A stretch of 64,000 nucleotides of DNA from UHGV virus genome UHGV-0279745; one strand, written 5' to 3'. A program made the translations under genes and the position numbers. The stretch comes from a virus. Position 1 is the stretch's first letter. Every line of letters starts with the position of its first letter. Positions 1 to 64,000 of the stretch are shown here, one piece after another. The notes below the pieces were generated by a model. It saw only the letters and a list, made by a program, of their open reading frames with translations. It was not told where the DNA came from and did no database searches.

Positions 1-180
1 TAGGTTATCTGTTGCACCAGATGTTTCATGTGTCTTTTCAGTTGCTGAAGAAACAGATTGCACCACAGTAGGGTTAGCAAAGTTGGTTTCAATTGGTATC
101 ACTTTTACCCGATCTGTACCACGGGGTTTGTCTTCCGCGACGATACCAATTGAGAAAAAATCAACACTGGATTTCTCCAT
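1..180 (-). CDS. hypothetical protein, 5' part only (continues past window start)
   Basis: ATG at 180..178 on minus strand with AAGGA about 9 nt upstream; 60 codons open to the window edge (MEKSSVDFFSIGIV...). Confidence 0.35.
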   Translation of the reverse strand, partial: MEKSSVDFFSIGIVAEDKPRGTDRVKVIPIETNFANPTVVQSVSSATEKTHETSGATDNL

Positions 181-210
181 CGGGACGTTCCTTAGATCGG
201 AATTGATTTC

Positions 211-231
211 AGATATATATTACTTAAGTGA
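211..231 (+). promoter_or_regulatory. candidate early-type phage promoter element, copy 1 (agatatatattacttaagtga)
   Basis: One of three near-identical AT-rich motifs in the window; followed by a 10-bp-stem hairpin at 234..260. Confidence 0.4.
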
Positions 232-313
232 ATAGGGGCTGAACTGGCACTTCAGCCCCTACGGACACGTTTCATTCGAAACGGATTGATTAAACCATTT
301 GGGGAGACAGATC

Positions 314-457
314 ATGTCTACTAAAAAGAAAGAAAGTCTCAATGAGCTGCTCAAACGGCTTAAAGACTACACTCCATTTAGTACCTGTTATCGGAAGGTA
401 CTAAAATTTTACAGTCTGCCCCTTTATTCTGCTACTCGGGATACCGGTAGGGGGTAG
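314..457 (+). CDS. small lysine-rich hypothetical protein (47 aa)
   Basis: ATG with GGAGA about 6 nt upstream; not in ORF track (under 60 aa); lies in the long leader downstream of promoter copy 1. Confidence 0.25.
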   Translation: MSTKKKESLNELLKRLKDYTPFSTCYRKVLKFYSLPLYSATRDTGRG

Positions 458-601
458 GGGGCATTATGTATACGGATATAAATAGCGGAGGTATACGTAG
501 TATACCGACATACTCTTCCCAGAGGAACGTAGTGACTTCCTTATACCTCTTTTACAATCCATAATAATAGACTCCCCTTTATTGAGATTAGCGAGTAAAT
601 C

Positions 602-1336
602 ATGAGAGAATTATTAGACGATATCTTTACTAACACCAATTTAGAACTTTCTTCTACGGTGGTTAATGAACTAATAGGGCAATCCCAACCTGCTAAGTTA
701 GTCTCTGCTGAAACAATTAAACCCGAAGATTATCCAGACAGTGACGTTATCGACAGCATGGTTGACGAATACACGATAAGCAGTCACGCCAACCGGTTCT
801 TCTTTGTTCTTAATACCGAAACCAGCGTCATTTTATTCTATAAATTGATCAGTGACGCCGAACTTGAAGTCGTAGCGGAACATGTTCGCCTCATTGCCAG
901 CACGCCTACCGTTTCCGATGTTACGTTTATTGGAGGAAGCAGTATGCTGACGCTATACTCTTACTTCCCACTGTTTAGACATGGGGTAGGGTTAATCAAG
1001 CATGTAGAAAACCTTCCCACTGATGTAGAATTAACGTTGCTCGGCCGGGACATCAGTCTTTATCCCTTAAAAGATAACGGTAAGTTATACGGTTTACGTA
1101 TCTATGTTTCTTGGTTAGAGGGATACCGCGTTATTGAACTGATTGCATCAGGCTTAACAAAACAAATCCCAGAGGCGGAAACGATTTCTAAAGCCACTCA
1201 CCTAGTTGAGATTAATCCAGACGATCCGTTTTTACAGTATCACACAGAAAATTCCCTTCGTGGTGTCGCTGCCGTAAAAGGGTGGAGTTGTGCTGAGATT
1301 ACGAAGGGCTATCTGCTGCTAATTAAAACCGCGTAA
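602..1336 (+). CDS. hypothetical protein, tandem paralog family A member 1
   Basis: ORF track; shares N-terminal LDDIF motif with 3166 ORF and the C-terminal GW..G..LL motif of the family. Confidence 0.6.
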   Translation: MRELLDDIFTNTNLELSSTVVNELIGQSQPAKLVSAETIKPEDYPDSDVIDSMVDEYTISSHANRFFFVLNTETSVILFYKLISDAELEVVAEHVRLIASTPTVSDVTFIGGSSMLTLYSYFPLFRHGVGLIKHVENLPTDVELTLLGRDISLYPLKDNGKLYGLRIYVSWLEGYRVIELIASGLTKQIPEAETISKATHLVEINPDDPFLQYHTENSLRGVAAVKGWSCAEITKGYLLLIKTA

Positions 1337-1362
1337 GTAAAAACCTAAAAGGAGAATATATC

Positions 1363-1917
1363 ATGTATCTGACTAAACTGAAAAATGAAATTATCCAATC
1401 CCTTGAAAAAGGTGTAGGTGAACATTTCTTTAACTGTCCCTATACCGTACTGACCAATACCATTATTCAGCCAGGTGCGATGATAGTAGGGGTGAGTGTA
1501 CAAGCTGTGGAGGAAACCCCGCTGCGTCGCAACATCACGCGTAAAACGCATATCCCATTTAGAACGGGCTTTACAGATTACCTTCAGAGCTTACTGAAAG
1601 ATAGCGTTTGGAAAACAGGCAGCTTCTTCCACGATGGGAAGACTTCCACGCTGGTTTATAAAGAGAACACCAAGTATCTGGTTGATTTTCTCTTAGCGCG
1701 TCAATACGATTTCTTTCCATCCCCTTCTGGCACCACCCCTGATAATCCAGGTAAGTTATTAAACCAAGACGAAGCCGAAGCACTCTTTACAAGACTTCGG
1801 AATGAGCACTGCGATGTTGATGACTGGGAAACGTTGATCGCTGTCGCCAAAGTACATGGTTGGTATACTGTACGTAAAATCGGTCAGCAGTTGTTGTTCT
1901 TAGCTTACCCTGCTTAA
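1363..1917 (+). CDS. hypothetical protein, paralog family A member 2
   Basis: ORF track; strong RBS (ctaaaaggag); C-terminal HGWYTVRKIGQQLLFLA motif. Confidence 0.65.
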   Translation: MYLTKLKNEIIQSLEKGVGEHFFNCPYTVLTNTIIQPGAMIVGVSVQAVEETPLRRNITRKTHIPFRTGFTDYLQSLLKDSVWKTGSFFHDGKTSTLVYKENTKYLVDFLLARQYDFFPSPSGTTPDNPGKLLNQDEAEALFTRLRNEHCDVDDWETLIAVAKVHGWYTVRKIGQQLLFLAYPA

Positions 1918-1946
1918 GTAACGAAAAACCCTAAAGGAGAGTAAAA

Positions 1947-3098
1947 ATGCGAAATATTATTTCTAAGCCAGGACATGCCAAGATCCTAAAAGAACTGATG
2001 GACAGATGCTATAATCGGACTTGGTCACTACCAAGCTTAACCATCGAGTCTTCATTACAACGTGAGTTGTTTGGTTATAACTTGGGCTGTTGTGTACTTA
2101 GTGAATACAACCAGGTTATCGCGCCTGTCGATGTCTGTACTTCCGATGAAGAAATTGAAGGTTACCAGTTCACAGCTTACACAAATTGTGGACTAAATTA
2201 CCGTAAACTCGTTGTTAGGGAAATGAGTAGCAACCGGAAGATTATGTTTAAGGTCTTCCCAAGTGGTAAAGTCAGTAATTTATGTTTTCAGCTTGAGAAA
2301 GTGCCCTTTCACGGTGCAGCCATTTTAACTAAACCAGAACTCCTGTTATTAAGCGGGTTAATTGGCTTTGAAGTAAAAACCATCAAAGTTGAGCAGGAAC
2401 TTACACGAAACGATTTCGGCTCAACTTGGTACGAAAGTTTCTTCCGCTACGAAATGTTAAGTGATAAAGCTATCAAACTCACTTACCGTTCTACCGACGA
2501 CATCGTTTACCACATTTTAATTAGCGGCGAACCCCACCAGATTATTGAAGTCGGAGGAGAAAAATCCGTGCGTACCTTAAAAGATGAATTAACTGATTTT
2601 GTTAACAAAATTGATAACGTGGGTATCAGTGAATTATTGTTCCCGATTCAACATCCAGAGCTGCTTGACGAGAAATCTGAAAACGTGGTTATGGGTGTGC
2701 ATTTACTTCCTGACCATCTTGCTATCTACCGTACACTTTCTAAGAATCAACTTAAAGTGTGGTGCCTGTTAAAAGACCTTTTAACAGAGGCGGGGTGGTC
2801 GTGTAGTGTAGATGTTAACTGTGAAGGAGTTGCGTTCTTCATCACAATAGGCAATCGTAGTTTTTCTGTCGATTTACCTACTCGCAGCTATTACAATTTC
2901 TTCCCGACCGCAGAAGGACGTACTGAAAAAGAACCCGCATTACTGCTCAGTGCTGAGGAGTCCAATGCGTTAATGGCGAAACTAAAGGCGAAAGACGAGA
3001 AGCTGGATGCTTTACATCTACCTATAATCGGGAAAGACTACGGTTGGGCTGACGTGCAAAAATACGGCAGTCAGCTGTTGTTTGTTGCTGACCTTTAA
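1947..3098 (+). CDS. hypothetical protein, paralog family A member 3
   Basis: ORF track; RBS ctaaaggag; C-terminal GWADVQKYGSQLLFVA motif. Confidence 0.65.
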   Translation: MRNIISKPGHAKILKELMDRCYNRTWSLPSLTIESSLQRELFGYNLGCCVLSEYNQVIAPVDVCTSDEEIEGYQFTAYTNCGLNYRKLVVREMSSNRKIMFKVFPSGKVSNLCFQLEKVPFHGAAILTKPELLLLSGLIGFEVKTIKVEQELTRNDFGSTWYESFFRYEMLSDKAIKLTYRSTDDIVYHILISGEPHQIIEVGGEKSVRTLKDELTDFVNKIDNVGISELLFPIQHPELLDEKSENVVMGVHLLPDHLAIYRTLSKNQLKVWCLLKDLLTEAGWSCSVDVNCEGVAFFITIGNRSFSVDLPTRSYYNFFPTAEGRTEKEPALLLSAEESNALMAKLKAKDEKLDALHLPIIGKDYGWADVQKYGSQLLFVADL

Positions 3099-3123
3099 TA
3101 AGTGAAACTACACTTTCTCTAAC

Positions 3124-3150
3124 TGCCGCGCTTTAGTCGCGGCTTTTGTT
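3124..3150 (+). terminator. putative intrinsic terminator
   Basis: gccgcg-loop-cgcggc hairpin followed by ttttgtt. Confidence 0.5.
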
Positions 3151-3165
3151 AAGAAGGAAATAGAA

Positions 3166-3939
3166 ATGAAAGTCCATTTAGACGACATCTTTAAAACCGA
3201 ACCGTATATGATCGAAGGTTCGCTAACATCACTACTATTTGCCGATAGATTAGATCGTACGCTGCAATTACAATCGGTCGAATCTGCACCCGTTGATGAT
3301 GTAGAGCGTTACGAGCGCATCAATCATACGCGGGGTGAGTATCGTCGCTATAAGCCAAATTCACTAAGCATCAAGCTCTGGCAAGTGAGCACAGGTAAAG
3401 TATTAACTTATCGCGCTGTCGGTAGTTATTACATTCAACAAGCCAAAGAATGGCTAGAGAAAGTTAAAGAACTGAACTTCGATCTACTGAGCAAAAAACT
3501 GCGCGATCATAACGCCAGTTTGCCGATACGTAATTATTTCTCCACGATTGAAAATAGTCGATGCTTCGTTTCACGTGAAACCACGATATTACCTGGGGCT
3601 GATGTTCAGACGACACTAAAAGATGTGGTTGTGAAGAAAATCTTTCATGAATCTGAACACGTTGGATTTCGTATCTATTTAACGCACAAGAGACCATTTA
3701 CCGTGATTCACGTTGTTACCGCACCCGAAGGCTCAGCGGTTATTCGAGAACTTCCTGATGCTCGAGACCGTTGCCCTAATGAGCCGCTTTATTTAATGTC
3801 AGGAACAAAATCAACCGCGTTGATGTCCCGTTACAGCATGTTAGATGTTGTTGACGCTGCTATGAAACTGGGTTGGAAAGAAGTGCAGCAACATGGTAAA
3901 CAATTGCTGTTTATTGCCGATGTAAAACTTAATCAATAG
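3166..3939 (+). CDS. hypothetical protein, paralog family A member 4
   Basis: ORF track; N-terminal LDDIF and C-terminal LGWKEVQQHGKQLLFIA motifs. Confidence 0.65.
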   Translation: MKVHLDDIFKTEPYMIEGSLTSLLFADRLDRTLQLQSVESAPVDDVERYERINHTRGEYRRYKPNSLSIKLWQVSTGKVLTYRAVGSYYIQQAKEWLEKVKELNFDLLSKKLRDHNASLPIRNYFSTIENSRCFVSRETTILPGADVQTTLKDVVVKKIFHESEHVGFRIYLTHKRPFTVIHVVTAPEGSAVIRELPDARDRCPNEPLYLMSGTKSTALMSRYSMLDVVDAAMKLGWKEVQQHGKQLLFIADVKLNQ

Positions 3940-3951
3940 TGAGGTGGTACC

Positions 3952-4530
3952 GTGTACCGATTAATAGAAATGCGAAAAGACGTTTGGTTGGAAAACCTCG
4001 TCGATGGGGAGCTTGAGGGAATAGAGCTTTCCTTACCAGAAAGAGCGGACACGGTATTGGTCTTTCTGATAAAACAGGCAGCGAAGGAACCGGTAGGAAT
4101 CTTCAGCGTGGACTATAAAGACCCACGAGGGATTCATTTACGGAACATTTGCAGTGGTTTGGAAAGCTTACCGGCTAATCCGTTCTTAAACTACGCAAAA
4201 CGTAAACTCCAGCCAGGGCAACATCTCTGGGTAGTTCTAGCGCCTGATACACGCATTATACGTGACGACCTGACTGCGTTTGTCCAAGCAACGAAAGTCA
4301 GTTTGTACAATCCTAATGCGGATCGTACCGATATGCCGTTTACAATCACCTTAGAAGACGATGGAACGCAAGAGGGTATTGAGGCAATTACGGAATTAGT
4401 AAACTCTTATCCGGTAGCGTCTATTGAGTTAGAAAACCCAAACCGATTACCGTTGGGTGATTTACTCGAATGGATTGAGCTGAATACCGAGTTCCTCATT
4501 AACTCCCGGCAGTACCGGTTCGATGTATAA
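3952..4530 (+). CDS. hypothetical protein
   Basis: ORF track; GTG start with GAGGTGG RBS. Confidence 0.55.
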   Translation: MYRLIEMRKDVWLENLVDGELEGIELSLPERADTVLVFLIKQAAKEPVGIFSVDYKDPRGIHLRNICSGLESLPANPFLNYAKRKLQPGQHLWVVLAPDTRIIRDDLTAFVQATKVSLYNPNADRTDMPFTITLEDDGTQEGIEAITELVNSYPVASIELENPNRLPLGDLLEWIELNTEFLINSRQYRFDV

Positions 4531-4532
4531 CA

Positions 4533-4570
4533 TCGGTGGGGGTAAACCCCCCACCTTTTATTTTTTTGTT
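4533..4570 (+). terminator. intrinsic terminator
   Basis: ggtggggg-taaa-cccccacc hairpin followed by a long T-run. Confidence 0.7.
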
Positions 4571-4592
4571 CGTTAATATTAAAAATAATTTC

Positions 4593-4614
4593 AGATATAT
4601 ATTACCTAGGTGAG
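4593..4614 (+). promoter_or_regulatory. candidate early-type phage promoter element, copy 2 (agatatatattacctaggtgag)
   Basis: Contains TATATTAC; lies between a terminator and the next gene; followed by a gtgagag/ctctcac hairpin (4610..4631). Confidence 0.45.
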
Positions 4615-4660
4615 AGTACAAAAGCTCTCACTTAATAAAACCATTTTAGGAGTATTAAAG

Positions 4661-5032
4661 ATGAAAAACGAATTATTTAAAGACCCGTTTGTTGTATTAA
4701 TGATCGTTACTCGCGCTGCCACTAACCCAGAAAACCTGAAACGTTTACTTACTAACGAAGCATACCTTATCGAACAGCGTGACGCGCAGTTAGCCAAACC
4801 GCACGCTGAAGGCCAGGCGAAAGACCTTATCTCTATTTTCCGTAACGAAGAATGGCGTAAAAACAACGAGCTGTCCGACAACTTGACGGTTGCAATTGCA
4901 AAACTCTTGACACTGTTCAATCTCGACAAAGACATTAACCAAAGCCTTTCTACAGAAGAACGTCTGGAAATGATAAGAGGTATCGGAGATAGTTATACAC
5001 AGATTAAAGCATTCCCCAACACAGTTATTTAA
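4661..5032 (+). CDS. hypothetical early protein, dispersed paralog of the 62129 gene
   Basis: ATG at 4661 with extended RBS ttaggagtattaaag; N-terminus MKNELFKDPFVVLMI identical to the 62129 ORF; first 44 coding nt identical. Confidence 0.7.
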   Translation: MKNELFKDPFVVLMIVTRAATNPENLKRLLTNEAYLIEQRDAQLAKPHAEGQAKDLISIFRNEEWRKNNELSDNLTVAIAKLLTLFNLDKDINQSLSTEERLEMIRGIGDSYTQIKAFPNTVI

Positions 5033-5078
5033 TTTCATAATTTGTGGGAATTTCCCCATAACCCGAAGGAGCATTTCA

Positions 5079-5540
5079 ATGAAAACCTTTATCACATTCT
5101 TAATAACCATTTTAACTTTCGGCCTCAATAGCGCACACGCCGCTATCAACAGCTGGGAACAAATACAAAACCCTGGGCAGGCAGTTTACGAAATCGAGGA
5201 CACCGCCGGAAACGGACTGTCTATCAACTGTGACACAGAAACTGCGAATCGCAAATTTTACGGTCGCATGGTTTGGTATTACGGTGAACCCGTAGGTGCA
5301 ACTAACGCGGAAGATAACACGATGGATATTGTCGTAAACGGCAAAACCTATAACATCCCTACCGTGGACGGTAGTGACAAAGCAGAACACGCTTGGGTTG
5401 CTTTCGTTAAAGCTATCGGTAATGCCAAAACTTTCAGTGTGAGTATCAATGGTAACGATGCCGCTAACTTTACCGTAGAAGGCGAACGTCTGTCTGAAAC
5501 TTTCTTCCAAAACTGTGGACACACCCGTCCTAACAAATAA
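5079..5540 (+). CDS. small secreted protein (predicted signal peptide)
   Basis: ORF track; hydrophobic N-terminus ending AHA; Cys residues. Confidence 0.65.
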   Translation: MKTFITFLITILTFGLNSAHAAINSWEQIQNPGQAVYEIEDTAGNGLSINCDTETANRKFYGRMVWYYGEPVGATNAEDNTMDIVVNGKTYNIPTVDGSDKAEHAWVAFVKAIGNAKTFSVSINGNDAANFTVEGERLSETFFQNCGHTRPNK

Positions 5541-5568
5541 CTATTAGTCTTTTTTAGAGTGCGTGAAA

Positions 5569-5955
5569 ATGAATATCAGAACTATACTTTATACCATCAT
5601 TATTTTCTGTGCGGTCGGAATTACTGGCACTTATGCTTTCGGTGATTCAGATGTCCGTTATTACGAACCGGCTCCTGACTCACCGATTATCAACCCGGAT
5701 GAGACGCCTACGTTAATGCGCAGTTTCGGTAAACTACAAGTTTATCGTTTAGTGCGTGGTGAAACGTGTACGGGATTACTCATTGCTGACACCCGTGCAC
5801 AAGTCTACCAACGTCTGACGGATATCGCCTGCGAACAACCAAAAGTCATGTCAGTTAGTATCCATCCGCTATCAGTTGGTAACTATACCGCTGTGGACTT
5901 CTTTCACAACGCCGAATTAATCGGACGTGTTACCTTAAATCGCCCTGCTGAATAA
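5569..5955 (+). CDS. small exported or membrane protein
   Basis: ORF track (5563 GTG alternative start); hydrophobic N-terminal segment. Confidence 0.5.
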   Translation: MNIRTILYTIIIFCAVGITGTYAFGDSDVRYYEPAPDSPIINPDETPTLMRSFGKLQVYRLVRGETCTGLLIADTRAQVYQRLTDIACEQPKVMSVSIHPLSVGNYTAVDFFHNAELIGRVTLNRPAE

Positions 5956-5973
5956 TCTAAAGGAGTAGTTATA

Positions 5974-6459
5974 ATGAAACGTTTACACACATTGATGTTC
6001 TTTCTGGTTTTCTTGTTTATCGGTGTCACGCCAACTGTAGATGCGGCCTCCGTAGACGAATTGCTTACCTGCGATGGAAACGCTTGGGAAGGTCAGCCAA
6101 ATGCGTGCCCAAACATCAACGACTTGTACGATACCGATAAGTCGTTTAAAGCCGTTGTTGATAAAACATTAGACCCTGTGGGACTGGATGGTATGTTCGG
6201 CTCTAAAGGTTACATGGATGGCCCTGGTGGTAACATGTATCCGGTAAACATCAACAACAAAATCTGGATTGAAAGTGGCGGTTGTAAAGCTAACGCTTGT
6301 GGTTGGGAATACATCGTAACGCTATACAACCCACACACCAAGAAACTCGTCGGCTATTACTACAACATCGACCCCGGTTATCTGATTTGGTTCGGTGATA
6401 TCGGTGTTGCCGAATTCGCTTACCTGGTTAAGAAATACGTAGAACAATCTAAATACTAA
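5974..6459 (+). CDS. small secreted cysteine-containing protein
   Basis: ORF track; signal peptide ending VDA; strong RBS ctaaaggag; multiple Cys. Confidence 0.65.
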   Translation: MKRLHTLMFFLVFLFIGVTPTVDAASVDELLTCDGNAWEGQPNACPNINDLYDTDKSFKAVVDKTLDPVGLDGMFGSKGYMDGPGGNMYPVNINNKIWIESGGCKANACGWEYIVTLYNPHTKKLVGYYYNIDPGYLIWFGDIGVAEFAYLVKKYVEQSKY

Positions 6460-6470
6460 GGACTTTTATC

Positions 6471-6881
6471 ATGAAAACTATCATCAATACTCTTCTCATT
6501 GCAATGGCTGTTCTGTTCTCTGTCAACGCTACAGCAAAAACAATACAGTTGCCAGACAATATTAAGTACGTCAATAGTACCGATGATTTCTATTGTACGG
6601 AAATTGACGGGTTGTACTGCCAGGCGAAAAGCCTGTTTAAATACAAAGGTAGCAGATACGTATTCATCGTTGAGCAAGGTGGTGCCTGGTGCTACGACAG
6701 CCCAATGTCCGTACTCAACCTCGAAACGTGGAAGGCTCAGCGTCTCGAATACAACGACAAACGTCTGTGCTCTGGTAATAACAAACCATTCTTCGAAGTC
6801 GTAGATGGTGTGCCAATGGTAGGGATATTAGACACTTCGGAAAAACCTATCGTTGTAGCTATGGATAAACTTAAAATTTAA
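6471..6881 (+). CDS. small secreted cysteine-containing protein
   Basis: ORF track; signal peptide ending ATA; 5 Cys. Confidence 0.65.
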   Translation: MKTIINTLLIAMAVLFSVNATAKTIQLPDNIKYVNSTDDFYCTEIDGLYCQAKSLFKYKGSRYVFIVEQGGAWCYDSPMSVLNLETWKAQRLEYNDKRLCSGNNKPFFEVVDGVPMVGILDTSEKPIVVAMDKLKI

Positions 6882-6891
6882 GGAGTAACTC

Positions 6892-7281
6892 ATGCGTCTC
6901 GTCTGCGTTTTAGCATTCTTCTTCTCCCTGAGTGTAGCAGCATCTACTCAAGTTAACGATTTACTGCTAACCCCAAACAACAATACCGATTACCAGTACA
7001 ATCCTCCGGGGTTTGAAGTTTGTGAAGTCGGTGAAACAATCTGCCAAGAAGTCGGCGCAGACGGGCGCTATATTCTGGTAAAAGCTGATGGTGGCACAAT
7101 GTGTCCCGCAGGTTATTACTTTCTGCTCGATTCCGTCGCAAGAGAGGTTCTTCCTATCACCACGAAAACGTGCGACCCTACCGTTGTCTTAACTCTCGCT
7201 AAAAGCAAATCTCGCGACCGTTATCTGATCGTTATCGAAGAACGGGGCAAGATGGCTGGTGCTATCGAATTAGATCATTGA
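6892..7281 (+). CDS. small secreted cysteine-containing protein
   Basis: ORF track; signal peptide ending AAS; 4 Cys. Confidence 0.65.
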   Translation: MRLVCVLAFFFSLSVAASTQVNDLLLTPNNNTDYQYNPPGFEVCEVGETICQEVGADGRYILVKADGGTMCPAGYYFLLDSVAREVLPITTKTCDPTVVLTLAKSKSRDRYLIVIEERGKMAGAIELDH

Positions 7282-7289
7282 GTGTAGTC

Positions 7290-7320
7290 TTGGCCCCGAT
7301 ACGTTCGGGGTCCTTTTTAC
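7290..7320 (+). terminator. intrinsic terminator
   Basis: ggccccga/tcggggtcc hairpin plus T-run. Confidence 0.6.
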
Positions 7321-7347
7321 GACATGTTTACCTAAAGGAGTATTAAA

Positions 7348-7824
7348 ATGCAATTATCTAACGTTTACCAAGCTGCGCAATTTCATCATGACCTGTCGGC
7401 TAAACCTGAACAAATTCGCCACAACTTAACGGTGGCCTGGAAACTGCTGCGTATCGCCGAAGCCTCGCGCCTTAACGATCAGTCGACGATTATCGAAACG
7501 GTGCGCACACTACATCCAGTCGACCTGGAAACAATCTGGACCTTTGATTTAACCCGAATTTATCACCGTCGTTTTAATGCGGCAGTTGATGCGATCCGTC
7601 CTTACTTTCACCACCTGCGGACAACACGCGAAAATGACACTGCACTTGAATGGGTATTGGTACAAAGCGTATGGAGCGACTACATTTATCTCCTTTCTTT
7701 AGAGACGGGTGAATGTATCGTTGCTAACGAAGTTTTTTCAAGTAACGCAGAAATGTATCGTTCCTTCGCGACGATTAAAGGTGAAACACAACCTATTTTA
7801 TCACTCACGCACTTAGGGCTGTAA
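7348..7824 (+). CDS. hypothetical protein
   Basis: ORF track; RBS cctaaaggagtattaaaatg. Confidence 0.65.
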   Translation: MQLSNVYQAAQFHHDLSAKPEQIRHNLTVAWKLLRIAEASRLNDQSTIIETVRTLHPVDLETIWTFDLTRIYHRRFNAAVDAIRPYFHHLRTTRENDTALEWVLVQSVWSDYIYLLSLETGECIVANEVFSSNAEMYRSFATIKGETQPILSLTHLGL

Positions 7825-7827
7825 TTA

Positions 7828-7861
7828 GCCCGGCCCCGTTTACTCGGGGCTTCTTTTTTTG
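7828..7861 (+). terminator. intrinsic terminator
   Basis: gccccg/cggggc hairpin plus T8. Confidence 0.65.
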
Positions 7862-7880
7862 ATCTAAAAGGAAAGACCAG

Positions 7881-8489
7881 ATGAACGAAATTACATTAGT
7901 TCGTTTTCTTGAAGCGATGCAAAATGCAGAGCGCTTTTCGCATACGCCTTTATTCATTGACTTAATGGAAGAAGAAGTAGAGGGATTCCTGGCATACCCT
8001 CGCTTACGGGAATATTTTAAACGTAAAACACCGACTGCTTACGAAAAGTTGGTTTACGCGCTTGAGAACAGTACAACATTGTTAACGTCACCTTTTAAGG
8101 CGTTGGAGGCTTTAGACCCGGCTGGTACCACAAGTATCCCACAACGTGTCGTGTTCTACTATATCGACCACGATCGAATCAAAGCCGATGTTGTTAACTG
8201 GATCTCTGAAAACGCAGTTCCTGAAACACGCACTTTTAATCTCTGTCCTGTAGAAGAAGGGTGGAAGGTCGGTAGCCACTATTCTTACCCGTACCAATCC
8301 ATTAAATCGCCGTTTTTATACCCGGTTTATCTGGATGACGTTACACCTGGAAATTGTATCCCGGTAACAAATCTGATCTGTACATTGACGATGGAAGTCT
8401 TAGCCACAAAGGCGGGACAGGTTTGGGTAGAAAACACGAAGAACGTCGATTATTGGACTTCAATGGGTTATCACCTGTACACCAAATAA
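7881..8489 (+). CDS. hypothetical protein
   Basis: ORF track; RBS aaaggaaaga. Confidence 0.65.
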   Translation: MNEITLVRFLEAMQNAERFSHTPLFIDLMEEEVEGFLAYPRLREYFKRKTPTAYEKLVYALENSTTLLTSPFKALEALDPAGTTSIPQRVVFYYIDHDRIKADVVNWISENAVPETRTFNLCPVEEGWKVGSHYSYPYQSIKSPFLYPVYLDDVTPGNCIPVTNLICTLTMEVLATKAGQVWVENTKNVDYWTSMGYHLYTK

Positions 8490-8492
8490 CGT

Positions 8493-8540
8493 TTGGGAGA
8501 ACCTTCGGGTTCTCCCTTTCTTTATTTTTTTTTCTTTTTA
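8493..8540 (+). terminator. intrinsic terminator
   Basis: gggagaacc-ttcg-ggttctccc hairpin plus long T-run. Confidence 0.7.
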
Positions 8541-8569
8541 CACCACACTCCGTCTTTATGGAGGTGGGT

Positions 8570-11074
8570 ATGCTAAAAGTTGAACGGATTATACTCAAAG
8601 GTTTTACGGGGATGGGATTACATGAAATTGAAACCTTCGATTTCACTATCCAGTCTCCGACAACAATTATCCTGGGTGGGAACGGCTGCGGGAAAACCAG
8701 TCTACTGTCTGTGTTCCTACCCTTAGCACCGGCTAAAACCGAATTCAGGGACGGCGGTTCTTACACAAACTACTGTTTAGTTGGCGATCAACGCTATCGT
8801 TTCAAAGTTGCCCGTAAAGGCAACTCTTTGGTTTGCGATATTGAGAACCTGACCACGGGGGCAAAGATCGTCGAGCAAGGTAATGCGAAAGTCTACAACT
8901 CCCGTGTTGAAGAAATCACAGGTATTACAAAAGAGATTAAAGAATTATTAAATGGTGAGGTGTTGTTAACCGATGCGGGAACCGAATTACGCCGCAAATG
9001 GTTTTACCGTTTAAGTACCTCTGATCTCACTTACGCGTTAGGGTTTTATCAACGTTTACGTAAAAACCTTACTGCCTTAAATGGGGGTATTGAAATCACC
9101 AGCCGTAAGATCGCCGAATTACGGACGCGTGTTATTGAGAACGAGGAAGAACGGCAGCAGTTAGCGACGAGATTAAAAGGTTTGGAATCGGATTTACGTG
9201 AACTGAACCGAGAAATCGAACAGTTACCAGGATTAAATCGTGCCGTCACCATCGAAACAATCCAAGCGTTATTAAACAGCTTGGGTCCAACCATCGACGC
9301 AATATTACAACATCGTGGTGGATTGCCTACTGATGAACAGATACTGGCCGCGCGACAAAACGAAGCGACGGCCCGCGAAGCCGTCGTGTCTACTGAAACA
9401 GAGGTATCGATGTTGAATAAAGACTTGTCGCTACTGATGGATGAGTCGACACGACAAGACTACCTGATGCGGAATCACGAAGGTCTCAAGAATACACTGG
9501 CACGTTTACGTGAGTTACTTACCAAATGGGACACCGAGCATCTCTTTCCGGGTTTATTTAACGACAACATCAATTTAGACCAACTTCGTGCGGCTACCGA
9601 CGCGCGTGTTTGGGGGCAACGGTTAGGAACAACACTGGACGCAATTCATTCAACCGAAAAACTTAATGTTTTGGAAGAACGGCTTCTGGTGATGGATCAA
9701 AAAACCGCAGGGTTGCGGGATAGACTCCAGCGAGTGGAGAACGTTTTACAGAATTTAAATCACGAACGTAATCACTACTTAGAAACAGCGGAAGTGGATT
9801 GCCCGCAGTGTCGGTTTAAGTTCCGTCCTGGCGTTACGCGTTCTTTACCTGAACTTGAGTCTTCGATTCGCGGACAACAACAGCAGCGCACGGAACTGCA
9901 AACGCAGTTAGAGACTCTATTACGCGATCGTGTTGAGTTAGAATCCGATGTAACTTATATGCGGCAGGTTCGTGAGATTGTACTGACGTATTCAAAGGAC
10001 CCGGTATTGAGCATGTTCTTTAAGCGTTTGCAAGAACGTAACGTTTTCACAGAATCACGTGAACAGTTCGGGAGTCTATGCGCAGCGTTTGACAGTGAGT
10101 TGTACTCTGCTATTGAGTACCATGAAACCCGTCAACGGTTAGTGAAGGCGGAAAAAGAATGGCAGGATGCCGTGGCGGCCGTTGGTAACGTCGATGGTGC
10201 TTTACAACAGAAAATTGCTTTCCAACAGTCACGATTAGGTAAAGCCACAGAGATGCTCTCAATGCGTCGTAGAGAGTACGAACTGGCTAACACGACACTT
10301 ACCTATCTGGTGAATGTTAAACGTGCTGTAGATGATTTCAGTGCGTTATTCGAACGGTTAGAGAGTGATGTTAAGGTTACGTTGACAAATACGGTCGTCG
10401 AGGAACTCTTACGTGCACGAGAAGGGAAGCTGGATGCTTTTACAACCGCACGCGAACGTTATCGTCAGATGGAAAATGAATTGAATCAGCTCAACAGTTT
10501 GGAACGCGAACTTGCTGACTTACAAGCCCAGCAATTCAATAACAAACTGATGATTCAAGCCTTCTCTCCAGAAAAGGGTGTACTTAGAAAGTATTTTTAC
10601 AACGCTATCGTTAGAATCACAGAGTTAATGACGCGTTATATCGAACAGGTCTGGACGTACCCCATGCGCGTTATGCCTTGTGACCTCACTGACGGCGATT
10701 TGGATTATACTTTTCCTGTCCAGCTAAAAACGCATCCTGAGCCTGTTCCTGACGTGCGTAAAGGGTCTAAGGCGCAGCGTGCGATATTTAATCTGATGTT
10801 CAGGCTGACTGCGTACAAAGCGCTGAAGTTGCATCAGTTTCCGTTGCTTTTGGATGAGCCTTCGGAAGGCATGGATGAGGAGCACCGTAACAACCTGGTC
10901 GGTTTTATTAAAACGTTAGCAAACTCGGGAGAATTTTCCCAACTGTTGGTAGTCTCCCACGAAGCCGAGGTTCATTCTAAACTTAATGAAGCATCGTACT
11001 GTGTCATCGAACCGGAAGGGGTGACATTGCCTGCGGTGTATAACGAAGGAGTAAAAATTGTTTATGCAAACTGA
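8570..11074 (+). CDS. SbcC/Rad50-like recombination ATPase
   Basis: Start moved to ATG 8570 (RBS GGAGGTGGG, downstream of terminator); Walker A GGNGCGKTS, long coiled-coil middle, CPQC zinc hook, C-terminal LLDEPSEGMD. Confidence 0.7.
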   Translation: MLKVERIILKGFTGMGLHEIETFDFTIQSPTTIILGGNGCGKTSLLSVFLPLAPAKTEFRDGGSYTNYCLVGDQRYRFKVARKGNSLVCDIENLTTGAKIVEQGNAKVYNSRVEEITGITKEIKELLNGEVLLTDAGTELRRKWFYRLSTSDLTYALGFYQRLRKNLTALNGGIEITSRKIAELRTRVIENEEERQQLATRLKGLESDLRELNREIEQLPGLNRAVTIETIQALLNSLGPTIDAILQHRGGLPTDEQILAARQNEATAREAVVSTETEVSMLNKDLSLLMDESTRQDYLMRNHEGLKNTLARLRELLTKWDTEHLFPGLFNDNINLDQLRAATDARVWGQRLGTTLDAIHSTEKLNVLEERLLVMDQKTAGLRDRLQRVENVLQNLNHERNHYLETAEVDCPQCRFKFRPGVTRSLPELESSIRGQQQQRTELQTQLETLLRDRVELESDVTYMRQVREIVLTYSKDPVLSMFFKRLQERNVFTESREQFGSLCAAFDSELYSAIEYHETRQRLVKAEKEWQDAVAAVGNVDGALQQKIAFQQSRLGKATEMLSMRRREYELANTTLTYLVNVKRAVDDFSALFERLESDVKVTLTNTVVEELLRAREGKLDAFTTARERYRQMENELNQLNSLERELADLQAQQFNNKLMIQAFSPEKGVLRKYFYNAIVRITELMTRYIEQVWTYPMRVMPCDLTDGDLDYTFPVQLKTHPEPVPDVRKGSKAQRAIFNLMFRLTAYKALKLHQFPLLLDEPSEGMDEEHRNNLVGFIKTLANSGEFSQLLVVSHEAEVHSKLNEASYCVIEPEGVTLPAVYNEGVKIVYAN

Positions 11075-11243
11075 TTGGTTCCGTCGTATTGTGGATGCGG
11101 TAGGGTTTGGCTTCATGTCCATTTTAGCGGTTCTTTATGTCATGTTTTGTGTGGTGATGATTTTATGGGTAGTTTCATCTTATCTGATTAAACTATCGTG
11201 GGGTTCAATTTGGCGTCAACGCGAATGCGAATGGCGGAATTAG
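11064..11243 (+). CDS. small membrane protein (59 aa), translationally coupled to the SbcC-like gene
   Basis: ATG at 11064 with GAAGGAG RBS inside the 3' end of the upstream gene; one hydrophobic helix. Confidence 0.5.
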   Translation: MQTDWFRRIVDAVGFGFMSILAVLYVMFCVVMILWVVSSYLIKLSWGSIWRQRECEWRN

Positions 11244-11253
11244 GAGAGGGAAT

Positions 11254-11352
11254 ATGGTTGTAGGGGTTCTGTTAACACTTGGCTCGTTGTGGTTAATTGG
11301 TAAAGGTTTAAACTGGCTGATTAAACGTCACCGTTGGGCGTTCGAAGATTAA
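11254..11352 (+). CDS. tiny membrane protein (32 aa)
   Basis: GGAGAGGG RBS then ATG; MVVGVLLTLGSLWLIGKG... single TM helix; not in ORF track. Confidence 0.3.
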   Translation: MVVGVLLTLGSLWLIGKGLNWLIKRHRWAFED

Positions 11353-11409
11353 CCACCCAAATAATCCAGAAGATACCCTCCGGTGTGAGGGTATTGACAG
11401 GAGCAGAAA

Positions 11410-11538
11410 ATGACCACGATAAACGCTACGAATGTAGCGATATCCGCACTATACGACGCGGAACTTTCATGGGGTGGATTAATAATCACCACAGCCATAT
11501 TAGCCGCTGCGGCTTTCGTCATCGCGCGTTGGTTTTAA
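11410..11538 (+). CDS. tiny membrane protein (42 aa)
   Basis: CAGGAG RBS then ATG; hydrophobic C-terminal helix; not in ORF track. Confidence 0.3.
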   Translation: MTTINATNVAISALYDAELSWGGLIITTAILAAAAFVIARWF

Positions 11539-11569
11539 TTTTACTTTTTTGCGTCTCTAAGGTTTGCAA

Positions 11570-12013
11570 ATGGAAATTTATTTGTTGAACGCATCTTCTA
11601 AAGTCGGTGAGCGACAAGCTGCCGATTTACTCAAACTACACTACCGTTACTTAGACCACCAGGCCACGTTACTGAAAATCAAAATGTCGGTGCCGAAGTT
11701 AAATGCGCGACAGCTGATCGAAGGTAACTGCATAGTTCTGGTGTATCAGGATGATGTCGCGGTAGGATACTGTAGTTATCGGAATCGTAACGGCTCACTT
11801 AAGATACGTTCGGTATACGTGCTCCCAGACCATCGTCAACGGGGTGTAATGAAAGAGATTTTCAAAGCAATTGCAGCTGATGAAGTTTTCGGCGAGATTG
11901 TTACTGGCATGTATGCGAAATGTAAAGAAGCAAAAGAGTATTTCATCCGACGCGGCTATCAGGCGGTTTACTCACGCGATCGTGAGTGGGTCGATTTTAG
12001 CAAAACATTCTAA
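11570..12013 (+). CDS. GNAT-family N-acetyltransferase (putative)
   Basis: ATG at 11570; GNAT motif A-like VLPDHRQRGVMKEIF. Confidence 0.55.
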   Translation: MEIYLLNASSKVGERQAADLLKLHYRYLDHQATLLKIKMSVPKLNARQLIEGNCIVLVYQDDVAVGYCSYRNRNGSLKIRSVYVLPDHRQRGVMKEIFKAIAADEVFGEIVTGMYAKCKEAKEYFIRRGYQAVYSRDREWVDFSKTF

Positions 12014-12079
12014 AAACAATAAAGCTCTCTTGGCGTACCTCACTATGAGTGTGAGAAATTTACGTCAGGAGAGCTAATT

Positions 12080-12325
12080 ATGTTAAAATCGTACGGAGTG
12101 GGTGGTTTGGATACGAGTATTTGTTGGAAAGAATACGAACGTGCGAAAGCGTTCTTACAGCATCCCAATGTGGGGACAATAGGTAAGGTCTGTTTCGGCA
12201 AACCTTCACTGACGGCTTGTATCCAAGGGGCTTTAGGGACGTTGCCACCCGAAACACATTTCGAGCCTGAGGAGAATATGAATGTTCACAGAGAACCCAT
12301 CAATTTACGGCATACCGTTGAATGA
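12080..12325 (+). CDS. hypothetical protein
   Basis: ORF track; RBS caggagagc; overlaps next gene by 44 nt. Confidence 0.45.
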   Translation: MLKSYGVGGLDTSICWKEYERAKAFLQHPNVGTIGKVCFGKPSLTACIQGALGTLPPETHFEPEENMNVHREPINLRHTVE

Positions 12326-12650
12326 AATTGATATTCTGCAAATTTGTTATCAGTGCGGCGACTTCGGTAAGACACAAGTAACGCCGTTAGTTAAGCTTTT
12401 AGGTTACTTGCCTGAAATCGAGTTACCTTTTGTTAAACCTAGCTTAGTTCGTCGCGCATCGTGTCGCGAAGCTTATTTGCTCTGGAAACACAATATTTCA
12501 GTAGAGAAGGTCTGGGACCGTATGAACGATCATCAGTTCCGTGAGCAGGTCGTGCACACGCTTAACTTGGCACTGACTATGCAACGCCTGGGCTTACAAC
12601 ACGAGGGTTTAGAAGCGGCGGTCAAGCAATGGATTACGAAAAATCGATAA
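12282..12650 (+). CDS. hypothetical protein
   Basis: ORF track; RBS gaggaga. Confidence 0.5.
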   Translation: MFTENPSIYGIPLNEIDILQICYQCGDFGKTQVTPLVKLLGYLPEIELPFVKPSLVRRASCREAYLLWKHNISVEKVWDRMNDHQFREQVVHTLNLALTMQRLGLQHEGLEAAVKQWITKNR

Positions 12651-12737
12651 TGGGTAAAACATATATCGCTATACTTGTCGAGCTATCAATCGGCGGTACA
12701 CGTTTTAATACTACACATCAACTCCGGGCGTTTCGTT

Positions 12738-13235
12738 ATGTTAACGGTACGTAAAGAATCTGAAATTGGTAACGATCTTTTTAATGCGCCCGAAGACTAT
12801 AAAGTCGTTACCATTAATTGCGTAGGAGCGATGGGTCGCGGTATTGCACTCGCGTGTCGTGAACGCTACCCCAACCTTTACCAGGATTATCGTAAGCGGT
12901 GTCGTGAAAACGAAATTAAGATTGGAAACGTTTACGTTTACTCTGACGAAAAGTGTATCTTGCTCCCCACGAAAACCCATTGGCGCTTAAAGTCCCAGGT
13001 TTCTTATGTTACTGCGGGCATTACCGCACTAGCGGATTGTGCTGAGGATCTGGATACCAGCGTTGCTATCCCTCCACTGGGAATGGCAAACGGGTGGTTA
13101 GATTCCTGGGAAAGACAAGAAATCTTTTTGTGGCTTTACAAAAAACTTGAATCAAGGAGACAACACTACACGTTATACTTACCTGATAAGTTGTACCAAG
13201 AAGCAGAGTCATTAATTCCAAACTCTTTTAAATAG
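12738..13235 (+). CDS. macro-domain-like protein (tentative; ADP-ribose binding/processing fold)
   Basis: ATG 12738 preferred over TTG 12675; motif VTINCVGAMGRGIALA resembles the macro-domain glycine-rich loop; assignment from motif only. Confidence 0.4.
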   Translation: MLTVRKESEIGNDLFNAPEDYKVVTINCVGAMGRGIALACRERYPNLYQDYRKRCRENEIKIGNVYVYSDEKCILLPTKTHWRLKSQVSYVTAGITALADCAEDLDTSVAIPPLGMANGWLDSWERQEIFLWLYKKLESRRQHYTLYLPDKLYQEAESLIPNSFK

Positions 13236-13253
13236 ATATTATCATTAGGGCAC
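13234..13253 (+). promoter_or_regulatory. candidate promoter-like element, variant class (agatattatcattagggcac)
   Basis: Shares the AGATAT..TTATC core with two other intergenic sites and resembles the early motif. Confidence 0.25.
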
Positions 13254-13335
13254 ACAACAAAGGAGTATTAGCTGTCCGCGCCGTCATTTCGTCTTACGGA
13301 ATACGGAAATGTATAAATCCAACTGGAGAAACAAA

Positions 13336-14034
13336 ATGTTTCGTATCTTCTTTCTTTTACTGGTAACACTTTTCGCGTTTAACGCACAGGCGTCAACGTC
13401 AACGCCACATTCTAAGCATCAGCGTGAGTTTGCACAAATCCAACATCGGTTCGAAAAAGTCAGCCCGTTAATTGTGGAAATCTCACGAAAGCAGGGCGTT
13501 GATCCCAAGCTGATGATTACGCTGATTTATCGTGAATCGCGTTTTGATCCCAAGGCTTACAACAAAAGCTCACGAGCACATAGCCTGGTACAAATGCTTC
13601 CAAGTACCAAACGTAATCTGCTAAAGCTTTATGGAAAAGAATTAGGTCTTAGTCAGAACGCCGATTTGTATAATCCGCGCAACGCTGTTTTGCTGGCTAC
13701 CGCGTATGTTAAACATCTTGAGAAGGGGTTAACCAAACGACTCAAACGCAAGCCCACCATGGCTGAAATTGCGTTAGCTTACCACTGGGGTGAAAGTGGC
13801 GCTCACACGCGAATCAAAAGCAAATCTCGAGCAGCACAACGAGAAATGGCAGGCTTTATGAAAGACGCCGCGTTCTATAGCGCGAAAATCGATGTGCCTG
13901 TTGTTGTGGGCTCGGCCCCACGTCAGCTTGCGTTTGCGAAGAAAACACCACGTCAGATTCAACTGGCGGAAGTTAGTAGAATTTGGGATACGATAAACAC
14001 GAGTTTTCCAATCAATAGAGGAGTTACCCTTTGA
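13336..14034 (+). CDS. secreted lytic transglycosylase (SLT domain)
   Basis: ATG 13336 with GGAGA RBS; signal peptide MFRIFFLLLVTLFAFNAQA; SLT motif ESRFDPKAYNKSSRAHSLVQMLPST. Confidence 0.6.
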   Translation: MFRIFFLLLVTLFAFNAQASTSTPHSKHQREFAQIQHRFEKVSPLIVEISRKQGVDPKLMITLIYRESRFDPKAYNKSSRAHSLVQMLPSTKRNLLKLYGKELGLSQNADLYNPRNAVLLATAYVKHLEKGLTKRLKRKPTMAEIALAYHWGESGAHTRIKSKSRAAQREMAGFMKDAAFYSAKIDVPVVVGSAPRQLAFAKKTPRQIQLAEVSRIWDTINTSFPINRGVTL

Positions 14035-14540
14035 GCATCGTAGTAACCGATTGGTATAAAGGCATTACAAAAGCCGCACAATTGACCGCGAAAGACGTTT
14101 ACAGTATCGTCCGAAGCAGTATCGAAGACGAGATTAAGTCGGATGAAGAATTCGCTGAGAAACACGAATTTTACGATGCTTTACCCACAGCATTCGGCGA
14201 CGACGAAGAAGAAGGTTTAGAGTTTGACTGGAACGTCAACCTTGCCTTACTGTGGATTTGTGGTTTACGGCCAACGGTAAAAGAAACCGAAGAAGGAAAA
14301 GTCTTGCTTTGGAATTTTACCGGGCAGTATAACCGTAATTTAGTCTTTAAACAGGCGTATATGGACGCTACTGTAGAACTTCAAAATCTACTGCTTGGCG
14401 AAAACACATACTGCCAACGCAGTTTCTTAACGATTCTGGAAAAACTTGTGTCGACACACAAAGTCTGGCGTAAAGAAGACGCCCCGGAACATATGTTCAT
14501 TTTAGAGTACGCTGTCATTCCAAATCAGCCGTTCTTCTAA
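14031..14540 (+). CDS. hypothetical protein
   Basis: ORF track; TTG start overlapping upstream stop, AGGAG 7 nt upstream. Confidence 0.5.
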   Translation: MSIVVTDWYKGITKAAQLTAKDVYSIVRSSIEDEIKSDEEFAEKHEFYDALPTAFGDDEEEGLEFDWNVNLALLWICGLRPTVKETEEGKVLLWNFTGQYNRNLVFKQAYMDATVELQNLLLGENTYCQRSFLTILEKLVSTHKVWRKEDAPEHMFILEYAVIPNQPFF

Positions 14541-14544
14541 TCCC

Positions 14545-14586
14545 TACCCCTTACCCTATACGGTGTAAGGGGTACTTTTATTTTCA
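14545..14586 (+). terminator. intrinsic terminator
   Basis: ccccttac/gtaagggg hairpin plus T-run. Confidence 0.6.
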
Positions 14587-14606
14587 TTCCCTAAAGGAGC
14601 AGAGTT

Positions 14607-15086
14607 ATGATAAAATTCATTTGGCGTTATCCAACGCGTTTTTGGTTTGTGGTACTTGAACTGTGTATGGTTCTTGTAGCGGTTACTTTTGTCGAAGCGC
14701 CCGCCTCGCAGTTGGCCATTTTCTGCCTTTTCGTGACTGTCCCTGTATGGGTGATTGCGAAGGCTATTAAGTTCGTCATGGTGTGTTGGGCGAATTATAC
14801 CTGTCCGTATAAGCCTAAACAAATCATGAAATGGCTGATGTATATTGAAGAACGTTTACCGGCGCAACATAAATTACTGGGCTGGTCGTCAATGTTGGAT
14901 ATTGCACTAGAAACCAATGCAAAGTTCCCCGGTGCGAAAAACCCTTATTTGTTGATGGCGGTAATTGTTGCACAACAAAAACTGGTGGGTGACCGTTGGT
15001 TGCCAGAAGAAGCGAAAGCGTATATCCGTAAACATCCAAAAGCTTTTTACTCGGTAGGACAATGGCGTAACTTGCCATTATTTTAA
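14607..15086 (+). CDS. membrane protein (multiple predicted TM helices)
   Basis: ORF track; RBS cctaaaggagc; hydrophobic N-terminal half. Confidence 0.65.
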   Translation: MIKFIWRYPTRFWFVVLELCMVLVAVTFVEAPASQLAIFCLFVTVPVWVIAKAIKFVMVCWANYTCPYKPKQIMKWLMYIEERLPAQHKLLGWSSMLDIALETNAKFPGAKNPYLLMAVIVAQQKLVGDRWLPEEAKAYIRKHPKAFYSVGQWRNLPLF

Positions 15087-15140
15087 CTTTTTTACATAAC
15101 CCTTAGTTGATTTGAACAAACCTAAAAGAGGACTATTAAA

Positions 15141-16076
15141 ATGACTTTTCCATCTGAAGTAATTCACGAACTGGCTAACACGCTACGTCGTTACCATAGC
15201 AGCAAGACGATGCAAACCAATGTGGGTGCGACCGCCGACTTTTTACGTGGTTATTTCCTGGGCAGAAATCCAACGTCGATTACACAGGAAACGGTTTTCT
15301 CTATCGAACGTACCTCCTTAATCCTTCCAATTGATAATTTCACTGCGTTTCAAGAAAGGAATACGTTCAACTTCTCTATGGGAATGCTGTATTCGACCAT
15401 CGCCATTAATCCCATCATGAGAGATGACCCATCTTTCGTGCCTTACCAACATACAACGGATCACGGTAATTGGTTCGTTGTGGTAGAACAAGGTGCGAAT
15501 CAGTATGATGTTGTTGCAGCTCGTGACGAAGCTTTCTTTGATTTAGGGCAGATTTATCGCCGTCAAGAAATTGCGTTTGACCTACGTCAAGGTAATATCG
15601 GATTAAGTGGGTCTGCTGTCTATTTCATCCTGAGTAGTTGGTCACATGTAGGTTTTGTGCTGATGAAAAAAGGACCGTTGTTCAACTCACCGTTGGTAAA
15701 ATACCATAACCCTGAGGAAGGAGATCATGACGAAGAAGAAACGGTACCTAGCACAGAAGTCGCCGTTTGTGAAAACTACGATGATCTGAAATCTGTACTC
15801 GTTAAGCGTGATGTTTTCGAATCGTTAAACCTGGATTTCCCCGGTGACGAAAATGAAATATCCGTAGCTGACCTGGTAGAAGCGTTGTGTCAGAAAGACC
15901 AAGCTAACGAAATTAGCGACGAAGAAGCAGAACTCTTCCAAGTTCAACAACTCGTCAGCAAGGTTATCGGTGGACAGGGAATCGTTGACACTCTTATGGC
16001 TCTACCGCCGAAGAAACGAACTCAGAAGTATATTCGTGAGCTGGTTCTTGAAAACCTGGGTCAAACCAAAAAGTAA
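15141..16076 (+). CDS. hypothetical protein
   Basis: ORF track; RBS aaaagaggac. Confidence 0.65.
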   Translation: MTFPSEVIHELANTLRRYHSSKTMQTNVGATADFLRGYFLGRNPTSITQETVFSIERTSLILPIDNFTAFQERNTFNFSMGMLYSTIAINPIMRDDPSFVPYQHTTDHGNWFVVVEQGANQYDVVAARDEAFFDLGQIYRRQEIAFDLRQGNIGLSGSAVYFILSSWSHVGFVLMKKGPLFNSPLVKYHNPEEGDHDEEETVPSTEVAVCENYDDLKSVLVKRDVFESLNLDFPGDENEISVADLVEALCQKDQANEISDEEAELFQVQQLVSKVIGGQGIVDTLMALPPKKRTQKYIRELVLENLGQTKK

Positions 16077-16083
16077 TTTAAAT

Positions 16084-16118
16084 CCCCTACTCCTCCGGGA
16101 GTAGGGTTAATTCTTTTT
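16084..16118 (+). terminator. intrinsic terminator (CCCTACTCC/GGAGTAGGG stem family)
   Basis: ccctactcc-tccg-ggagtaggg plus T-run. Confidence 0.7.
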
Positions 16119-16137
16119 CCACCTTAGGAGTATTAAA

Positions 16138-16689
16138 ATGTTTCCATCGTCTGAATATTTAACTCATCTGGCTTACGGTATTCGCCGTGGTTCTGTTTTC
16201 CGCACACGTTTAAAGGATATAAATTTCCTGGCTAATTTCTTATTTGATCGTTTGTGGGATGGCGATAGTGTTTACAAAAAGATCACCGTAACACAACTTT
16301 ATTCCCTTATAGCAGCATCTGAAATTGTGCCTACGGATATTCGTCGATTTAAACGACAGCATAACGGGGATGTTACAATCAGCTTTCTTGATCGTTCTCC
16401 TATTACCGTTGAAATCGACGATCGTATTGACGCTAATAGTGAAATGTCTGGTTGGAAGATTCTGTTTGATTGTGGCAATCGTTATGCGGTACTTGGTTCC
16501 TCTGATGAGCGCGACTTCCCATTCGACAAACCCTACTACTACCTCAGTGAAGACGATTTCCCGGATAAAGAATCCAACATCTTTTTAAACGGAGACACAG
16601 TTTACTTCATTTTTCGTACCTGGAACGATGTTGCTGCTATGATTGCTCAAGGCGTCATCGATTACCGTAAACTAGAAGTTGACATTTAA
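16138..16689 (+). CDS. hypothetical protein
   Basis: ORF track; RBS ccttaggagtattaaaatg. Confidence 0.65.
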   Translation: MFPSSEYLTHLAYGIRRGSVFRTRLKDINFLANFLFDRLWDGDSVYKKITVTQLYSLIAASEIVPTDIRRFKRQHNGDVTISFLDRSPITVEIDDRIDANSEMSGWKILFDCGNRYAVLGSSDERDFPFDKPYYYLSEDDFPDKESNIFLNGDTVYFIFRTWNDVAAMIAQGVIDYRKLEVDI

Positions 16690-16700
16690 AATAAAAGCTA

Positions 16701-16731
16701 CCCTACTCCCGAAGGAGTAGGGTAATCTTTT
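16701..16731. terminator. bidirectional intrinsic terminator between convergent genes
   Basis: ccctactcc-cgaa-ggagtaggg flanked by A-run upstream and T-run downstream. Confidence 0.7.
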
Positions 16732-17355
16732 TTAGTTAACTAACCCGTTAGCTTTAAGAATCTCTAACATTTGGTTGTTTAACTCTTTTAATTTTTTGTT
16801 CTCTTCTGTCAACGCAGCAACTTTCTCACCTAATGGAATAGATTCACGAATTTTATTTTTTCGTGCCGCTTCCATCTGCAAGTGTTGTTCCTCCGTTACC
16901 TTTCCTTCATACTCGAGCGTTGTAATTTCAACTTTCGGCTCAATCCCTAGTGTATGCGTGAGAATATCTGAAACGTCTTTTGTTATAGACGACACTTTCA
17001 CGTAATCCGGTACCAGTGCCAAATCTACCACTAACACATTTCGTTGATACGTGATCCCGGATAAACCTGGGTATGATTCCAGGTAGGTGTCAGGTATGTA
17101 TACAACTTGACCGTCCCGAGATTTAAATGTCAGAATCGATGCACTAACATTCGCATCTGCTAAATATTCTTCACGTCCTAGCCCTACTGGCTGGTAATAC
17201 GAGTTATAAACGTCAATATTCTGACGTACTAAATCTGGGAAGGTACGTGACGCTTCTACCGTATAAATGACCGTCTCGGCTAAAGTAAACGGTGTTTTTA
17301 CTTTAAACAGTCCCGTGGTGTTGACTGGTACCTGGAGTGGTAAACGCGTAGCCAT
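16732..17355 (-). CDS. hypothetical protein (possible virion protein)
   Basis: ORF track; minus-strand pair with 17359..18732. Confidence 0.6.
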   Translation of the reverse strand: MATRLPLQVPVNTTGLFKVKTPFTLAETVIYTVEASRTFPDLVRQNIDVYNSYYQPVGLGREEYLADANVSASILTFKSRDGQVVYIPDTYLESYPGLSGITYQRNVLVVDLALVPDYVKVSSITKDVSDILTHTLGIEPKVEITTLEYEGKVTEEQHLQMEAARKNKIRESIPLGEKVAALTEENKKLKELNNQMLEILKANGLVN

Positions 17356-17358
17356 TCA

Positions 17359-18732
17359 TTACTCCTCGTCTAACTCGGTGTACCATTTCGCTTTCCGAGA
17401 CAGGATACGATATTCTACGTTGTCGTATTCAAACACCCAGAAGTAGTTATCAGGGTCAGCCTCATCGACCAGTTTTACAACATCTAAGCTGGTTTGATAC
17501 GGGTGGTATTCTTCCGCAGCAATAAGTGCCTGGAAGAATAACGCCAACCATTCGGTCGTTGTTTTCGACATACGCGCAATATCAGGGTTAGTCGTCGCAA
17601 TTAACGCATAATCCGGGATAGTTTCGTGTAAGGTCGCTTTCCGTGTATCGTTTTCCGGTCCACTGATTACAACACAGTTTAATGATTTATAAACTGTTGG
17701 TAAGTCAGTTACGTCTGTTGTAGGTTTACTGATCGTTTTAGTATTTCTTTCTGCTACCGTCTGGTCTGCCCATTCTCCAAACCGACTGATAGCTTTGACC
17801 CAGAAATCATATGGAAGGATGGGGGAATAAAGCGCCGCCACATCTTCCTCATTGGGTATCCCACGAATTTTCCATCCAGGGACAATTGTAAATTTCGTGG
17901 TAGTGAAAATTTCGGGAAATACTTTTACCCCGATAGGGACAGTAAAGCTAGAATTAGCGAGAATATGTTCTCGCAACGCTTGCTTTATTTTCGTTGGGTT
18001 TTTTCCCGCACGTCCGTAGATAATAACCGACATTGGGACAACTAGGGTAGACTCGTAGTTTTCTTGATCGTGCCAAGTATAGTAGTTGGTTTGGATGGCG
18101 GTATAAGGAAACCCTGCCATTAACTCATTGATTTTCTTATGGTGTTCGGTAAGGTTAAACCCTTCCATCGCCTTTTCAACGACTGACTTGGTCGACAAAA
18201 ATGTGTCGATTGGTGAAATCGGCATCTGTACTTCGATTTCGAACCCTGTGTAATCTTGATCGAAGTCTTCATCCGAGAACCAAACAATGATCTGATTATC
18301 TACATCAGTGTCATCTTGTACTTGATCTGCCGTTACTTCATATTTCCAGCTCACCCAACGTGGGAACCAGTTACTGTTCGTCTGTATCATCGCACCAGAC
18401 TGAACACCAGAAATGGTTGATTGGAATTGGCCTAATAACAGGCGCTGGAATTCGAGTTCGTCATTTCTCAGATTCCCCAAGATGGCTTGCTGGTAAATCC
18501 ATTGAGAAACGGTTAGAATATGATCAGAAAATTCGGCTGGTACAACAACCGTCTGTTTTTCTCGTTTAGACGTAAAAGTCACCAATTGAACTTGCAAATT
18601 GGTTTTAGTAAACGTCTGTTTACTCTTCGCGTACGAGAGTGTCAAATCCGACAGCTCGCCCACCGGAGCGGTGACGCCGTCCTGATTGTCAAACAGTGCC
18701 GGTATCTGAATAAAACCTTGTAAGTCTAACAT
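17359..18732 (-). CDS. hypothetical protein (possible virion protein)
   Basis: ORF track; 457 aa. Confidence 0.6.
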   Translation of the reverse strand: MLDLQGFIQIPALFDNQDGVTAPVGELSDLTLSYAKSKQTFTKTNLQVQLVTFTSKREKQTVVVPAEFSDHILTVSQWIYQQAILGNLRNDELEFQRLLLGQFQSTISGVQSGAMIQTNSNWFPRWVSWKYEVTADQVQDDTDVDNQIIVWFSDEDFDQDYTGFEIEVQMPISPIDTFLSTKSVVEKAMEGFNLTEHHKKINELMAGFPYTAIQTNYYTWHDQENYESTLVVPMSVIIYGRAGKNPTKIKQALREHILANSSFTVPIGVKVFPEIFTTTKFTIVPGWKIRGIPNEEDVAALYSPILPYDFWVKAISRFGEWADQTVAERNTKTISKPTTDVTDLPTVYKSLNCVVISGPENDTRKATLHETIPDYALIATTNPDIARMSKTTTEWLALFFQALIAAEEYHPYQTSLDVVKLVDEADPDNYFWVFEYDNVEYRILSRKAKWYTELDEE

Positions 18733-18757
18733 AATTAAAAATACTCCGAGGTGAGCA

Positions 18758-19261
18758 ATGGGTTCATTTTTTAAAGTGCTTCCGTTCTTCCTTCAGATGT
18801 TAATGGAAGCATTTAAACCAGGAGAAGGAGAAAACGTATCAAGAGCAAGCAAGATAATGACTTTAATCATCACGATCTTGTTGTCGTATTCTGGCTTCGT
18901 CTCCTACGCCTATGTACAACAGTTTCACGCGCTCGTTGCAGTGCAGTCTCATGACACTTATATGTCGCAGTCTTACCAAGAGATGAAACAAGATCGAGAT
19001 AAACTAAAAGAAGATAATGGGAAGTTATACGACAGGCTCTTCGTTTGCCTCGGCCAGAAACCGCCATATGAAAGCACGTTTAATTCATCGAAAGCGAGCG
19101 GTACGGCGAAGGATCTGTCTTCGACAAAACCAGAAACTCCTGTTAATCCAGCTTCAACACCAGAACAACGTAAAGAGGCTTCGGCGAGACCTGTTGGCAA
19201 TTTAAATGCGAACAGTTTTCGACAGGAGATCATAAAGACGCTAACGTCTTCTAAGGAGTGA
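18758..19261 (+). CDS. membrane-anchored hypothetical protein
   Basis: ORF track; RBS GAGGTGA; N-terminal hydrophobic segments. Confidence 0.55.
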   Translation: MGSFFKVLPFFLQMLMEAFKPGEGENVSRASKIMTLIITILLSYSGFVSYAYVQQFHALVAVQSHDTYMSQSYQEMKQDRDKLKEDNGKLYDRLFVCLGQKPPYESTFNSSKASGTAKDLSSTKPETPVNPASTPEQRKEASARPVGNLNANSFRQEIIKTLTSSKE

Positions 19262-19264
19262 TTG

Positions 19265-19720
19265 ATGAAAATGCTGTTATTCATCATGATGGTGTTCGTG
19301 GGGTTGGTGAGTAATAGCTACGGCGACGAAGTTAAACGTCCAGCTTATAGGCCACTGGAACTTCCTCCTACACCACCAATAATGGTGAATTGGAAAATTG
19401 ACAATAATGCAATGCGTGAGTATGTTGCGGATGTCAACACCTATGCTTACTACGTTTATGTCTACACCCGAAATTTAAACCAACAAGCCGTTAAACGTGG
19501 CTGGAGCCCACCAATGCTGGCTCCACTTTGTGAGCGTTATGAGTTACCGAAGTTACATGTTGTACCTGAACGCTTATCTCTTGACGAAAGCTCTTTAACG
19601 CCCCAGGAGATTAGCCGTGACCTATCGCGTAAACTCAATAATTTGTTGTGGAATTACCGTTCCGACCGTCAGACACTACTCGATTCGTATAACCAATACT
19701 TGACATCGTGTTTGTACTGA
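19265..19720 (+). CDS. secreted hypothetical protein
   Basis: ATG 19265 with TAAGGAG RBS; N-terminal signal-like MKMLLFIMMVFVGLVSNSYG. Confidence 0.55.
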   Translation: MKMLLFIMMVFVGLVSNSYGDEVKRPAYRPLELPPTPPIMVNWKIDNNAMREYVADVNTYAYYVYVYTRNLNQQAVKRGWSPPMLAPLCERYELPKLHVVPERLSLDESSLTPQEISRDLSRKLNNLLWNYRSDRQTLLDSYNQYLTSCLY

Positions 19721-19722
19721 CA

Positions 19723-19768
19723 CCCCCTCCTGTACCCATTCGTGGTACAGGAGGGTCTTTCTTTTTAA
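19723..19768 (+). terminator. intrinsic terminator
   Basis: ccctcctgtacc/ggtacaggaggg 12-bp stem plus T-run. Confidence 0.65.
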
Positions 19769-19810
19769 CGTTTGCAACTATTTTAATGTAGACTAACAGG
19801 AGAATTCAAC

Positions 19811-20545
19811 ATGACCTACCCAAAAATTGTCACCCCGTACACACCGACGCTGGTTATTGGTGCTGATGCTGAAACCAAATCATTACGCCCCGATGCTTAT
19901 CTGTTAAGTGCGGGTTTAGTGGCTTTTGACGTCCCTACATTGAAAATGGTCGGTTCCTCATACATCAGGATCGATCCTAACGATCCTAAAGCAAAAGCCA
20001 TTTTCCACGAAGACCCACAAACCGTTGGTTGGTGGGAAGGTAAAGGCGAACCCGAATACGCACCGTCTCGTGAAGCCTATGCGGAAGCATGGGGTGGGAC
20101 GACAGCATTGCCAGACGCGCTCTGGGCGATGCAAAAATGGCTCGGGGAGATCACCGCAAAACACGAGTTTGTGATTACCATGCGTGGTCCTGACTTCGAT
20201 GCGCCGATTTTCATGAACGCATTCGCACAATGTGATATTCCGCCAGGGAAGTTCCGTAAATTCAGTGCACTGGATAGCGATCGTACCGCAGAACGTTTAG
20301 CCTTTGCATTTGGGTTCGAGCCTGACCTAACCGTAGAGCAAATTTACTGGACACGCGGTAAGCCCGCTTTTGAGCACCACGCTATGTGGGATGCGGCAAA
20401 AGAAGCCTACACCACGGCACGTATTTACCACCTCGCTTTGGTCACTCGCCAATACGGGTTTGAACGCGCCAAAGCCTGTCACGAAGAACTGAAAACGGGC
20501 GAGTATGTTGCGCCGCAGATTCGTGATCAATTAACCAGGGATTAA
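19811..20545 (+). CDS. DnaQ-like 3'-5' exonuclease (DEDDh)
   Basis: Exo I GADAET, Exo III HHAMWDA motifs; RBS caggagaa. Confidence 0.6.
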   Translation: MTYPKIVTPYTPTLVIGADAETKSLRPDAYLLSAGLVAFDVPTLKMVGSSYIRIDPNDPKAKAIFHEDPQTVGWWEGKGEPEYAPSREAYAEAWGGTTALPDALWAMQKWLGEITAKHEFVITMRGPDFDAPIFMNAFAQCDIPPGKFRKFSALDSDRTAERLAFAFGFEPDLTVEQIYWTRGKPAFEHHAMWDAAKEAYTTARIYHLALVTRQYGFERAKACHEELKTGEYVAPQIRDQLTRD

Positions 20546-20547
20546 GA

Positions 20548-22068
20548 ATGAAGAACGTTGATGTTGCAGTAATTTACACGGATGGTAGCCATTTGACCTC
20601 CCCGCTCGGTACAGGAGCGGGGATTCATGGATACTTATTTAATCGTGAAGCGATTGAGGATGGTCGGGTTTACCGTCATCCCTCTATTCCCGAGGGGATT
20701 ACGACGTCAGGATACCGCCAGATAAACAAGGATGAAAAACTTCCACCTTTACCAGAAACCGTGGAGTTTATTGACGGTGTTGTGCCTGTACCAAAAATGT
20801 CACACTCCGACGTTGCAGAACTCGTGGCTTTCCTGACCGTCTTCGAACACGCACCTTTCGTTGCCAAAAACTATGTTATCTATATCGATGCCTCTTACGT
20901 TGTCAACACGTATAACGATTGGATTGATGGTTGGGCTGCACGCGGTTGGCGTCGTGCAGACGGTACGCCTATTGCGAACTTGGAATTAATCCAACGGATG
21001 TGGGAGGTTAAACAGCGGTTAAAGAAAGAAGGGAAAGGTATTCGTGTCCTTAAAATTAAAGGGCACTCAGGACGCTATGGAAACGAGCGTGCCGACGAGT
21101 TAGCACGGAAAGGTTCAAGTATTTCGGCTCGAGGTGAGGGGTTAGACTATACACCGTATTGGTCAAAAGACGAGATGCCTGAGGAAGAACAGCAACCAGA
21201 AGTTGTTGGTGAAGGTGTCAATTTGTCTGCTTTTCCCGATATCTGTGTTACGAAGTTCTGTTACCCGATGGTGAACGAACCGCATCCCACTGTTACAGTT
21301 AACGGTAATAAACTTTATTACATGTTCGGTGGGAACCATGCAAAACAGAAGGACGATATCGTCTTCGTTGGTAAGTACATTCCAGATGCACAATTCTGCG
21401 TAATGTTTACCAAAGAACCATGGAACAACGTATACGAGTTGGTAAATACCCACTCTGCGAAAGCGTGGGAAGGGGTGCCCCGTTTACGTCAGTTTGATCC
21501 CATTGCCGTTGTTTTTAACTTATTCGTAAAACGTAAGAAGTTCGCAGAAGCCGCAGGTAACGGTATTCCTGTCGATCGGATGCATTTTAGCGAAGACAAA
21601 AACCTGTGGATGTTTGAAGATCTTTCGATTACACGAATTCTTCGTCCCGCGTTATTGTCTTATCGCTGCATTACGATTCGTGATGAGCTTGCAGGTTGGT
21701 TACGCGATGCCATGGAGGGGAAAAACTCAGTCGTAATGAACGACATTACTGACCTGCTTTACGATGAGAAAGGTAAGCCGAAGAAAGACTTTTATCGTAA
21801 CGTAGATAAAGGTTTTGACGTAACTATCCATATCCCTGGTAGTAAAAACAAGGTTAAAACCATCCTTACTCGAGGTATCGACATACCGACGCGTACGGAA
21901 ATCAACCGTATGAAAGAACCAGAAGGACGATTCTACGTGGCGGTACGGCGTCCAGAACGGCAGTATATCGAGTACGCGTTGGTTTATATTGGGGAAAAAT
22001 ATCATGGGTTGTGGTGTGGCTATTATTCAAACAAACGAATATTGACGGATAAGGAGCTTGAATGCTGA
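20548..22068 (+). CDS. RNase HI-domain protein with about 330-aa C-terminal extension
   Basis: N-terminal RNase H motifs YTDGS ... YIDASYV ... HSGRYGNERADELA; 506 aa total. Confidence 0.65.
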   Translation: MKNVDVAVIYTDGSHLTSPLGTGAGIHGYLFNREAIEDGRVYRHPSIPEGITTSGYRQINKDEKLPPLPETVEFIDGVVPVPKMSHSDVAELVAFLTVFEHAPFVAKNYVIYIDASYVVNTYNDWIDGWAARGWRRADGTPIANLELIQRMWEVKQRLKKEGKGIRVLKIKGHSGRYGNERADELARKGSSISARGEGLDYTPYWSKDEMPEEEQQPEVVGEGVNLSAFPDICVTKFCYPMVNEPHPTVTVNGNKLYYMFGGNHAKQKDDIVFVGKYIPDAQFCVMFTKEPWNNVYELVNTHSAKAWEGVPRLRQFDPIAVVFNLFVKRKKFAEAAGNGIPVDRMHFSEDKNLWMFEDLSITRILRPALLSYRCITIRDELAGWLRDAMEGKNSVVMNDITDLLYDEKGKPKKDFYRNVDKGFDVTIHIPGSKNKVKTILTRGIDIPTRTEINRMKEPEGRFYVAVRRPERQYIEYALVYIGEKYHGLWCGYYSNKRILTDKELEC

Positions 22069-22730
22069 TCGTTTATAGTGAGGTCTTGTCAAAAGCCCCC
22101 CGGTTTTTACAAACTCACTTTATGTATAACGCACGGCAGTATTGGGGCTTTAAAGCCCCTTACTCCGAAGATTGGGAAGTTGTGGAAAAGTTAGCATTTG
22201 TGTTTTCTCTTTCGTTGTTGTGGGAGATCATTGCACTATACAACGCGGGTTGTGATATCCCGGAGAACGGCTTTTTCCAACAACACCTATTCCAAAAATT
22301 CACAGCATCGGTAGAAAATCATGAAGTGCGCAAGGAGTGTATCGGCTACGCAGAGCATTCTGAAGAATTGAGAAAGATTTCCAAATTAGTTATCACGCGG
22401 ACATGGGCTGAATTCGAAACTTACCCCGAAAAAATAATTTGGTTTAATCGTGAACAGTTTATTAAAGAGGCAGTCAGTCAACATCCCGTTCGACTAATCG
22501 TGTTAAAGCCGTCAGATCTCGCCTTACGCCACATCTATTCGTCTCCAGAGGAAATCGTTTTTTCCTCTGGAACAACAGATTATGGTATTTTTAAACAAGG
22601 CGATTCTTGGATTCTTCCACACGATTTAGACGGGTATTTGCTCAGTAGCGATCAAATACATTCGGGTTATGACTCACAGGTGAAGGAGTTTACAGTCGAT
22701 CCTTTTTTCGCTAAAAATATTCTTAGATAG
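22062..22730 (+). CDS. hypothetical protein
   Basis: ORF track; start overlaps upstream stop (ATGCTGA). Confidence 0.55.
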   Translation: MLIVYSEVLSKAPRFLQTHFMYNARQYWGFKAPYSEDWEVVEKLAFVFSLSLLWEIIALYNAGCDIPENGFFQQHLFQKFTASVENHEVRKECIGYAEHSEELRKISKLVITRTWAEFETYPEKIIWFNREQFIKEAVSQHPVRLIVLKPSDLALRHIYSSPEEIVFSSGTTDYGIFKQGDSWILPHDLDGYLLSSDQIHSGYDSQVKEFTVDPFFAKNILR

Positions 22731-22745
22731 ATATTATCCAGGTGT
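22726..22745 (+). promoter_or_regulatory. candidate promoter-like element, variant class (agatagatattatccaggtg)
   Basis: AGATATTATC core upstream of the 22767 gene. Confidence 0.25.
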
Positions 22746-22766
22746 AACACCATTGGAGTTATTAAA

Positions 22767-23507
22767 ATGCTAAAAGTTTATGTCCCTCAATTACAACGTA
22801 TCAATCCCTCGTTGTTCGAGGGAATCTTTTATAAAATTTGGCCACAATACTTCAATGAACGTTTGAAAGACCCAAGGTGGTCGACCGTACAAGGAGAATT
22901 CTTTTATACCGCACAAACCGCCTGCACAGGTATTTTCACTCAGTTCATTGGAGAAATTATTAACGCCGTCAACACTAACCGAACTGTCGACCTACGTGAC
23001 GTTACAGTAGACCTCTCATCAATCTACGATAACTACGATTGTGATGATGCTGTGTTCGAACACTTTTCTGTTGAAGACGTTTGGGAAGCAGTGTACCAGT
23101 GGTTAGAGTATTACGTGAATTACCTACTCTCCCCAGAGATGTTAGAAACCTTCAACAAAGCACTCTTTCCTATTTATAACGACTTACTCAACGTTAAACA
23201 AACAAAGAACCTGGTTGGGTTCTGGTATTCGACCTACGACGCCGAATGTAAGTTGTGGGAAAAAGAAATGATTGCTTACGGGATAGAACGGGGAGACTAT
23301 GTTGAGATTCACTGTGGTTTCTGGCCATTCAGTCACTACGAGAACGCACGGCTTGGTATCTCACGATTGTGGTCGTTTTATCTCTGTGAAGCTACGGGCG
23401 TTATTTACCTTGAAGACAGCGGCGCACAAATCCCTAACGGTACTGTTGTAACATACTGCCAGATTCGTGAAGATCGGGGTCGGCCAATTTATCAGGAGTA
23501 CGTATAA
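22767..23507 (+). CDS. hypothetical protein
   Basis: ORF track; RBS cattggagttattaaaatg. Confidence 0.6.
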   Translation: MLKVYVPQLQRINPSLFEGIFYKIWPQYFNERLKDPRWSTVQGEFFYTAQTACTGIFTQFIGEIINAVNTNRTVDLRDVTVDLSSIYDNYDCDDAVFEHFSVEDVWEAVYQWLEYYVNYLLSPEMLETFNKALFPIYNDLLNVKQTKNLVGFWYSTYDAECKLWEKEMIAYGIERGDYVEIHCGFWPFSHYENARLGISRLWSFYLCEATGVIYLEDSGAQIPNGTVVTYCQIREDRGRPIYQEYV

Positions 23508-24049
23508 TGAAAATACTTATCGATTTCTCACTCAGCGAGTCACGGGGCAAATTAAACAAACTGTTAAGTGAGATGCGTAGCCGCGTTGCGTTTGAACTGC
23601 ACGACGCGATAGCAGTACATGAGAACAAGATTTCTGAAGAACACAGTGGGGTCGAAATTACTATCCTGGATTCAGAAGCGATGGTGAATAATCTCATTGA
23701 ACAGTTAGAGCGAAAAATCCATTCGGCCATGACATACCCACATCTAGTGCGGGTAACTGATCCCGATACGGATATTCACCTGATTCTTGAGAAAGCCTTT
23801 CTACATGCCGCGCATTACTTACAGAATAATGCTCCAGATACCCTCGATGAAGTGTATGTCGCCATATTGCAGCGACAATCTTCAACGACGGATATAATAG
23901 ACACAACGTGTTGGAGCGATATTCTTACCAACGAAACAATGTCCCGTATCCGGGATATTTTCCTTGAGACACTCGGGTTAGTTGAGAAAATCTGCCATGC
24001 TGAGCTCATCTACCTGTCATCAAAATACGGTCAACCTAAAGGAGTATAA
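23507..24049 (+). CDS. hypothetical protein
   Basis: ORF track; TAATG stop-start overlap. Confidence 0.6.
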   Translation: MKILIDFSLSESRGKLNKLLSEMRSRVAFELHDAIAVHENKISEEHSGVEITILDSEAMVNNLIEQLERKIHSAMTYPHLVRVTDPDTDIHLILEKAFLHAAHYLQNNAPDTLDEVYVAILQRQSSTTDIIDTTCWSDILTNETMSRIRDIFLETLGLVEKICHAELIYLSSKYGQPKGV

Positions 24050-24051
24050 TC

Positions 24052-24576
24052 GTGGATATTTTAATTCAGCTTCGCAAGAAAACAACCATTGCCACACCGA
24101 TAGCGCTAGAGGAGAAAATCTCTGGTGCGGTTGCACGCAAGCTCTGTGGTGCTCACGGCTTTAGCGACCATCAGGAGCGGGTCGTTACTGTCGCCACATT
24201 ACACAACTTACGACACACAGTACATTACTGTTTAGTTGACAACGTCACCATCACTCTTGATGATAACGTAAATGTCGACCAACTGCGGCGCGAAATTGTC
24301 CACAAGATCGAGGCTTACAATAGACGTTTCGAACGGGCATGTACGCGTTTAACTGATGACGAAGCACTACGAAAACGTTTGAAACTTGAAATTGAATATG
24401 CAGCGCAACGTTATGGGGTTGGCGGTACCGAACCGTGTCTGACCGAACAAGAAATCACGTTAGCAATCGAGGTTTATACCACTCTCTGCTGCGCCATCCT
24501 AAAAGAGACCAACCACGAAATTACAAAAGCGTTGTTAAACACCGCAGACAAAATCACCCCAATTTTAGGACAATAA
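24052..24576 (+). CDS. hypothetical protein
   Basis: ORF track; GTG start with cctaaaggagta RBS. Confidence 0.55.
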   Translation: MDILIQLRKKTTIATPIALEEKISGAVARKLCGAHGFSDHQERVVTVATLHNLRHTVHYCLVDNVTITLDDNVNVDQLRREIVHKIEAYNRRFERACTRLTDDEALRKRLKLEIEYAAQRYGVGGTEPCLTEQEITLAIEVYTTLCCAILKETNHEITKALLNTADKITPILGQ

Positions 24577-24577
24577 A

Positions 24578-25066
24578 ATGAACTTAAATCATAACTTCGA
24601 TATTCGTGACACCGATTTCGTACATGAATTTCTCAATAACGAAACGCGTGTACGAAAAGAAATTGAAGAAAAGTTGACTCCGTTGGTTGTAGACACTCCC
24701 TGGATGGCGGACTACGCCGCGTCCTACTTTTCTTCTCAGAGCTTATTTGGATACATATTTATCATACTTGACTTCTTCGATCCATCAAGCAAGCGCATAA
24801 CAGAAACATACGTTCGGCAACGCCTACGCCACGGTCGCAACGAGTTCTTAAAGAAAGTTTCTGATGCGTACCACATGGGTCGATTCCCTACTCCGCTAGT
24901 CCCTTATACAGAACCGGAATGGGATAAATTTTATACCCGGATTTGGGTTGAAGACTCTCTCTTGAACGAAATCGTAGAAATCATCAAGCGTAACGAAAAC
25001 CAACTTGCTCTGCAACTATGGGAGTGGCTAAAAGCTAATTATCCTGATTACGTCAAAATCGACTAA
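24578..25066 (+). CDS. hypothetical protein
   Basis: ORF track. Confidence 0.6.
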   Translation: MNLNHNFDIRDTDFVHEFLNNETRVRKEIEEKLTPLVVDTPWMADYAASYFSSQSLFGYIFIILDFFDPSSKRITETYVRQRLRHGRNEFLKKVSDAYHMGRFPTPLVPYTEPEWDKFYTRIWVEDSLLNEIVEIIKRNENQLALQLWEWLKANYPDYVKID

Positions 25067-25070
25067 TAGA

Positions 25071-25104
25071 CACCCTAGCTTCGGCTAGGGTTACTTTATT
25101 TTTA
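25071..25104 (+). terminator. intrinsic terminator
   Basis: ccctagc-ttcg-gctaggg plus T-run. Confidence 0.65.
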
Positions 25105-25125
25105 ACCATTTTAGGAGAATAAACC

Positions 25126-26052
25126 ATGTATTTGTACAAAAGTAAAAAAGTAAAAGGTATTAAAGACTGCCTTAGACAAATGGGGTCTCAGCATCTTGAA
25201 AATGTAATGGAAGAAAACCGAATAAAGGAAAATCCTGTCTCGAAATGGATAAAAAAGAATCGTAACCATTTAACCAATGCCTTTATACCTTACGACGCTG
25301 AGTTAGGTCTCAAAGATCCCCGTTCCCTTCACGCACAAACATTAGCAATTGGATGGCTATACGGTGGTGCTTCCTTAATATCCAACCAAGCACTTAGAGA
25401 ACTTGTTTTCGAGACTGAGATGCCCAGTAAATTCCCTGAAGAATGGTTGGACTTTATACCTACCTGGACTGTGGCAATCGACGTAGGTAAAGAGGATGAG
25501 ACTTTCTTTCTCGGCTATCGAAAAAACGGGAATAGAAGGTTTATCATAATTGCTACAAATACTGATTACGGGTTAACAGAAGGCGTTACCACAATTGCCA
25601 CTTGTTCGTTAGAGCTTCGTAGTGCAGGAAACGGGCTTGTGGAAATCGACTATGCCGACGGTGTGGAGAACGAACAAGAAAAGATGCTATGGTTATCTCT
25701 GGCCAAAGCCGCTACTTCGATGATATTTCTGTGCACGCTAATCCCGCCCAATTACAGGGAGTCTTTTAATGATATTAAGTTCAAGGAAATCAAAAAGAAC
25801 GGTAGTATTAGTTACGACGTTAAACCTCGTGAACGCGATGTTAAGATAGATATCACGCCAGGACAAGTGAATTATCTAAAAGGGTTTAACACTGACTTGA
25901 AAACCATGCAGGGTATCAAACATGCTAAGGCTGCCCACATCCGTCGCGCTCACTGGCGCAGATATTGGGTCGGCCCTAGAAATGGTGAAAGAAAAAGAAA
26001 ACTTTGTTGGATTCCACCTACATTTGTCCGTGGCTACGTACCCCACAATTAA
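25126..26052 (+). CDS. hypothetical protein, tandem paralog family B member 1
   Basis: ORF track; C-terminal AHIRRAHWRRYW..W.PP motif shared with next gene. Confidence 0.65.
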   Translation: MYLYKSKKVKGIKDCLRQMGSQHLENVMEENRIKENPVSKWIKKNRNHLTNAFIPYDAELGLKDPRSLHAQTLAIGWLYGGASLISNQALRELVFETEMPSKFPEEWLDFIPTWTVAIDVGKEDETFFLGYRKNGNRRFIIIATNTDYGLTEGVTTIATCSLELRSAGNGLVEIDYADGVENEQEKMLWLSLAKAATSMIFLCTLIPPNYRESFNDIKFKEIKKNGSISYDVKPRERDVKIDITPGQVNYLKGFNTDLKTMQGIKHAKAAHIRRAHWRRYWVGPRNGERKRKLCWIPPTFVRGYVPHN

Positions 26053-26076
26053 GCTAAAGTGTTTAGGAGTATTAAA

Positions 26077-26976
26077 ATGACAACGAATAATAGACTTTAC
26101 GGGAAAGCGCTAAGACGCATGAGCGAACAAATAGAAAAGGCACACCAAACAATTCACGGATTAGATCAGTGTCGTTTTATTCGGTTCATTAACGAGCATA
26201 AACGTCAAATACCCGTAACGTTTATACCAGTTAAAGATCCGACCTATCGTGAGTATGGCGTTACAGAACAGATTCCCAGACTGATTAAGCAGTCTCTGGG
26301 ACTAGGATGGCAATACGCTGCTGTTGAAATCATCTCGGATGAAGAACTGATGGCGCTCTTAGCAAAAACTGAGAGACTAAAAAATATCCCGTACTTCTGG
26401 ATAGAAACCATCCCTTCATTTACTTTCTCGGTTACTGTAAATCTCGACGAAAGTCCAATCACGTTATTTATCGGAAGACGTCTTTACGAAGGTGAAGAAG
26501 TTCTCTTTGTGATGTCATGCGAAGAACATGGCGAGTCGGTATACATGGAGTTTGAGATTTACACGATCGACAAAAGTAATGATGATTTCGTGGAGTTAAA
26601 GCCGCTCCTTACTTCGGTTAAGGAGAATCAACGACTACTCGACGCGGTCTACATCGGGCTATATCTTTCATCACGAATTAAGCGAACCGAACGTGAGAAG
26701 AAAGAATTTCGCGGAAGGTCCATTCGTTATGTTCCTGATACAGAAATTCGCCCACGTAGTGAAGCAGTCGTTTTAGATGTAAGTCCGGTACAATGGGAAG
26801 ATATAGAGCAGCAACGCAAGGAAGGACACGAGGTTTGTTTGGCGATTTATTGCGCCGCACATATCCGTCGTGCGCATTGGAAGCGTGTATGGTGTGGTAA
26901 AATGTCAGAAATGCGCTGGCGCGAATGGCGATGGATAGCGCCGAGTTACATTTCTGGATTTTATCGTGGGAAATAA
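26077..26976 (+). CDS. hypothetical protein, tandem paralog family B member 2
   Basis: ATG 26077 with gtttaggagtattaaa RBS; C-terminal AHIRRAHWKRVW motif. Confidence 0.65.
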   Translation: MTTNNRLYGKALRRMSEQIEKAHQTIHGLDQCRFIRFINEHKRQIPVTFIPVKDPTYREYGVTEQIPRLIKQSLGLGWQYAAVEIISDEELMALLAKTERLKNIPYFWIETIPSFTFSVTVNLDESPITLFIGRRLYEGEEVLFVMSCEEHGESVYMEFEIYTIDKSNDDFVELKPLLTSVKENQRLLDAVYIGLYLSSRIKRTEREKKEFRGRSIRYVPDTEIRPRSEAVVLDVSPVQWEDIEQQRKEGHEVCLAIYCAAHIRRAHWKRVWCGKMSEMRWREWRWIAPSYISGFYRGK

Positions 26977-26984
26977 ATAGTTTA

Positions 26985-27030
26985 CCCCTAGACCGTGTGG
27001 TCTAGGGGTAACTTTACTTTTTTATTTTTT
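26985..27030. terminator. bidirectional intrinsic terminator between convergent genes
   Basis: cccctagacc-gtgt-ggtctagggg with T-runs on both sides. Confidence 0.65.
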
Positions 27031-27777
27031 GTTTGCCTTAAGCGCTTTTAAGCGTTCGGCAGTAACGTTCAGGCATTCGATTAACTCGTTAACCTGTTTC
27101 ATGAACAGACCAAACAGCTCCACCCAATCGGATGCAAAATCTAACATCATCGTCAGTTCTTTTGCTACATTCGGATGAATGTTTTGTTCAGACAAGATTT
27201 CCGACGTAGTGCGAATGGACTCGATTGACTTGTCGATGTTCGTCCGTAAACGTTTCGTAATTTCAACGTTCAGGGCTTTAGCACGATTAAACGCAACGTC
27301 AATCTCAGACGCGCTGTGGTACGTCTTCTCAATTGGTCGCTGGTCAATAACGTTATTAGTGTACGATTTCGCTAATAAGTTAACCAGGTCTTTCGGGTTA
27401 ACATTACGTAACGGCAAATTAACGTTTTTGTAACGGAAACCAATCGGTAATGACAGTACCCCCACATCATGTGTAAGGGCCGAAAGTTGTTTATCGACCG
27501 GCAGCAGAATACCCGTATAGATGTTTTGTAGTGAACTCCATACGGATTCTAAGCGGTTCAAATGATCCATCACGTAGGTATTAAAACCAGGTGGGACGAT
27601 AACCAACATTCCCGCAAAGTGTAGGAATTTTTCTTGTTGCATCCACTTGGAAACGTCCGACATCTCGTCATAAGTGGTTAATGCAATCTCTTGTTGAGGG
27701 CCGCTAAACCCTTTCGGTAAGATTGCAGACGCTTTAGCGGCGAAGCTAGATAACGCTGCAAGTGGATTTACATTCAT
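27022..27777 (-). CDS. hypothetical protein
   Basis: ORF track; GAGGT RBS on minus strand. Confidence 0.6.
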   Translation of the reverse strand: MNVNPLAALSSFAAKASAILPKGFSGPQQEIALTTYDEMSDVSKWMQQEKFLHFAGMLVIVPPGFNTYVMDHLNRLESVWSSLQNIYTGILLPVDKQLSALTHDVGVLSLPIGFRYKNVNLPLRNVNPKDLVNLLAKSYTNNVIDQRPIEKTYHSASEIDVAFNRAKALNVEITKRLRTNIDKSIESIRTTSEILSEQNIHPNVAKELTMMLDFASDWVELFGLFMKQVNELIECLNVTAERLKALKANKK

Positions 27778-27875
27778 TCTAAAACCTCGGATTATAAGTC
27801 AGGGTTACATAGTAAAGTCTTTTTACAGTTCACCCAAACCTTATGACCGAGACTCTTCCATAAAGGTAAAGCTCG

Positions 27876-28175
27876 ATGAAAATCAAATTACTGACTCGAA
27901 ACACCACACCGCGTTTAGAACCGGAAATTTATCTGACGCCTGTTAAAAAAGGTCAGAACGGTAAACCTATTCAAGTTGGAAAAGTCTTGAGCGTAACGTC
28001 GTGCCCGAGCGGTAAACGTGTTATGGAACTGGAAATTGACGAGCGTAATAAACGCCGTTTCGAGTCTATTGAAAACCCTTATCCTGAAAATGCGGAAGAA
28101 GTTACTGAGTGGGTAGAGACCTACTTTGAATTCTGGCACAACCGCCGTCTTCTTCTTCCGACCAAGAATCGTTAA
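27876..28175 (+). CDS. hypothetical protein
   Basis: ORF track. Confidence 0.55.
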   Translation: MKIKLLTRNTTPRLEPEIYLTPVKKGQNGKPIQVGKVLSVTSCPSGKRVMELEIDERNKRRFESIENPYPENAEEVTEWVETYFEFWHNRRLLLPTKNR

Positions 28176-28190
28176 TTATCGGAGCGCTAA

Positions 28191-29687
28191 ATGGCAGGCC
28201 CAACTAAGCAAGTTATCGGTGAAGTAATTCGTCCACGTTTTAACGTTTACACCATCATGGATCATGCCTTAGGTAACTACGAAAAAGGTGAAGATGGTTT
28301 GTACTACCTTAACGGTGGTTTTGCCCACATCATGGGTTTCGCAGGTCGCGGTAACACTTTTAAATCCACCTTGTTAGATTTCTGTATCTTCCAAATCCTG
28401 CAACGTTATAAAGCAGAGTGGGGTTCTAAGTACGATACAGAAGTGTCCGCTGCCCTCGATCGTTTAGAAACTGGGTACATCTCTGCCATGAACGCCAACG
28501 GTATCGACGACGGAACATCTGTACTGGAGCTTATCCACGAAGGTCGTTATAACCTGGTCGGTTCTGACGTAATGCCTGGGGAACAGTATTACAGTGATTA
28601 TATTCGTGATGAAGTTGAAAAACGCTTCAAACAGTATATGTCTGGTAAGACCCGTGTAACACCGTTCCCCGATCCGGTTCGTCGTAAGTTAAAAGAAATC
28701 CTGGACCCCTGGCTTTATTCTATCGACTCCCTGTCAGAGTGGCATTCCAGTTCGCTGGAAGACAAACACGCAAAAACGGATATCGGGGATTCTGATCAGA
28801 ACATCCTGAACGCCCACGACGCACTGCAAAAATCGAATATGATGAGCCGCTGGCCGTCTGCGTTTGCACGCGGCGGTTTTTACATGGGCTTCGTGGCACA
28901 GATGGCCGATGACTCTGGGAAAGCGATGGCGGGTGGCCGACAGGCTCAAAAAGCAAATGCGAAAATTCTCGACGACGCCAACGACGATTTAAAATTCGCA
29001 GGTATTCCTCGACGTCAGCTTAGCTTTTTAACAAACTCTTTTATCGTCGCGACGAAATCAGGTGAGCTGAAGAAAGACCAGAGCTATAACGCACAGACCG
29101 GTGTTAACGAAGAACTTTATCCGACGTCACGTTCTAAAGCGATGAATGCGTCGGTAAACGACTTGAAGATTATCACCTTTACCCAGTATCGTGCGAAGGG
29201 TGGTCACACCGGTGTGAAATTCCAGATGATCTTCTCTCAGGAAATGGGTCTGTTGTATCACCTGAGCCTGTGGCATTATTTAAGTGACACGCTGAAGAAG
29301 TCAGACTTTGGTTTCACATCAAGCGGTAGTGGAGGTTCCATCAAAGAACTTGACATTCTACCTGGTGTGAAATTCCAACGCACGACAATCCGTGATATGA
29401 TTTCTGATAACGCACGCTTACGTCGCGCTTTAGAAATCACTGCGGCAATTGCGTATATGCAAAACAACTACCATCGTCTTGAAATGAAGTATCATCTCAG
29501 CATGGGTGAGATTTACAAACTGATTGACGAGAAGTGGGACTGGAATGAAATTCTGGATAACACGGTAGAATACTGGATGTTTAAAGACCAGGAAACCAAA
29601 GGCGGTAAACGTACACTGACTGCACGTACCATTCTGGGTATGGCTGTTGATGGGCTAGAACCGAAGTTCCTGACGAAAAAGAAATAA
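28191..29687 (+). CDS. RecA/UvsX-family ATPase (putative recombinase)
   Basis: Walker A-like FAGRGNTFKST and Walker B-like LYSIDSL, which I recall as resembling the T4 UvsX motifs; longer than typical UvsX. Confidence 0.45.
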   Translation: MAGPTKQVIGEVIRPRFNVYTIMDHALGNYEKGEDGLYYLNGGFAHIMGFAGRGNTFKSTLLDFCIFQILQRYKAEWGSKYDTEVSAALDRLETGYISAMNANGIDDGTSVLELIHEGRYNLVGSDVMPGEQYYSDYIRDEVEKRFKQYMSGKTRVTPFPDPVRRKLKEILDPWLYSIDSLSEWHSSSLEDKHAKTDIGDSDQNILNAHDALQKSNMMSRWPSAFARGGFYMGFVAQMADDSGKAMAGGRQAQKANAKILDDANDDLKFAGIPRRQLSFLTNSFIVATKSGELKKDQSYNAQTGVNEELYPTSRSKAMNASVNDLKIITFTQYRAKGGHTGVKFQMIFSQEMGLLYHLSLWHYLSDTLKKSDFGFTSSGSGGSIKELDILPGVKFQRTTIRDMISDNARLRRALEITAAIAYMQNNYHRLEMKYHLSMGEIYKLIDEKWDWNEILDNTVEYWMFKDQETKGGKRTLTARTILGMAVDGLEPKFLTKKK

Positions 29688-29731
29688 ATAGGCTCGGGTA
29701 GGGTAAACCCTACCCGACCTAAGGAGTCATC

Positions 29732-30031
29732 ATGCGTTATCAAACGGAGATTGTGGAACGCTTAAGTGAAGGATTGGCAAGTGTTAATTTAGAAACAGCG
29801 GCCGAATTTCGTGAAGCCTTCACTCACCCGTTTCCCGATCTGGAATCCTTTTGTTTAAAGGTCGCTGAGTATTACTCGAATCTATTAGTACGTTACGGGT
29901 ATGCGCCAGTACGTTCCGAACTTCCTGAAAACACGGAAGCTATCAGCTACTGGATTGACCTGCTTGAAGCAGAAACGTTATCCAATTTACGTAAGGCGGT
30001 AGACAATGAAACTCGAACCAGCGCGGCGTAA
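29732..30031 (+). CDS. hypothetical protein
   Basis: ORF track; RBS cctaaggagtc. Confidence 0.5.
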   Translation: MRYQTEIVERLSEGLASVNLETAAEFREAFTHPFPDLESFCLKVAEYYSNLLVRYGYAPVRSELPENTEAISYWIDLLEAETLSNLRKAVDNETRTSAA

Positions 30032-30674
30032 AAAGGCGGAAGCCTACGCCTTACAAATCTTAAAGTTGGTAGACCCTTCTGGCATTAATGCTGAAGCCGC
30101 GAAGAAAGCCTTCGCACGAATGACCGACGAACAGTTTAACCGACTTCGTAACGGTTTACCTATTTACAACCCGGTGGGAAGTAAAGTCGAAATTGACCAC
30201 CTGCGCAATATCGAGGTGTGCAAAATTCTCGGGGTAAACCTGGAGCAACGACTCTGGTTAACAGAACCAAAAACGGGTGTTTATCACCGTACTCGTTACC
30301 CTCACTTAGTCTTACGCTTGCCTGTCCGTCGTCAGACACAGATGCAAGAAAAGAAAATGGCGGTTGCGAAAAACGACAAAGTTCGCGATAAACTCTCCGG
30401 TCAAGTCGTCGGACCTTCCAAAGCATCCGGGGTGTCCTTCCCAGAGGCATACATCATGTATTCCGATGGTCACGACTGGACACTGAAAGAGTTCTTGTGG
30501 GCGCGTGGTGGTAACGACGCACTACAACGTGCTTTCTATCAATCTCTGCGCCAAACCGGTAAAGGGCGTATTGATTTGCCTGGAGCGGAGCGAACGAGTT
30601 CTAAAGCAACGCGTACGTGGTCAGCGTACCTAAAAGCGATGCATATCGGTAACAACATAGGCCATCCGTCATGA
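30006..30674 (+). CDS. hypothetical protein (start uncertain)
   Basis: ORF track; overlaps upstream gene by 26 nt in another frame. Confidence 0.45.
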   Translation: MKLEPARRKKAEAYALQILKLVDPSGINAEAAKKAFARMTDEQFNRLRNGLPIYNPVGSKVEIDHLRNIEVCKILGVNLEQRLWLTEPKTGVYHRTRYPHLVLRLPVRRQTQMQEKKMAVAKNDKVRDKLSGQVVGPSKASGVSFPEAYIMYSDGHDWTLKEFLWARGGNDALQRAFYQSLRQTGKGRIDLPGAERTSSKATRTWSAYLKAMHIGNNIGHPS

Positions 30675-31393
30675 GATTATCTCGGCGTTTCTTAATCGAT
30701 ATTGATACGTTATTTGATACGCGTTTAGGTTGGGTAAAAGCCGTTAAGCCTGAAAGCTTAGCATTGCTAGACTACGATGTTTATCGTCGTCGCTATACAG
30801 AAGCTTGGGCTGGCGTACTTGGATTTGAAAAATGGGATGAAGAGTGGCGGAAGCGGGATAAGCGCGCGTTGATTAATGCGCAACCTACTGAATTATTGGC
30901 AACAATGAAAAACGAATTCGAGTGTATGTTGCTTGAAATCGAAATGCATTCGCCAATTGAAAAACCCACTCTGACCATCAATACGTGGCCGTATACGGAT
31001 TTAACGGGCGAAGAACTTCAAGCCTTTTTGAATCTGTTTCGGATGTACTACAATAACGTACAAGTTGAATTGGTGTCTTGGTCGTTAGAAGATCTCACAC
31101 CGGGGAGATTGTCGTTGGCGTGGGATTGCTGGATAATGTACGATTGGTTCGAGTGGATTAAGCTTAACGCTACGCACTTGAAAAAACCGATTCCGAGCTT
31201 TACCATCACACACCCTGCCATGCTCACACCAGAACTGACCGGGGAATTGGTTGAACAAATCAAACAAGACGGCGTTAATCCGTTTAAGGAACATATCCGG
31301 TTTATGGCAGAGTGGGTCGGTGTCGACCCACGAGATGCCGCTTTATTTAGTCTTGCTCGCCCTGCTCAGGACGTGCAAACGCCGCCGTCATAA
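30671..31393 (+). CDS. hypothetical protein
   Basis: ORF track; ATGA stop-start overlap. Confidence 0.55.
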   Translation: MRLSRRFLIDIDTLFDTRLGWVKAVKPESLALLDYDVYRRRYTEAWAGVLGFEKWDEEWRKRDKRALINAQPTELLATMKNEFECMLLEIEMHSPIEKPTLTINTWPYTDLTGEELQAFLNLFRMYYNNVQVELVSWSLEDLTPGRLSLAWDCWIMYDWFEWIKLNATHLKKPIPSFTITHPAMLTPELTGELVEQIKQDGVNPFKEHIRFMAEWVGVDPRDAALFSLARPAQDVQTPPS

Positions 31394-31811
31394 TGGACTT
31401 AACATCGATTTGTTCGCCTACTGGTGCCAGCTCCCCTTCTGTTACTTCAACATCAGGAATAACAGGAACGGGGGGCTGGTAGCCCTGGGTTTCTTCGATT
31501 TCCTCATCGTGACGACGTATTTTGATATTACCGCGTTGCATGAGGATGCTATTAAGTGCATTCGCCAAATCTTGGTTAGCTTCGCTGTTTTTCTGTGCAG
31601 CAGCAACACGACGTTTGGAAATGATTTGTTTATCGACGTCGTTAAGCAAAGACCCCAGCCGGTCTACCGTTTTCAAGTCTTTGTGTGCTTGAGGATCGTC
31701 CAAGATGAGATTCACAATCCGTACACGGGCTTGTTGCGTTTGGCGGAGAAGCGATTCTTCGTCGTCCACATCTCCATCAAACGCCTGATATTTCACTTCT
31801 TCGTCAGCCAT
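31347..31811 (-). CDS. acidic hypothetical protein
   Basis: ORF track; GAGGT RBS 8 nt upstream on minus strand; 3' end overlaps the convergent 30671..31393 gene by 47 nt. Confidence 0.55.
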   Translation of the reverse strand: MADEEVKYQAFDGDVDDEESLLRQTQQARVRIVNLILDDPQAHKDLKTVDRLGSLLNDVDKQIISKRRVAAAQKNSEANQDLANALNSILMQRGNIKIRRHDEEIEETQGYQPPVPVIPDVEVTEGELAPVGEQIDVKSIMTAAFARPEQGEQD

Positions 31812-31844
31812 TCTTACTACCTCAATTTCAAAAAGAAGTCAGAC

Positions 31845-31862
31845 AGATATTATCTACGTGAG
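31845..31862 (+). promoter_or_regulatory. candidate promoter-like element, variant class (agatattatctacgtgag)
   Basis: In the divergent intergenic region, about 20 nt upstream of the RBS of the 31883 gene. Confidence 0.3.
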
Positions 31863-31882
31863 ACATTCTTTAGGAGTGAATT

Positions 31883-32431
31883 ATGTTAACAGGAATAATA
31901 ACTCGTTTTAAACAACGGTTAGAGAATAATCGTTTAAAAGCCCTCAGAGAGTCTCTGAAGCAGGAGTTCCATAAGAACACCCACAACCCCTATGTCAGAG
32001 TCTTTACCGGCTTACAATTGCTTACGTTGCCTTTAAACATAAACGAAGAACCCTTTCGTCCCAGCCTTCGCGGTTTCCTCGAATTGCGTGTTAATAACAT
32101 TGACCTCGTTTATCAACGTTTGGCATTTCTCATTAATGAATACCAACGAGCAATTAACAGGAGTTCAATAGAATGGCTACCATTACCTGATGCTTTAAAT
32201 AAACGAAACGACTTGGCGGAATACCGATGGCTAGACACTTATTTTGGGACGTCCAGTCCTGAGGTTGCCGCTTATAAGCTAGGTAAAATACTCGCGCTAA
32301 TTCAACCCTATGAATCAGCGTTCCTTAAACCGGAGTCCGACGAAGACAAAGCGCTGGTAAATCAAACTGCGCATTTATTCCGGGAGTTGGAAACGTTGAT
32401 TGAACACTACCTTTTAGAACGTCCTATTTAA
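31883..32431 (+). CDS. hypothetical protein
   Basis: ORF track; RBS ctttaggagtg. Confidence 0.6.
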   Translation: MLTGIITRFKQRLENNRLKALRESLKQEFHKNTHNPYVRVFTGLQLLTLPLNINEEPFRPSLRGFLELRVNNIDLVYQRLAFLINEYQRAINRSSIEWLPLPDALNKRNDLAEYRWLDTYFGTSSPEVAAYKLGKILALIQPYESAFLKPESDEDKALVNQTAHLFRELETLIEHYLLERPI

Positions 32432-32464
32432 TAAACCAGTAACCCCTTGTAACAAGGTGATGTG

Positions 32465-33307
32465 ATGGATAGCAAAAAAGTAAGTGTGGTCGTGGACGCT
32501 GAAGACGAACGTGCAGGCGGACCACTTCAAACACTATATTGGAATTATAAAGAATTGATCGGATGGAAGCCTTCGGATTATAAACTCGCCGTCGCCAAAC
32601 ATATTCTGTCTCCAGAATTTAAAACACGTTCAAAAGCAACGATGGACGATCGAATACAACGTATCTCCACGAAGCTGAGTTCAGGTAACATCCCTGCACT
32701 ACCTGTCGATCTTACCTGGCGAGGTTTTACAGAAGGGTTGGTGATTACCGGAGTGGAAACACTGCGGATTTGTGTAACCACTTACCGAGGACACTTCAAA
32801 ACAAAAACCGTATCTGAAATTACCACACGCGTGCGTGAAGATCTCGCTCGGGATTTGTTCGAAGATAACGACGAACGACCTAAAGAGTCTGCAACTGCGC
32901 AATTGAACCGTTATTTCCAGAACTGTGGTGAGACCGCAAAGATGATGGTGCATCCGTTATCTCGGCTAACTTGGACTATCTTCGCAAACATGAAAATGAA
33001 TGCGGACTGGTGGTACCGTCTTTCCACAAACTTCGTTAACGATCCTGCTAACTGTGAGCAAACGCCGTCGAAACGAAATGATTTGCGGCACAACATGCAG
33101 CACAATCTAAGGTTAAAAAAGAAGTTTTCCTGGAAATGGTTTATGAGGGTACTCAAGGCAATTGATGTTCGTAGTTTCGAAATCCTTCTGACCTTAAGGC
33201 GTCAGAAAGACAATAAAATCTACGAAGTTCAGGTCACGGTAAACCTTGACGAATACCAAATTGGAGACCAGAATGAAAATCGACCAAATAACCAGTCAGA
33301 TAAATAA
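32465..33307 (+). CDS. hypothetical protein
   Basis: ORF track (ATG one codon after the GTG at 32462). Confidence 0.55.
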   Translation: MDSKKVSVVVDAEDERAGGPLQTLYWNYKELIGWKPSDYKLAVAKHILSPEFKTRSKATMDDRIQRISTKLSSGNIPALPVDLTWRGFTEGLVITGVETLRICVTTYRGHFKTKTVSEITTRVREDLARDLFEDNDERPKESATAQLNRYFQNCGETAKMMVHPLSRLTWTIFANMKMNADWWYRLSTNFVNDPANCEQTPSKRNDLRHNMQHNLRLKKKFSWKWFMRVLKAIDVRSFEILLTLRRQKDNKIYEVQVTVNLDEYQIGDQNENRPNNQSDK

Positions 33308-34547
33308 AGGTCAGTCAGCAATCGATAATTCCGTTAATACGGCAAAGAACGCCGCAAACCGCGTACAATCGACGGTGGAGAATGCGGAGCGTGGTATTAA
33401 AAGCACGGTCGATAGCGTCAACCGATTGTCAGAACGTGCTGGTGAAACATTCAACAAACTGATTGGCGGTGGTAACGAACTGACCAGCAAAATTGGTAAC
33501 CTTTTTGGCGGTAGTGATACCGCCAGTGTTGGCGGAAGTAAGACTGCGGGGAGTTCGGCTTCCGGTGTATCTCCGGGACAAAAAGTTCCCGGGTTTGCAT
33601 CTAATACCAAAGAAACACTTCCTGTCCTCGATCCACAAAAGCGTGACGTTTCTGAACCTTTTAAGAAAAAGGACGAAGATGGTCTAAAAGCGCTAGACTA
33701 CCTAAGTCCGGGTGGGATGGGGAAACTGTTAAATAAAGGGTGGGACAGCATCGGCAGCTTAACCGACTCTGTTTTATCAGGTATCGGCACCGACTTTAAC
33801 TCAGTGAAAAAACGTCTCGAAGGGACGATGAACATTGCTGGGCAACTGGCTAAACTCCCCTCGGAAGTTAGTCAAGAAGTCAACGGCTTTATGTCCGAAG
33901 TCAACAGTATGCGTTATCAAATCACCTCGATCGTTGATGACGTACAGCATACTTTCGACAGCTACAAAGACTTAGACGACTTCTTAGCCATCGATAACCT
34001 GATTAACAGCTTTAAAGGCAGCAACAGTTTCTCCACGTTAGACATTAATACCTCTTCAGCATTGATTTATGGCCTGTCTACCAAACTGAACAGTTATGGT
34101 TTACCGGCTAAAATCGAACCGATGCTTCAAGCGATTACCGATGCGCAAGCGAAAGAGGTACTGTACGGCGAGCTGATGATTCAGGCAGCAGCGACAGGTA
34201 ATCTGGATTCAACGGAATACTATCTGGATAAACTCCAACCGGGGCAAGGGACTCAGATCGCAACCACCGTTATCCAGAACCTTATGGCTAACCTTCGGGT
34301 TGAACCCGGTGTCAGTTTCAAAACGTATGGCACTCGTCTATTAACGTTATTTAAAGGATTAGATGCAAAATGGGACAAAGCGAAAAACATCACGCCAGAA
34401 ATGACTGAACTTAAACTTTACACCTATGCAGGCGTAAATGCGATTCAGGCGCTACTGACCACCGAGAAACGTAATTACGTGATTGCTGCAGGTAGTGTAA
34501 GTTACCAGTCTACCGATAAAATCGTGGAAGACTATTTTGCAATTTAA
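33273..34547 (+). CDS. hypothetical protein with Gly/Ser/Asn-rich N-terminal region
   Basis: ATG 33273 with GGAGA RBS; low-complexity N-terminal third. Confidence 0.55.
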   Translation: MKIDQITSQINKGQSAIDNSVNTAKNAANRVQSTVENAERGIKSTVDSVNRLSERAGETFNKLIGGGNELTSKIGNLFGGSDTASVGGSKTAGSSASGVSPGQKVPGFASNTKETLPVLDPQKRDVSEPFKKKDEDGLKALDYLSPGGMGKLLNKGWDSIGSLTDSVLSGIGTDFNSVKKRLEGTMNIAGQLAKLPSEVSQEVNGFMSEVNSMRYQITSIVDDVQHTFDSYKDLDDFLAIDNLINSFKGSNSFSTLDINTSSALIYGLSTKLNSYGLPAKIEPMLQAITDAQAKEVLYGELMIQAAATGNLDSTEYYLDKLQPGQGTQIATTVIQNLMANLRVEPGVSFKTYGTRLLTLFKGLDAKWDKAKNITPEMTELKLYTYAGVNAIQALLTTEKRNYVIAAGSVSYQSTDKIVEDYFAI

Positions 34548-34557
34548 GAGGCCGGTT

Positions 34558-35379
34558 ATGTCCGAACCACAATTACTGCGTTCCGTATTAAAGAAGATCA
34601 AAAGCCAGGGTGAAGACAATCACGCTTTGGCATTAACGCTGGGTTATCAACCTGGGCGAAATAATCCTAATGGATACGTTAACGCGTCAAACATCGTGCT
34701 TACTCCTGATGAGCGCTTTGTTTATGTCCTATACCTTCGTCGTTTAGGCTACGTTTGTGCGTTACCCGAAAAACTCCCTTTTACCGATGGTATTAACCAT
34801 CTTAACCTTTACTCTAACGGTCGTACTACCGTAGGGAAGATGATCAGTAACTTCTACGCGCAACCTAACGGTGCGAAATTCGACACAATTCACGGTCAGT
34901 TTTTAACGTTAGAAGGCTACTATCATTATTTAAGGATCGTGGACTATCTGTTCTACAAAGGCTACGGAATAAACGCTTTGGGTCGTTTGGAAACTGAATA
35001 TCCTGACATCCGTTTATTACGCACCCTGACTGGGGCTGAATGTATACAACACGGTCGGCGATTAAAGGCGAGTATCTACGGGGGCACGGATTATCGGCCT
35101 GGCGAGTTTAGCAATTACGCAAGCGGTGCATTTCAAAACGCATTATTGCGTAAGCTCCGACTCTTGAAGTTTGACGGAAGCTGCTTAGGTAATGTGTTAT
35201 CGTACTGTCATTCGATGGGATTACCGTTCTTGCATTACTACGTTATGAACGGCCGGGTTATTACACCACCCCATTCGGAATGGCTTCCTAATCTGGTGGT
35301 TTCTATTGTAGAAAACATCGACTTTAACGACACAACGTTCGACATTACGAGCGTCAGTGAAAGTATGGGATTAATCTAA
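34558..35379 (+). CDS. hypothetical protein
   Basis: ATG 34558 with AGAGG RBS. Confidence 0.55.
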   Translation: MSEPQLLRSVLKKIKSQGEDNHALALTLGYQPGRNNPNGYVNASNIVLTPDERFVYVLYLRRLGYVCALPEKLPFTDGINHLNLYSNGRTTVGKMISNFYAQPNGAKFDTIHGQFLTLEGYYHYLRIVDYLFYKGYGINALGRLETEYPDIRLLRTLTGAECIQHGRRLKASIYGGTDYRPGEFSNYASGAFQNALLRKLRLLKFDGSCLGNVLSYCHSMGLPFLHYYVMNGRVITPPHSEWLPNLVVSIVENIDFNDTTFDITSVSESMGLI

Positions 35380-36038
35380 TGGGATTATTCGATACCCTTG
35401 CGCAATTGGAAAAAGCGCAGGAAGAAGAGGTTATTCGCGTTGCAGGCGAATCCATTAAACGTGAAGTGGAAAAGGAATATTGCGTCTGGGTTAAACCTAC
35501 GCAAGCGGGATGGGATTGGCTGCACGCACAGTCCGCCAAGATGTTCATGGACATTCTCATGCCGATAGAAGGTGGGCGTCGCCGTATCCGTATTAAAGAA
35601 GACGGTACAGCACAGCTAACGCTTAAGCGTAAATTCCTGGACGGAAAGGTTGAAGAGAATTCGGATATCGGTATTAGTTCTGCACTCTCTTTTTACAAGG
35701 ACGGTTATTTGGCACACCTGGTGAAACGTATTCACTTAGAACCGGGTGAATTAGCCGATAAAGGTGCTAAGCATTGGGATATTGATATTTTCAGTATCAC
35801 CACCGGACACCCCGCAATTGAAGTTTCGGGTGACTTTAACGATCTCCTCACTGAGATGCGTAGCAGTACCAGCGTCGGTGACTGGGTGAAAGTTGAACTG
35901 GAAGTCGAACGTTACGAGATTGCGGATGTTCTGTCTGTGATTCCGTTTGAGTTTGACGGCCATATTCCGGCTACGCCAAAAGATCCTGAAGACCAAGAAT
36001 ATCTTCGTGATTACTGGGATTCAGTTACCCGTATGTAA
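35379..36038 (+). CDS. hypothetical protein
   Basis: ORF track; TAATG overlap. Confidence 0.6.
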   Translation: MGLFDTLAQLEKAQEEEVIRVAGESIKREVEKEYCVWVKPTQAGWDWLHAQSAKMFMDILMPIEGGRRRIRIKEDGTAQLTLKRKFLDGKVEENSDIGISSALSFYKDGYLAHLVKRIHLEPGELADKGAKHWDIDIFSITTGHPAIEVSGDFNDLLTEMRSSTSVGDWVKVELEVERYEIADVLSVIPFEFDGHIPATPKDPEDQEYLRDYWDSVTRM

Positions 36039-36040
36039 CA

Positions 36041-36082
36041 CCCACCCTACTCCTGACTAGGAGTAGGGTATTTTCATTTTTT
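36041..36082 (+). terminator. intrinsic terminator (CCCTACTCC/GGAGTAGGG stem family)
   Basis: ccctactcc-tgacta-ggagtaggg plus T-run. Confidence 0.7.
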
Positions 36083-36101
36083 ACCCTAAAGGAGAATTAC
36101 C

Positions 36102-36470
36102 ATGCAAGCTCAGTTTTTTAGTACACCCAAAGGTTTCGGTTTTAAATTCCCTGAATTTGTTTTACCAAAACAAGTTATTGAAGTACCCTTCCCCCGTTAT
36201 GTGCAATTAGGACTGCGCACTGTACTTGCCAACTTTTCGGGAAAGACTGTGGAAATTCGTGTGTGGGAAGGTTCGGGAACTCCTGGCGGTGTTATGTTTG
36301 TTGATTACAATTGGATTAAAAGAACAGGTTTTCCGCTTGTACGAACAGTTGAGGCTGCTCGTGGATTACCCTTCCACGTTCTACTGGAAGATATAACGTT
36401 ACCTGTAACTGGCGATTATTCTTCTCCTGCGGATGACGAATACCAAATTCATCTTGTTTTGTTGAAATGA
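36102..36470 (+). CDS. hypothetical protein
   Basis: ORF track; RBS cctaaaggagaa. Confidence 0.6.
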   Translation: MQAQFFSTPKGFGFKFPEFVLPKQVIEVPFPRYVQLGLRTVLANFSGKTVEIRVWEGSGTPGGVMFVDYNWIKRTGFPLVRTVEAARGLPFHVLLEDITLPVTGDYSSPADDEYQIHLVLLK

Positions 36471-36530
36471 TTTTTACAGTTGGGAACAGACTTATGTCTC
36501 CCAAGACTGCGTTTAAGCGGAGAAACAATT

Positions 36531-37058
36531 ATGCGTGGATATATTCTCGATCTTGCAATTTCTGTAGAAGAACTTGTGGAAAAACTCGGCGGTACCGGTC
36601 GCGGACTTCATGAGAAGACCGAAAGCATAGCTCATCTTCTCGAACCAAAATACGTACGGAAACTCCACATGATTGCTTCCGTTCGCAACAAATCCAACCA
36701 CAGGAGAATTCTTCCTGATCGCATAGACGTCTATGAACAAGCTGTGGAAGAAACCAGGCTCTATTTAGAAGATCTGATTAGGAAAATTGAAGAACGGAAA
36801 CGTCAAAAGGCTGCGGAGATAAACGCCAAATACCTAAACCGCGAAGCGTTGTTGAAACAGGTAGAAGACGAAATCGAACGTAACAGTGTTGAAACAGAAC
36901 GCATGAGAACGCAAACCTCCACATCGAATACAGGCCCGTCTACTACGGAAGAGAAGAAATGGTCTGATTTGACTGTGATAGAAAAGATAGGTTGGGGTGC
37001 CGGTATTGCAATCATGGGAGCTGCGGTTGCGTACCTTAAAATAAAGTCTCGTGACTAA
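36531..37058 (+). CDS. coiled-coil protein with C-terminal membrane anchor
   Basis: ATG 36531 with GGAGAAA RBS; C-terminal IGWGAGIAIMGAAVAYL hydrophobic helix. Confidence 0.5.
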   Translation: MRGYILDLAISVEELVEKLGGTGRGLHEKTESIAHLLEPKYVRKLHMIASVRNKSNHRRILPDRIDVYEQAVEETRLYLEDLIRKIEERKRQKAAEINAKYLNREALLKQVEDEIERNSVETERMRTQTSTSNTGPSTTEEKKWSDLTVIEKIGWGAGIAIMGAAVAYLKIKSRD

Positions 37059-37072
37059 ATCGGGTATCGGAA

Positions 37073-37618
37073 ATGAAACAAATACAGTTAACTGATCACG
37101 TTAATGCGTTTAAACACTTTCTGGATAACGCGGGTATAAAACCTGGCGAACAGACAGACGCATGGACTGCACGTGTTTACGGAAGTATTGGCAAAGTCTG
37201 TGAATCCACGACAACACACGATGGGTTGTTTGTTGCTAAAGCAGTAGGTATTGCCTTGTGGGATCTTGCTGCTTTGGTTTACGTGATGAATAACGGGGAT
37301 TTACGCCCCCTTGAAAAATCGTTACACAGACTACTAGCCATTAAGAAATGGAAAAACGAACATCCTGAGACAATCGCGGTGACGTTGATGCCAGAAGCGG
37401 TACTTGCTATCAAAGCGGTACGCAGTTGTACCGCACGCGCACAAATGGAGCGTCGACTACACCTCACGACGCTCTTTTATCAGTTGGCTAGAATTGTAAA
37501 GATGAACGGCCTAATCTTCGACCGGGTTCTACAAAACGGACGTATAAGTTGGACAGAAGAACTAAGCAGTTCTCCGTTCTATACAAAACTAAAGCTTAAA
37601 GACATTTTGAAGGATTAA
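37073..37618 (+). CDS. hypothetical protein
   Basis: ORF track. Confidence 0.55.
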   Translation: MKQIQLTDHVNAFKHFLDNAGIKPGEQTDAWTARVYGSIGKVCESTTTHDGLFVAKAVGIALWDLAALVYVMNNGDLRPLEKSLHRLLAIKKWKNEHPETIAVTLMPEAVLAIKAVRSCTARAQMERRLHLTTLFYQLARIVKMNGLIFDRVLQNGRISWTEELSSSPFYTKLKLKDILKD

Positions 37619-37619
37619 C

Positions 37620-37928
37620 ATGGAAAACTATTCGGGTTGGGCAATTTCGCAGTGCATTGGTTATTCTTTACGTTCTTTAGTGCGTACACTTTATAACAAA
37701 AACTCAGGCGAAGCTATTACACCACAGTTACTGGGCAAATTGGAAGTCGAAGTTAACCACAAATTAAAGCAGTTACTCGACAGCCACGTAAGAACAATGC
37801 GTTGGGAGTTCTTGCTACGTGGTAAGAAGCCAACAATTACCGTTGTAGCAGAAGGCAGTGAAATCGTACTGCAATCCAACGCAGACCTATTTGAAATTTT
37901 AACTGAACTCGAAAGGGACAAAATCTGA
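37620..37928 (+). CDS. hypothetical protein
   Basis: ORF track. Confidence 0.55.
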   Translation: MENYSGWAISQCIGYSLRSLVRTLYNKNSGEAITPQLLGKLEVEVNHKLKQLLDSHVRTMRWEFLLRGKKPTITVVAEGSEIVLQSNADLFEILTELERDKI

Positions 37929-38248
37929 TGGTTACGAACGACAATATCAAGAAAAAGATTGACGAAATTATAAGCGTCAGTTTAGATAGAATCGAATTAA
38001 TTCCCGAAACTAAGGAGATCAAATATTACGTTCCTGCGGACGAACTATTTCCAGGTCTTCTTAGAATCTCACCAAAAAAGGTTGAAGAGGCTAAACGGCA
38101 ATTCGAAGTTCGTGGCCTTAAGGTTGACATTGTTAACAAAAAACATTTCCATGTAACGTATAGCCAGGAAAACATTATATTTAGTCCTGAACAAGCGCAA
38201 CGTAATTTAGATATTTTAACGAAACGAATGGGGAATAATAACAAATGA
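37928..38248 (+). CDS. hypothetical protein
   Basis: ORF track; ATGA overlaps. Confidence 0.55.
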
Positions 38249-39279
38249 AACAGTATTTAGCGTTAATGCAAGACATTCTGGATAACGGTGTTGTCAAGAA
38301 AGACCGCACAGGTGTAGGGACACTATCTGTATTTGGTCGTCAACTACGTTTTGATCTGAAAGAAGGTTTCCCATTAGTTACTACGAAGAAGGTTCACCTG
38401 AAAAGTATCATTCATGAACTGTTGTGGTTCTTAAACGGTGACACTAACGTGAAGTACCTGCAAGAGAACGGGGTAAAAATCTGGAACGAATGGAGTGATG
38501 AAGAGGGGAACTTAGGGCCAGTTTATGGTAAACAATGGCGCGAATGGCGCGACTGTAAAGTTGTGGAGTGTCATGACGTAAGACGTACACAACAACTAAT
38601 GCAGCGGGGTTACAAGTATATTGGGAATATGAAGGAAGATGGTACGACGTATTTGGTTTATGAAAAACCACATGACCAGATCAGCAAAGTTATCCAACAA
38701 CTTCGTGAAGACCCTGACTCCCGCCGTATTATCGTTAGCGCCTGGAATGTAAGTGACCTGGACGACATGGCACTTAATCCGTGTCATAACTACTTCCAGT
38801 TCTACACTACAGAAATGACACTGCTTGAGCGACTGGATTGGTACGAAGCAAATGAACCGGAAAAATTTGCGAACGCGCCACTTATTAATCACGAAGATAT
38901 TGATGATGAAGAACGACTTCATGAAACTTTGGATCGTGAAGGTATCCCTCGTCGTAAGCTTTCATGTTTTTACATGATGCGCAGCAACGATGTCGCATTA
39001 GGAAAACCGTTCAACATCGCGTCATACGCTCTGTTAACTCATATAGTTGCCCAACAAGTGAATATGGTTCCCGATGAGTTAGTTTATAGTGGGGTCGATG
39101 TGCATTTATATCTGAACCACATCGATCAAATAAAACTCCAGTTGACTCGTGAGCCGTACCCGTTACCTAAATTGGTTATTAAACGTAAACCCGAATCTAT
39201 CTTCGACTACAAATACGAGGACTTTGAAGTAGTCGGTTACCAATCACACCCACACATCGCTATGCCTGTCGCGGTGTAA
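38245..39279 (+). CDS. thyA: thymidylate synthase (ThyA family) with two insertions
   Basis: Near-identical blocks to bacterial ThyA as I recall it ([71 protein letters not shown]); 344 aa versus about 264 for E. coli ThyA. Confidence 0.85.
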
Positions 39280-39308
39280 ACTACCACTTAACTAAAAGGA
39301 ATGATGAA

Positions 39309-39755
39309 ATGTCTAAAACTCATGTTAACTATAACATCGTAGTAGAAGAATTATCAAAAGGTTTAACTGATCTGGATTCTAAAGATAATCCGTTTACCGA
39401 TCGTTATGGAGCCAAAGCTTTATCTGAGTTCCGTACTATCCGCTACGGTACAGGCAGACAGACAGGACTTACAGACTTTGCTGTCGAGTTAGCTAAGAAC
39501 CATAAAGGGAAGGTATTATTCGTTAATCCAAAAGGGTTCTTAGAAGACGATGTGCTGTTCCGTTTGGGTCTCGAAGACTTGCCGGAGAATATCACGCAAA
39601 TCATCGGTTACCAAATGGGTACAGAAAAAGAAAAATACAGCCTTGTTATTGTAGATAACGCTGGGGTTTTCTTTAGCATTTTCCGTTACATGAAGTTCTT
39701 TCGCTTACTGGCAAACTCAGTAACTAAAGACGTTGTAATCCATTTAATGGGTTAA
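39309..39755 (+). CDS. hypothetical protein
   Basis: ORF track; RBS aaaaggaatga. Confidence 0.55.
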   Translation: MSKTHVNYNIVVEELSKGLTDLDSKDNPFTDRYGAKALSEFRTIRYGTGRQTGLTDFAVELAKNHKGKVLFVNPKGFLEDDVLFRLGLEDLPENITQIIGYQMGTEKEKYSLVIVDNAGVFFSIFRYMKFFRLLANSVTKDVVIHLMG

Positions 39756-39776
39756 TTAATGATGAGGGAATTCTTT

Positions 39777-39926
39777 ATGACGAATGATGTCATTAAAGTT
39801 ACTATAAAGTATATCAATCTGAATAAGAGAATCCGTTGCAAAGTAAATCGTAAAGCTATCGCTAGTCGCTGGCGTAAAGGTCCACACAAGGGTCGTAAAC
39901 GCTTTCTGGCTTTTGGGGATGTCTGA
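39777..39926 (+). CDS. small basic protein (49 aa)
   Basis: ATG with GAGGG RBS; RWRKGPHKGRKRF motif; not in ORF track. Confidence 0.35.
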   Translation: MTNDVIKVTIKYINLNKRIRCKVNRKAIASRWRKGPHKGRKRFLAFGDV

Positions 39927-40288
39927 TGAAAAAACCACGATTTCACAGCCTGAGATTCTTTACAGGTGCTCTATATTTTGTTGGCTACAACCGTGTACGT
40001 AAGGGTCCTGGTAAATCGAAGATGCGCATCGTGCGATATAAAGAAACGCCACCAGGTCTAGCACCGATGGCGAAACTTCTGTCGCCGTTCGCTAACCTTA
40101 AAATCAAAACTGTTAACCCCTTTGTAAGAAATTTGGGAACTAAAATGTCTGAAGAAGTTAAAGTAGAAACCGTTAAAGAAACTGATGAATTTGCAATCCC
40201 TGGCTTAGACCCGGAAGCTACCGTAGAGAAGGGTGCTGACCCAACTACGGAAGACGATAACTGCTCAGGTGGGGCTTGCAAAATTTAA
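39926..40288 (+). CDS. hypothetical protein with basic N-terminus and acidic C-terminus
   Basis: ORF track; RVRKGPGKSKMRI motif similar to upstream small ORF. Confidence 0.45.
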   Translation: MKKPRFHSLRFFTGALYFVGYNRVRKGPGKSKMRIVRYKETPPGLAPMAKLLSPFANLKIKTVNPFVRNLGTKMSEEVKVETVKETDEFAIPGLDPEATVEKGADPTTEDDNCSGGACKI

Positions 40289-40294
40289 CAGTTC

Positions 40295-40338
40295 CTGGGG
40301 TGCTTATGTAGCACCCCTAATCCTTATTCTTTTTGTTT
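40295..40338 (+). terminator. intrinsic terminator
   Basis: ggggtgc/gcacccc hairpin plus T-rich tail. Confidence 0.6.
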
Positions 40339-40357
40339 AAACTAATGGAGTTTTAAA

Positions 40358-41191
40358 ATGGGCGAACGTTTTGACATCAACACTATTTACAACATCGTAG
40401 TTAATCCTGGTCAACACCTGGAAGAAGTTAACGCGCAACTGCGCGCTCTGAATGAGAATGCAGTACAGTTCGATGCTATTTACACAATTGGTGTAAACCC
40501 TGGCACCAACCGTATTCGTGTAGAAGGTAAACGCCACACCGGTAATCAAGAACTGGACATCGAAACAATTGTAGCGCCTATTAAGCTTACCGATGCTGTT
40601 TACAACGGCACGGTAATGCATACAGAATCTGTTCCGGTCTACTCTATTGAAAACTGTGTAGAACGTGTTAAAGGTTGGTCTAAAGAACGTGGTATTCTCG
40701 ATAACGGTAAACTGGAAACCCAAATCACGAAGTTCTTTGAAGAGTTAGGTGAAATTGCGGCGGGTATCAGTAAAAACAAACCTGAGTTGATCATGGATGG
40801 TATTGGTGATGCGTTGGTGGTTCTGGTAAACATCATCGAATTAGGGGATGCTTATTCTGGTCACCTTACAGTGGCAGAAGACTGCATCGAGTCTGGTCTA
40901 CGCTTAGGTGTGGAAGATGTAGCTGAAGTTGAAGAAAATTTAAACAACGCTGGATACCCACATCAACAATACCTTCACGCTATTGAAAGTTTTGCCACAA
41001 CCTTTATGGAAGGCAAAGATCATGGTTTCGATTTCGTTAGCCTGGGTTTAGCTCATCTTGCTCGTATCGCCTTGTATTACAAACTGGACATTCGTCATTG
41101 TTTCTCTTTGGCCTGGCACGAAATCAAAGACCGTAAAGGTTACCTGAACGCCGACGGTATCTTTGTAAAAGAAGCAGACCTGGCGAAATAA
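40358..41191 (+). CDS. MazG-like nucleoside triphosphate pyrophosphohydrolase domain protein
   Basis: C-terminal half shows EELGEIA ... DGIGDALVVL ... WHEIKDRKG pattern typical of MazG/all-alpha NTP-PPase. Confidence 0.55.
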   Translation: MGERFDINTIYNIVVNPGQHLEEVNAQLRALNENAVQFDAIYTIGVNPGTNRIRVEGKRHTGNQELDIETIVAPIKLTDAVYNGTVMHTESVPVYSIENCVERVKGWSKERGILDNGKLETQITKFFEELGEIAAGISKNKPELIMDGIGDALVVLVNIIELGDAYSGHLTVAEDCIESGLRLGVEDVAEVEENLNNAGYPHQQYLHAIESFATTFMEGKDHGFDFVSLGLAHLARIALYYKLDIRHCFSLAWHEIKDRKGYLNADGIFVKEADLAK

Positions 41192-41197
41192 ATAAAA

Positions 41198-41250
41198 GTA
41201 CCTACCTCCTTTCGGAGGTAGGTAGACTTTCTTATTTTTTTTTCTTTTTT
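41198..41250. terminator. bidirectional intrinsic terminator between convergent genes
   Basis: cctacctcc-tttc-ggaggtagg with long T-run downstream and A-run upstream. Confidence 0.7.
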
Positions 41251-41813
41251 TAAGCGCCTGGAACAATCCCAGAAGAGATATACGTCAAACCGTCAAGTTC
41301 AGTGACTTTAATCAACTTCGAAATATCCTTACCATCGGACGGCAGCTCCGTTAAGTACACCTCCAGCCGCCCTGTCCATGCCAAAGACGTCCCATTCATG
41401 GTAATGATGGTTTTATCTTTGCTGTCTGGTGCAGCTGTTGGGTTCTTAACTTCGTCGTCAGTAATCTGTAAATTGTACTTATTGCGGAAAAGCTGTAGTA
41501 CCTCAGATACCGTAGCCGCATTAACACCCGCAACAGAAACTACAAAATCACCTAAGAGGTGCTCTAAATCCAAACGACGATAAATAACGTCGATTTTACC
41601 AAACGTTTTCTGTTCAATAATTCCCTGGACGCTAAGTTGGGTATTTAATCGCGTAAATTGAGTTTCTGGTGTTTCTACCGCAGGAATATGTGACGGTGTA
41701 CCAAAATTCAACTTATCGATTGTAATACCTTTCTCTACCAAACCAGGATTCTTTTTTACTAATAACTCATAAACCAGTTGTTTTCCTGATTTACCTAATA
41801 GCGTATTAGCCAT
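41250..41813 (-). CDS. hypothetical protein (probable virion-module protein)
   Basis: ORF track; downstream of the giant gene in the same minus-strand block. Confidence 0.6.
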   Translation of the reverse strand: MANTLLGKSGKQLVYELLVKKNPGLVEKGITIDKLNFGTPSHIPAVETPETQFTRLNTQLSVQGIIEQKTFGKIDVIYRRLDLEHLLGDFVVSVAGVNAATVSEVLQLFRNKYNLQITDDEVKNPTAAPDSKDKTIITMNGTSLAWTGRLEVYLTELPSDGKDISKLIKVTELDGLTYISSGIVPGA

Positions 41814-41829
41814 TATTTCCTCTCAAACA

Positions 41830-44001
41830 TTAACGTGCTTGCGGCAAGAAGATGTTCGCGATCTGGCGTGCTGGAAGCACATCAAACGCAGAGTTAATAA
41901 AACTGCCCTGTGACCACGCAGATGCCCAGTTCTGCGCCCAAATGCTTCCTTGGATCTTGGCACGCTCTATACCGTTCGTACGTTCGTACAACGTCGCTGC
42001 GCCCAAACACGCCATAAACTCACTGAATTTATTATCGTCGTCCCAAACACCTGTGTCTGTAACGATGGGCATATACATCACACGGGACAAATCACGGATG
42101 GTAACATTGATATCACAAGACAGTGGAACAGAATCACCTGGTCGCCAACCTAAACCACCCACACCGAATTGTAAAGACAAAGACGTTACGATAGCGTTAC
42201 GGAACGAGAATCGACCTTGTGAGTAACACTCCAGATAAAACGGATGAGTGAATGATTGCTTACCCGTCGCAATTGGACATACTGCGGCGATCCAGAAGGA
42301 CAGTGGGACTAGAATTTCCTGGAAGATATCCAGGTCACTTCCCGACCATGCACGTAAAGGTATTGTCAAGTTAATATCATCGCCCGAGGCATCTGAACTG
42401 TCCCACACCTCTGGGAAGTCAATGACGGATGAATTATATAACGACATAATCCCCGTTAGATGCAACGTATCTGCTAACCCACGCATTACGGACTTAAAGC
42501 CCGTAATTAATGAATCGACCGCGTTGAAGCCGGTTTGCCCGCCGGACAAGTTTACTTCAAGTTGACGAGCTTTCGCCGTCATTGAGTTAACTGTGCTAGA
42601 GATCTCCGGCTCTTTTGTAGAATTAGAGAACGAACGAGAGACGGTGTCCTTCCCATCGATTCTCCAGGTTACCCACTGAGAACCGTTGTAGATTTCGGAC
42701 AGCGCCTGTGCTTTAATCCCTTCAATCTGTTCGCCAACCACTTTAACAAAGTCGCCGAAGAACGTCTCCATAGTCGATTCTTTACCTTTATCCGCCCAGG
42801 ACTGTATCGTATTCTGTTGTCCCTCGGTGAGGTTACTCGCATCGGCATTTTCCAAATCCTCATTCATTTTGTTTTGGATTTCTGCCGCCTGCGCCTCTAG
42901 GTCGCTTGCCGTTCCCCCAGTTTGTAACCCGGAACTAAACGCATCGAGAACCCCTTTCTCCAGTTCATCAACGCTGTTAATATCTTTACCCGACGCGTCT
43001 TTCGCCGCATAACCACCGCGTTCGGAAGCGGCTAACCGTTCCATGTCTTGCAAAGAAACTTCGTAATTTCTCACATCGTCAGAATACGAAGCTGCACCAT
43101 ACGTGCTATCCAGATAGAAATTTCGTATCCGCTCGGCGAGTTCGTCGTCACTTGAGGACTGCTTACGAAGCTCTTTTAAACGTTGATTCTGATAGTTCGC
43201 CAAAGTTTGATAACGGTTGATCATCTTAAAGACATCGAATTCACCGCCCTTTTTCCAAACCTCCGGTAACGCTTCAAAAGCCTCATCGCGTGCTTTTTTG
43301 TTCCCTTTTCCATCTCCGTCTTGACTGACCTGGAAGGTACCTAAGATACCCGTAGGAACCAAACGACGATAAACAAGTTGCGTATTCAAGATGTTCTGTA
43401 CAGCACGCAAATACAGATGCATCGTCGGTTTAACGTAATAATAACGCGACGTTTCTTTATTCAACGCTGCCGCGAGAATGCGTGGAGTAATTAAAATTAC
43501 CGCAAAAGCGACAGTACCCACCGTTGCCCATATCGCTGCCGCGCCGATATAACTTGCTATCGTACGGATCATTCCCGGATAGTCACCCGTACGCGCTAAA
43601 TATGCTAAGTTGGAATCGTACATATTCGCAAAGAACGCGGCCATGCCCAGATATTTCGGCTTTCCGAAACGGCAATGTACGTAAAACGAATTTTGGTTAA
43701 TACTTTCGTAATAATACGTCCCTAAGCGATAAGAAGCGGTTGGCATACCGTTAGCCAACGCCTTTTTCTCCGCCTCACGATTACCGGGTCGTGCAAATGC
43801 CCCAGTTGATGGGGGGTCTGCAAACCACGTAAACTGCGGAGGGCTATTAATCGCTTTACTACCGCCCATGGTCGTATCTTCAAAAGACATCATACCGTTA
43901 GAGTAGCGTCGCAAGGCCAGAAAACGTTCATCTCGGCCTTCCAACTCTCCCTTAAATAGATTTCTGACCCAGCTTGAGTCGTTAGCTGATCTAGCGTCCA
44001 C
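41830..44001 (-). CDS. hypothetical large protein (probable virion protein)
   Basis: ORF track; GTG start with AGAGG RBS; 723 aa. Confidence 0.65.
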   Translation of the reverse strand: MDARSANDSSWVRNLFKGELEGRDERFLALRRYSNGMMSFEDTTMGGSKAINSPPQFTWFADPPSTGAFARPGNREAEKKALANGMPTASYRLGTYYYESINQNSFYVHCRFGKPKYLGMAAFFANMYDSNLAYLARTGDYPGMIRTIASYIGAAAIWATVGTVAFAVILITPRILAAALNKETSRYYYVKPTMHLYLRAVQNILNTQLVYRRLVPTGILGTFQVSQDGDGKGNKKARDEAFEALPEVWKKGGEFDVFKMINRYQTLANYQNQRLKELRKQSSSDDELAERIRNFYLDSTYGAASYSDDVRNYEVSLQDMERLAASERGGYAAKDASGKDINSVDELEKGVLDAFSSGLQTGGTASDLEAQAAEIQNKMNEDLENADASNLTEGQQNTIQSWADKGKESTMETFFGDFVKVVGEQIEGIKAQALSEIYNGSQWVTWRIDGKDTVSRSFSNSTKEPEISSTVNSMTAKARQLEVNLSGGQTGFNAVDSLITGFKSVMRGLADTLHLTGIMSLYNSSVIDFPEVWDSSDASGDDINLTIPLRAWSGSDLDIFQEILVPLSFWIAAVCPIATGKQSFTHPFYLECYSQGRFSFRNAIVTSLSLQFGVGGLGWRPGDSVPLSCDINVTIRDLSRVMYMPIVTDTGVWDDDNKFSEFMACLGAATLYERTNGIERAKIQGSIWAQNWASAWSQGSFINSAFDVLPARQIANIFLPQAR

Positions 44002-44007
44002 GTTTTA

Positions 44008-44040
44008 CCTCTAAAAAAACGGGGGTAGTTTCCTACCCCC
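44008..44040 (-). terminator. putative intra-operon terminator/attenuator on minus strand
   Basis: On the minus strand: gggggtag/ctaccccc hairpin followed by T7, located between the giant gene and the 723-aa gene. Confidence 0.45.
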
Positions 44041-44049
44041 CTGTTGTTA

Positions 44050-47000
44050 TTACGCCGATTTACGACTAACGTCGAGTTGTGGCGCTGGTTGGGTTATTGA
44101 CACGTTACGTGACGCCGAACCCGGAGCGGTTGACGCAGGGTTAGCCGGTCCGTTTTGCATAGCCTGTGGTCGCTGACGAAGAATTGTTACAATCTCTTTC
44201 AGGTAGCCCGCAGACTCTTTTGCAACCGCCAGCTGCTGTACGCTGATCGGATCACCGCTGTTCACTGTAGAGCCGGTCTGTGCATCGGAAGTTACTGTTG
44301 GTGCAGGGCGGACTGATTTCTCCATCTGCTGTCTAGCACCTTCTTTTACTTTAGCAACATCCTCTTCGGCCAGGCCGTCAGCACGAGCATTTTGACCCAC
44401 CGTATCTACAACAACTGACGCATCACTCGGTGTCACGTCGCCGCCGGGGCTCGGCACCGCCGGACCACCGCCCGTCGCAGCTTTAATGTCATCGGCCCCC
44501 ATTGCACCTTTATCTGCTAAGGCTGTGTCACGATTCGCCTCGTTCGCAGCTGGCAGGTTATCTGCCGGGCCTGTGATGGACGGATCGTTAGCAGCGCCCG
44601 CAGCGATGGCTGGGGATGACGGCATTGGCGTTACGCCAGTCGTCAAGTCTTTCACCGATGCCTGATTGCCCGCAATTGCGTTTGTTCCTACTGCACCAAT
44701 CTTACCACCCATGATGCTGAGCACTTCATCCAAACTACGCAATTTTCCATTCTTGTAGAAAATTGTGCTGTTTGCCGCGATTTGATCGGCCGATGCACCA
44801 CGCGATGACGGACCGTTCGGATCACGCTTCCATTCTTGCAGGAATTTCTTACCGCCACCTTGTCCTAAGAAGTGGTAGAGGTAAACTGCCGCACCGGGAG
44901 GATCGATGCCACCTAAATCCTTTCTGGCTTTCTCGATATTGTCACGAATATGGCGGACACCAAGCAGGGCATTCGCCCACGGGTCATACTGGTCGGTTTG
45001 CGGGATACCGTAACGTCTAGCGTAAGCTTTCATCTGCTCACTCCAGGTACCGTTGATGAACTGGAACAAGCCAGCTGCAGAACTTCCTTTAGCTTTGATG
45101 CCGTATCTAAGTCCTGATTCTGCTTGTGCCATTCCCAGCGCTAACGCTGGAGGAACACCCATCATCTTCGCTACGTCTATAATCAGTGCTGCGACCGCAT
45201 TCAGGTTAGGCTTCAATCCGTCACCCAACGTTGAAATTGGATACTTAGCCGCTAACGTTTTATAATCACCGTCTTGCATCTCGCCAAGCTTCACACCGAA
45301 GTTACCGGTACTAAACGCGGCGTAATTCTTAGCCCCCATCTGACCATAAGCACCAGCCAAATCGTTTGGCGTGCCGTAATTACCACCGTCATTCGCTGCC
45401 GGTTGAAGCAGATCGCGATAAGAGGAGGAAGTATTCATCTGTTGCCGAGGTGGTTGGTCCTTCTCGTCATCGGTCAAGAACATCTGAGTCGCACGATCTT
45501 TTCGCTGCCAGTTCACACGGAAACCAGCAGAAGGCGTAGCACGCAGCGTTTTACGTACTGCCAAATCAGCTTCCTTAGACAGTTCTTTCAGGTTCTCTAA
45601 CTCCGTTGCAACTGAACCAGCGTCAGTGTTAGCATCACCCCCTAACGGGTTAAACGGTACCTCCCACACCGATTGGCGAATACCCCCTTTCAGGTTGTAC
45701 GCACCACGCATCATCAGTGCGATTTCATACAAGAACCCGCCTGTAACGCGTAGGTCCATCGGATCGGCAGCAGGGACATAACGTTTCACCCCAACCACGT
45801 ACGTCATGAAGACAGGTAAGAAGCGGTTATAGAACCAGTTCTTGTACCGATCTTCTTTTGGTCCACCAATAGCGTCAGGTGCAATCACTGCAATCGCACG
45901 TTTCCAGTCTCCTTTATACGTACAACTTTTCACATCAGTGTCTTGCAACACTTGACGTTCTAGGAGCGTATAGAGGTTACGGGTTGTTTGAGTAATGCTC
46001 ACCGCACCATAAGCTTTCAACCTTACAGATTCCAAATCACGGAGATCGGTTTCTTTAGGTAAGCTTCTCCAGTCAACTTGAACCTGAACTTGTTCGGTGC
46101 CGTCTTCCCAACCTTCAACCTTTGCAACCTCTTTGTTGCGTTCCGCATCCGCTTGAGCCAACGCTTGGGTCGATTCCGCCACAGAAGCAACTTTGTGTCC
46201 TTCGGCCACGCTGCCCGTAGCATTTACATCCTTACGTTTTTCATCACGACGCATGTTAATCGAACGAAGCACGCGTTCTTGTGCTTCAACGACTTCTTCA
46301 CCTGACAAAAACTCGGCCGGGGTAAACGTTACGAAATCCCACGCTTTAGAGAACCAACCTTGGTTAACCTTGCGGGGGTCTTCTAATGCACGGAATGCAG
46401 GTGCGTCTTTCGACATCTTCATTTTGTTAAAGATGTTCAACATGTCTGCTTTCGACACTTTCGCTGGATTACCGACGTCTGCTAACGCGATATCGTTATC
46501 CATCGATTTCAGTGCCGTAATCCAACGTAAGTAAATAGGCACAAAACGTTGTAGCATAAACGCACTAAACGCCAGCATTTCGCCTTTGTCTTCTACGTTA
46601 GTACCAAACCCTTCGGCCAGTTTCTTCACATCGTCACCAGACAAACCACGCAGCTGCGCTTGACCGTTCTCTGTATAAGAGATATACGGTTTCAAGTTGT
46701 CTTCTAAATAACGTGCTTTTGCACCGTCGTCGGAAGACCATTCATCATGGTCTCTAAAACCGTACTGCGCCAATCGCATGTTATCTAGGTACTGGGCATT
46801 TACACGATCTTTAGTTTTATAATAAAACCACGTTAACCCTGCGCCAGCGGCTACCAAACCGATAATCGGCCAGCCAACCGCAGTTACCACTGCAGATGCA
46901 GCTGTCGCGACAGCACTCACCGCAGGGACAGCCAAACGGGTCACGGCAAACTTACCAACGTTCCACAACGCTTTGCCTGCAAATCCGACCGGCTTGAAGA

Positions 47001-50000
47001 TTCCCCATTTTGCAAGTTTACCTAAGATTGAACCCACTGTGCCTAAAATACTCACGATTGGTCCTACCAACGGCAATCCTTTAAGGAAATCCATTACCCC
47101 ACGTTTACCACCTTTCTTCTCAGCCTCTTTCTTAGCCTTTTCCTCTTCCTTAGAACGCCGACGGCGTCGGAAGAACTGGAAGTAATCGCGTTTTTCATCA
47201 CTGGCAGGCGGCTTATTGCGTTGGCCGAACTTACTGAACATAGTTCTTAACAAACCTTCCGAAGCACCTGCTTTTTCCGCAGAATCACGCATGGTGTTAA
47301 ACCATGACATTTCCTGAAGATTAACCATTCGGTTCAGGCGTTCCAGTAAAGCTGACCCAACGCTACGGGCTTTCTGTTTCCCTTTATTAATCACACGTCC
47401 AGCGCTATCCGTTACGGTGTCTAAGTCTTCTTTTGCCGCATCGATGATACGTGTTTTAGACACCTTGCCTCTTGCGTAGATGTGCTGACGATAAAACTCA
47501 GCAACATCGTCATCGCGTCCTGCTAAACGACTCTCCATTCGATAACGTGTGCCGATATCGTAACGTGGGTCTCGGAAAGTATCGACCATATCGCTTGCAC
47601 GGCCACGGAAACGATCAAACCAACCACGTGCGGCACCGCCCCAACGAGAAAGACGACCACCTACCGCACTGCGATAACGGGACATTCTGTCACGCATCCG
47701 ACCACGCCAATCCCGGAACCCCTGAAAATGTTCACGGAACCCATCACGTATGTCTTTAGCACGTTGGAATAATCCTTTAACTGAGCTGGCTCCCGTATTC
47801 CGTTCCATCTGTTCTGTCCAGGTATCATCTTCTGGTTCACCTGGCAATCTCCGGTTAAGGAGTTTGTAGATACGGATTAAGATGTGGTTAGTTTTACGGC
47901 CGTTCGACCATGAGAACACACTAAACCCACCACCAGAACCCCCTTCCTTACGGTTCTGCCACCAACGTGTCAGAGGGTTATCAGAAGCCAACTCTTTGAG
48001 CTTCTCAAATCCGCGTTTTGCATTGTTCCACAAACGTGCTGGCATTCCCGTTACACGGGAAATCATGCTTTGTAAACGGGTTTTCTCTGCACCCTCTGGA
48101 ACCTCATTTAACCACTCGCGTGCTTTCTCGAACAACGAAGCCGCTTTAGGCGAAATGAAACCCAGAAGTTTCTTCGGTAAAGTCACAGCTTTGTTTACCG
48201 CCGTTCCTGCTTTCCCAGAAATGTACTGGAAAAGCGCTTGAACTTTACCACCTTTGTAGAAACGCAGTTTACCTGCGGCAGCCAAATCAGCAGCAGCTAA
48301 GATTAAATTACCCGCTTCATCGACGATGTCACGTCCCAGTTTAATATCGTCGAGAGTTTTAAGTTGAATCAGCTTCTCAGTTTTCGGGTCAGCCTGGTAA
48401 TATTCCCCAGCTTCTAAACGACTTCCTTGTAATACGACGTTGCCACGTTCATCGTAGATGTCGCGAACGCCTAAAACACCTTTACCGAAAGCTACGGCAG
48501 AATTCCAACCCGTCGATAATGTACCGGTTACTAACCCTTTCAGTCGGCTAAATACGCCGGGACCTTCGGAGGAACCGCCTGAGAATTTCCCACGAATAAA
48601 ACCACCTAATGCTTGTAGGCGATCTTTCCCACGTAGGAACAGATTCTTACCAAACCGTCCTACACCAGAACCGGTATCCCAAAGCACTCCAGCCCAGCGA
48701 CGTAACAAACCTGTCTCGCCTAGTACAATACGTTTGCGCTTACGACGACGTTTACGGCCCGATTCACTCGAACTTTCAGGTTCGTCGCCGTCATCACGAC
48801 TACCGCCTAAACTGGCTAGAAGAATACCTTCCTCATCCATGTTCTTAACGTGTTTGAGGATATCTTGCACGGTGCTAGATTCAGGCTGTTTACGTACGGC
48901 ATCAATCAATCGATCGAACTGTTGTTCCAGCCCGGCGTTCGTATCTGGACGGCTGCTTAAGAGCTCAACAAAGTTGGTAGATTTCTCTCCATAAAGTACC
49001 GCAGCGAGTTGACGGGCGCTTAAACCACGACCGCGACCACCTTTTCCACCACCACGTACGTTGGACAGTTCTTTGTCTTCAAAGCTCGGCTCTGCTCCTG
49101 CACCCATCCGACGCAAGTAATCACCCAACGCAGAACCATTTTGCAGCTTACGTTGAATCTCTTGCTCACGGGTTAACGAACGGCCAGAACGGGTCTTACC
49201 CATCGACAGGTCGTTAAATAGCGTATAGGGATCGTTAATGTCCTTATCGACTTCGAAAATGTCGTTCTTCGCATCGTATTTAAAAATACCGGAATCGCGA
49301 AGTGCGTTCTCGCCGTAAATCACAGACGCAGCATCAACCGTGTCTTGACGTGCACGAATCGTTGACTGAATAGCGGCTATTTTGTTTGAAATCGCATTAC
49401 TCAGTTCATGGTGACCGCCAACCAGTTCCGCAGAACGGGCTTCTAAAACACCCTGAATCGCTTCCACAGCGTTTGCGTTCATGTAACGATACATGTGCAT
49501 CGGGTCTTTCAATAAAGACCCTACATCGAACGCTTTCCCTTCCGAGGCACGAGACTCGATGTAGTCCGCTAACGCCTGACGTGTTTTCCTATCGAGCGTT
49601 TTATCTTTATCGATAAAGTCGACAGTGTCGTTGATGTACGTCTGTAAACGTTTGCGCTGATCGTCATTAGCAACGGCCTTACGTACACGATTACCAATAA
49701 CTTTGCGATCAACCATACCGCGCGTGGTCAGGTCGTATACCTGATCGTGGTGTTCGCCATACCCACGACGAATAGATTTGTTAATCTCGGACAGTAACGT
49801 CGGAATAACTTCGGTGATACTAAGGTAAGCTTTACGATCGAATTTCGCTGCGGCAGAAAGAGATTCCGCAGAGCGATCGTCTAATGCTAAGGTTTCGCGA
49901 CGTAGCGGGTTAACTAGCCCCAATTCGTGCATTAGTCGAAACAGATCAGCTAACGGACCGCTTGTTTCTCCCGCTATTGCCGAGTTAGAAATAGACGACA

Positions 50001-51174
50001 AATTTCCAAAGCCATACTTCGCCAACTGTAGGCGTTTCATGACTTCTGGGTTTTTCTCTAACTCGCCACGGGTCCAGTTCTGAAGACGCTCGATCTGGGG
50101 TTGTAAGAGACGTTTTGCTAACCAACCACCTGCAAAACCTGCCGCTTTATTACGCGAGTTTGTGTTACGACGGTCAGGAGACAACGATGAGCTGTCCGAC
50201 ATGTCAAAGTCATCTTCCTGAGCCATCCCTAGAACTTGTTCTAGAATCCCACGACCATCACTAAAGATGTTCGAGATTTTCTTCTTCGCGTTTTCGCGAA
50301 TCTGACCAATGAAATTATCTGCGTAGTGTAAGGGGTTCATCCACTCCGCAGCTTTACGTTTTACATTAGCCCAACGAATTTCAGAAAACTCTTCCTTCGC
50401 GTAGTCGGGTAGTGCCGTGTTCTTAACGATGGCTTCTAATGCCGGGGTGTTGCGTGCAAACTCGTCTTGTTTGAGTTTCGCAATATCCTGCAAAGCAAAC
50501 AATGTCCGATATTGCAGCTCTAACTGCTTACGCTGAACATTCAACAACACGCCACGACTTAAGCTAGTCGTTAAGTTGACGTCTTTTGCAATACCGATTA
50601 CGGTCTGGAACAGCGCGTCGGACTTCATGTCCTTAATCGTGTCGCGCAAGCGGTCTTCAACCATCCCCTCTTGCGCCTCACGTTGCTGGTCCGCTGTTTG
50701 CGGTGCACCTGAGAACACGCTGTCCAGCTCACGATCCATCATCGCTTGTTTAGGATCGTAATTCCCATAGTCGATTTGATCGTTACGTGCCCACTTGTCG
50801 ATTTTCCGTGTTACGGATTCCGGTAAATACCGTTTCAGTGTTGGGCCTAACTGTCTCGCTTGCATCTTAACGACGCGAGACGTCTTTTCAATCTCGTCTT
50901 TCGTATGGGCCAGAATGTCTTGACCTGCGGCTTTAACGTTTTGATAGCCTTCGTAGGCTTCTGCCGCAGGTTTAGGCATCCCTTTTAAAATAACCTGATC
51001 ACGTTTGTTTTCGGGCCAGATAGTCGACAACGCCGACTTACGGGCAGCACGAAATGTGTCCATGACCGGGTTACGCGATTGGTCTTGTTGACGAGGGGGC
51101 TCATCAAAATCGTCCCAGTCGTCCATGTTATCAAGATCGATTTCATCGAAATCATCTTTACCTTTTTTAGCCAT
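44050..51174 (-). CDS. giant virion-type protein (2374 aa) with transmembrane segments and C-terminal lytic transglycosylase (SLT) domain
   Basis: Uninterrupted 7.1-kb ORF; SLT motif GMAQAESGLRYG...GLFQF encoded about 44830..45160; Gly/Ala-rich hydrophobic helices about 46800..47090; acidic N-terminus. Confidence 0.8.
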   Translation of the reverse strand: MAKKGKDDFDEIDLDNMDDWDDFDEPPRQQDQSRNPVMDTFRAARKSALSTIWPENKRDQVILKGMPKPAAEAYEGYQNVKAAGQDILAHTKDEIEKTSRVVKMQARQLGPTLKRYLPESVTRKIDKWARNDQIDYGNYDPKQAMMDRELDSVFSGAPQTADQQREAQEGMVEDRLRDTIKDMKSDALFQTVIGIAKDVNLTTSLSRGVLLNVQRKQLELQYRTLFALQDIAKLKQDEFARNTPALEAIVKNTALPDYAKEEFSEIRWANVKRKAAEWMNPLHYADNFIGQIRENAKKKISNIFSDGRGILEQVLGMAQEDDFDMSDSSSLSPDRRNTNSRNKAAGFAGGWLAKRLLQPQIERLQNWTRGELEKNPEVMKRLQLAKYGFGNLSSISNSAIAGETSGPLADLFRLMHELGLVNPLRRETLALDDRSAESLSAAAKFDRKAYLSITEVIPTLLSEINKSIRRGYGEHHDQVYDLTTRGMVDRKVIGNRVRKAVANDDQRKRLQTYINDTVDFIDKDKTLDRKTRQALADYIESRASEGKAFDVGSLLKDPMHMYRYMNANAVEAIQGVLEARSAELVGGHHELSNAISNKIAAIQSTIRARQDTVDAASVIYGENALRDSGIFKYDAKNDIFEVDKDINDPYTLFNDLSMGKTRSGRSLTREQEIQRKLQNGSALGDYLRRMGAGAEPSFEDKELSNVRGGGKGGRGRGLSARQLAAVLYGEKSTNFVELLSSRPDTNAGLEQQFDRLIDAVRKQPESSTVQDILKHVKNMDEEGILLASLGGSRDDGDEPESSSESGRKRRRKRKRIVLGETGLLRRWAGVLWDTGSGVGRFGKNLFLRGKDRLQALGGFIRGKFSGGSSEGPGVFSRLKGLVTGTLSTGWNSAVAFGKGVLGVRDIYDERGNVVLQGSRLEAGEYYQADPKTEKLIQLKTLDDIKLGRDIVDEAGNLILAAADLAAAGKLRFYKGGKVQALFQYISGKAGTAVNKAVTLPKKLLGFISPKAASLFEKAREWLNEVPEGAEKTRLQSMISRVTGMPARLWNNAKRGFEKLKELASDNPLTRWWQNRKEGGSGGGFSVFSWSNGRKTNHILIRIYKLLNRRLPGEPEDDTWTEQMERNTGASSVKGLFQRAKDIRDGFREHFQGFRDWRGRMRDRMSRYRSAVGGRLSRWGGAARGWFDRFRGRASDMVDTFRDPRYDIGTRYRMESRLAGRDDDVAEFYRQHIYARGKVSKTRIIDAAKEDLDTVTDSAGRVINKGKQKARSVGSALLERLNRMVNLQEMSWFNTMRDSAEKAGASEGLLRTMFSKFGQRNKPPASDEKRDYFQFFRRRRRSKEEEKAKKEAEKKGGKRGVMDFLKGLPLVGPIVSILGTVGSILGKLAKWGIFKPVGFAGKALWNVGKFAVTRLAVPAVSAVATAASAVVTAVGWPIIGLVAAGAGLTWFYYKTKDRVNAQYLDNMRLAQYGFRDHDEWSSDDGAKARYLEDNLKPYISYTENGQAQLRGLSGDDVKKLAEGFGTNVEDKGEMLAFSAFMLQRFVPIYLRWITALKSMDNDIALADVGNPAKVSKADMLNIFNKMKMSKDAPAFRALEDPRKVNQGWFSKAWDFVTFTPAEFLSGEEVVEAQERVLRSINMRRDEKRKDVNATGSVAEGHKVASVAESTQALAQADAERNKEVAKVEGWEDGTEQVQVQVDWRSLPKETDLRDLESVRLKAYGAVSITQTTRNLYTLLERQVLQDTDVKSCTYKGDWKRAIAVIAPDAIGGPKEDRYKNWFYNRFLPVFMTYVVGVKRYVPAADPMDLRVTGGFLYEIALMMRGAYNLKGGIRQSVWEVPFNPLGGDANTDAGSVATELENLKELSKEADLAVRKTLRATPSAGFRVNWQRKDRATQMFLTDDEKDQPPRQQMNTSSSYRDLLQPAANDGGNYGTPNDLAGAYGQMGAKNYAAFSTGNFGVKLGEMQDGDYKTLAAKYPISTLGDGLKPNLNAVAALIIDVAKMMGVPPALALGMAQAESGLRYGIKAKGSSAAGLFQFINGTWSEQMKAYARRYGIPQTDQYDPWANALLGVRHIRDNIEKARKDLGGIDPPGAAVYLYHFLGQGGGKKFLQEWKRDPNGPSSRGASADQIAANSTIFYKNGKLRSLDEVLSIMGGKIGAVGTNAIAGNQASVKDLTTGVTPMPSSPAIAAGAANDPSITGPADNLPAANEANRDTALADKGAMGADDIKAATGGGPAVPSPGGDVTPSDASVVVDTVGQNARADGLAEEDVAKVKEGARQQMEKSVRPAPTVTSDAQTGSTVNSGDPISVQQLAVAKESAGYLKEIVTILRQRPQAMQNGPANPASTAPGSASRNVSITQPAPQLDVSRKSA

Positions 51175-51203
51175 AACGTTTAATCCGTATCAGGAGATTT
51201 AGC

Positions 51204-52823
51204 GTGAATAAACTTAATTGGGTTGACTTTTATCTGCTCAATGTAAACAAGTCTCTTGTGTCGCGATTACGACCCGTCACGACCACGGATACTTTCCAGG
51301 GGTTAACAAAAAACTTTCACCCCGAAGGTCTTTACTCTACAGAGATATTTGGACTCACGGGGAGTGAAGCGCGAGACTCTACTTTCTCTTATATCGATAT
51401 TAAACTCGATATCATTTCGCCGACGGTGTGTTTGGCGTTATTCCAACTCAAACAACTCTACGAAGAAATTTGTTCTGGAAAACGCTACGCAACGTGGAGC
51501 GAAAAAGAAAAAGATTTCGAACCGGCCTTGCCGGGAGACCCAGGCGCAGATACCGGTTTTAACTTCTTCCTCAGTCACTATAACGATTTAAAACCTAAGC
51601 GTAACGAGTCCCTACAACGTGACGAAACCGTGGATTTCTTTTTGAAATTCCGTCCCGTTAGTCTTAGTCGATACGTTCTCGTGTTACCCGCGGGTTTACG
51701 CGATTTAGTAATTCGACAAGATGGTAGAGAACAGGAAGAAGAAATCGGCGGGATGTATCGTCGGTTGGTATCACTCGCCAGGGCGATCCCTGACCGAGCA
51801 ACCCGTGTTGAATTAACTAACCCCGTACGCTGGAAGCTGCAACAAACCTTCAACGATATCTGGATGTATTTCTTTAACATCCAAGACGGTAAAGGGGGTT
51901 TCCAACGTCGTAAAGTGACGTCTCGTAAATTAATGAACGGGACACGTAACGTACTGTCCTCATTCTCGACGGGGTCTAAGTGCATGGGTCGTGAAGACGC
52001 TATTCGTCCCACCGACACCAAAATTGGTTTATACCAGGGCTTAAAAGCGTTACTCCCCGTTGCGCAATACCAGATACGTGAACGTTACCTCGGTAACATC
52101 CGTGCTGGTGACGGCAACCTTTACGGCGTAAACACCAAAACCCTTAAACGTGAATTCTTGGAAGTAGGTGGTCGTGTATACGACACATTCACCACCGACG
52201 ATGGGATTGAATCCTTAATCAACCGAATGGAAGCTCGCGAGCTTCGCCATCAGCCGATTATGTTGGACGACACCCACTACGTTGCGTTGGTTTACCAAGA
52301 CACCAAACATTTTAAGGTGTTCTACGATATTGAAGAACTTCCTAAAACGTTTGACCGAAAATTCGTCCACGGTATGACGCTCGTCGAATTGCTTTATTTG
52401 TCGGGCTACGAGCTTTGGAACGATTATTTCGGTTTCGTTACACGTTATCCCGTTACAGGCCGAGGCTCGACGTATTCATCGACCATAAGATTGGAGACCA
52501 CCACATCATCTTTATACTTAAAAGAACTGGAAGATGACTGGGAAACTGAAAAACCCCGAGGGGCTATCAGCTACCCTGACCGGTCGGTTCCTACCTTCGT
52601 TGAGTCGATGGCACCACACCCTTCACGCTTAGGTGGCTTAGGGGGTGACTACGACGGCGATACCGGGTCGTTTAACGCGCCTATGTCCCAGGAAGCACTC
52701 GAGGAAAACCGGAATTGGATACACTCGAAAAACTACTGGTTCGATTCTGATGGGAACTTTAAAATCAATCCTATCAACAACGTGATTAAACGTGCAACGC
52801 AAGCGTTATTAAAGAACCCATAA
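51204..52823 (+). CDS. multisubunit RNA polymerase beta-prime-like subunit (N-terminal catalytic fragment), putative
   Basis: GTG start with CAGGAG RBS; aa 482-486 DYDGD (nt 52647..52661) followed by NAPMSQEALEE, matching the beta-prime NADFDGD...PL..EA..EA active-site region. Confidence 0.5.
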   Translation: MNKLNWVDFYLLNVNKSLVSRLRPVTTTDTFQGLTKNFHPEGLYSTEIFGLTGSEARDSTFSYIDIKLDIISPTVCLALFQLKQLYEEICSGKRYATWSEKEKDFEPALPGDPGADTGFNFFLSHYNDLKPKRNESLQRDETVDFFLKFRPVSLSRYVLVLPAGLRDLVIRQDGREQEEEIGGMYRRLVSLARAIPDRATRVELTNPVRWKLQQTFNDIWMYFFNIQDGKGGFQRRKVTSRKLMNGTRNVLSSFSTGSKCMGREDAIRPTDTKIGLYQGLKALLPVAQYQIRERYLGNIRAGDGNLYGVNTKTLKREFLEVGGRVYDTFTTDDGIESLINRMEARELRHQPIMLDDTHYVALVYQDTKHFKVFYDIEELPKTFDRKFVHGMTLVELLYLSGYELWNDYFGFVTRYPVTGRGSTYSSTIRLETTTSSLYLKELEDDWETEKPRGAISYPDRSVPTFVESMAPHPSRLGGLGGDYDGDTGSFNAPMSQEALEENRNWIHSKNYWFDSDGNFKINPINNVIKRATQALLKNP

Positions 52824-52832
52824 GGCTAAGCA

Positions 52833-55800
52833 ATGCTGCTCATTAAACAGTTTAACCAACGCTTCTCGGTGCGTAAAACTGACGAGTTTGGTAATCCGAG
52901 GATTATCCCGCTCGAGAAGCTACAGATACCACGTGGTTCTGTACTCCATGTCATTGATCTCGACCAGGTGGTATTAGCGCCACCTGCAACACTCGAGATT
53001 ATTCAACCGTTAGAAAAACCTGCACAGGTTCGTCACCACTTTAAATTACCGGAAGACGGTATTAGCGGTCATCCGCGCAACAAACCTGTTCAGGGGCAAG
53101 AACGTGCTATCTTTGCTTACCACCGTGCAAACCGCCCGATGCGTCGTCTTACCTCAGACGATCTGGTTCGCAAAGACTTAAAAGTTCTCCTGGTCGAGAA
53201 CTACACACCGATGCTATCGCACTACTACTATCCTGACACCCAGTTAGCCTGGTACGATAGACTGCGTAACATCCAACTGTTGATGATTAACCAGTTCAAA
53301 TACGACACGCAAGAATACATGCGTCAGAACTATTTCGTTATTGAACTGGGTTCGACTCTACCTTCGTTCCAGAAGTTTCAAACAACCTATAACGACCGCG
53401 TTAAGAGCAAGATTGAGAAGTTCCAGGACTTCAACTTGCTGTGGTTATTGGAGTTGTTTGCTTGGGCTTATGGAAAACAATCCGATTCCCTATTCTCGGG
53501 AATGGATTTAACTCAGCTGTCACGAATGAACTTTATCTTCACCCACAACACGGGCTTTACGTCCATGAACATGGGTGTTGTAGAGAAAATGCGTAAGTCG
53601 TCCGGCGGTCGTTTAAGTGATGACCAAATGGCCAGGATGTTCTACCGTACGCTGGTGCGTGTAATGACACAAGCACCGTCTAACGCGTACGAAGCTGAAT
53701 TCCTAACGCCTGAAGGCGACGAGCGTGTTTTCCTTAAAGACGTCGAAGAAGAAACCGTTGATGTTGTCGACGATGACGATGTTGTTAATGACGCTGTGGT
53801 GGAATCCGATAACACCTTCGATGAAAAAGAAGACGTTGTTATTGAAGAACCGAAGGAAGACGTCAAACCGACGACCATCGTCGTCGAGAAAGTCATTCCA
53901 CATGACGAGATTATTAAACAGGAAGCACAACGCTTAGCTGAAGCGGGCCGCTTAAGTTCTAAAGCATATCAGTTCCTGTCAGAATCGTCTAAACGTTTCG
54001 TTCAGCTACCTAACCCGTATAACCCGAAAGAAACCTACGGGGAAGCACTGACTGTTCACGAGAAAGATATTGTCGTTAAAGCCGAACCGAAAAAAGTTCA
54101 GCGGCTTGTTACCGATGAAGGGTGGGCAGAGAACGTCACCGACCAGATGGTGAAACAATACAACCAGACCATGATGACCAAAGACGTACTGGCGGCGGTC
54201 GCCAGTTCACAACGTTTGGGTCTGGCGGTTCACAACCACACGGTGGAAAAAGAAGTTTCTGTTACAGGAACTATCGAGCACCACACTTTACGTGTTCAGC
54301 CAGTCGGTGGTGAGCCAACAACCGTTCGCTTCTCTATCCCAGGCTTGACCGAGGACGGTACTTGGGTCGCTAATGGTGTCGAATACACCATGCGTCGCCA
54401 ACGTGTGGACTTACCGATTCGTAAAGTTGCACCGGATACTGTCGCACTGACTACCGCTTACGGTAAAAACTTTGTCCGTCGTAGTGATAAGGTCGCGAAC
54501 GATTACGGTCGTTGGTTAACCAACGCGATTATCACACGCGCTGTTGACCCAACAAACACCGAAGTCACCGATGCACGTTTAGCAAATGTGTTCGATCCTA
54601 CGCAACATCTGCCTCGTCAGTATACGGAGATTGCACGCCGTATTGCCAGCTTTAATGCGAACGGCTATATGTGGAACTTCGACTACAAAGAAGCCGTTAA
54701 CTTCTTTAACGACGAGCAACTCAGAGACGCCGATGCTGCCAAACTTCTGCCAGTGGCGAAACGTCCGCGTAGTGAAACAATCCTGGCAATGGATGACAAA
54801 TCCATGCTTTACGGTGTGAACGGAAACAAAGTTGAACCGGTGGGGACTATCGCAGAGGTACTGGGCTTTAATAACCAGAAAGTGCCTCGCGAAATGACCG
54901 AGCTGTCTTTGATGGGTAAATCTTTGTCGCTTGGTTTTATCTTCTCGTTCTATCTTGGACTCCAGGGAATGTTGAAACATTTCGGTATCCAGTACGAGTT
55001 GGTTCCTACAGGACAGCGTGTTGATAAGAATGCCTACGACAGTATTATTCGACTACAAGACTGTAAACTTTTAGTTACTTGCGATAACGATCAGCAGAGG
55101 ATGATTCTGCATGGTTTGGATCGCTATCTCAAACACCTGGTTGCTTATACCGAATCAGAAGCAGACCGCGAAGACATTTACCTGAACTTATTACGTGAAG
55201 CAGATGGCCTAACGCCACGGTACATCAACGAGCTGAAACAGATGCGGTCCGCGTTTGTTGACGACATGCACGCACGTATCCTCAGGAAAATGGGTGAGCC
55301 GGAAACCTTTATTGGCTTGCTGGAACGTTCTAACGAACTGTTACAAACCGACCACTCTTTACCAGAGATTAACGGCGATGAAATGATGTTCTTAGGAAAT
55401 CAGAGGATTGCCTACCACATCTATACTGCGATGGTCAGAGCGATGCGTAACTACAATAACGCACCGGGCAGTAACCGTAAGTTCGAACTGACGCAAGATA
55501 TGGTTTGGGGTGCTATTAACTCCGACCCGTCGGTACTTTTGGCACCAGGCGCTAACCCTATCCAGTCAATTAAAGAAAAAGACGTTATTACGATGGGGGG
55601 TACAGGTGGTCGTAATCGTAAAACGATGGTCTACCACACACGTGAGTTCCAACCCAGTGATATCGGGATAGTCTCGGGTAACACCGTAGATAACGGCGAC
55701 GTAGGGATTACTGCTTTCGTCACCAATAACCCACGTTTTGACACCGTTGACGGTACTACGTTTAAGCGTGAAGAGAAAACCCCGAAACCGAGCGATACCC

Positions 55801-56999
55801 TTTCGTTTATTGACGGGTTAGTACCCGATACGTTAATGGACGATGCAAAACGTCAAAACTTCGTTGGGATTCAGTTAGGTTCTGCCACCAGTTGTAATGG
55901 GGCAACCACAACCCCGTATCGTACTGAACAGGAGAAATTCGTCGCTCACCGTACTTCGGTGAAACATGCACGCGTTATTGATAAAGCAGGTAAGATTACT
56001 GGTCTGTCGAAAGACCACATTGAAATTACGTACGAAGATGGAAGTAAAGAAGCCTTTCCTCTAGGGCGCTGGTTCGGCCCCCACGAAGGTACCTTCTATC
56101 CGCACACCTTGGTAACACGCTGGAAAGCCGGTGACAAGCTCCCGGCCGGAGCAGTGATTACGTACAACGAGCAACACTTTGAACCTGATATTTACGATCC
56201 TACTCAGGTTTCCTGGAAAAACGGGGTGCTGGCCACCGTTGCTTTATTAGAAGCTGAAGAAGTTATCGAAGACTCCAACGCAATTTCTGAACGGTTCGCG
56301 AAGAAAATGGTGGGGCAGGTAACAAAGCTGAAAGAAGTGACGATTAACAGCAACCAGATGCTTTTGGAAATCGTGAATGAGGGCGACCACGTAGACGTCG
56401 ATACAATCCTATGCACGTTTACTGACGACTTGACGGGCGATATGAGTGCCTTTAGTCAGGAAGCAGCCGCAACGTTGCAAAGTTTAAGTTCGTACGCACC
56501 TCGTGCAGGGGTACGTGGTATCGTGGATAAAATCGAAGTGGTGTATCACGGTGAAACCGAAGACATGACACCAAGCCTTGCTGAACTGGTGCGTAAATAC
56601 GACAGAATTCGTCGTAAAGCCGCACTGGCAGTCGGACGTGGTGATCCGGTTTCAGGCAGTGTAAACGGCGACTACCGTGTCGAAGGTGTACCCTTGGCCT
56701 TTAACTCACTTTGTGTTCGATTCTTTATTACACACGACGTTGAGATGGCCGCTGCGGATAAGATGGTTATTGCTAACCAGCTAAAAACCACCGTACAAGA
56801 AGTCATGTACGGCGACAACAAAACAGAGGATGGCGATGACCTGGACGTGTTGTTCGGTCGCGATTCCGTCGATGCGCGTATCGTAGGTTCAATCCAACGT
56901 ATCGGTACCGCGAATGCTGTAGGTGAACAAGCCGGGATTCTCATCGGGCGTATACTCGATGGGGAGGCTGTGCCTGATTTACCCGCGACACTTAAATAA
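52833..56999 (+). CDS. large hypothetical protein (1388 aa), possibly a further RNAP subunit or virion protein
   Basis: ORF track; immediately downstream of the beta-prime-like gene; no motif recognised with confidence. Confidence 0.7.
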   Translation: MLLIKQFNQRFSVRKTDEFGNPRIIPLEKLQIPRGSVLHVIDLDQVVLAPPATLEIIQPLEKPAQVRHHFKLPEDGISGHPRNKPVQGQERAIFAYHRANRPMRRLTSDDLVRKDLKVLLVENYTPMLSHYYYPDTQLAWYDRLRNIQLLMINQFKYDTQEYMRQNYFVIELGSTLPSFQKFQTTYNDRVKSKIEKFQDFNLLWLLELFAWAYGKQSDSLFSGMDLTQLSRMNFIFTHNTGFTSMNMGVVEKMRKSSGGRLSDDQMARMFYRTLVRVMTQAPSNAYEAEFLTPEGDERVFLKDVEEETVDVVDDDDVVNDAVVESDNTFDEKEDVVIEEPKEDVKPTTIVVEKVIPHDEIIKQEAQRLAEAGRLSSKAYQFLSESSKRFVQLPNPYNPKETYGEALTVHEKDIVVKAEPKKVQRLVTDEGWAENVTDQMVKQYNQTMMTKDVLAAVASSQRLGLAVHNHTVEKEVSVTGTIEHHTLRVQPVGGEPTTVRFSIPGLTEDGTWVANGVEYTMRRQRVDLPIRKVAPDTVALTTAYGKNFVRRSDKVANDYGRWLTNAIITRAVDPTNTEVTDARLANVFDPTQHLPRQYTEIARRIASFNANGYMWNFDYKEAVNFFNDEQLRDADAAKLLPVAKRPRSETILAMDDKSMLYGVNGNKVEPVGTIAEVLGFNNQKVPREMTELSLMGKSLSLGFIFSFYLGLQGMLKHFGIQYELVPTGQRVDKNAYDSIIRLQDCKLLVTCDNDQQRMILHGLDRYLKHLVAYTESEADREDIYLNLLREADGLTPRYINELKQMRSAFVDDMHARILRKMGEPETFIGLLERSNELLQTDHSLPEINGDEMMFLGNQRIAYHIYTAMVRAMRNYNNAPGSNRKFELTQDMVWGAINSDPSVLLAPGANPIQSIKEKDVITMGGTGGRNRKTMVYHTREFQPSDIGIVSGNTVDNGDVGITAFVTNNPRFDTVDGTTFKREEKTPKPSDTLSFIDGLVPDTLMDDAKRQNFVGIQLGSATSCNGATTTPYRTEQEKFVAHRTSVKHARVIDKAGKITGLSKDHIEITYEDGSKEAFPLGRWFGPHEGTFYPHTLVTRWKAGDKLPAGAVITYNEQHFEPDIYDPTQVSWKNGVLATVALLEAEEVIEDSNAISERFAKKMVGQVTKLKEVTINSNQMLLEIVNEGDHVDVDTILCTFTDDLTGDMSAFSQEAAATLQSLSSYAPRAGVRGIVDKIEVVYHGETEDMTPSLAELVRKYDRIRRKAALAVGRGDPVSGSVNGDYRVEGVPLAFNSLCVRFFITHDVEMAAADKMVIANQLKTTVQEVMYGDNKTEDGDDLDVLFGRDSVDARIVGSIQRIGTANAVGEQAGILIGRILDGEAVPDLPATLK

Positions 57000-57002
57000 T
57001 CT

Positions 57003-57030
57003 CGAGGGGTGGGTCGCTCCCACCCTTGTA
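57003..57030 (+). terminator. hairpin, possible weak terminator
   Basis: ggggtggg-tcgct-cccaccc but poor T-run. Confidence 0.35.
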
Positions 57031-57046
57031 AACTCCGGAGAAGAGA

Positions 57047-57340
57047 ATGTCTATTCTAGATAAAATCAAACAGCGGCACGGTATTCCGACTGGGAAAAAT
57101 ATTACCCAGCAAAACGTGGAGGGATACAGTCCCATTCAACGTACCAACTACGTGTCTTTAGGTAATACTGTCGAATTAGCAACGGAGATTGTGCATGGTC
57201 TGATTCGCGGTAACTCAGGAATGTCTGACCGTATCGGTGATCAGAAACTGCTGAAACGTGATATCGCAGATCTGGTGGGCGCGCGTTTGTACGCGATGCT
57301 TCAGGCGAACATCAGCACGAATAAAGAGGTTAAACAATGA
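57047..57340 (+). CDS. hypothetical protein
   Basis: ORF track; RBS ccggagaagaga. Confidence 0.55.
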   Translation: MSILDKIKQRHGIPTGKNITQQNVEGYSPIQRTNYVSLGNTVELATEIVHGLIRGNSGMSDRIGDQKLLKRDIADLVGARLYAMLQANISTNKEVKQ

Positions 57341-58797
57341 TCAGTTTATACTCGCTGAATGCGGTTACTAACGCCATGAAACTGTGCAAACAGCATAATG
57401 TTCAGCTTGGCACAGACGTTGACTCTCCGGTTGATTTGCTCAACCGCGCGGTCGACCCTACCCGCGTTTTCGATACCACAATCACCGACGAACAGTTCTT
57501 CCAGGAACTGCCCGCGATTACGCAGCTTAAACGTCCTGTAGACGGTACGGCGGAAGCTTCGATTATTCATGACGGTGCTGTTGAAGTTGAAGCACTGCGT
57601 GTTGACGATCATGAAACCACGCTATTCGAACTGAAGAACATGGCCATTCAGCGTTGCAACGGGATGCTGGATTTTGCCCGTAACGTTGTTCAACCATTTG
57701 TGCAGCTGGTTATCCAAAATAACACGATTGAAGATGTCAAACCGTTGGTTGAAGACTGGAACCTGATTCCGGTAGGTATCGATCCGTGTGTGGATTCCCC
57801 AGTTGTCCAGGCGCTGATTCAAGAAATCGCCAACCCGATGGGCAACGGTACGACTTACGACCCGATCAAGTTCGATGTACCGGCCGACATCGAGATTCCG
57901 GAAACAGGTGTAAAAGCGTATGATGAACTGGTGCGTAAATTACTGAATGACCTGAATCTCAGCATGTACGATGCAGCAAAACTGCTGCTGGCAGGTAACT
58001 ACACCGTACCTGTTGCAGATAAAGCACCGGAGATGGTAAAAGAACGTGTTCTGGTACTGCTGTTGTCTTCGTTCTTCATTGAACGTCCGTGGCCTGACTC
58101 AGGTGTTGACGCCCTGAAATGGAAAGCGGAAATGGGCCGTGCCTATTACACGTCTATCGGTTGGGTATACGGTTTCGAAAAAGCGGTGGCTAACCGTGTC
58201 GCCACAGGTAACATCGTTTACTCTTACGATACCAACGAGAAAAACGTCTATATCTGTCAGGAAACGATGGACGACTACCTGGAAAAAGGCGGTATCGTTG
58301 AAGCCCTGTTGGGTGCCATTTACCTGATGGACGAAGGCGACTATAACGTTTCCGCACGTGTCGCGTCTCTGCTGGAAAACCAGAAAGCCTACGTTGAAGC
58401 TTACAATCGTCGTGCGATTATCGTTCAGAAACGAAATGAACTCGATTGGGTAAGTCGTAACCGTCAGGCACTGAAAACTGCGTTCTCGATTGCAATCGAC
58501 CAGCTCGACCAGGGCTACCTGACTGTTGGCGAGCTGACGCGCACTCGCGAAGAAGTCAAACAGGTTGTTATGGGGATTTGTGATGATTTCTTTGTCAACG
58601 CAGACGAAGACATTACGTTGTTTATCATCCGGACTGCATGTAACTCCGTATTCTGCGCCTACGAAATTGATCCGCTGATGCGTGCGATTCATACCGCGAT
58701 GATTGAGAACACCGATCCGGCAGAAGCCGCAACCAGTTGGATGATTGACTATGTACTGAACTGGATCGCAGGTTCAGTATTTGTCGATAAACTTTAA
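57337..58797 (+). CDS. hypothetical protein
   Basis: ORF track; ATGA overlap with upstream gene. Confidence 0.65.
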   Translation: MISLYSLNAVTNAMKLCKQHNVQLGTDVDSPVDLLNRAVDPTRVFDTTITDEQFFQELPAITQLKRPVDGTAEASIIHDGAVEVEALRVDDHETTLFELKNMAIQRCNGMLDFARNVVQPFVQLVIQNNTIEDVKPLVEDWNLIPVGIDPCVDSPVVQALIQEIANPMGNGTTYDPIKFDVPADIEIPETGVKAYDELVRKLLNDLNLSMYDAAKLLLAGNYTVPVADKAPEMVKERVLVLLLSSFFIERPWPDSGVDALKWKAEMGRAYYTSIGWVYGFEKAVANRVATGNIVYSYDTNEKNVYICQETMDDYLEKGGIVEALLGAIYLMDEGDYNVSARVASLLENQKAYVEAYNRRAIIVQKRNELDWVSRNRQALKTAFSIAIDQLDQGYLTVGELTRTREEVKQVVMGICDDFFVNADEDITLFIIRTACNSVFCAYEIDPLMRAIHTAMIENTDPAEAATSWMIDYVLNWIAGSVFVDKL

Positions 58798-58815
58798 CGC
58801 GCTTAGGAGGTGATC

Positions 58816-59544
58816 GTGAGTGCGATTGAAACAGCCCGTCGTGACCCTACTAAGGTTCATGCGGACTTGGTAAATAACGGCACGGTCACCACTACCAAAG
58901 GGGGATGTTACATTTACATCCCCGTTGGGTTTGTGGCGAAAGAGTTGGCGGTTATTTCTTCTACGGTAACAATTGTAGGGATCTTTGCGATTTCTACCGA
59001 CCGTAAAACATATGGGGTGTCCAGCGTTACAACGCTTATGGAGATTACCCCAACGGCGTTTGAAGAGATCGACGTCTTTGGTGTTCCTTATTACGAATTT
59101 CGTTTTGATCCCGGTACAGTGGTTTTCCCCAACCGCAATTTACAGGTGTTGTCTCACCCTATTTACAACATTGCGTCGTATATTTACGACTTTGGTAATC
59201 GTCCTTTCTGGTTTACTGCAGCGGATGATGCTGAACTCTTGGCACCTGATAAAGTCAAGAAATGGAACGGTTTTACTGTATTTGCCGATCAGATTACCGC
59301 TGACGTTTACGCAGCACACACACAGCGTAAAGTAGGTGATCCGAGAACGTTCTTCCGTTACACGCTGAAGAAAGATAGCGATCTTAACAACCCTGTGCAG
59401 TTTATTCCATTGCGCAGTGGTTCACTTAACAAAACGTCGAGACTGGCGAAGCTTGCGGACGTGGAACTTAAACGTGGTATTCGTTCTGCGCTACAGGTTG
59501 ACCCGGTGCGTGCCGAACCGCTCGAAGATTTGTTTATGAGGTAA
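58816..59544 (+). CDS. hypothetical protein
   Basis: GTG 58816 with AGGAGG RBS (58810 GTG is too close to the RBS). Confidence 0.55.
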   Translation: MSAIETARRDPTKVHADLVNNGTVTTTKGGCYIYIPVGFVAKELAVISSTVTIVGIFAISTDRKTYGVSSVTTLMEITPTAFEEIDVFGVPYYEFRFDPGTVVFPNRNLQVLSHPIYNIASYIYDFGNRPFWFTAADDAELLAPDKVKKWNGFTVFADQITADVYAAHTQRKVGDPRTFFRYTLKKDSDLNNPVQFIPLRSGSLNKTSRLAKLADVELKRGIRSALQVDPVRAEPLEDLFMR

Positions 59545-59575
59545 TCTTACCTTTTACTTTTACTCGGGGAAAACA

Positions 59576-60379
59576 ATGGACAATTTAACACTGCGTTACA
59601 ACTGCGTAGCGTTAGCCGGTGTTAACGCTCCAGCCACACTGGAGAAAGACGCGGATGGTTATTACCGCGTACTATTGGGTGCTTTGAATATCTTTAACTC
59701 GGAAGGGATTTTTTACGCCTATAACGAGTCTAAGCACGTATTCGAACGCTCGAACATCTTTATGCGTAAAGTGAAAGCAGGGAATCTGTTCGGGGAAGAA
59801 GATCACCCGGCACCAGAACCCGGTATGACCGAAGCGCAATGGATCGATCGCAACGAATGGATTGAGACGAAAAACGTCTGTATGCACATTCGTGAAGTTG
59901 AAGTGATTCCAACCGACCAAACCTGTAACGGGTTACCGGTTATGGAAATCTGGGGCTGGGTTAAGCCGAACCGCGAACGTGGTCCGTACTTAGCAGAAGC
60001 ACTCGAAAACCCACACCAGAACGTGTGTTTCTCTCTGCGTGCAATCGTACGTGAAGGTTATGTAGGTGGTGTGAAAACACGTCGCCTGGATCGCCTGGTA
60101 ACGTTTGACTGGGTTATCGAAGACGGGTTGCAGATTTGTAACAAATACTCTGCGATTCAACGCGGTAGTAAAGTGGCTCAAGAATCCACACGCGTTCTGT
60201 TGGACCGTCGCGTCTCTCTCCAGGCGCTGGAGGACATTCTGCGAAATCCTAACACCACGTCTACCATCGCGACAGAATCTCGTCGTGGTGAAGTTCGTGC
60301 GTTAGCGCAGGAGTACCTGGCCATCGCTAATAAGAAAACTAACCTGCGTGTTATGGGTTTAGGTAACGGGAAGTGGTAA
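59576..60379 (+). CDS. hypothetical protein
   Basis: ORF track. Confidence 0.6.
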   Translation: MDNLTLRYNCVALAGVNAPATLEKDADGYYRVLLGALNIFNSEGIFYAYNESKHVFERSNIFMRKVKAGNLFGEEDHPAPEPGMTEAQWIDRNEWIETKNVCMHIREVEVIPTDQTCNGLPVMEIWGWVKPNRERGPYLAEALENPHQNVCFSLRAIVREGYVGGVKTRRLDRLVTFDWVIEDGLQICNKYSAIQRGSKVAQESTRVLLDRRVSLQALEDILRNPNTTSTIATESRRGEVRALAQEYLAIANKKTNLRVMGLGNGKW

Positions 60380-61018
60380 ATGGCTGATACTATTGAACCT
60401 TCGTTGGTGAAGTGGTTAGAGCAACAACTGCCGCGCACCGCAAAGAAAGTTTCTTTGAAAAAGTTAGATAGCGCCCCGTTGCATATCAGCGATCGAAAGA
60501 TTTCGGTTTTCACGCCTCGGATTCCTTATAGCGTTTACAGAGACGAAGACAAAACGGTACCCCGTATTTGCTGCTCTGTCGATTTAGAACGTTGCCTGCG
60601 TGGTGTCCGTCGCTACTTTACACCTGCGGAAACCGCAACCGCCGTGCCACGTTTTTATCTGTATGGGTTCGACGAACGTGATGTTGTACAGCCCTCGATA
60701 GAACTGTCGGCTGAACCCTACCGCGCTAATGAAGTGTGGATTGTTCCTCACCGCTTATCGAACTGGGAAATTAAACCCAGTTTAGTCGGTGAACTGCGTT
60801 TAGTTCGACTGGCAAACAACGGATACACCCACACGTTAGCAGTAGCGCTTAACCAAGACGTTCGTTTGAATGCTAACCAGCTATTAAAAGGTGGTTCATT
60901 CTACGAACTTACTGTAACGTGTAGTGAACGGGAACCTCAGATTACGATTTCTGATGCAAAAGAAATCTCTCGGGGTATTTTTGACGCTGCGTTAAACGAA
61001 TACACTGTAACTCCATAA
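60380..61018 (+). CDS. hypothetical protein
   Basis: ORF track; abuts upstream stop. Confidence 0.6.
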   Translation: MADTIEPSLVKWLEQQLPRTAKKVSLKKLDSAPLHISDRKISVFTPRIPYSVYRDEDKTVPRICCSVDLERCLRGVRRYFTPAETATAVPRFYLYGFDERDVVQPSIELSAEPYRANEVWIVPHRLSNWEIKPSLVGELRLVRLANNGYTHTLAVALNQDVRLNANQLLKGGSFYELTVTCSEREPQITISDAKEISRGIFDAALNEYTVTP

Positions 61019-61067
61019 TCGCCCAGTTCATGGTCTGCAACCCGAATTTGTCGATTGTGAGGGAAGC

Positions 61068-61367
61068 ATGAAAGTGGTTAACATTGCCATACCTCCGACT
61101 TTGCAAACTTTAACGCCTGAGGAATTGAAAGCACTAACAATCTATGCCGTTCAAGAGCATGCTGGAAAGGAAGTGCTTTCTTCGATACTCGCTGAACGTT
61201 TTGACACCAAACGTAAAGTCAACAACATTGTCGCAGGTATTTCACAACAAGATATCGCGAAATTTTATTGCGATGTGCGTCAAGCCGGTACCGAAATCGA
61301 CTTTACACGTACTTACCTCTTGTTAACTGAACCGTTTCGGTTCATTCTTTCGATTAAGCAGTCCTAA
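61068..61367 (+). CDS. hypothetical protein
   Basis: ORF track. Confidence 0.55.
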   Translation: MKVVNIAIPPTLQTLTPEELKALTIYAVQEHAGKEVLSSILAERFDTKRKVNNIVAGISQQDIAKFYCDVRQAGTEIDFTRTYLLLTEPFRFILSIKQS

Positions 61368-61433
61368 TTTTTTTATTTTACAATTTCTACCGTTATTGTG
61401 TCGGAGGAACTTCTACAAAAAGGATAATCAAAA

Positions 61434-61985
61434 ATGTTCAATTTAGATAGTGACGGCGTGTTCGCGAGTTGGCGTAAATACGTGTTGACCCACCACTTTC
61501 AAGGAATGTCCATACAAGAATTTCATGGAATGCCGGAATTGCACCGCCGTGCACTGGTCCGGGAAATGTATTTAAAGGACCCGGATCTTTTCTATAAACT
61601 AGACCCTATACCCGAGGCTGCAAAAATCCTCGAAACGGTAGAAAGTCTGGGGGAATGCTGGGCGATATTAACGTCGGGTTCGGAAGACCATTTCGATCAC
61701 GACCGTGTTGTTGAGTGTAAAAAATTATTCTTCGAGAAACACTTTGGTGTGCCTGGTCACAAAGTTATCGTAACCACAAGCTCTGCAGAAAAAGCGACTT
61801 ACGCTGATAAGGGGAGATTGTTAGTGGATGACTATGGCCGGAATTGCCGTGAGTGGGTGTTAAAGAACGGGACCGCGATCTATACGCGGACGGATGAGCC
61901 TGACGTTGACGCCATTTGCCGACAACTCAGAACATTCGCAGAAAATCCCTTCGAATACTCAGGTCAGATTTTGTGCGTGCAGTAA
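61434..61985 (+). CDS. HAD-superfamily 5'(3')-deoxyribonucleotidase-like protein (putative)
   Basis: N-terminal FNLDSDGVF matches the HAD motif I (DxDGV) as found in NT5C-type nucleotidases. Confidence 0.45.
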   Translation: MFNLDSDGVFASWRKYVLTHHFQGMSIQEFHGMPELHRRALVREMYLKDPDLFYKLDPIPEAAKILETVESLGECWAILTSGSEDHFDHDRVVECKKLFFEKHFGVPGHKVIVTTSSAEKATYADKGRLLVDDYGRNCREWVLKNGTAIYTRTDEPDVDAICRQLRTFAENPFEYSGQILCVQ

Positions 61986-61992
61986 AACCATT

Positions 61993-62036
61993 CGGCTAGT
62001 CTATTCATCGAATAGACTAGCCCACCTTTATTTTAA
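61993..62036 (+). terminator. intrinsic terminator
   Basis: gctagtctattc-atcg-gaatagactagc 12-bp stem plus T-run. Confidence 0.7.
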
Positions 62037-62055
62037 CCCTATTGAAAATTATCTT

Positions 62056-62077
62056 AGATATATTTTACTTAGGTGAG
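62056..62077 (+). promoter_or_regulatory. candidate early-type phage promoter element, copy 3 (agatatattttacttaggtgag)
   Basis: Same motif and same terminator-promoter-gene arrangement as copy 2. Confidence 0.4.
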
Positions 62078-62128
62078 CGTTGTAGAATTACACGCTATTC
62101 GACTGTTTAACCTAAAGGAGTATTAAGA

Positions 62129-62518
62129 ATGAAAAACGAATTATTTAAAGACCCGTTTGTTGTATTAATGATTTCTACTCGTGCTATCACACGTCAAGAT
62201 GACCTGGAACGATTAATTACAGATGAAACTTATCTGTGCGAGCAACGTGACAAACTACTGAACAAAGAATGTTCTTGTGAAGATATCGGTCCTCTAGTGA
62301 CTATCGTCCATAACCCAGAGTGGCGTAGAAACAACGAATTGTCTGATATCTTGAGTGTTTCGCTTGCAAAACTGGCAATGTTGTTCTCTCTCGATAAAGA
62401 CCTTAAACAATGTCTTACTACGCCAGAGCGCATCAAAATGTTTGAAGGCATTCGGGAATCAGTTAAACAAATTAACGCTATCAAAAGCAATTGGATACTC
62501 TCTAGCGTAGGTAGCTAA
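62129..62518 (+). CDS. hypothetical early protein, dispersed paralog of the 4661 gene
   Basis: RBS cctaaaggagtattaaga; first 44 nt of CDS identical to 4661..4704; protein similar along full length. Confidence 0.7.
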   Translation: MKNELFKDPFVVLMISTRAITRQDDLERLITDETYLCEQRDKLLNKECSCEDIGPLVTIVHNPEWRRNNELSDILSVSLAKLAMLFSLDKDLKQCLTTPERIKMFEGIRESVKQINAIKSNWILSSVGS

Positions 62519-62519
62519 G

Positions 62520-62909
62520 ATGGAATGGCCAAAAGAACTTATCAAAGTCTGTCGTGACCCCTTCACCTTATGGATTCTGTGTAGCTTACGTCGTGATGAC
62601 AGATTCTATACTTTCGTAACAGACCCACAAGCACTTGAGCTCCACGTAAAACGCGTTGAGGCGCATTTAGAGACGTTAAAAGAGGAAAGCAATACCATCG
62701 TACCTAAAGATGCGTTTTTGTGCCGTATGGCGTCTCCTAAGTGGCGTGAAGCGCATCGACTAAAAGCACCTACGCTCCCGGATATGGTGCAAGAGCTTGC
62801 AAGGGTAGTAAGCGCTGACCATATCCTTTATCGAAACATTATCCAAGAACCTGACGATTGGAAAAACCATCGTATTCTGTTGGCACGCTGTCAGTTCACA
62901 TTCTCTTAA
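62520..62909 (+). CDS. hypothetical protein
   Basis: ORF track. Confidence 0.55.
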   Translation: MEWPKELIKVCRDPFTLWILCSLRRDDRFYTFVTDPQALELHVKRVEAHLETLKEESNTIVPKDAFLCRMASPKWREAHRLKAPTLPDMVQELARVVSADHILYRNIIQEPDDWKNHRILLARCQFTFS

Positions 62910-62930
62910 TCGACTTGTAAGGTATTATCA

Positions 62931-63602
62931 ATGGAAGCTACTGAAATTAATAAATTCTGGGAACGTGTACTTAGCCACTTCCGCGATTTCTATCGCTATA
63001 CCGATAGCGCACATCGACTAGACCACATTCTTTCTGTGAAGTCGAACGCTGTTCGTATCGCTTACCTGTTGAACGAAACTCAACACTTAAAGAATGTTCT
63101 GGTTGCTGTGGCAGCGCACGATATTTTCTCCACACCTGCTGACCGTGCCTCCCACCACATCAAAGCATTCAATTACGTGCTTGATTCTGCACCTATTCTC
63201 AGACGTCGCTTTAAACTTACCTCCGACGATGTAACCGAGGTAGCGTATGCAGTATTAGAACATCGGAGTTCCCACAAAGGTGGTTATAATTCCATTGTTT
63301 CTGAAATTGTCGCTGCCGCCGATCGCGGTATCCCTACCGTCGAAGAAGTTAAAAATTACATGCACCGCTCTTACTTATACGCACGTGACCATGGAAAATC
63401 CGTTACCGATTCAAAATTCCATGCAATCAGTCACGTGCAAAATAAGTTCGGTCGTAATGGTAAATCTCGTGTTCCTGATTGGTATAACGCATTGTTTGCG
63501 AAAGAAATCTTGGAACGCCAAGAGTACGTTGAAATGCTCGACTTAGCGTATTTCACCGACGAAATCATCACTGGCTTAGAAAGCCGTCTTCAACAACAGT
63601 AA
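62931..63602 (+). CDS. hypothetical protein, possible HD-domain phosphohydrolase
   Basis: ORF track; H...HD pattern (AHRLDH ... VAAHDIF); weak. Confidence 0.5.
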   Translation: MEATEINKFWERVLSHFRDFYRYTDSAHRLDHILSVKSNAVRIAYLLNETQHLKNVLVAVAAHDIFSTPADRASHHIKAFNYVLDSAPILRRRFKLTSDDVTEVAYAVLEHRSSHKGGYNSIVSEIVAAADRGIPTVEEVKNYMHRSYLYARDHGKSVTDSKFHAISHVQNKFGRNGKSRVPDWYNALFAKEILERQEYVEMLDLAYFTDEIITGLESRLQQQ

Positions 63603-63621
63603 ACCTTAAGGAATAAATCAA

Positions 63622-64000
63622 ATGGCACAAGTAATGTCTACTAAAGAACTGGCTGCAATGATCGACGCGCTGGAAACTCCGGCAATGACTCTGGACGAAA
63701 GCGCGGTACTTAACGCAGACCCGTTAATCAAAATCTACGAAGAATCACTTCCGGTCATCAAAGTGAACGACACCGATTATCGTCTAACGCTACAGGATGC
63801 GGATGCGGTTCGCCAACACGATGCGAACTTCCTGGAAGTCTACGGTAAGGTTGCATCAGAACTTATCGTTGAGAAAGCGAAAGCAGACGACGAACTGGTC
63901 GCACTGGACCTTACCACGAATATTGGTAATGCGTCGTTCTCTACGGTGTTCTCACGTCCAACTGGGGAAACAGTAGGGGCGTCTGAATGGGCAGCTTCTA
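63622..64000 (+). CDS. hypothetical protein, 5' part only (runs off window end)
   Basis: ATG with AAGGAA RBS; open frame to the end of the window; not in ORF track because truncated. Confidence 0.5.
   Translation, partial: MAQVMSTKELAAMIDALETPAMTLDESAVLNADPLIKIYEESLPVIKVNDTDYRLTLQDADAVRQHDANFLEVYGKVASELIVEKAKADDELVALDLTTNIGNASFSTVFSRPTGETVGASEWAAS

Follow-up and report, generated by a model that had tools for sequence, protein, structure and literature searches.

[quoted passage not shown] That cassette was itself defined only in 2026. Lys44 of Oenococcus phage fOg44 carries a typical signal peptide and is exported by Sec, the processed enzyme accumulates outside the membrane, and its activity is released by a holin-driven loss of proton motive force (PMC6116005). 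Sec-dependent export in Gram-negative hosts is known from the SAR endolysins, among them P1 Lyz and R21 of phage 21, which are often accompanied by a two-TMD pinholin. Thomas et al. matched gp198 of phage SPN3US to phiKZ gp144. Here we analyse an orthologue of gp198, referred to as the SLT protein, in a 64,000-nucleotide stretch of the virus genome UHGV-0279745 (the window).

Gene and phage group

The window phage, a relative of SPN3US with Salmonella and E. coli as hosts, falls in the proposed 'Bapsvirus' group of nucleus-forming jumbo phages. A megablast search of positions 12000-16000 against a phage collection gave no match, and the phage was identified through protein searches. The gene and its flanks comprise the following features.

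13336..14034, plus strand: 232-aa gene combining signal peptide and SLT domain (open reading frame, profile matches, public gene calls)
13325..13328, plus strand: RBS GGAG, 7 nt before the ATG, read from the sequence
13846..14031, plus strand: conserved basic C-terminal extension, residues 171-232, from conserved alignment columns

The start at 13336 was also chosen by independent gene callers in public contigs. An alternative in-frame ATG lies upstream at 13309 and its use would only extend the positively charged n-region; all orthologues start with M-F/L-R, which favours 13336 as the true start. The precursor has a mass of 26.4 kDa and the predicted mature form, of 213 residues, a mass of 24.1 kDa and a pI of 10.4; a count of the sequence finds no cysteine at all. 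The C-terminal extension contains the motifs DAAFYSAK, QLAFAK and E..IW in the orthologue alignment and is poorly modelled by AF2, with pLDDT values of 32-57 past residue 183.

The gene is orthologous to SPN3US gp198 and CR5_178, both of which are annotated as 'putative endolysin', and to gp219 of Erwinia phage ChrisDB; identity to the SLT protein is 50-57% for SPN3US and ChrisDB and 36% for CR5. In these three phages, as in the window phage, a small signal peptide + SLT gene follows genes for an SMC protein and a macro-domain protein. Dozens of genomes already carry annotated members of this family, so our finding refines an annotation and does not describe a new system. Literature searches on gp198, on SPN3US spanins and on signal-peptide endolysins of jumbo phages returned no study of the SLT protein or its orthologues. 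A possible second small paralogue with signal peptide and SLT domain, P0055 (284 aa, on contigs of ~224 kb), was rejected: it is the orthologue of the CR5/Derbicusvirus lineage, the window does not encode it, and its sole match in an Enterobacter relative is the single SLT gene.

A scan for sigma-70 promoters found 12 sites against 15.9 in shuffled sequences, that is, no excess; as transcription in these phages relies on polymerases of their own, the scan is uninformative about timing. A pattern of hairpin, T-run and CCTAAAGGAG recurs in upstream regions, and it gives no date for expression of the SLT gene.

Catalytic domain

13471..13845, plus strand: SLT catalytic domain (family 1 lytic transglycosylase, GH23-type), residues 46-170, from PF01464, PDB and Foldseek matches
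13534..13539, plus strand: codons of the catalytic Glu67-Ser68 pair (E-S motif), invariant in the orthologue alignment

The Pfam profile PF01464 matches the protein at E=8.2e-15, scoring 54.8 bits where the cut-off is 21.3 and covering profile positions 3-115 of 117, and PHROG 4067 ('transglycosylase') matches at 1.2e-46. Sequence matches in the PDB are MltC, phiKZ gp144 and MltE. The E67-S68 pair is invariant in 15 orthologues, and E67 aligns both with the E-S of MltC and with residue 115 of phiKZ gp144, the glutamate that we take, from the gp144 structure paper, to be catalytic. The family motifs of Blackburn and Clarke's classification are reportedly G-L-M-Q and A-Y-N-x-G; here we observe the variants S-L-V-Q-M, with S83, V85, Q86 and M87 invariant, and A-Y-H-W-G, with Y149 and G152 invariant. 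The AF2 model has a mean pLDDT of 71.8, with the core above 85, and its top Foldseek matches are gp144, MltE, MltC and Slt, each at a probability of 1.0 with modest TM-scores of 0.36-0.47; phiKZ gp144 is the best structural match. Profile match, E-S motif, downstream motifs and similarity of fold thus all place the protein in lytic transglycosylase family 1, and it is predicted to be enzymatically active.

Predicted signal peptide

13336..13392, plus strand: predicted Sec / signal peptidase I signal, residues 1-19 (MFR / IFFLLLVTLFAF / NAQA), a pattern seen in 15 orthologues

The predicted signal consists of an n-region with R3, an h-region of 12 uncharged residues (I4-F15) and a c-region (N16-A19), with predicted cleavage after A19, between A-Q-A and S. 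The 11-residue scoring core, I4-A14, has a mean Kyte-Doolittle value of 3.0. In the alignment, all 15 orthologues have A, V, S or T at -3, A at -1 and S at +1; this n/h/c pattern, with [AVST]-x-A followed by S, is kept across 50-97% identity while the sequence of the h-region itself drifts. Signal peptides were scored with a simple home-made heuristic, which was positive for 7 of the 75 window genes and for 0.4% of shuffled proteins. Signal-like N-termini recur in the wider family, where 39 of 52 small representatives have one. In the AF2 model, residues 2-20 form a helix that is followed by a low-confidence linker. Being free of cysteine, the protein has no lipobox, unlike lipoprotein lytic transglycosylases of the MltC / EmtA type. 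We therefore regard Sec export with a cleavable signal, joined to a lytic-transglycosylase fold, as well supported in silico, and the protein is probably exported and cleaved in the infected cell.

Neighbouring genes and the search for lysis partners

11058..11538, plus strand: three single-TMD proteins of 61, 32 and 42 aa, alternative holin/antiholin candidates
14031..14540, plus strand: translationally coupled partner gene, 169 aa, acidic, lacking signal and TMD; the start codon TTG shares bases with the SLT stop (TTGA)
14607..15086, plus strand: membrane protein of 159 aa whose two TMDs span ~residues 12-30 and 36-54; a candidate holin on the basis of position and topology only
18758..19261, plus strand: i-spanin-like protein, 167 aa, by architecture only (N-terminal TMD, helical segment, Pro/Ser/Thr-rich tail)
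19265..19720, plus strand: o-spanin-like protein, 151 aa, with signal peptide and Pro-rich start

The coupled partner gene has a GGAG 7 nt upstream of its TTG; its product, a conserved cytoplasmic protein, corresponds to the orthologues SPN3US gp199 and CR5_179. The sequence-only reading had stated that no holin is adjacent and that small membrane proteins lie 2 kb upstream. The upstream proteins are indeed there: the single-TMD genes occupy 11058-11243, 11254-11352 and 11410-11538, downstream of an SMC/SbcC-like gene, and have counterparts in SPN3US and ChrisDB. The statement about the holin needs qualifying, as the two-TMD candidate, recognised by topology only, begins 572 nt downstream of the SLT gene; its N-terminus is positively charged and its soluble tail is ~95 aa long. 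SPN3US (gp200) and ChrisDB (gp221) also have TMD proteins at this place, with only 17-25% identity. NCBIfam, Pfam and PHROGs were uninformative for the neighbouring genes, with no match to a known holin or spanin family.

In SPN3US, ChrisDB, CR5 and the window phage, a TMD protein and a lipoprotein with the architecture of a spanin pair are encoded 3-5 kb downstream of the SLT gene; in the window the distance is 4.7 kb. The i-spanin-like protein is orthologous to SPN3US gp204 and CR5_183. Orthologues of the o-spanin-like protein carry lipoboxes (LLTGC in SPN3US, LVAC in ChrisDB and MLTGC in CR5), whereas the window copy has no N-terminal cysteine and hence no lipobox, and a strict scan of the window for lipoprotein signals found no o-spanin candidate. 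A strong terminator (19725-19755) lies 3' of this gene. When the window was searched by tblastn with phiKZ gp139-gp143, nothing significant was found; gp141, gp141.1, gp142 and gp143 gave nothing below E 0.38. An hhalign alignment of the i-spanin-like family with phiKZ gp141 had a probability of 0.1, indicating no relationship.

Other wall-degrading enzymes

Two further candidate wall enzymes, both non-virion, are encoded by relatives outside the region covered by the window. One is a muramidase with GH108 and PG_binding_3 domains and no signal peptide. RefSeq calls it 'endolysin' in Machina, ChrisDB, phiEaH2 and others; its identity to SPN3US gp156 is 62%, and it shares Bapsvirus contigs with the SLT gene. 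The second, encoded by gene 158 in SPN3US, is M15-like and matches phrog_894 'endolysin'. We thus flag three candidate wall enzymes, SLT, GH108 and M15-like; given the latter two, the SLT protein is not the sole lysin candidate, and either of them could be the true endolysin instead. In CR5, the signal peptide + SLT gene is present while a GH108 homologue was not found (best tblastn hit E 0.5), from which it follows that GH108 is not universal in the group and the SLT gene is. We considered CR5 as a case in which the SLT protein is the only lysin candidate, which is weakened by the M15-like gene that CR5 retains.

Proposed role

We hypothesize, with a probability of roughly 0.5, that the SLT protein is an exported, cleaved periplasmic lysin that acts at lysis together with a cytoplasmic endolysin. 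The host Sec translocon would export the precursor, signal peptidase I would cleave it past Ala19, and a soluble, very basic 24-kDa enzyme would build up in the periplasm of its Salmonella or E. coli host during infection, able to cut the MurNAc-GlcNAc bonds of the sacculus via Glu67. Such an exported lysin ('e-endolysin') would get to the wall without holin holes, and may be nearly harmless under an energised membrane; after depolarisation of the cell by a membrane protein (holin) it would help to break down the wall, working with a cytoplasmic GH108 muramidase whose gene lies in another part of the genome, before the spanin-like pair acts. The timing, the gating by proton motive force and the part played in lysis are inferred. 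In favour of the lysin reading, all members of the group have the gene, it is coupled to a cytoplasmic partner, and it lies near a two-TMD protein and a spanin-like pair.

The sequence-only reading had placed an SLT motif behind a cleavable-looking signal peptide and had offered two roles, endolysin or peptidoglycan remodelling factor. The motif and signal are borne out by the PF01464 match and the A-x-A followed by S conserved in 15 orthologues, and a Sec-exported transglycosylase stands in silico; the role of endolysin is partly supported, there being other lysin candidates in relatives. That reading had also held detection in virions to speak against it. The SPN3US orthologue gp198 is missing from the virion proteome, as it is not among the 83 proteins found by virion mass spectrometry; its neighbours gp193, gp202 and gp203 are.

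A broader reading would make a secreted, signal-peptidase-cleaved transglycosylase the ancestral, conserved lysis enzyme of the enterobacterial nucleus-forming jumbo phages (Seoulvirus, Machinavirus, Derbicusvirus and 'Bapsvirus'). The enzyme would be periplasmic through late infection, restrained by the energised membrane only, and might be controlled via the coupled cytoplasmic partner, of a novel fold (the gp199 family). Lysis in the style of Lys44 would then occur in Gram-negative hosts, for which exported endolysins are regarded as SAR endolysins. The Bapsvirus homologue of the o-spanin would have lost its lipid anchor, hinting at a remodelled, perhaps attenuated lysis, which could relate to persistence of the phage in bacterial isolates. 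We consider this reading rather improbable.

The finding bears on how SPN3US-like jumbo phages lyse their hosts. If the protein is a working lysin, it would document a cleaved, Sec-secreted endolysin in a phage of Gram-negative bacteria and might also be of practical interest, as a very basic muralytic enzyme that is compact and free of cysteine; if it serves as an accessory beside the GH108 muramidase, these phages would target the wall from either side of the membrane.

Alternative explanations

The SLT protein may instead remodel peptidoglycan without lysing the cell, as a 'space-making' accessory enzyme that makes the sacculus looser or opens it locally during infection, the real endolysin being the GH108 muramidase and/or the M15-like peptidase. 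Possible purposes are swelling of the cell around the phage nucleus, which is speculation, or an aid to membrane-associated assembly. The canonical endolysin candidates elsewhere in the genomes of relatives fit this explanation, as does the layout of signal peptide and small SLT domain, which is also that of bacterial periplasmic and 'specialised' transglycosylases; outside phages, MltC and MltE/EmtA match best, and most small homologues have signal peptides. Furthermore, keeping an active, freely soluble lysin in the periplasm over a long latent period would put the phage at risk, and Tgl of Staphylococcus Kayvirus is reported to be a secreted, transglycosylase-like accessory lysin (PMC7150955). 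Against this, CR5 keeps the signal peptide + SLT gene though GH108 is missing, the gene is consistently found near the spanin-like pair and not among early genes, and these phages have no known structure that needs an opening in the wall. We judge non-lytic remodelling to be unlikely, though a real possibility.

Another explanation is that the N-terminus is an uncleaved tether, and that the protein is a SAR endolysin, inactive until a pinholin depolarises the membrane and frees it. This is the usual mode of exported endolysins in phages of Gram-negative hosts (PMC8879335; PMC6116005), a two-TMD, pinholin-like membrane protein is encoded just 3' of the SLT gene, and the window protein has no charged residue between R3 and H25. 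However, a typical SAR domain is a long, weakly hydrophobic, Gly/Ala-rich helix, whereas the core here is just 11-12 residues of Leu/Phe/Ile/Val with a Gly/Ala/Ser/Thr fraction of 0.12-0.36, and hydropathy over a 19-residue window is 1.74. Moreover, the site A-x-A followed by S occurs at 17-20 in 15 of 15 orthologues, many of which have Lys at +2. Both helix length and composition on the one hand, and the presence of a signal-peptidase site on the other, therefore point away from SAR membership. There is a precedent in T4 RI, whose supposed SAR domain is reported to have proved a cleaved signal peptide (PMC8385771). All told, a SAR endolysin appears very unlikely.

Packaging of the protein in the virion, for digestion of the wall at infection in the manner of phiKZ gp181 or T7 gp16, is suggested by the several PHROG matches of the SLT domain that are tail or internal virion proteins and by phiKZ gp144 itself, which has been modelled in the phiKZ neck structure 9xps. 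The window, however, already encodes a dedicated tail protein with such a domain.

44050..51174, minus strand: 2374-aa phiKZ gp181-like tail protein (phrog_3201, tblastn)
~44692-45174, minus strand: C-terminal SLT domain of the tail protein, the window's second, virion-associated SLT domain

SPN3US gp239 is a virion protein by mass spectrometry; gp198 was not detected in purified SPN3US virions, and a cleavable Sec signal would divert the protein from virion assembly in the cytoplasm. We find a virion role hardly credible. Equally hard to credit is a non-functional hydrophobic N-terminus (a miscalled start or a relic leader) on a cytoplasmic, holin-dependent endolysin, given that the start is conserved with the right RBS spacing, that the signal pattern is kept over ~50% sequence divergence, and that the next in-frame Met, M60, precedes the catalytic Glu by only 7 residues and lies 14 residues inside the SLT match (46-170), so that a start there would truncate the catalytic domain.

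Comparison with known systems

E. coli MltC, MltE (EmtA) and Slt70 belong to the same catalytic family and act in the compartment predicted here, the periplasm. MltC and EmtA are lipoproteins, whereas the SLT protein is cysteine-free and phage-encoded, and NCBIfam scores fall far under the equivalog cut-offs (36 against 375 bits and 33 against 233 bits). The layout of a small protein with signal peptide and SLT domain resembles that of the specialised transglycosylases of secretion and conjugation systems. SAR endolysins share Sec-dependent export in a Gram-negative host with our proposal but have an uncleaved long, weakly hydrophobic helix; the SLT protein has a short, strongly hydrophobic core with A-x-A followed by S. 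Tgl of the Staphylococcus phage K group (Kayvirus) is reported to be a secreted, transglycosylase-like accessory lytic enzyme beside a main endolysin (PMC7150955), which parallels the pairing of SLT and GH108; it differs in its Gram-positive host and its IsaA/SceD-like domain family.

Phage phiKZ belongs to the same virus family, and its gp144 has the same SLT fold. Unlike the SLT protein, it lacks a signal peptide, includes a domain that binds peptidoglycan and depends on the class III holin gp142 (PMC12894885). Its cassette partners have no detectable homologue in the window, and gp144 itself is closer to the SLT domain of the window's tail protein (tblastn, 2e-23) than to the small SLT protein (5e-9).

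SPN3US gp198, CR5_178 and ChrisDB gp219 (of Seoulvirus, Derbicusvirus and Machinavirus, respectively), annotated as 'putative endolysin' or 'transglycosylase', have the same layout of signal peptide and SLT domain, the same position past the SMC and macro-domain genes and a gp199-like gene after them. The window protein belongs to a different, recently proposed genus ('Bapsvirus'), and its C-terminus is shorter than in the Machinavirus proteins. The mechanism that we propose for the SLT protein is that of Lys44, which has a Gram-positive host and an unrelated catalytic domain: export by Sec and activation upon membrane depolarisation, demonstrated experimentally for Lys44, would apply here by inference.

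The transglycosylase domain and its reading frame

The SLT gene, named for its lytic transglycosylase domain, was read from the sequence as an open reading frame:

13336..14034, plus strand, SLT gene, 232 codons

A GGAG is present at 13325-13328, seven bases upstream of the ATG, and the 13336 start is also called by gene callers on six public contigs that encode exactly the window protein. Starting instead at an in-frame ATG at 13309 would lengthen the protein by nine residues (MYKSNWRNK). Because every orthologue in our alignment of 15 sequences begins M-F/L-R, the true start is likely to be 13336, not 13309.

The sequence-only reading proposed a Sec-exported soluble lytic transglycosylase. 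The SLT-domain part of this proposal is solid, since profile, sequence and fold matches agree. Pfam SLT (PF01464) matches residues 46-170 (E=8.2e-15; 54.8 bits against a cut-off of 21.3), PHROG 4067 'transglycosylase' matches at 1.2e-46, and the best sequence matches among solved structures are MltC (2.6e-7), the phiKZ endolysin gp144 (about 8e-7) and MltE/EmtA. In the alignments with these structures, Glu67 of the motif Y-R-E-S falls at gp144 residue 115, which we take to be the catalytic glutamate of gp144. An AlphaFold model derived from the 15 orthologues has a mean pLDDT of 71.8, with 85-95 in the catalytic core; its top Foldseek matches in the PDB are gp144, MltE, MltC and Slt. Residues 171-232 form a C-terminal extension that is conserved among the 15 orthologues and is without resolved structure in the model. 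The predicted mature protein has 213 residues, a mass of 24.1 kDa and a pI of 10.4.

A conserved, predicted signal peptide

Residues 1-19 are MFR-IFFLLLVTLFAF-NAQA, followed by Ser20: one positive charge, a strongly hydrophobic core of 12 residues and a polar stretch closing with A-x-A. R3, L9, F15, A19 and S20 never vary among the 15 orthologues (50-97% identity), only A, V, S or T occurs at position 17, and the remaining core residues change yet keep their hydrophobicity. Such a pattern looks like the result of selection to keep a signal peptide, not a folded segment. With a cleavable-looking n/h/c pattern and its A-x-A kept in all 15 orthologues, the predicted signal peptide of the sequence-only reading is upheld, and we infer that it is cleaved. 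As the protein contains neither a twin-arginine motif nor a cysteine, the signal is neither of the Tat type nor a lipoprotein signal. A crude home-made heuristic for signal-like N-termini was positive in 7 of the 75 window genes and in 0.4% of shuffled proteins. We also observed a cluster of predicted secreted proteins, kept in related contigs: five consecutive genes (window 5079..7281) of 128-161 residues, all with signal-peptide-like N-termini.

5079-5540, 5569-5955, 5974-6459, 6471-6881 and 6892-7281, plus strand, genes of the cluster of predicted secreted proteins

Searched by profile, 1.8 billion representative proteins yielded 2198 relatives, only 8 of them with E<=1e-30. The family in its full length, C-terminal extension included, is therefore small. 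The best 150 of the 2198 are giant gp181-like tail proteins (about 2000-2600 residues) and small proteins; 39 of the 52 small proteins of <=320 residues in this subset have a signal-like N-terminus. CR5-like phages have a small gene of this type, 36% identical to the window protein, and in tblastn the CR5-type protein also matches Serratia Moabite-like and Klebsiella Miami-like jumbo phage genes that carry endolysin or transglycosylase annotations (31-32% identity). From this spread, a signal peptide joined to an SLT domain appears to be a common, old design and therefore not a peculiarity of the window phage. Many deposited genomes already carry an annotation for the gene family, and neither of its possible roles is of a new kind; in the literature searched, we found no work noting or testing the signal peptide of the family.

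Phage lineage and gene neighbourhood

No DNA-level match was found in the phage collection. At the protein level, the SLT gene is related to genes annotated 'putative endolysin' or 'transglycosylase' in SPN3US-like phages of Salmonella and in Machinavirus phages of Erwinia (45-57% identity); the orthologue in SPN3US itself is gp198. Hundreds of contigs (222-226 kb), drawn from metagenomes and from assemblies of Salmonella, Shigella, E. coli and Enterobacter, encode the SLT protein in identical or near-identical form. The window phage fits the proposed Chimalliviridae genus 'Bapsvirus', described only in late 2025. Its members, found in bacterial assemblies, are lytic jumbo phages already published as full-length contigs of about 220-226 kb from Salmonella, E. 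coli and Shigella isolates; with Seoulvirus they share synteny but only distant similarity (PMC12768965). Two relatives at 81% nucleotide identity, NZ_CP173450.1 from a human urinary E. coli (98232) and NZ_CP134650.1 from a gull Enterobacter ludwigii, are filed as circular non-mobilizable 'plasmids'.

The window, SPN3US and ChrisDB share the gene order SMC/SbcC-like, small membrane proteins, acetyltransferase, macro-domain, SLT, conserved hypothetical; the three named genes upstream of SLT stand in the same order in SPN3US.

8354..11074, plus strand, SMC/SbcC-like gene; counterpart of SPN3US gp186, which is essential in SPN3US
11564..12013, plus strand, GNAT acetyltransferase
12675..13235, plus strand, macro-domain protein; counterpart of phiKZ gp104
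14607..15086, plus strand, membrane protein of 159 residues: two transmembrane helices plus a soluble tail (about 95 residues)
18758..19261 and 19265..19720, plus strand, spanin-like pair, after two reverse-strand virion genes
16085-16106, 16699-16724 and 19725-19755, strong terminators

The SLT stop codon overlaps the TTG start of a coupled partner gene (TTGA, 14031-14034), with a GGAG seven bases upstream. In SPN3US, ChrisDB and CR5, too, the SLT gene is followed by this partner, an acidic, signal-less protein of 169 residues (phrog_8114 at 8e-76). A hairpin and T-run separate it from the membrane-protein gene, whose slot is occupied in SPN3US (gp200) and ChrisDB (gp221) by proteins with transmembrane helices at 17-25% identity. 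The same slot with low identity is a pattern seen for holins; it proves nothing, and 14607..15086 may be considered a holin candidate.

In the first protein of the spanin-like pair, a transmembrane helix at the N-terminus is accompanied by a helical segment; the second has a signal peptide and a proline-rich start. Because the second carries a clear lipobox in SPN3US (LLTGC), ChrisDB (LVAC) and CR5 (MLTGC), the pair has i-spanin/o-spanin architecture. Neither the window phage nor its 83%-identical sister clade still has the lipobox (FVGLVSNSYG and ILCVGLVSNSYG): a short N-terminal deletion took the cysteine or the lipobox and left an ordinary signal peptide. We found no naming of this conserved pair as spanins in the literature and annotations searched. 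The holin, regulator and spanins of the phiKZ lysis cassette (PMC12894885) have no detectable homologue in the window.

A recurring intergenic layout, consisting of a GC-rich hairpin, a T-run and a near-identical (A)CCTAAAGGAG(T/A)ATTAAA directly before the start codon, was seen for example at 7282-7347, 14541-14606, 16077-16137, 36039-36101 and 62000-62128. Such a layout may serve this phage as terminator, promoter or leader, and ribosome-binding site in one. AAAGGAGTATTAG also occurs 70 nt upstream of the SLT gene, but no start codon goes with that copy.

Lysis or remodelling

The sequence-only reading left endolysin and peptidoglycan remodelling factor undivided. We favour the former, an exported lysin, with a probability of about 0.5. 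Its main rival, a real but clearly smaller possibility, is that another enzyme is the real endolysin and the SLT protein an accessory, non-lytic remodelling enzyme, with a parallel in the secreted Kayvirus protein Tgl of Staphylococcus phages (PMC7150955). Candidates for that other enzyme exist in relatives: full annotation of the E. coli 'plasmid' reveals three consecutive genes about 40 kb from the SLT gene, outside the window.

GH108 plus PG_binding_3 protein, 196 residues, no signal peptide (Pfam 1.4e-21 and 1.6e-16; phrog_315 'endolysin')
DUF1353 protein, encoded between the two candidates
M15-like protein, 171 residues (phrog_894 'endolysin' 8e-28; Pfam Peptidase_M15_3 only 0.02)

This module (NZ_CP173450.1 33848..35713; SPN3US gp156-gp158) lies amid structural genes, with a lipoprotein gene nearby on the opposite strand. 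The rival assigns lysis to the GH108 muramidase, the M15-like peptidase or both. The GH108 protein is 62% identical to gp156, and RefSeq calls it 'endolysin' in Machina, ChrisDB, phiEaH2, Asesino and other phages. Its nearly equal similarity to endolysins of the Vequintavirinae Cronobacter phages CR3 and CR9 (66%) and of other jumbo phages (65%) suggests horizontal exchange among unrelated phages that share hosts. Its gene is not encoded in the 64-kb window, and shares Bapsvirus contigs with the SLT gene (e.g. DUU91_10820 and DUU91_11000 on a 223,987-bp contig). Against the rival, the whole CR5 genome contains the SLT gene (CR5_178), the partner gene and the spanin-like pair but no GH108 (best tblastn E 0.5). 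CR5 does keep the M15-like gene, along with the DUF1353 gene. Among the three candidates, the SLT gene thus has the widest conservation in this group, yet it is never the only one.

Tethering by a signal-anchor-release (SAR) domain is improbable: the hydrophobic core lacks the length of such a domain and contains too much Leu/Phe/Ile/Val (Gly/Ala/Ser/Thr fraction 0.12-0.36), and a SAR domain should be without a conserved peptidase site, which is predicted here.

A virion enzyme is very improbable. The SPN3US virion proteome lists gp193, gp202 and gp203, whereas gp198, our proxy for the SLT protein, is absent (Table S4, PMC5105663), in agreement with the non-virion enzyme of the sequence-only reading; gp156 is likewise absent. 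Table S1 of the same paper pairs gp198 with the phiKZ endolysin. The window also has a dedicated virion enzyme:

44050..51174, minus strand, 2374-residue gp181-like tail protein with a C-terminal SLT domain

The counterpart in SPN3US, gp239, belongs to the virion, and the SLT domain of the window's tail protein is closer to gp144 (tblastn 2e-23, 36% identity) than is the small SLT protein (5e-9). A 2026 cryo-EM 'neck structure of phage phiKZ' includes gp144 (PDB 9xps chain S), so that endolysin is also a virion component, whereas gp198 was not detected in SPN3US virions.

A non-functional leader is hardly credible, given the hydrophobic pattern and A-x-A conserved in the 15 orthologues.

Proposed mechanism and known systems

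For the exported lysin, Sec would likely export the precursor, to be cut by signal peptidase I. The mature protein would then, judging from its family, likely be a periplasmic lytic transglycosylase acting via Glu67. Conservation, the family link to the proven phiKZ endolysin, the non-virion gp198 and the nearness of membrane and spanin-like genes give about even odds that it contributes to host lysis. A wider scheme, in which enterobacterial nucleus-forming phages share a Lys44-style secreted endolysin with a coupled regulator of novel fold, and this lineage has lost the spanin lipid anchor, is doubtful.

If the lysis role holds, the protein may resemble Lys44, the endolysin of Oenococcus phage fOg44, in being processed, waiting outside the membrane and being released by a holin; Lys44 is freed when the holin collapses the proton motive force (PMC6116005). 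Since phages of Gram-negative hosts are expected to export endolysins by SAR domains, not cleaved signals (PMC8879335), confirmation of such a lysin would be of modest novelty.

Follow-up and report, generated by a model that had tools for sequence, protein, structure and literature searches.

A shared family of putative terminator hairpins in a jumbo phage related to Erwinia phage phiEaH2

A short hairpin immediately downstream of a gene in the 64-kb stretch of viral DNA analyzed here (the window) has a stem that recurs at other gene ends of the same DNA with different loops. This raises two questions: what these hairpins do, and how several gene ends came to carry one stem. The original prediction was of a family of terminators, produced by duplication of a terminator cassette or representing a structured-RNA family rather than originating independently. 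We consider it probable that the four hairpins of the window (Table 1) are Rho-independent terminators of a phiKZ-like jumbo phage and belong to a shared family whose stems were both retained and copied. Termination at the four sites and the route by which copies would have spread are deduced from the sequence.

The window is, judging from its proteins and gene order, part of a jumbo phage whose relatives include Erwinia phage phiEaH2 and Salmonella phage SPN3US. Its large SMC-like protein shares 71% identity with the Asesino (Erwinia phage) protein and about 59% with the SPN3US protein. The window is also syntenic, gene by gene, with the 83.7-149 kb region of phiEaH2, in which a giant tail fibre and beta subunits of RNA polymerase are annotated. 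Near-identity nucleotide searches with positions 15000-19000 of the window and with locus L035 returned no close relative, and the phage group was assigned by protein-level and distant searches. The more distant Erwinia phage RisingSun, which shares the core of the hairpin, encodes the PhuZ tubulin and a nuclear shell protein, implying that the wider group consists of nucleus-forming, phiKZ-like phages.

Hairpins at gene ends in the window

Table 1. Positions, strands, sequences and gene settings of the hairpins and of the bracketed gene in the window
Feature	Position	Strand	Sequence	Setting
Hairpin 1	16085-16106, with T-rich tail to 16118	+	CCCTACTCC tccg GGAGTAGGG, then TTAATTCTTTTT	Between co-directional genes 15141-16076 and 16138-16689
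Hairpin 2	16699-16724	both	TACCCTACTCC cgaa GGAGTAGGGTA; A-run upstream, ATCTTTTTT downstream	Convergent junction of 16138-16689 (+) and 16732-17355 (-, DUF7194)
Hairpin 3	36044-36069, with tail to 36082	+	ACCCTACTCC tgacta GGAGTAGGGT, then ATTTTCATTTTTT	After gene 35379-36038, between same-strand genes; left edge of five-gene block 36102-38248, which has no phiEaH2 counterpart
Hairpin 4	41199-41224	both	TACCTACCTCC tttc GGAGGTAGGTA; A/T runs on either side	Convergent junction of 40358-41191 (+) and 41250-41813 (-, DUF7941)
Bracketed gene (183 aa)	16138-16689	+		Flanked by hairpins 1 and 2
Member of the G-free 5' arm class	14545-14574	+	TACCCCTTAC..GTAAGGGGTA, then CTTTTATTTT	After gene 14031-14540
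Bidirectional hairpin	26982-27011	both	TTACCCCTAGACC gtgt GGTCTAGGGGTAA	Convergent junction
Short related hairpin	25072-25091	+	ACCCTAGC ttcg GCTAGGGT, then T-run	Inside window-specific gene block 24052-26976
Hairpin of a separate family	8495		GGAGACC ttcg GGTCTCC	Family found between co-directional genes

The predicted identical 9-bp stem at three sites and the related stem at 41198 were confirmed in the sequence; the stem of hairpin 4 (CCTACCTCC/GGAGGTAGG) is related to that of hairpins 1 to 3 without being identical to it. A search for the stem also bore out its enrichment. The 9-mer CCCTACTCC occurs seven times on the two strands of the window, against 0.28 expected, and this number was reached in none of 100 shuffles. 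Six of the seven copies are arms of hairpins 1 to 3, and the seventh (24886) is solitary and lies within an ORF.

All four hairpins have the anatomy of intrinsic terminators, namely a G+C-rich stem, a short loop, a U-run and a position at the 3' end of a gene. The stems are perfect, 9 to 11 bp long, and contain six G-C pairs; the loops are of 4 nt (6 nt in hairpin 3, where an additional T-A pair extends the stem to 11 bp and leaves the loop gact). Folded as RNA, they have free energies between -18.3 and -24.4 kcal/mol (z-scores relative to shuffled sequences, -4.3 to -6.7): -18.3 for hairpin 1 (z = -4.3), -20.7 on the plus and -24.4 on the minus strand for hairpin 2, -19.3 for hairpin 3, and -20.5 and -23.0 on the plus and minus strands, respectively, for hairpin 4. 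A T-run, defined as 5 or more T in 8, lies behind each of them, on both strands in the case of hairpins 2 and 4; that of hairpin 1 is interrupted (TTAATTCTTTTT), which counts against the terminator reading at this site. On the transcribed strand the loop of hairpin 1 is UCCG, of the UNCG type, and the minus-strand loops of hairpins 2 and 4 are UUCG and GAAA. The hairpins start 6 to 10 nt after a stop codon in every case (stops at 16076, 16689, 36038 and 41191). Stem, T-run and gene-end position thus support the predicted family of terminators. The other form in which the prediction was cast, a structured-RNA family in the sense of a separate noncoding RNA, is not supported: the anatomy is that of ordinary terminators, and an Rfam scan of the whole window gave no match at the gathering threshold. 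A tRNA scan of the whole window found no tRNA gene.

In the mechanism we propose, the hairpin would form in the nascent RNA just past the stop codon, and the G+C-rich stem of 9 to 11 bp, whose loop is usually a UNCG or GNRA tetraloop, would together with the U-run release the transcript. Hairpins 2 and 4 are best read as bidirectional, since perfect palindromes with an A-run before and a T-run after them should be able to stop transcription in both directions; the hairpins at 16699 and 41199 would then halt polymerases arriving from either convergent gene. For hairpins 1 and 3, the next ATG is only about 31 nt downstream, which leaves no space for an obvious promoter, so the downstream genes would need read-through. 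This suggests that termination at these two sites is partial.

A wider class of hairpins in jumbo phages

To place the stem in its genomic context, we censused perfect hairpins in three complete genomes (phiEaH2, SPN3US and RisingSun), in the window, and in 150 kb of Escherichia coli K-12 as a control. A hairpin was counted if its stem had 8 bp or more, including at least 4 G-C pairs, if its loop had 3 to 8 nt, and if a T-run flanked it on one or both sides. A finder permitting mismatches and G-U pairs was too noisy to compare perfect with imperfect stems. Many of the hairpins have a 5' arm free of G: 18 of the 40 in phiEaH2, 20 of 46 in SPN3US, 13 of 35 in RisingSun and 4 of 13 in the window, with 2 of 15 in the small E. 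coli sample. The class makes up about 40% of the strong terminators of phiEaH2, SPN3US and RisingSun. Its 5' arms are built from C, T and A, roughly (T)ACC-Y-ACTCC, and its 3' arms are the purine-rich complement, GGAGT-R-GGT(A); examples are TACCTACTCC, ACCCTACTCC, CTACCCACTCC, CTACCCTCTCC, CCCTCTTACC and ATACTCCTACTCCC. The stem of the window is one variant of this larger class.

Within the class, certain stems are repeated more often than composition predicts. Under a position-weight null, identical loop-proximal 8-mers among the G-free stems would form 3.3 pairs in phiEaH2 and 0.66 in SPN3US; 16 and 5 pairs, respectively, were found (P about 0.003 in each genome). Together with the excess over chance in the window, this excess in the related genomes upholds the view that the shared stem does not reflect independent origins. 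The 8-mer CCTACTCC is the only one common to phiEaH2, SPN3US, RisingSun and the window, and individual genomes also have favorite stems of their own, such as CCCTCTTACC ttcg GGTAAGAGGG, present in three copies in SPN3US. About 11 of the approximately 15 family members of phiEaH2 lie at convergent junctions, by our reading of the gene tables rather than by computation. The hairpins would belong to the main terminator class of this phage group, of which CCTACTCC/GGAGTAGG is the variant common to all the genomes examined.

The distribution of the stem in larger collections follows this group of phages. The pattern CCCTACTCC-N4-GGAGTAGGG (18 specified bases) was found at 27 loci in IMG/VR, 22 of which encode homologs of phiEaH2 proteins, and several genomes have three to five copies. 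The 8-bp core, CCTACTCC-N3-8-GGAGTAGG, occurs at no fewer than 120 loci of the same database. Among the matches listed, about half of the core loci are on contigs of at least 200 kb, and some 80 of 131 encode phiEaH2 homologs, which are 45 to 100% identical at 35 loci and only 20 to 35% identical at about 45. Among the named carriers, RisingSun (235 kb) has the core at five loci and Vibrio phage 2 TSL-2019 (242 kb) at four; Photobacterium phage PDCC-1 and Vibrio phage USC-1 carry it as well. A 37-nt unit comprising the stem, a UUCG loop and the T-run is present in 87 of 50,697 phage records, almost all of them, among the matches listed, phages of 220 to 290 kb. By organism name, the 87 records are mostly phages of Salmonella, Erwinia, Ralstonia, Vibrio, Burkholderia, Pseudomonas and Edwardsiella. 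A single record has the unit at as many as seven places, and these almost always fall outside annotated features. The core CCTACTCC/GGAGTAGG is present in several copies per genome in phiEaH2, SPN3US, RisingSun, Vibrio phages and other phages of 220 to 290 kb and is rare elsewhere. As an annotation mark, the stem would indicate operon ends in some 90 published jumbo-phage genomes that lack transcript maps, and the family could also supply a compact, probably bidirectional, set of terminators for engineering.

Shared terminator stems as a phenomenon are already known from phiKZ and 201phi2-1. In phiKZ, 133 termination regions were mapped by ONT-cappable-seq, and 61 terminators with mapped 3' ends share the motif 5'-BCCYCCCCHWWDGGGRRGGBYTTATKYYGT-3'; the large majority of the intrinsic terminators predicted in that study are phiKZ's own (Putzeys et al. 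2024, PMC10914365). In 201phi2-1, five terminator motifs were described, the commonest of which, motif A (n = 59), resembles that of phiKZ, and eight terminators were tested in vivo with a reporter assay in an uninfected host (PMC11512511). The likeness to the phages studied here is extensive: all are jumbo phages with their own multisubunit RNA polymerases, with dozens of terminators per genome built on one stem, a short loop and a T-rich tail, with a pyrimidine-rich, G-free 5' arm and a purine-rich 3' arm, and with some bidirectional sites between convergent genes. The sequences differ. The stem here is CCCTACTCC/GGAGTAGGG, with TAC words, instead of CCYCCCC/GGGRRGG, and the tail resembles TTCTTCTTTTTTT rather than TTAT; the phiKZ motif BCCYCCCCHWWDGGGRRGG followed by TTAT was not matched anywhere in the window when up to 2 mismatches were allowed. 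Moreover, the same core spans several genera with different hosts, unlike the phiKZ/201phi2-1 motif, and 3' ends have been mapped in phiKZ and 201phi2-1, whereas the terminators of the SPN3US/phiEaH2 group are predicted here from sequence. A literature search found no description of the CCTACTCC family (the motif string gave only unrelated primers), and one for terminators of Erwinia jumbo phages gave nothing relevant. What is new is thus the stem sequence, its reach across genera and hosts, the rule of arm polarity and the loop flips described below. The shared stems of phiKZ and 201phi2-1 were reported without an explanation; the SPN3US/phiEaH2 group provides a second stem sequence in the same role, with an 8-bp core that reaches distant genera.

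Proposed retention and copying of the stem, and other readings

The stem could be conserved through constrained change during descent, through copying, or because a phage factor recognizes it. Comparison of relatives points to descent at several junctions. Orthologous junctions of phiEaH2 and SPN3US carry related stems with compensated changes (CTACCCACTCC versus CTACCCTCTCC, and CGAGTAGCCC versus CGAGTACCCC), and the terminator 3' of the major head gene is identical in the two phages. The junction of hairpin 2 carries CTACCTACTCC in both, with the loop ttcg in phiEaH2 and caag in SPN3US, which indicates an old terminator. Other stems have changed more. At 26982 the window has TTACCCCTAGACC where phiEaH2 and SPN3US have TACCCACTCC-type stems, so that here the stem has been replaced in the window's lineage, and the junction of hairpin 4 has CGAGTAGCCC-type stems in both relatives. 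These two replaced or drifted stems of the window (26982 and 41199) correspond to phiEaH2 positions 111439 and 127119.

Copying of the common stem upon gene gain would fit the location of hairpins 1 and 3, which adjoin genes missing from phiEaH2. Gene 16138-16689 is missing at the corresponding place in both phiEaH2 and SPN3US, and at the site of hairpin 4 it is phiEaH2 that has two extra genes, so that all four hairpins adjoin differences from phiEaH2. Unrelated terminators do so too, however: non-family terminators lie at the edges of variable blocks at 233, 3125, 4535, 26982 and 61994. The similarity among hairpin copies is restricted to the stem, with different flanks and loops. A search for homologs of gene 16138-16689 found only four close relatives, all of which have both hairpins, and no case of a gene plus hairpin present in one relative and absent in another was found among them. 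The cassette duplication of the original prediction therefore stands only in part: hairpins 1 and 3 are beside genes that phiEaH2 lacks, but what is shared is the stem and not a cassette, the hairpin at 16699 is ancestral, and block edges are not specific to the family. For these reasons copying is unproven.

We propose that three processes together would account for the identity of the stems. Old terminators would be kept at conserved gene junctions; the common stem would be copied to new sites when genes are gained or replaced beside terminators; and strong selection, probably with palindrome-templated repair, would keep the arms complementary, leaving the loop free to vary and to flip by inversion inside the palindrome.

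A rather unlikely alternative, and one with a precedent, is that the identical palindromes are mainly recombination points, at which exchange between copies would insert, delete or swap the intervening genes, with termination being secondary. They would then be the jumbo-phage equivalent of a cassette known from T4-like phages, the promoter-early stem-loop or PeSL (Arbiol et al. 2010, PMC2839356; Comeau et al. 2014, PMC4122927). As in PeSLs, the stem-loops are repeated, intergenic, found in a large virulent phage and often beside genes that differ between relatives, and a gene can be flanked by two copies, as 16138-16689 is. The position of hairpin 3 at the edge of a replaced five-gene block, the extra phiEaH2 genes at hairpin 4 and the loop flips, which are rearrangements of the palindrome at the DNA level, point in the same direction. 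Nevertheless, the presence of non-family terminators at block edges makes this an association with terminators in general, the shared sequence is just 18 to 22 bp long, and the hairpin-gene-hairpin arrangement is the same in the four close relatives, with no excision or insertion caught. A PeSL, in addition, consists of a stem-loop with a sigma-70-type early promoter, a ribosome-binding site and a start codon, and is conserved mainly in the promoter, whereas the family described here shares the stem alone, and no promoter-like (sigma-70-type) site was reported adjoining any of the four hairpins. Phages of the phiKZ type are not known to rely on the host polymerase.

Retention and copying of terminator stems would also be unnecessary if the stem sequence were a signal read by a conserved phage factor, which we think improbable. 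The candidates, each correspondingly doubtful, are one of the phage's own multisubunit RNA polymerases, a protein acting in termination or antitermination, or an RNA-binding protein engaged in the handling of 3' ends. In its broadest and equally tentative form, the CCTACTCC/GGAGTAGG core or the polarity of the G-free 5' arm would be a sequence-specific signal across the nucleus-forming jumbo phages of enterobacteria, vibrios and their relatives. Its reader, on what is again an unlikely reading, would be one of the two phage RNA polymerases or a protein that processes, protects or exports the 3' ends of messages made in the phage nucleus. Selection for recognition would explain why the core is present in multiple copies in genomes whose shared proteins are only 20 to 35% identical (RisingSun, Vibrio phage 2 TSL-2019 and large metagenome contigs), why it is the sole 8-mer found in all four censused genomes, and why it is always the 5' arm that lacks G, a fixed polarity also seen in the phiKZ motif CCYCCCC/GGGRRGG (PMC10914365). 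Yet a G-free arm is present in only about 40% of the strong terminators, and the exact core is far rarer; the orthologous stems drift, with compensation, or are replaced, as seen at 26982 and 41199; and 201phi2-1 terminators belonging to several motif types were assayed in an uninfected host, with no phage factor (PMC11512511). The polarity itself is also explicable by descent, since G-U intermediates would keep the pyrimidines in one arm. If the signal reading were true, the stem would be informative beyond its stability, and the family makes it testable whether the RNA polymerases of jumbo phages, or other factors, sense the stem sequence and the polarity of its arms.

That the hairpins work as RNA, as the terminator reading implies, is favored over a role as DNA sites by the orientation of their loops. 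Among hairpins of phiEaH2, SPN3US and the window that have a T-run on one side only, UNCG loops are in the sense orientation relative to the T-run in 23 cases and antisense in 2, and the tetraloop is relevant only in RNA. An inverted repeat recognized as DNA by a dimeric protein (a repressor, nuclease or partition protein, for example) would equally be a perfect, multicopy, intergenic palindrome, but family members have anything from 3 to 8 nt between their arms, a spacer range that a dimeric binder would not tolerate, and the T-runs and the location just past stop codons also argue against such a site, making it very hard to sustain. Least plausible of all is a reading as mobile palindromes of the REP type, moved by a REP-associated tyrosine transposase: like REPs and BIMEs, the hairpins are extragenic palindromes repeated at gene 3' ends, and their 3' arm contains GTAG, the conserved head of bacterial REP sequences, but they are short, perfect, tetraloop-capped and T-run tailed, unlike the clustered, imperfect REP palindromes of about 35 nt, and the annotations of the complete phiEaH2, SPN3US and RisingSun genomes list no transposase.

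Three further ideas about parts of the element were rejected. The word TTTTTAC, as a promoter word within the T-run, is not enriched in the window (30 occurrences versus 22.9 expected). Pairing of TACTCC in the 5' arm with the ribosome-binding site GGAGTA of the next gene would involve 6 bp, too weak to compete with a hairpin of 9 to 11 bp. The stems are far too short for RNase III processing sites, as this enzyme requires a stem of roughly 20 bp.

Loop inversion within the palindrome

Unlike the stems, the loops differ between close relatives at the same sites. We compared the loci of the four close relatives with the window after orienting them by the homolog of gene 16138-16689. At sites 1 and 2, respectively, the loops are tccg and cgaa in the window, tccg and cgaaaa in L144, cgga and ttttcg in L145, tccg and ttcg in L146, and tccg and ttct in L147. 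Between L144 and L145, which are 94% identical, both loops are exact reverse complements, and BLAST returns their hairpin as a perfect match of 28 nt in reverse orientation. Over 4.5 kb the window is 95.8% identical to L146, from which it differs in the orientation of the loop at site 2. In such pairs of close relatives the stem and the flanks are unchanged. The loops thus invert within the palindrome: exact reverse complements at four sites or more are impossible to obtain by point mutation. The differing loops of the original prediction accordingly do vary, but part of this variation is the same loop flipped to its reverse complement.

Minute inversions in hairpin loops were reportedly described by Kelchner and Wendel in 1996 in chloroplast noncoding DNA, where, as here, close relatives can carry the loop of a perfect inverted repeat in either orientation. 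Such inversions and template switching at quasi-palindromes have been described in plastid spacers and in bacterial mutation assays; we found no earlier description of loop inversion in phage terminators. Unlike the plastid and bacterial cases, the flips here affect an RNA tetraloop that is specific to one strand. They indicate that short terminator palindromes rearrange over short evolutionary times, which bears on the turnover of regulatory elements and their neighboring genes in large phage genomes. Loop flips are likewise present at orthologs of hairpin 3 and at another site (L012 tccg versus L021 cgga), and within the window itself the loop of hairpin 1, tccg, is nearly the reverse complement of that of hairpin 2, cgaa, which the opposite strand reads as ttcg.

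Inverted loops within conserved palindromes

When close relatives sharing 94-96% identity are compared, a hairpin loop in one can be the exact reverse complement of that in the other, with unchanged stems and flanks. Such pairs include cgaa/ttcg, cgaaaa/ttttcg and tccg/cgga. That only the loop is reverse complemented while stem and flanks stay the same indicates that small inversions inside the palindromes are the source of these loops.

Other terminator stems and isolated matches

In a second family of terminators, GGGAGA(A)CC ttcg GG(T)TCTCCC, the polarity of the arms is reversed. Its members occur only between co-directional genes and have a T-run on one side. The homology of the mechanical ORF 8354-11074 to relatives starts at residue 73, so its true start is probably near 8570; the hairpin at 8495 would then be intergenic rather than intragenic, with gene 7881-8489 on one side and the SMC/SbcC-like gene on the other. 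In SPN3US, the related Salmonella phage, a different stem, CCCTCTTACC ttcg GGTAAGAGGG, recurs identically at three unrelated sites, and it seems that every genome favours particular stems.

A single CCCTACTCC without partner arm in the window (24886-24894), inside ORF 24578-25066, was taken as an unrelated occurrence. Contigs labelled GVMAG (giant-virus metagenome) contain tandem repeats of 44-45 nt, each with a CCTACTCC-N3-GGAGTAGG hairpin; these repeats are unrelated to jumbo phages.

Gene blocks, start units and a candidate promoter

Seven gene blocks of the window had no tblastn counterpart in the Erwinia phage phiEaH2, the rest of the 64 kb being syntenic, and most of these blocks are bounded by terminator hairpins of various types. 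A translation-start unit of roughly 20 nt, CCTAAAGGAGTATTAAAATG, was found five times in the window at ≤3 mismatches (0 expected), mostly after a terminator, and a gapped copy lies downstream of hairpin 1 (loop tccg). The word GGAGTA within this unit also occurs in the hairpins' 3' arm.

All three exact copies of the 13-mer AGATATATWTTAC in the window are intergenic and immediately upstream of a block lacking a phiEaH2 counterpart. The 13-mer resembles the early promoter of the jumbo phage phiKZ (AT-rich ...TATATTAC) and so may serve the virion RNA polymerase as an early promoter. A related word, AGATAGATATTAT, is enriched in the intergenic DNA of SPN3US.

Coordinates of the hairpins, repeats, words and gene blocks
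Feature	Genome or locus	Position
Flipped loops	window	16094-16097, 16710-16713
Flipped loops	L144-L147 (four close relatives)	about 1957-1960, 2570-2575
Flipped loops, compared loci	L012 vs L021	5728 vs 1673
Flipped loops, compared loci	L058 vs L129	
GGGAGA(A)CC family	window	8495-8516
GGGAGA(A)CC family	phiEaH2	3689, 21271, 39211, 60733, 86801, 88883, 92249
CCCTCTTACC ttcg GGTAAGAGGG	SPN3US (loci L140, L142)	67345, 94154, 180981
Giant-virus tandem repeats	L039	3424-3530
Giant-virus tandem repeats	L092	9881-9989
Blocks without phiEaH2 counterpart	window	299-3098, 4610-5540, 5974-6459, 14607-16689, 24052-26976, 36102-38248, 62129-62518
CCTAAAGGAGTATTAAAATG unit	window	1930-1949, 7331-7350, 16120-16140, 36085-36104, 40341-40360, 62111-62130
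AGATATATWTTAC	window (+ strand)	211-223, 4593-4605, 62056-62068
Blocks after AGATATATWTTAC	window	299-3098, 4610-5540, 62129-62518

What the first reader, a model, noticed from the sequence alone, without database searches (positions are those of the whole stretch)
20548..22068. RNase HI domain fused to a 330-aa extension of unknown function
Canonical RNase HI catalytic motifs occupy only the first 170 aa or so. The long C-terminal region has no recognisable motif and might tether the nuclease to the replisome or provide a second activity.
Basis: partly seen in the sequence, partly recalled or inferred. Interest (0 to 1): 0.35.

Follow-up and report, generated by a model that had tools for sequence, protein, structure and literature searches.

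The report
Jumbo-phage RNase H–clamp protein (Rhc)
This gene encodes the jumbo-phage protein "Rhc", an RNase HI fused to a sliding-clamp-like DNA-binding domain; two October 2026 preprints showed that related versions are an accessory subunit of the phage's split DNA polymerase, so the finding is real but already explained.

Summary
The ORF is real: 20548..22068 on the + strand, 506 aa. Residues 1-195 form an RNase HI domain, and all five catalytic residues (D12, E91, D114, H173, D183) are invariant in 54 homologs. An acidic, disordered linker (about 196-217) leads to a 289-aa C-terminal domain.

No sequence library recognises that C-terminal domain (Pfam, NCBIfam, PDB sequences). AlphaFold2 nevertheless folds it confidently (pLDDT 91.8, pTM 0.90). 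Eleven of its 12 best PDB fold matches are PCNA or 9-1-1 clamps, but each match is weak (E ≥ 0.0096, TM ≤ 0.32).

The whole protein is homologous over both domains to PhiKZ gp155 and to Goslar Rhc. Recent papers show these proteins have RNase H activity. They bind the phage's split B-family DNA polymerase through the clamp-like domain, hold the emerging duplex DNA and stimulate synthesis. In Goslar the protein also supports late transcription.

The polymerase-docking hot spot mutated independently in both phages maps to the conserved L370 here. The window is syntenic with Erwinia phage Asesino, a proven nucleus-forming phage.

Verdict: an uncharacterised ortholog of a recently described family. 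Novelty is low.

The parts
20548..22068 (+). Complete Rhc-type gene (506 aa plus stop): RNase HI domain, flexible linker, clamp-like domain
   Evidence: ORF listing. Full-length match to phrog_3265, E 4.2e-170. 66% identity to Asesino gp226. BLASTP to Goslar Rhc E 5e-26 and to the PhiKZ-type gp155 ortholog E 7e-31.
20548..21132 (+). RNase HI domain, aa 1-195. It includes the Trp-rich 'handle' (basic protrusion) WIDGWAARGWRRADGTPIANLEL at aa 125-147.
   Evidence: Pfam PF00075 matches aa 81-190, E 8.8e-21. PDB sequence hits to E. coli and human RNase HI, E about 1e-11. Foldseek E about 5e-9 with TM relative to target 0.65-0.77. pLDDT is above 90 for most of the domain.
20581..20583 (+). Codon of catalytic Asp12, equivalent to E. 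coli RNase HI D10 (motif YTDGS)
   Evidence: D in 53 of 54 aligned homologs, the other being a gap. Motif aligned to E. coli FTDGS.
20818..20820 (+). Codon of catalytic Glu91, equivalent to E. coli E48 (motif AEL)
   Evidence: Invariant in 54 of 54. Equivalent to PhiKZ-type E78.
20887..20889 (+). Codon of catalytic Asp114, equivalent to E. coli D70, Goslar D119 and PhiKZ D102, the residue mutated to make catalytic-dead Rhc
   Evidence: Invariant in 54 of 54. Mapping from Goslar D119 and PhiKZ-type D102. Mutants described in PMC13648698 and PMC12571901.
21064..21096 (+). His173 to Asp183 (motif KGHSGRYGNERADELA), equivalent to E. coli H124 and D134
   Evidence: H173 and D183 are invariant in 54 of 54. 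Aligned to E. coli KGHAGHPENERADELA.
20641..20763 (+). Family-specific insertion (aa 32-72) between the N-terminal beta-strands of the RNase HI fold; role unknown
   Evidence: The Pfam profile only starts matching at aa 81, at profile position 36. The insertion is modelled with pLDDT 93-95. Comparable insertions are present in Goslar and PhiKZ-type Rhc.
21133..21198 (+). Acidic flexible linker (aa 196-217; the slightly longer stretch aa 196-222 has pI 4.05)
   Evidence: pLDDT is below 50 at aa 210-217. pTM is 0.57 for the whole protein against 0.90 for the C-terminal domain alone. Composition. This is consistent with the RNase H domain being unresolved in the PhiKZ cryo-EM maps.
21199..22065 (+). 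C-terminal clamp-like domain (aa 218-506): predicted to bind duplex DNA and dock on the DNA polymerase
   Evidence: AF2 pLDDT 91.8, pTM 0.90. 11 of the top 12 PDB Foldseek hits are PCNA or 9-1-1, but all are weak: best E 9.6e-3, TM at most 0.32. Strong BFVD matches to the C-terminal parts of jumbo-phage 'ribonuclease H' proteins: Wellington TM 0.93, Noxifer E 4.8e-15, RP12 E 1.3e-13. 20 columns are at least 80% Lys/Arg.
21655..21663 (+). Leu370-Ser-Tyr372: predicted polymerase-docking hot spot
   Evidence: Goslar assembly-mutant residues L363 and W365 map to L370 and Y372. PhiKZ assembly-mutant residue M346 maps to the same column, L370. That column is L in 53 of 54 sequences, and the Y372 column is Y in 50 of 54.
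21529..21540 (+). Conserved basic patch K328-R329-K330-K331 (consensus KRKKF): predicted DNA-contacting surface
   Evidence: Goslar DNA-binding-mutant residue R318 maps to R329, which is R in 47 of 54. Columns 329-331 are at least 81% K/R. Consensus.
22036..22044 (+). C-terminal tail R497-I498-L499: predicted second polymerase-contact element
   Evidence: Goslar Y505/L507 and PhiKZ F478/I479 (assembly mutants) fall in this tail. R497 is 96% conserved. The exact register is uncertain by 1-2 residues.
19811..20545 (+). Upstream neighbour: a 244-aa DEDDh-type 3'-5' exonuclease (Rv2179c-like), probably co-transcribed and possibly translationally coupled with Rhc. This is context, not part of the protein.
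   Evidence: Pfam PF16473 E 2.5e-11. phrog_255 E 3.8e-44. Its stop lies 2 nt before the Rhc ATG. The same adjacency is seen in Asesino gp225/gp226 and in SPN3US-like and CR5-like phages.
19725..19755 (+). Terminator-like hairpin (12-bp stem, 8 G-C pairs, T-rich tail) that would close the preceding unit, so that the exonuclease and Rhc genes open a new one
   Evidence: Consensus scan. This is a pattern match only. The number of such sites in the region is no higher than in shuffled sequence.

Best explanation
The gene encodes an ortholog of Rhc (RNase H-clamp), a core protein of nucleus-forming jumbo phages (Chimalliviridae).

Inferred mechanism, from the characterised orthologs:
- After import into the phage nucleus, the C-terminal domain docks as a monomer on the thumb and palm region of the phage's two-subunit B-family DNA polymerase (DNAP^N^ plus DNAP^C^). 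This domain is a sliding-clamp-derived fold that no longer forms a ring.
- Its basic concave face holds the duplex DNA emerging from the active site. This shifts the polymerase from exonucleolysis to synthesis and probably raises processivity.
[quoted passage not shown] It is catalytically competent and is positioned to remove RNA annealed to the template (R-loops or primers).
- Independently of the polymerase, the same two domains may clear R-loops that impede late transcription.

Shown here: the two-domain anatomy, the intact catalytic site, homology to the studied proteins across both domains, conservation of the docking hot spot and of many basic residues, and the jumbo-phage context.

Inferred only: polymerase binding, DNA binding, enzymatic activity and nuclear localisation of this particular protein.
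For: Anatomy:
- The ORF and the RNase_H domain.
- Five catalytic residues, four invariant and D12 present in 53 of 54 homologs.
- A confident two-domain AF2 model with a disordered linker.

Family:
- Full-length phrog_3265 match.
- 24% identity, E 5e-26, to Goslar Rhc over aa 68-497.
- 25% identity, E 7e-31, to the PhiKZ gp155 ortholog (Churi gp167) over aa 5-494.
- I confirmed the identity of both reference proteins. All 11 Goslar residues and all 4 PhiKZ residues named in the papers are found at the stated positions.
- The C-terminal model matches the C-terminal halves of Rhc-type proteins from PhiKZ-like (Noxifer) and Ralstonia (RP12) phages, with TM 0.69-0.73.

Clamp relation:
- 11 of the 12 best PDB fold hits are PCNA or 9-1-1.
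- Beta-clamp, PCNA and herpesvirus accessory factors appear among the weak viral hits.

Functional residues:
- Two independently designed 'assembly' mutants (Goslar L363D, PhiKZ M346E) hit the same column, window L370, which is L in 53 of 54.
- Goslar DNA-binding residues K259 and R318 map to the conserved K266 and R329.
- 20 columns in the domain are at least 80% K/R, and its pI is 8.6.

Context:
- Synteny with Asesino gp222-gp238. Asesino is an experimentally verified nucleus-forming phage (PMC11724907).
- Multisubunit phage RNA-polymerase genes lie in the window.
- Full-length DNAP^C^ homologs exist in Asesino, SPN3US-like and CR5-like phages (E about 1e-130).

Experiments on orthologs: PMC13648687, PMC13648698 and PMC12571901.
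Against: - Nothing was measured on this protein, and identity to the two studied orthologs is only 24-25%.
- The fold match to clamps is individually non-significant (best E 9.6e-3, probability at most 0.38, TM 0.2-0.3, rmsd above 11 A). My own data alone would not prove a clamp origin.
- Three of the five Goslar DNA-binding residues (R233, K262, R264) and three of the five Goslar interface residues (S272, Y505, L507) are not conserved at the aligned positions. The alignment register is uncertain there.
- The polymerase subunits and chimallin are not in the 64-kb window, so the partners are inferred from relatives.
- The two key papers are un-refereed preprints from overlapping groups.
- The need for RNase H activity differs between PhiKZ and Goslar, so its importance in this clade is unknown.
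Confidence: 0.85

Rival explanations
1. The protein is mainly a free-standing R-loop or primer-removal RNase H. On this view the C-terminal domain serves chiefly as the nuclear-import and localisation determinant and as a nucleic-acid anchor, not as a polymerase subunit.
For: - In Goslar the isolated clamp domain localises to the phage nucleus and the isolated RNase H domain does not.
- PicA (the import factor) is a predicted or reported partner.
- The transcription role is independent of polymerase docking.
- Rhc binds the polymerase only transiently in vitro.
- The catalytic residues are under strict conservation.
Against: - The clamp domain alone stimulates primer extension.
- Cryo-EM shows it on the polymerase with DNA.
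- The docking hot spot L370 is conserved in 53 of 54 sequences.
- These roles are not mutually exclusive with the main explanation.
Confidence: 0.1
2. The C-terminal domain is a true ring-forming sliding clamp (trimer or dimer) that encircles DNA and carries RNase H as cargo. This would resemble PCNA recruiting RNase HII, but fused into one chain.
For: - The best PDB fold hits are PCNA and 9-1-1 subunits, including a PCNA:RNase HII complex, 3p83.
- The domain size (289 aa) is close to that of a PCNA protomer.
- These phages lack any other recognisable clamp.
Against: - For PhiKZ Rhc the authors report loss of the oligomerisation elements and no confident oligomer prediction. They see a single Rhc per polymerase in cryo-EM.
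- The global superposition on PCNA is poor here (TM at most 0.32).
- No clamp loader is known in these phages (my own knowledge).
Confidence: 0.03
3. The C-terminal domain carries a second, still unrecognised enzymatic activity.
For: Several polar residues are nearly invariant in the domain (H264, D270, D280, D399, D445), and no library annotates it.
Against: - No fold match to any enzyme family stands out.
- DNA-binding and assembly mutants account for the non-catalytic phenotype in the orthologs.
- The conserved residues are dominated by basic and hydrophobic positions.
Confidence: 0.02

Closest known systems
PhiKZ gp155 (Rhc, also called Nlp2; NP_803721.1), compared here through its ortholog Churi gp167
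   Same: - Same two-domain order: RNase HI, flexible linker, clamp-like domain.
- Alignable end to end (E 7e-31).
- Same catalytic residues.
- The docking residue M346 aligns with window L370.
- The family is part of the chimallivirus core genome.
   Different: - Only 25% identity, and 482 aa against 506 aa.
- PhiKZ tail residues F478/I479 align with K496/R497 here, although the register is uncertain.
- No exonuclease gene lies upstream in the PhiKZ-type phage examined (Churi).
- In PhiKZ the nuclease activity is dispensable for replication. This is unknown here.
Goslar Rhc (called 'gp190' in PMC13648698; GenBank locus tag Goslar_00246, QBO64037.1, 508 aa)
   Same: - Almost the same length and the same architecture.
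- BLASTP E 5e-26 over aa 68-497.
- D119 maps to D114, L363 to L370, W365 to Y372, K259 to K266 and R318 to R329.
   Different: - 24% identity.
- R233, K262, R264, S272, Y505 and L507 are not conserved at the aligned positions.
- The gene neighbourhood differs.
Erwinia phage Asesino gp226, and the SPN3US-like and CR5-like 'putative ribonuclease H' proteins (phrog_3265)
   Same: - Closest relatives: 66%, about 64% and about 47% identity, all full length.
- Identical local gene order: virion protein, two small ORFs, exonuclease, Rhc.
- Asesino is a proven nucleus-forming phage.
   Different: None of these proteins has been studied experimentally. They are annotated only as ribonuclease H or as hypothetical. 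The window's phage has no near-identical DNA in the phage collection.
Herpesvirus monomeric processivity factors (HSV-1 UL42, KSHV PF-8)
   Same: It works like these: a clamp-derived fold that binds the polymerase and duplex DNA without encircling it. The PhiKZ authors draw this analogy. PF-8 and gammaherpesvirus accessory factors appear among the weak fold hits.
   Different: - There is no detectable sequence relation.
- Rhc binds the polymerase only transiently.
- Rhc carries a fused RNase HI domain.
PCNA, 9-1-1, and the PCNA-RNase HII partnership
   Same: These are the top-ranked fold relatives. The functional logic is the same: an RNase H is brought to the replisome through a clamp.
   Different: - Not a member of these families: no Pfam PCNA, Rad9, Rad1 or Hus1 match.
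- TM at most 0.32.
- A ring is not expected.
- The nuclease is type 1 (RNase HI) and is covalently fused rather than recruited by a PIP motif.
Bacterial RNase HI (RnhA, PF00075) and retroviral RT-RNase H
   Same: The N-terminal domain has the same fold, the same DEDD(H) active site and the same Trp-rich handle. Like reverse transcriptase, it couples RNase H physically to a polymerase.
   Different: - Scores lie far below the NCBIfam equivalog cut-offs (65 against 160 bits).
- It has a 40-aa insertion.
- It has an extra 289-aa domain.
- It associates with a DNA-dependent B-family polymerase as a separate subunit.

Membership tests
Chimallivirus Rhc (RNase H-clamp; PhiKZ gp155 / Goslar Rhc / phrog_3265) | N-terminal RNase HI domain with a complete DEDD(H) active site | tested here: met
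   PF00075 E 8.8e-21. Foldseek to RNase HI E about 5e-9. E91, D114, H173 and D183 are invariant, and D12 is present in 53 of 54.
Chimallivirus Rhc (RNase H-clamp; PhiKZ gp155 / Goslar Rhc / phrog_3265) | C-terminal domain of about 290 aa homologous to the clamp domain of the characterised Rhc proteins | tested here: met
   BLASTP alignments run through the C-terminal domain to within about 10 residues of the end. phrog_3265 covers aa 1-504. The C-terminal model matches the Noxifer and RP12 proteins with TM 0.69-0.73.
Chimallivirus Rhc (RNase H-clamp; PhiKZ gp155 / Goslar Rhc / phrog_3265) | The C-terminal domain has a sliding-clamp-derived fold | tested here: inconclusive
   11 of the top 12 PDB hits are PCNA or 9-1-1, but the best is E 9.6e-3 with probability 0.35 and TM at most 0.32. 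No internal duplication is detectable by hhalign. The claim rests mainly on the published structure comparison for PhiKZ and Goslar.
Chimallivirus Rhc (RNase H-clamp; PhiKZ gp155 / Goslar Rhc / phrog_3265) | Flexible linkage between the two domains | tested here: met
   Prediction only. pLDDT is below 50 at aa 210-217. pTM is 0.57 for the full protein against 0.90 for the domain alone. The linker is acidic.
Chimallivirus Rhc (RNase H-clamp; PhiKZ gp155 / Goslar Rhc / phrog_3265) | Encoded by a chimallivirus: multisubunit phage RNA polymerases, chimallin, split DNA polymerase | tested here: inconclusive
   RNA-polymerase subunit genes are in the window. The window is syntenic with the nucleus-forming phage Asesino. 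DNAP^C^ is present in all close relatives. However, chimallin and DNAP^C^ are not inside this 64-kb window.
Chimallivirus Rhc (RNase H-clamp; PhiKZ gp155 / Goslar Rhc / phrog_3265) | Conserved polymerase-docking surface | tested here: inconclusive
   The hot spot L370/Y372 is conserved and is hit by both published assembly mutants. Other interface residues (Goslar S272, Y505, L507; PhiKZ F478, I479) are not conserved at the aligned positions.
Chimallivirus Rhc (RNase H-clamp; PhiKZ gp155 / Goslar Rhc / phrog_3265) | Physical binding to DNAP^N+C^ and stimulation of DNA synthesis; RNase H activity; nuclear localisation | not testable with these tools
   This needs biochemistry, or a complex prediction with the cognate polymerase, whose genes lie outside the window.
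Canonical sliding clamps (PCNA, 9-1-1, beta-clamp, T4 gp45) | Sequence-family membership (Pfam PCNA_N/C, Rad9, Rad1, Hus1, DNA_pol3_beta) | tested here: not met
   No such Pfam or NCBIfam hit even at E up to 10. The PDB sequence profile search finds no clamp.
Canonical sliding clamps (PCNA, 9-1-1, beta-clamp, T4 gp45) | Closed oligomeric ring around DNA, loaded by a clamp loader | not testable with these tools
   Reported as absent for PhiKZ Rhc: a single subunit in cryo-EM and loss of the oligomerisation elements.
Housekeeping bacterial RNase HI (RnhA equivalog) | Single-domain protein of about 155 aa that reaches the NCBIfam equivalog score | tested here: not met
   65.2 bits against a cut-off of 160 for NF001236, and 67.4 against 170 for NF006433. 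The protein is 506 aa with an extra domain.

The most novel reading that the evidence does not exclude
In the Asesino/SPN3US-like clade to which this phage belongs, Rhc may work in a clade-specific way.

Two observations point that way:
- Its gene directly follows the gene for a DEDDh 3'-5' exonuclease (2-nt gap) and is probably co-transcribed with it, possibly translationally coupled. This adjacency is absent from Goslar and from the PhiKZ-type phage examined (Churi).
- More than half of the residues mutated in the Goslar DNA-binding and assembly mutants are not conserved here.

The exonuclease could be an additional partner, for example in a primer or R-loop processing module. Alternatively, the docking or DNA-binding geometry could differ from the published complexes.
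Probability: 0.1. Interest if true: 0.45.

Novelty: new member of a known kind. Interest (0 to 1): 0.25.

Why it matters
The family itself matters. It explains how nucleus-forming jumbo phages replicate without a recognisable sliding clamp, and it couples RNase H physically to a DNA-dependent polymerase.

That insight is already published, in 2025-2026. This locus adds one more uncharacterised ortholog, from a phage that is absent from the phage genome collection and is known otherwise only from metagenomes.

Its practical value is for annotation:
- Genes of this type, still labelled 'ribonuclease H' or 'hypothetical protein' in Asesino-, SPN3US- and CR5-like genomes, can be renamed as the RNase H-clamp polymerase subunit.
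- The alignment of 54 homologs shows which published functional residues are family-wide (D114, L370, Y372, K266, R329) and which are lineage-specific.

Tried and rejected
- Pfam scans of the C-terminal region, whole and in two halves, gave only sub-threshold noise: BNR_3, NA-iREase1 and rotavirus VP7, E 0.02-0.2. NCBIfam gave nothing for the whole region. I rejected the Pfam hits as chance.
- A PDB sequence-profile search with the C-terminal alignment gave only spindlin and YqgN at E about 0.3. I rejected these too. The PhiKZ polymerase-Rhc cryo-EM entries do not seem to be in the PDB copies available here.
- Foldseek with the full-length model returned only RNase HI, because the N-terminal domain dominates. 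I therefore made a separate model of the C-terminal domain.
- hhalign of the N-half against the C-half of the C-terminal domain, with four different cuts, gave no internal-repeat signal (probability at most 0.2). This is uninformative, because clamp domain duplications are usually invisible in sequence (my own knowledge).
- Megablast of window 19000-24000 against phage genomes found no match, so no near-identical reference genome exists.
- I first looked for Goslar 'gp190' under locus tag Goslar_00190. That gene encodes 364 aa and is unrelated. The 508-aa RNase HI is Goslar_00246. All 11 residues named in the paper fit it, so the paper's numbering differs from the GenBank locus tags.
- tblastn of Goslar chimallin and of PhiKZ DNAP^C^ against the window found no hit. 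These genes lie elsewhere in genomes of about 240 kb.
- Goslar chimallin is too divergent to detect most SPN3US-like homologs by tblastn. I therefore relied on the Asesino paper for family membership.
- I considered a gene-fusion or read-through artefact and rejected it, because the architecture recurs in at least 1,040 cluster representatives.
Full report
**1. The observation**

The ORF listing returns an ORF at exactly 20548..22068 on the + strand, 506 aa, starting with ATG. The upstream gene ends with TAA at 20543-20545. An AGGGA Shine-Dalgarno-like motif lies 6 nt before the ATG, and homologs align from residue 1. The gene model is therefore sound.

Pfam finds a single domain, RNase_H (PF00075), at aa 81-190 with E 8.8e-21. 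PDB sequence searches hit E. coli, Thermus and human RNase HI at E about 1e-11. The catalytic set is complete:
- D12 (motif YTDGS)
- E91 (motif AEL)
- D114 (motif IDASY)
- H173 and D183 (motif KGHSGRYGNERADELA)

In an alignment of 54 full-length homologs, E91, D114, H173 and D183 are invariant, and D12 is present in 53 of 54. The Trp-rich 'handle' of E. coli-type RNase HI is present at aa 125-147.

It ends at about aa 195, because a family-specific insertion of about 40 aa (aa 32-72) interrupts the N-terminal strands. This is why the Pfam match starts only at profile position 36.

The rest of the protein is recognised by none of the sequence libraries:
- Pfam: nothing better than E 0.02, far below cut-off.
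- NCBIfam: nothing.
- A PDB sequence profile of the C-terminal alignment: nothing better than E 0.29.

**2. What the genome is**

The window has no near-identical DNA in 50,697 phage records. The protein has 168 full-length tblastn matches, all in the listed rows from jumbo phages. The best are Erwinia phage Asesino and phiEaH2 (66%), SPN3US-like Salmonella phages (about 64%) and CR5-like phages (about 47%). PhiKZ-like and Ralstonia phages match at 23-26%.

Gene order around the ORF is the same as in Asesino gp222-gp238: virion protein, two small ORFs, exonuclease, 'ribonuclease', and further on UvsX and an RNA-polymerase beta subunit. The window also holds further pieces of the multisubunit phage RNA polymerase, at 51204-56999.

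Asesino has been shown by microscopy to build a chimallin-bounded phage nucleus and is placed in Chimalliviridae (PMC11724907). A 99%-identical protein occurs on metagenomic contigs of up to 177 kb.

**3. Structure**

AlphaFold2 on the 54-sequence alignment gives mean pLDDT 91.1 but pTM 0.57. Only residues 210-217 fall below pLDDT 50. The picture is of two rigid domains joined by a flexible acidic linker (aa 196-222 have pI 4.05).

The C-terminal 289 aa, modelled alone, reach pLDDT 91.8 and pTM 0.90. Foldseek results were as follows.
- The full model finds only RNase HI.
- The C-terminal model against the PDB has no individually significant hit. Yet 11 of the 12 best-ranked chains are PCNA or 9-1-1 subunits, with more PCNA and the KSHV processivity factor PF-8 further down (best E 9.6e-3, probability at most 0.38, TM 0.2-0.32).
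- The C-terminal model against predicted viral structures matches the C-terminal halves of 'ribonuclease H' proteins strongly: Erwinia phage Wellington (TM 0.93), Pseudomonas phage Noxifer (E 4.8e-15, TM 0.73) and Ralstonia phage RP12 (E 1.3e-13). Weak hits to beta-clamp, PCNA and herpesvirus accessory factors follow.

My reading is that the domain is a conserved, family-specific fold whose nearest known relatives are sliding clamps. My data alone make that relation suggestive, not proven.

**4. Literature**

Three papers describe this family.
- Gerovac et al. (Nature 2025, PMC12571901) showed that PhiKZ gp155 is a core-genome protein and a bona fide RNase H. It is essential for genome amplification and nucleus maturation, and a catalytic-dead D102N mutant still complements.
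- Basu et al. (bioRxiv, 1 Oct 2026, PMC13648687) named it Rhc (RNase H-clamp). Their cryo-EM shows a single Rhc whose clamp-like domain packs against the thumb, palm and palm-insertion domains of the split B-family polymerase (gp82 plus gp50). Together with the thumb, it binds the emerging duplex. [quoted passage not shown] Rhc converts the polymerase from degrading the primer to extending it, and an M346E/F478A/I479D mutant abolishes that effect.
- Rani et al. (bioRxiv, 2 Oct 2026, PMC13648698) found the following in Goslar:
  - The clamp domain binds DNAP^C^ and localises to the nucleus.
  - The isolated clamp domain stimulates synthesis.
  - DNA-binding and assembly mutants fail to stimulate it.
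  - The catalytic-dead D119N mutant only partly rescues replication.
  - Transcription of a subset of late genes needs both RNase H activity and DNA binding by the clamp domain, but not polymerase docking. This suggests R-loop removal.

**5. Linking the window protein to those proteins**

The 508-aa Goslar RNase HI is GenBank locus tag Goslar_00246, not Goslar_00190. All 11 residues named in the paper are found at the stated positions. BLASTP of the window protein against it gives 24% identity and E 5e-26 over aa 68-497, which covers both domains.

The PhiKZ-type protein (Churi gp167, 482 aa) has D102, M346, F478 and I479 at the published positions. It aligns at 25% identity, E 7e-31, over aa 5-494.

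Mapping the published functional residues onto the window protein gives this picture.

| Published residue | Role | Window residue | Conservation in 54 homologs |
|---|---|---|---|
| Goslar D119, PhiKZ D102 | catalytic Asp | D114 | invariant |
| Goslar L363, PhiKZ M346 | assembly mutants | L370 (same column) | L in 53 of 54 |
| Goslar W365 | assembly mutant | Y372 | Y in 50 of 54 |
| Goslar K259 | DNA-binding mutant | K266 | K in 50 of 54 |
| Goslar R318 | DNA-binding mutant | R329 | R in 47 of 54 |
| Goslar R233, K262, R264 | DNA-binding mutant | F237, D269, I271 | not basic |
| Goslar S272, Y505, L507 | assembly mutant | P279, I498, T500 | not conserved |

The register is uncertain in the non-conserved regions. 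The domain as a whole keeps 20 columns that are at least 80% Lys/Arg, including the KRKKF patch, and has pI 8.6.

Full-length homologs of the polymerase partner DNAP^C^ exist in Asesino, SPN3US-like and CR5-like phages (E about 1e-130). The gene is not within this window. In Asesino it lies about 170 kb from the Rhc gene.

**6. Breadth of the family**

A profile of the C-terminal domain, searched against 1.84 billion representative proteins, finds 1,040 at E up to 1e-3 and 802 at E up to 1e-10. Of the 150 listed, nearly all are 470-560 aa with the domain at the very C-terminus, which is the same architecture. The exceptions are noted under 'noticed in passing'.

**7. Mechanism, and which steps are shown or inferred**

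Shown here:
- the two-domain anatomy and flexible linker (by prediction);
- the intact active site;
- homology to PhiKZ and Goslar Rhc over both domains;
- conservation of the docking hot spot and of a basic surface;
- the chimallivirus-type context.

Inferred from the orthologs:
- import into the phage nucleus;
- monomeric docking on DNAP^N+C^;
- binding of the nascent duplex and stimulation of synthesis;
- RNase H action on template-bound RNA and on R-loops during late transcription.

I put 0.85 on this. The rivals are a mainly free-standing R-loop RNase H whose C-terminal domain is an import or anchor module (0.10, and not exclusive), a true ring clamp (0.03) and a second enzymatic activity (0.02).

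**8. Comparison and novelty**

It works like herpesvirus UL42 and PF-8, which are monomeric clamp-derived processivity factors. Conceptually it also resembles PCNA-tethered RNase HII and the RNase H domain of reverse transcriptase. It is not a member of the PCNA or beta-clamp sequence families, nor an RnhA equivalog.

It is a member of the Rhc family. Two defining features are fully met, the fold relation and the genome context are only partly testable here, and biochemical binding is untestable with these tools.

Because the family and its mechanism are now described, this locus is a new member of a known kind. Interest is low (0.25).

The most novel reading still open is a clade-specific twist: the co-transcribed and possibly translationally coupled DEDDh exonuclease, or an altered docking or DNA-binding surface (probability about 0.1).

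Noticed in passing
window 19811..20545 (+) and 20543..20550: A 244-aa DEDDh 3'-5' exonuclease gene (Pfam Rv2179c-like PF16473, phrog_255) ends 2 nt before the Rhc start codon. This exonuclease-Rhc adjacency is conserved in Asesino, SPN3US-like and CR5-like phages. It is absent in Goslar, whose PF16473/DUF5051-type exonuclease is the distant Goslar_00147, and in the PhiKZ-like phage Churi. No functional link is known.
   Followed up: partly
window 19725..19755 (+): A strong terminator-like hairpin (12-bp stem, 8 G-C pairs, T-rich tail) lies just upstream of the exonuclease gene. The next comparable sites are at 25072..25091 and 26982..27011. This suggests one transcription unit running from the exonuclease through Rhc and about five small ORFs. 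It is a pattern match only.
   Followed up: no
window 22062..22068 (+): The next ORF (222 aa, phrog_9472, unknown function) starts at an ATG that overlaps the last codons and the stop of Rhc. It is preceded by AAGGAG inside the Rhc coding sequence, so the two genes are tightly packed and may be translationally coupled.
   Followed up: no
window 20641..20763 (aa 32-72 of Rhc): The RNase HI domain carries a confidently modelled insertion of about 40 aa between its N-terminal strands. Comparable insertions occur in Goslar and PhiKZ-type Rhc, all with a T/S-x-GY motif. Its role is not addressed in the parts of the papers I read.
   Followed up: partly
Proteins P0073, P0090, P0183, P0187 (not in the window): Some Rhc homologs of 668-752 aa carry a GIY-YIG nuclease domain, an I-TevI-type DNA-binding domain, or both, N-terminal to the RNase H domain. 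This is probably a homing endonuclease inserted at, or read through into, the 5' end of the gene.
   Followed up: partly
Proteins P0069, P0085, P0123, P0179; BFVD entries I1VX43 and G4KKB4 (not in the window): Proteins of about 230-340 aa match the clamp-like domain but have no Pfam RNase_H domain. They could be stand-alone clamp-like subunits, split genes or truncated gene calls. If they are genuine, they would bear on how the fusion arose.
   Followed up: no
Locus L004 38087..39613 (-) and L001 8154..9248 (+), Goslar MK327938: The preprint calls Goslar Rhc 'gp190'. In GenBank the 508-aa RNase HI is locus tag Goslar_00246 (QBO64037.1), while Goslar_00190 is an unrelated 364-aa protein. All 11 residues cited in the paper fit Goslar_00246. 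Other gp numbers in the paper (165, 171, 174-177) do match the locus tags.
   Followed up: yes
window 41830..56999: This stretch holds a 2,374-aa ORF on the minus strand (44050..51174; phrog_3201 'tail fiber' plus a transglycosylase domain). It lies next to two large RNA-polymerase beta-type subunit genes (51204..52823 and 52833..56999). The region of the giant ORF has the highest G+C in the window (0.52) and a negative GC skew.
   Followed up: no
whole window; locus L006: The phage has no megablast match in the phage genome collection. A 99%-identical Rhc occurs in metagenome assemblies with the same gene order, for example ENA ERZ28566464 scaffold_4 (131 kb) and several Logan SRA assemblies. 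It is therefore an uncultured or undeposited relative of the Asesino/SPN3US group.
   Followed up: partly
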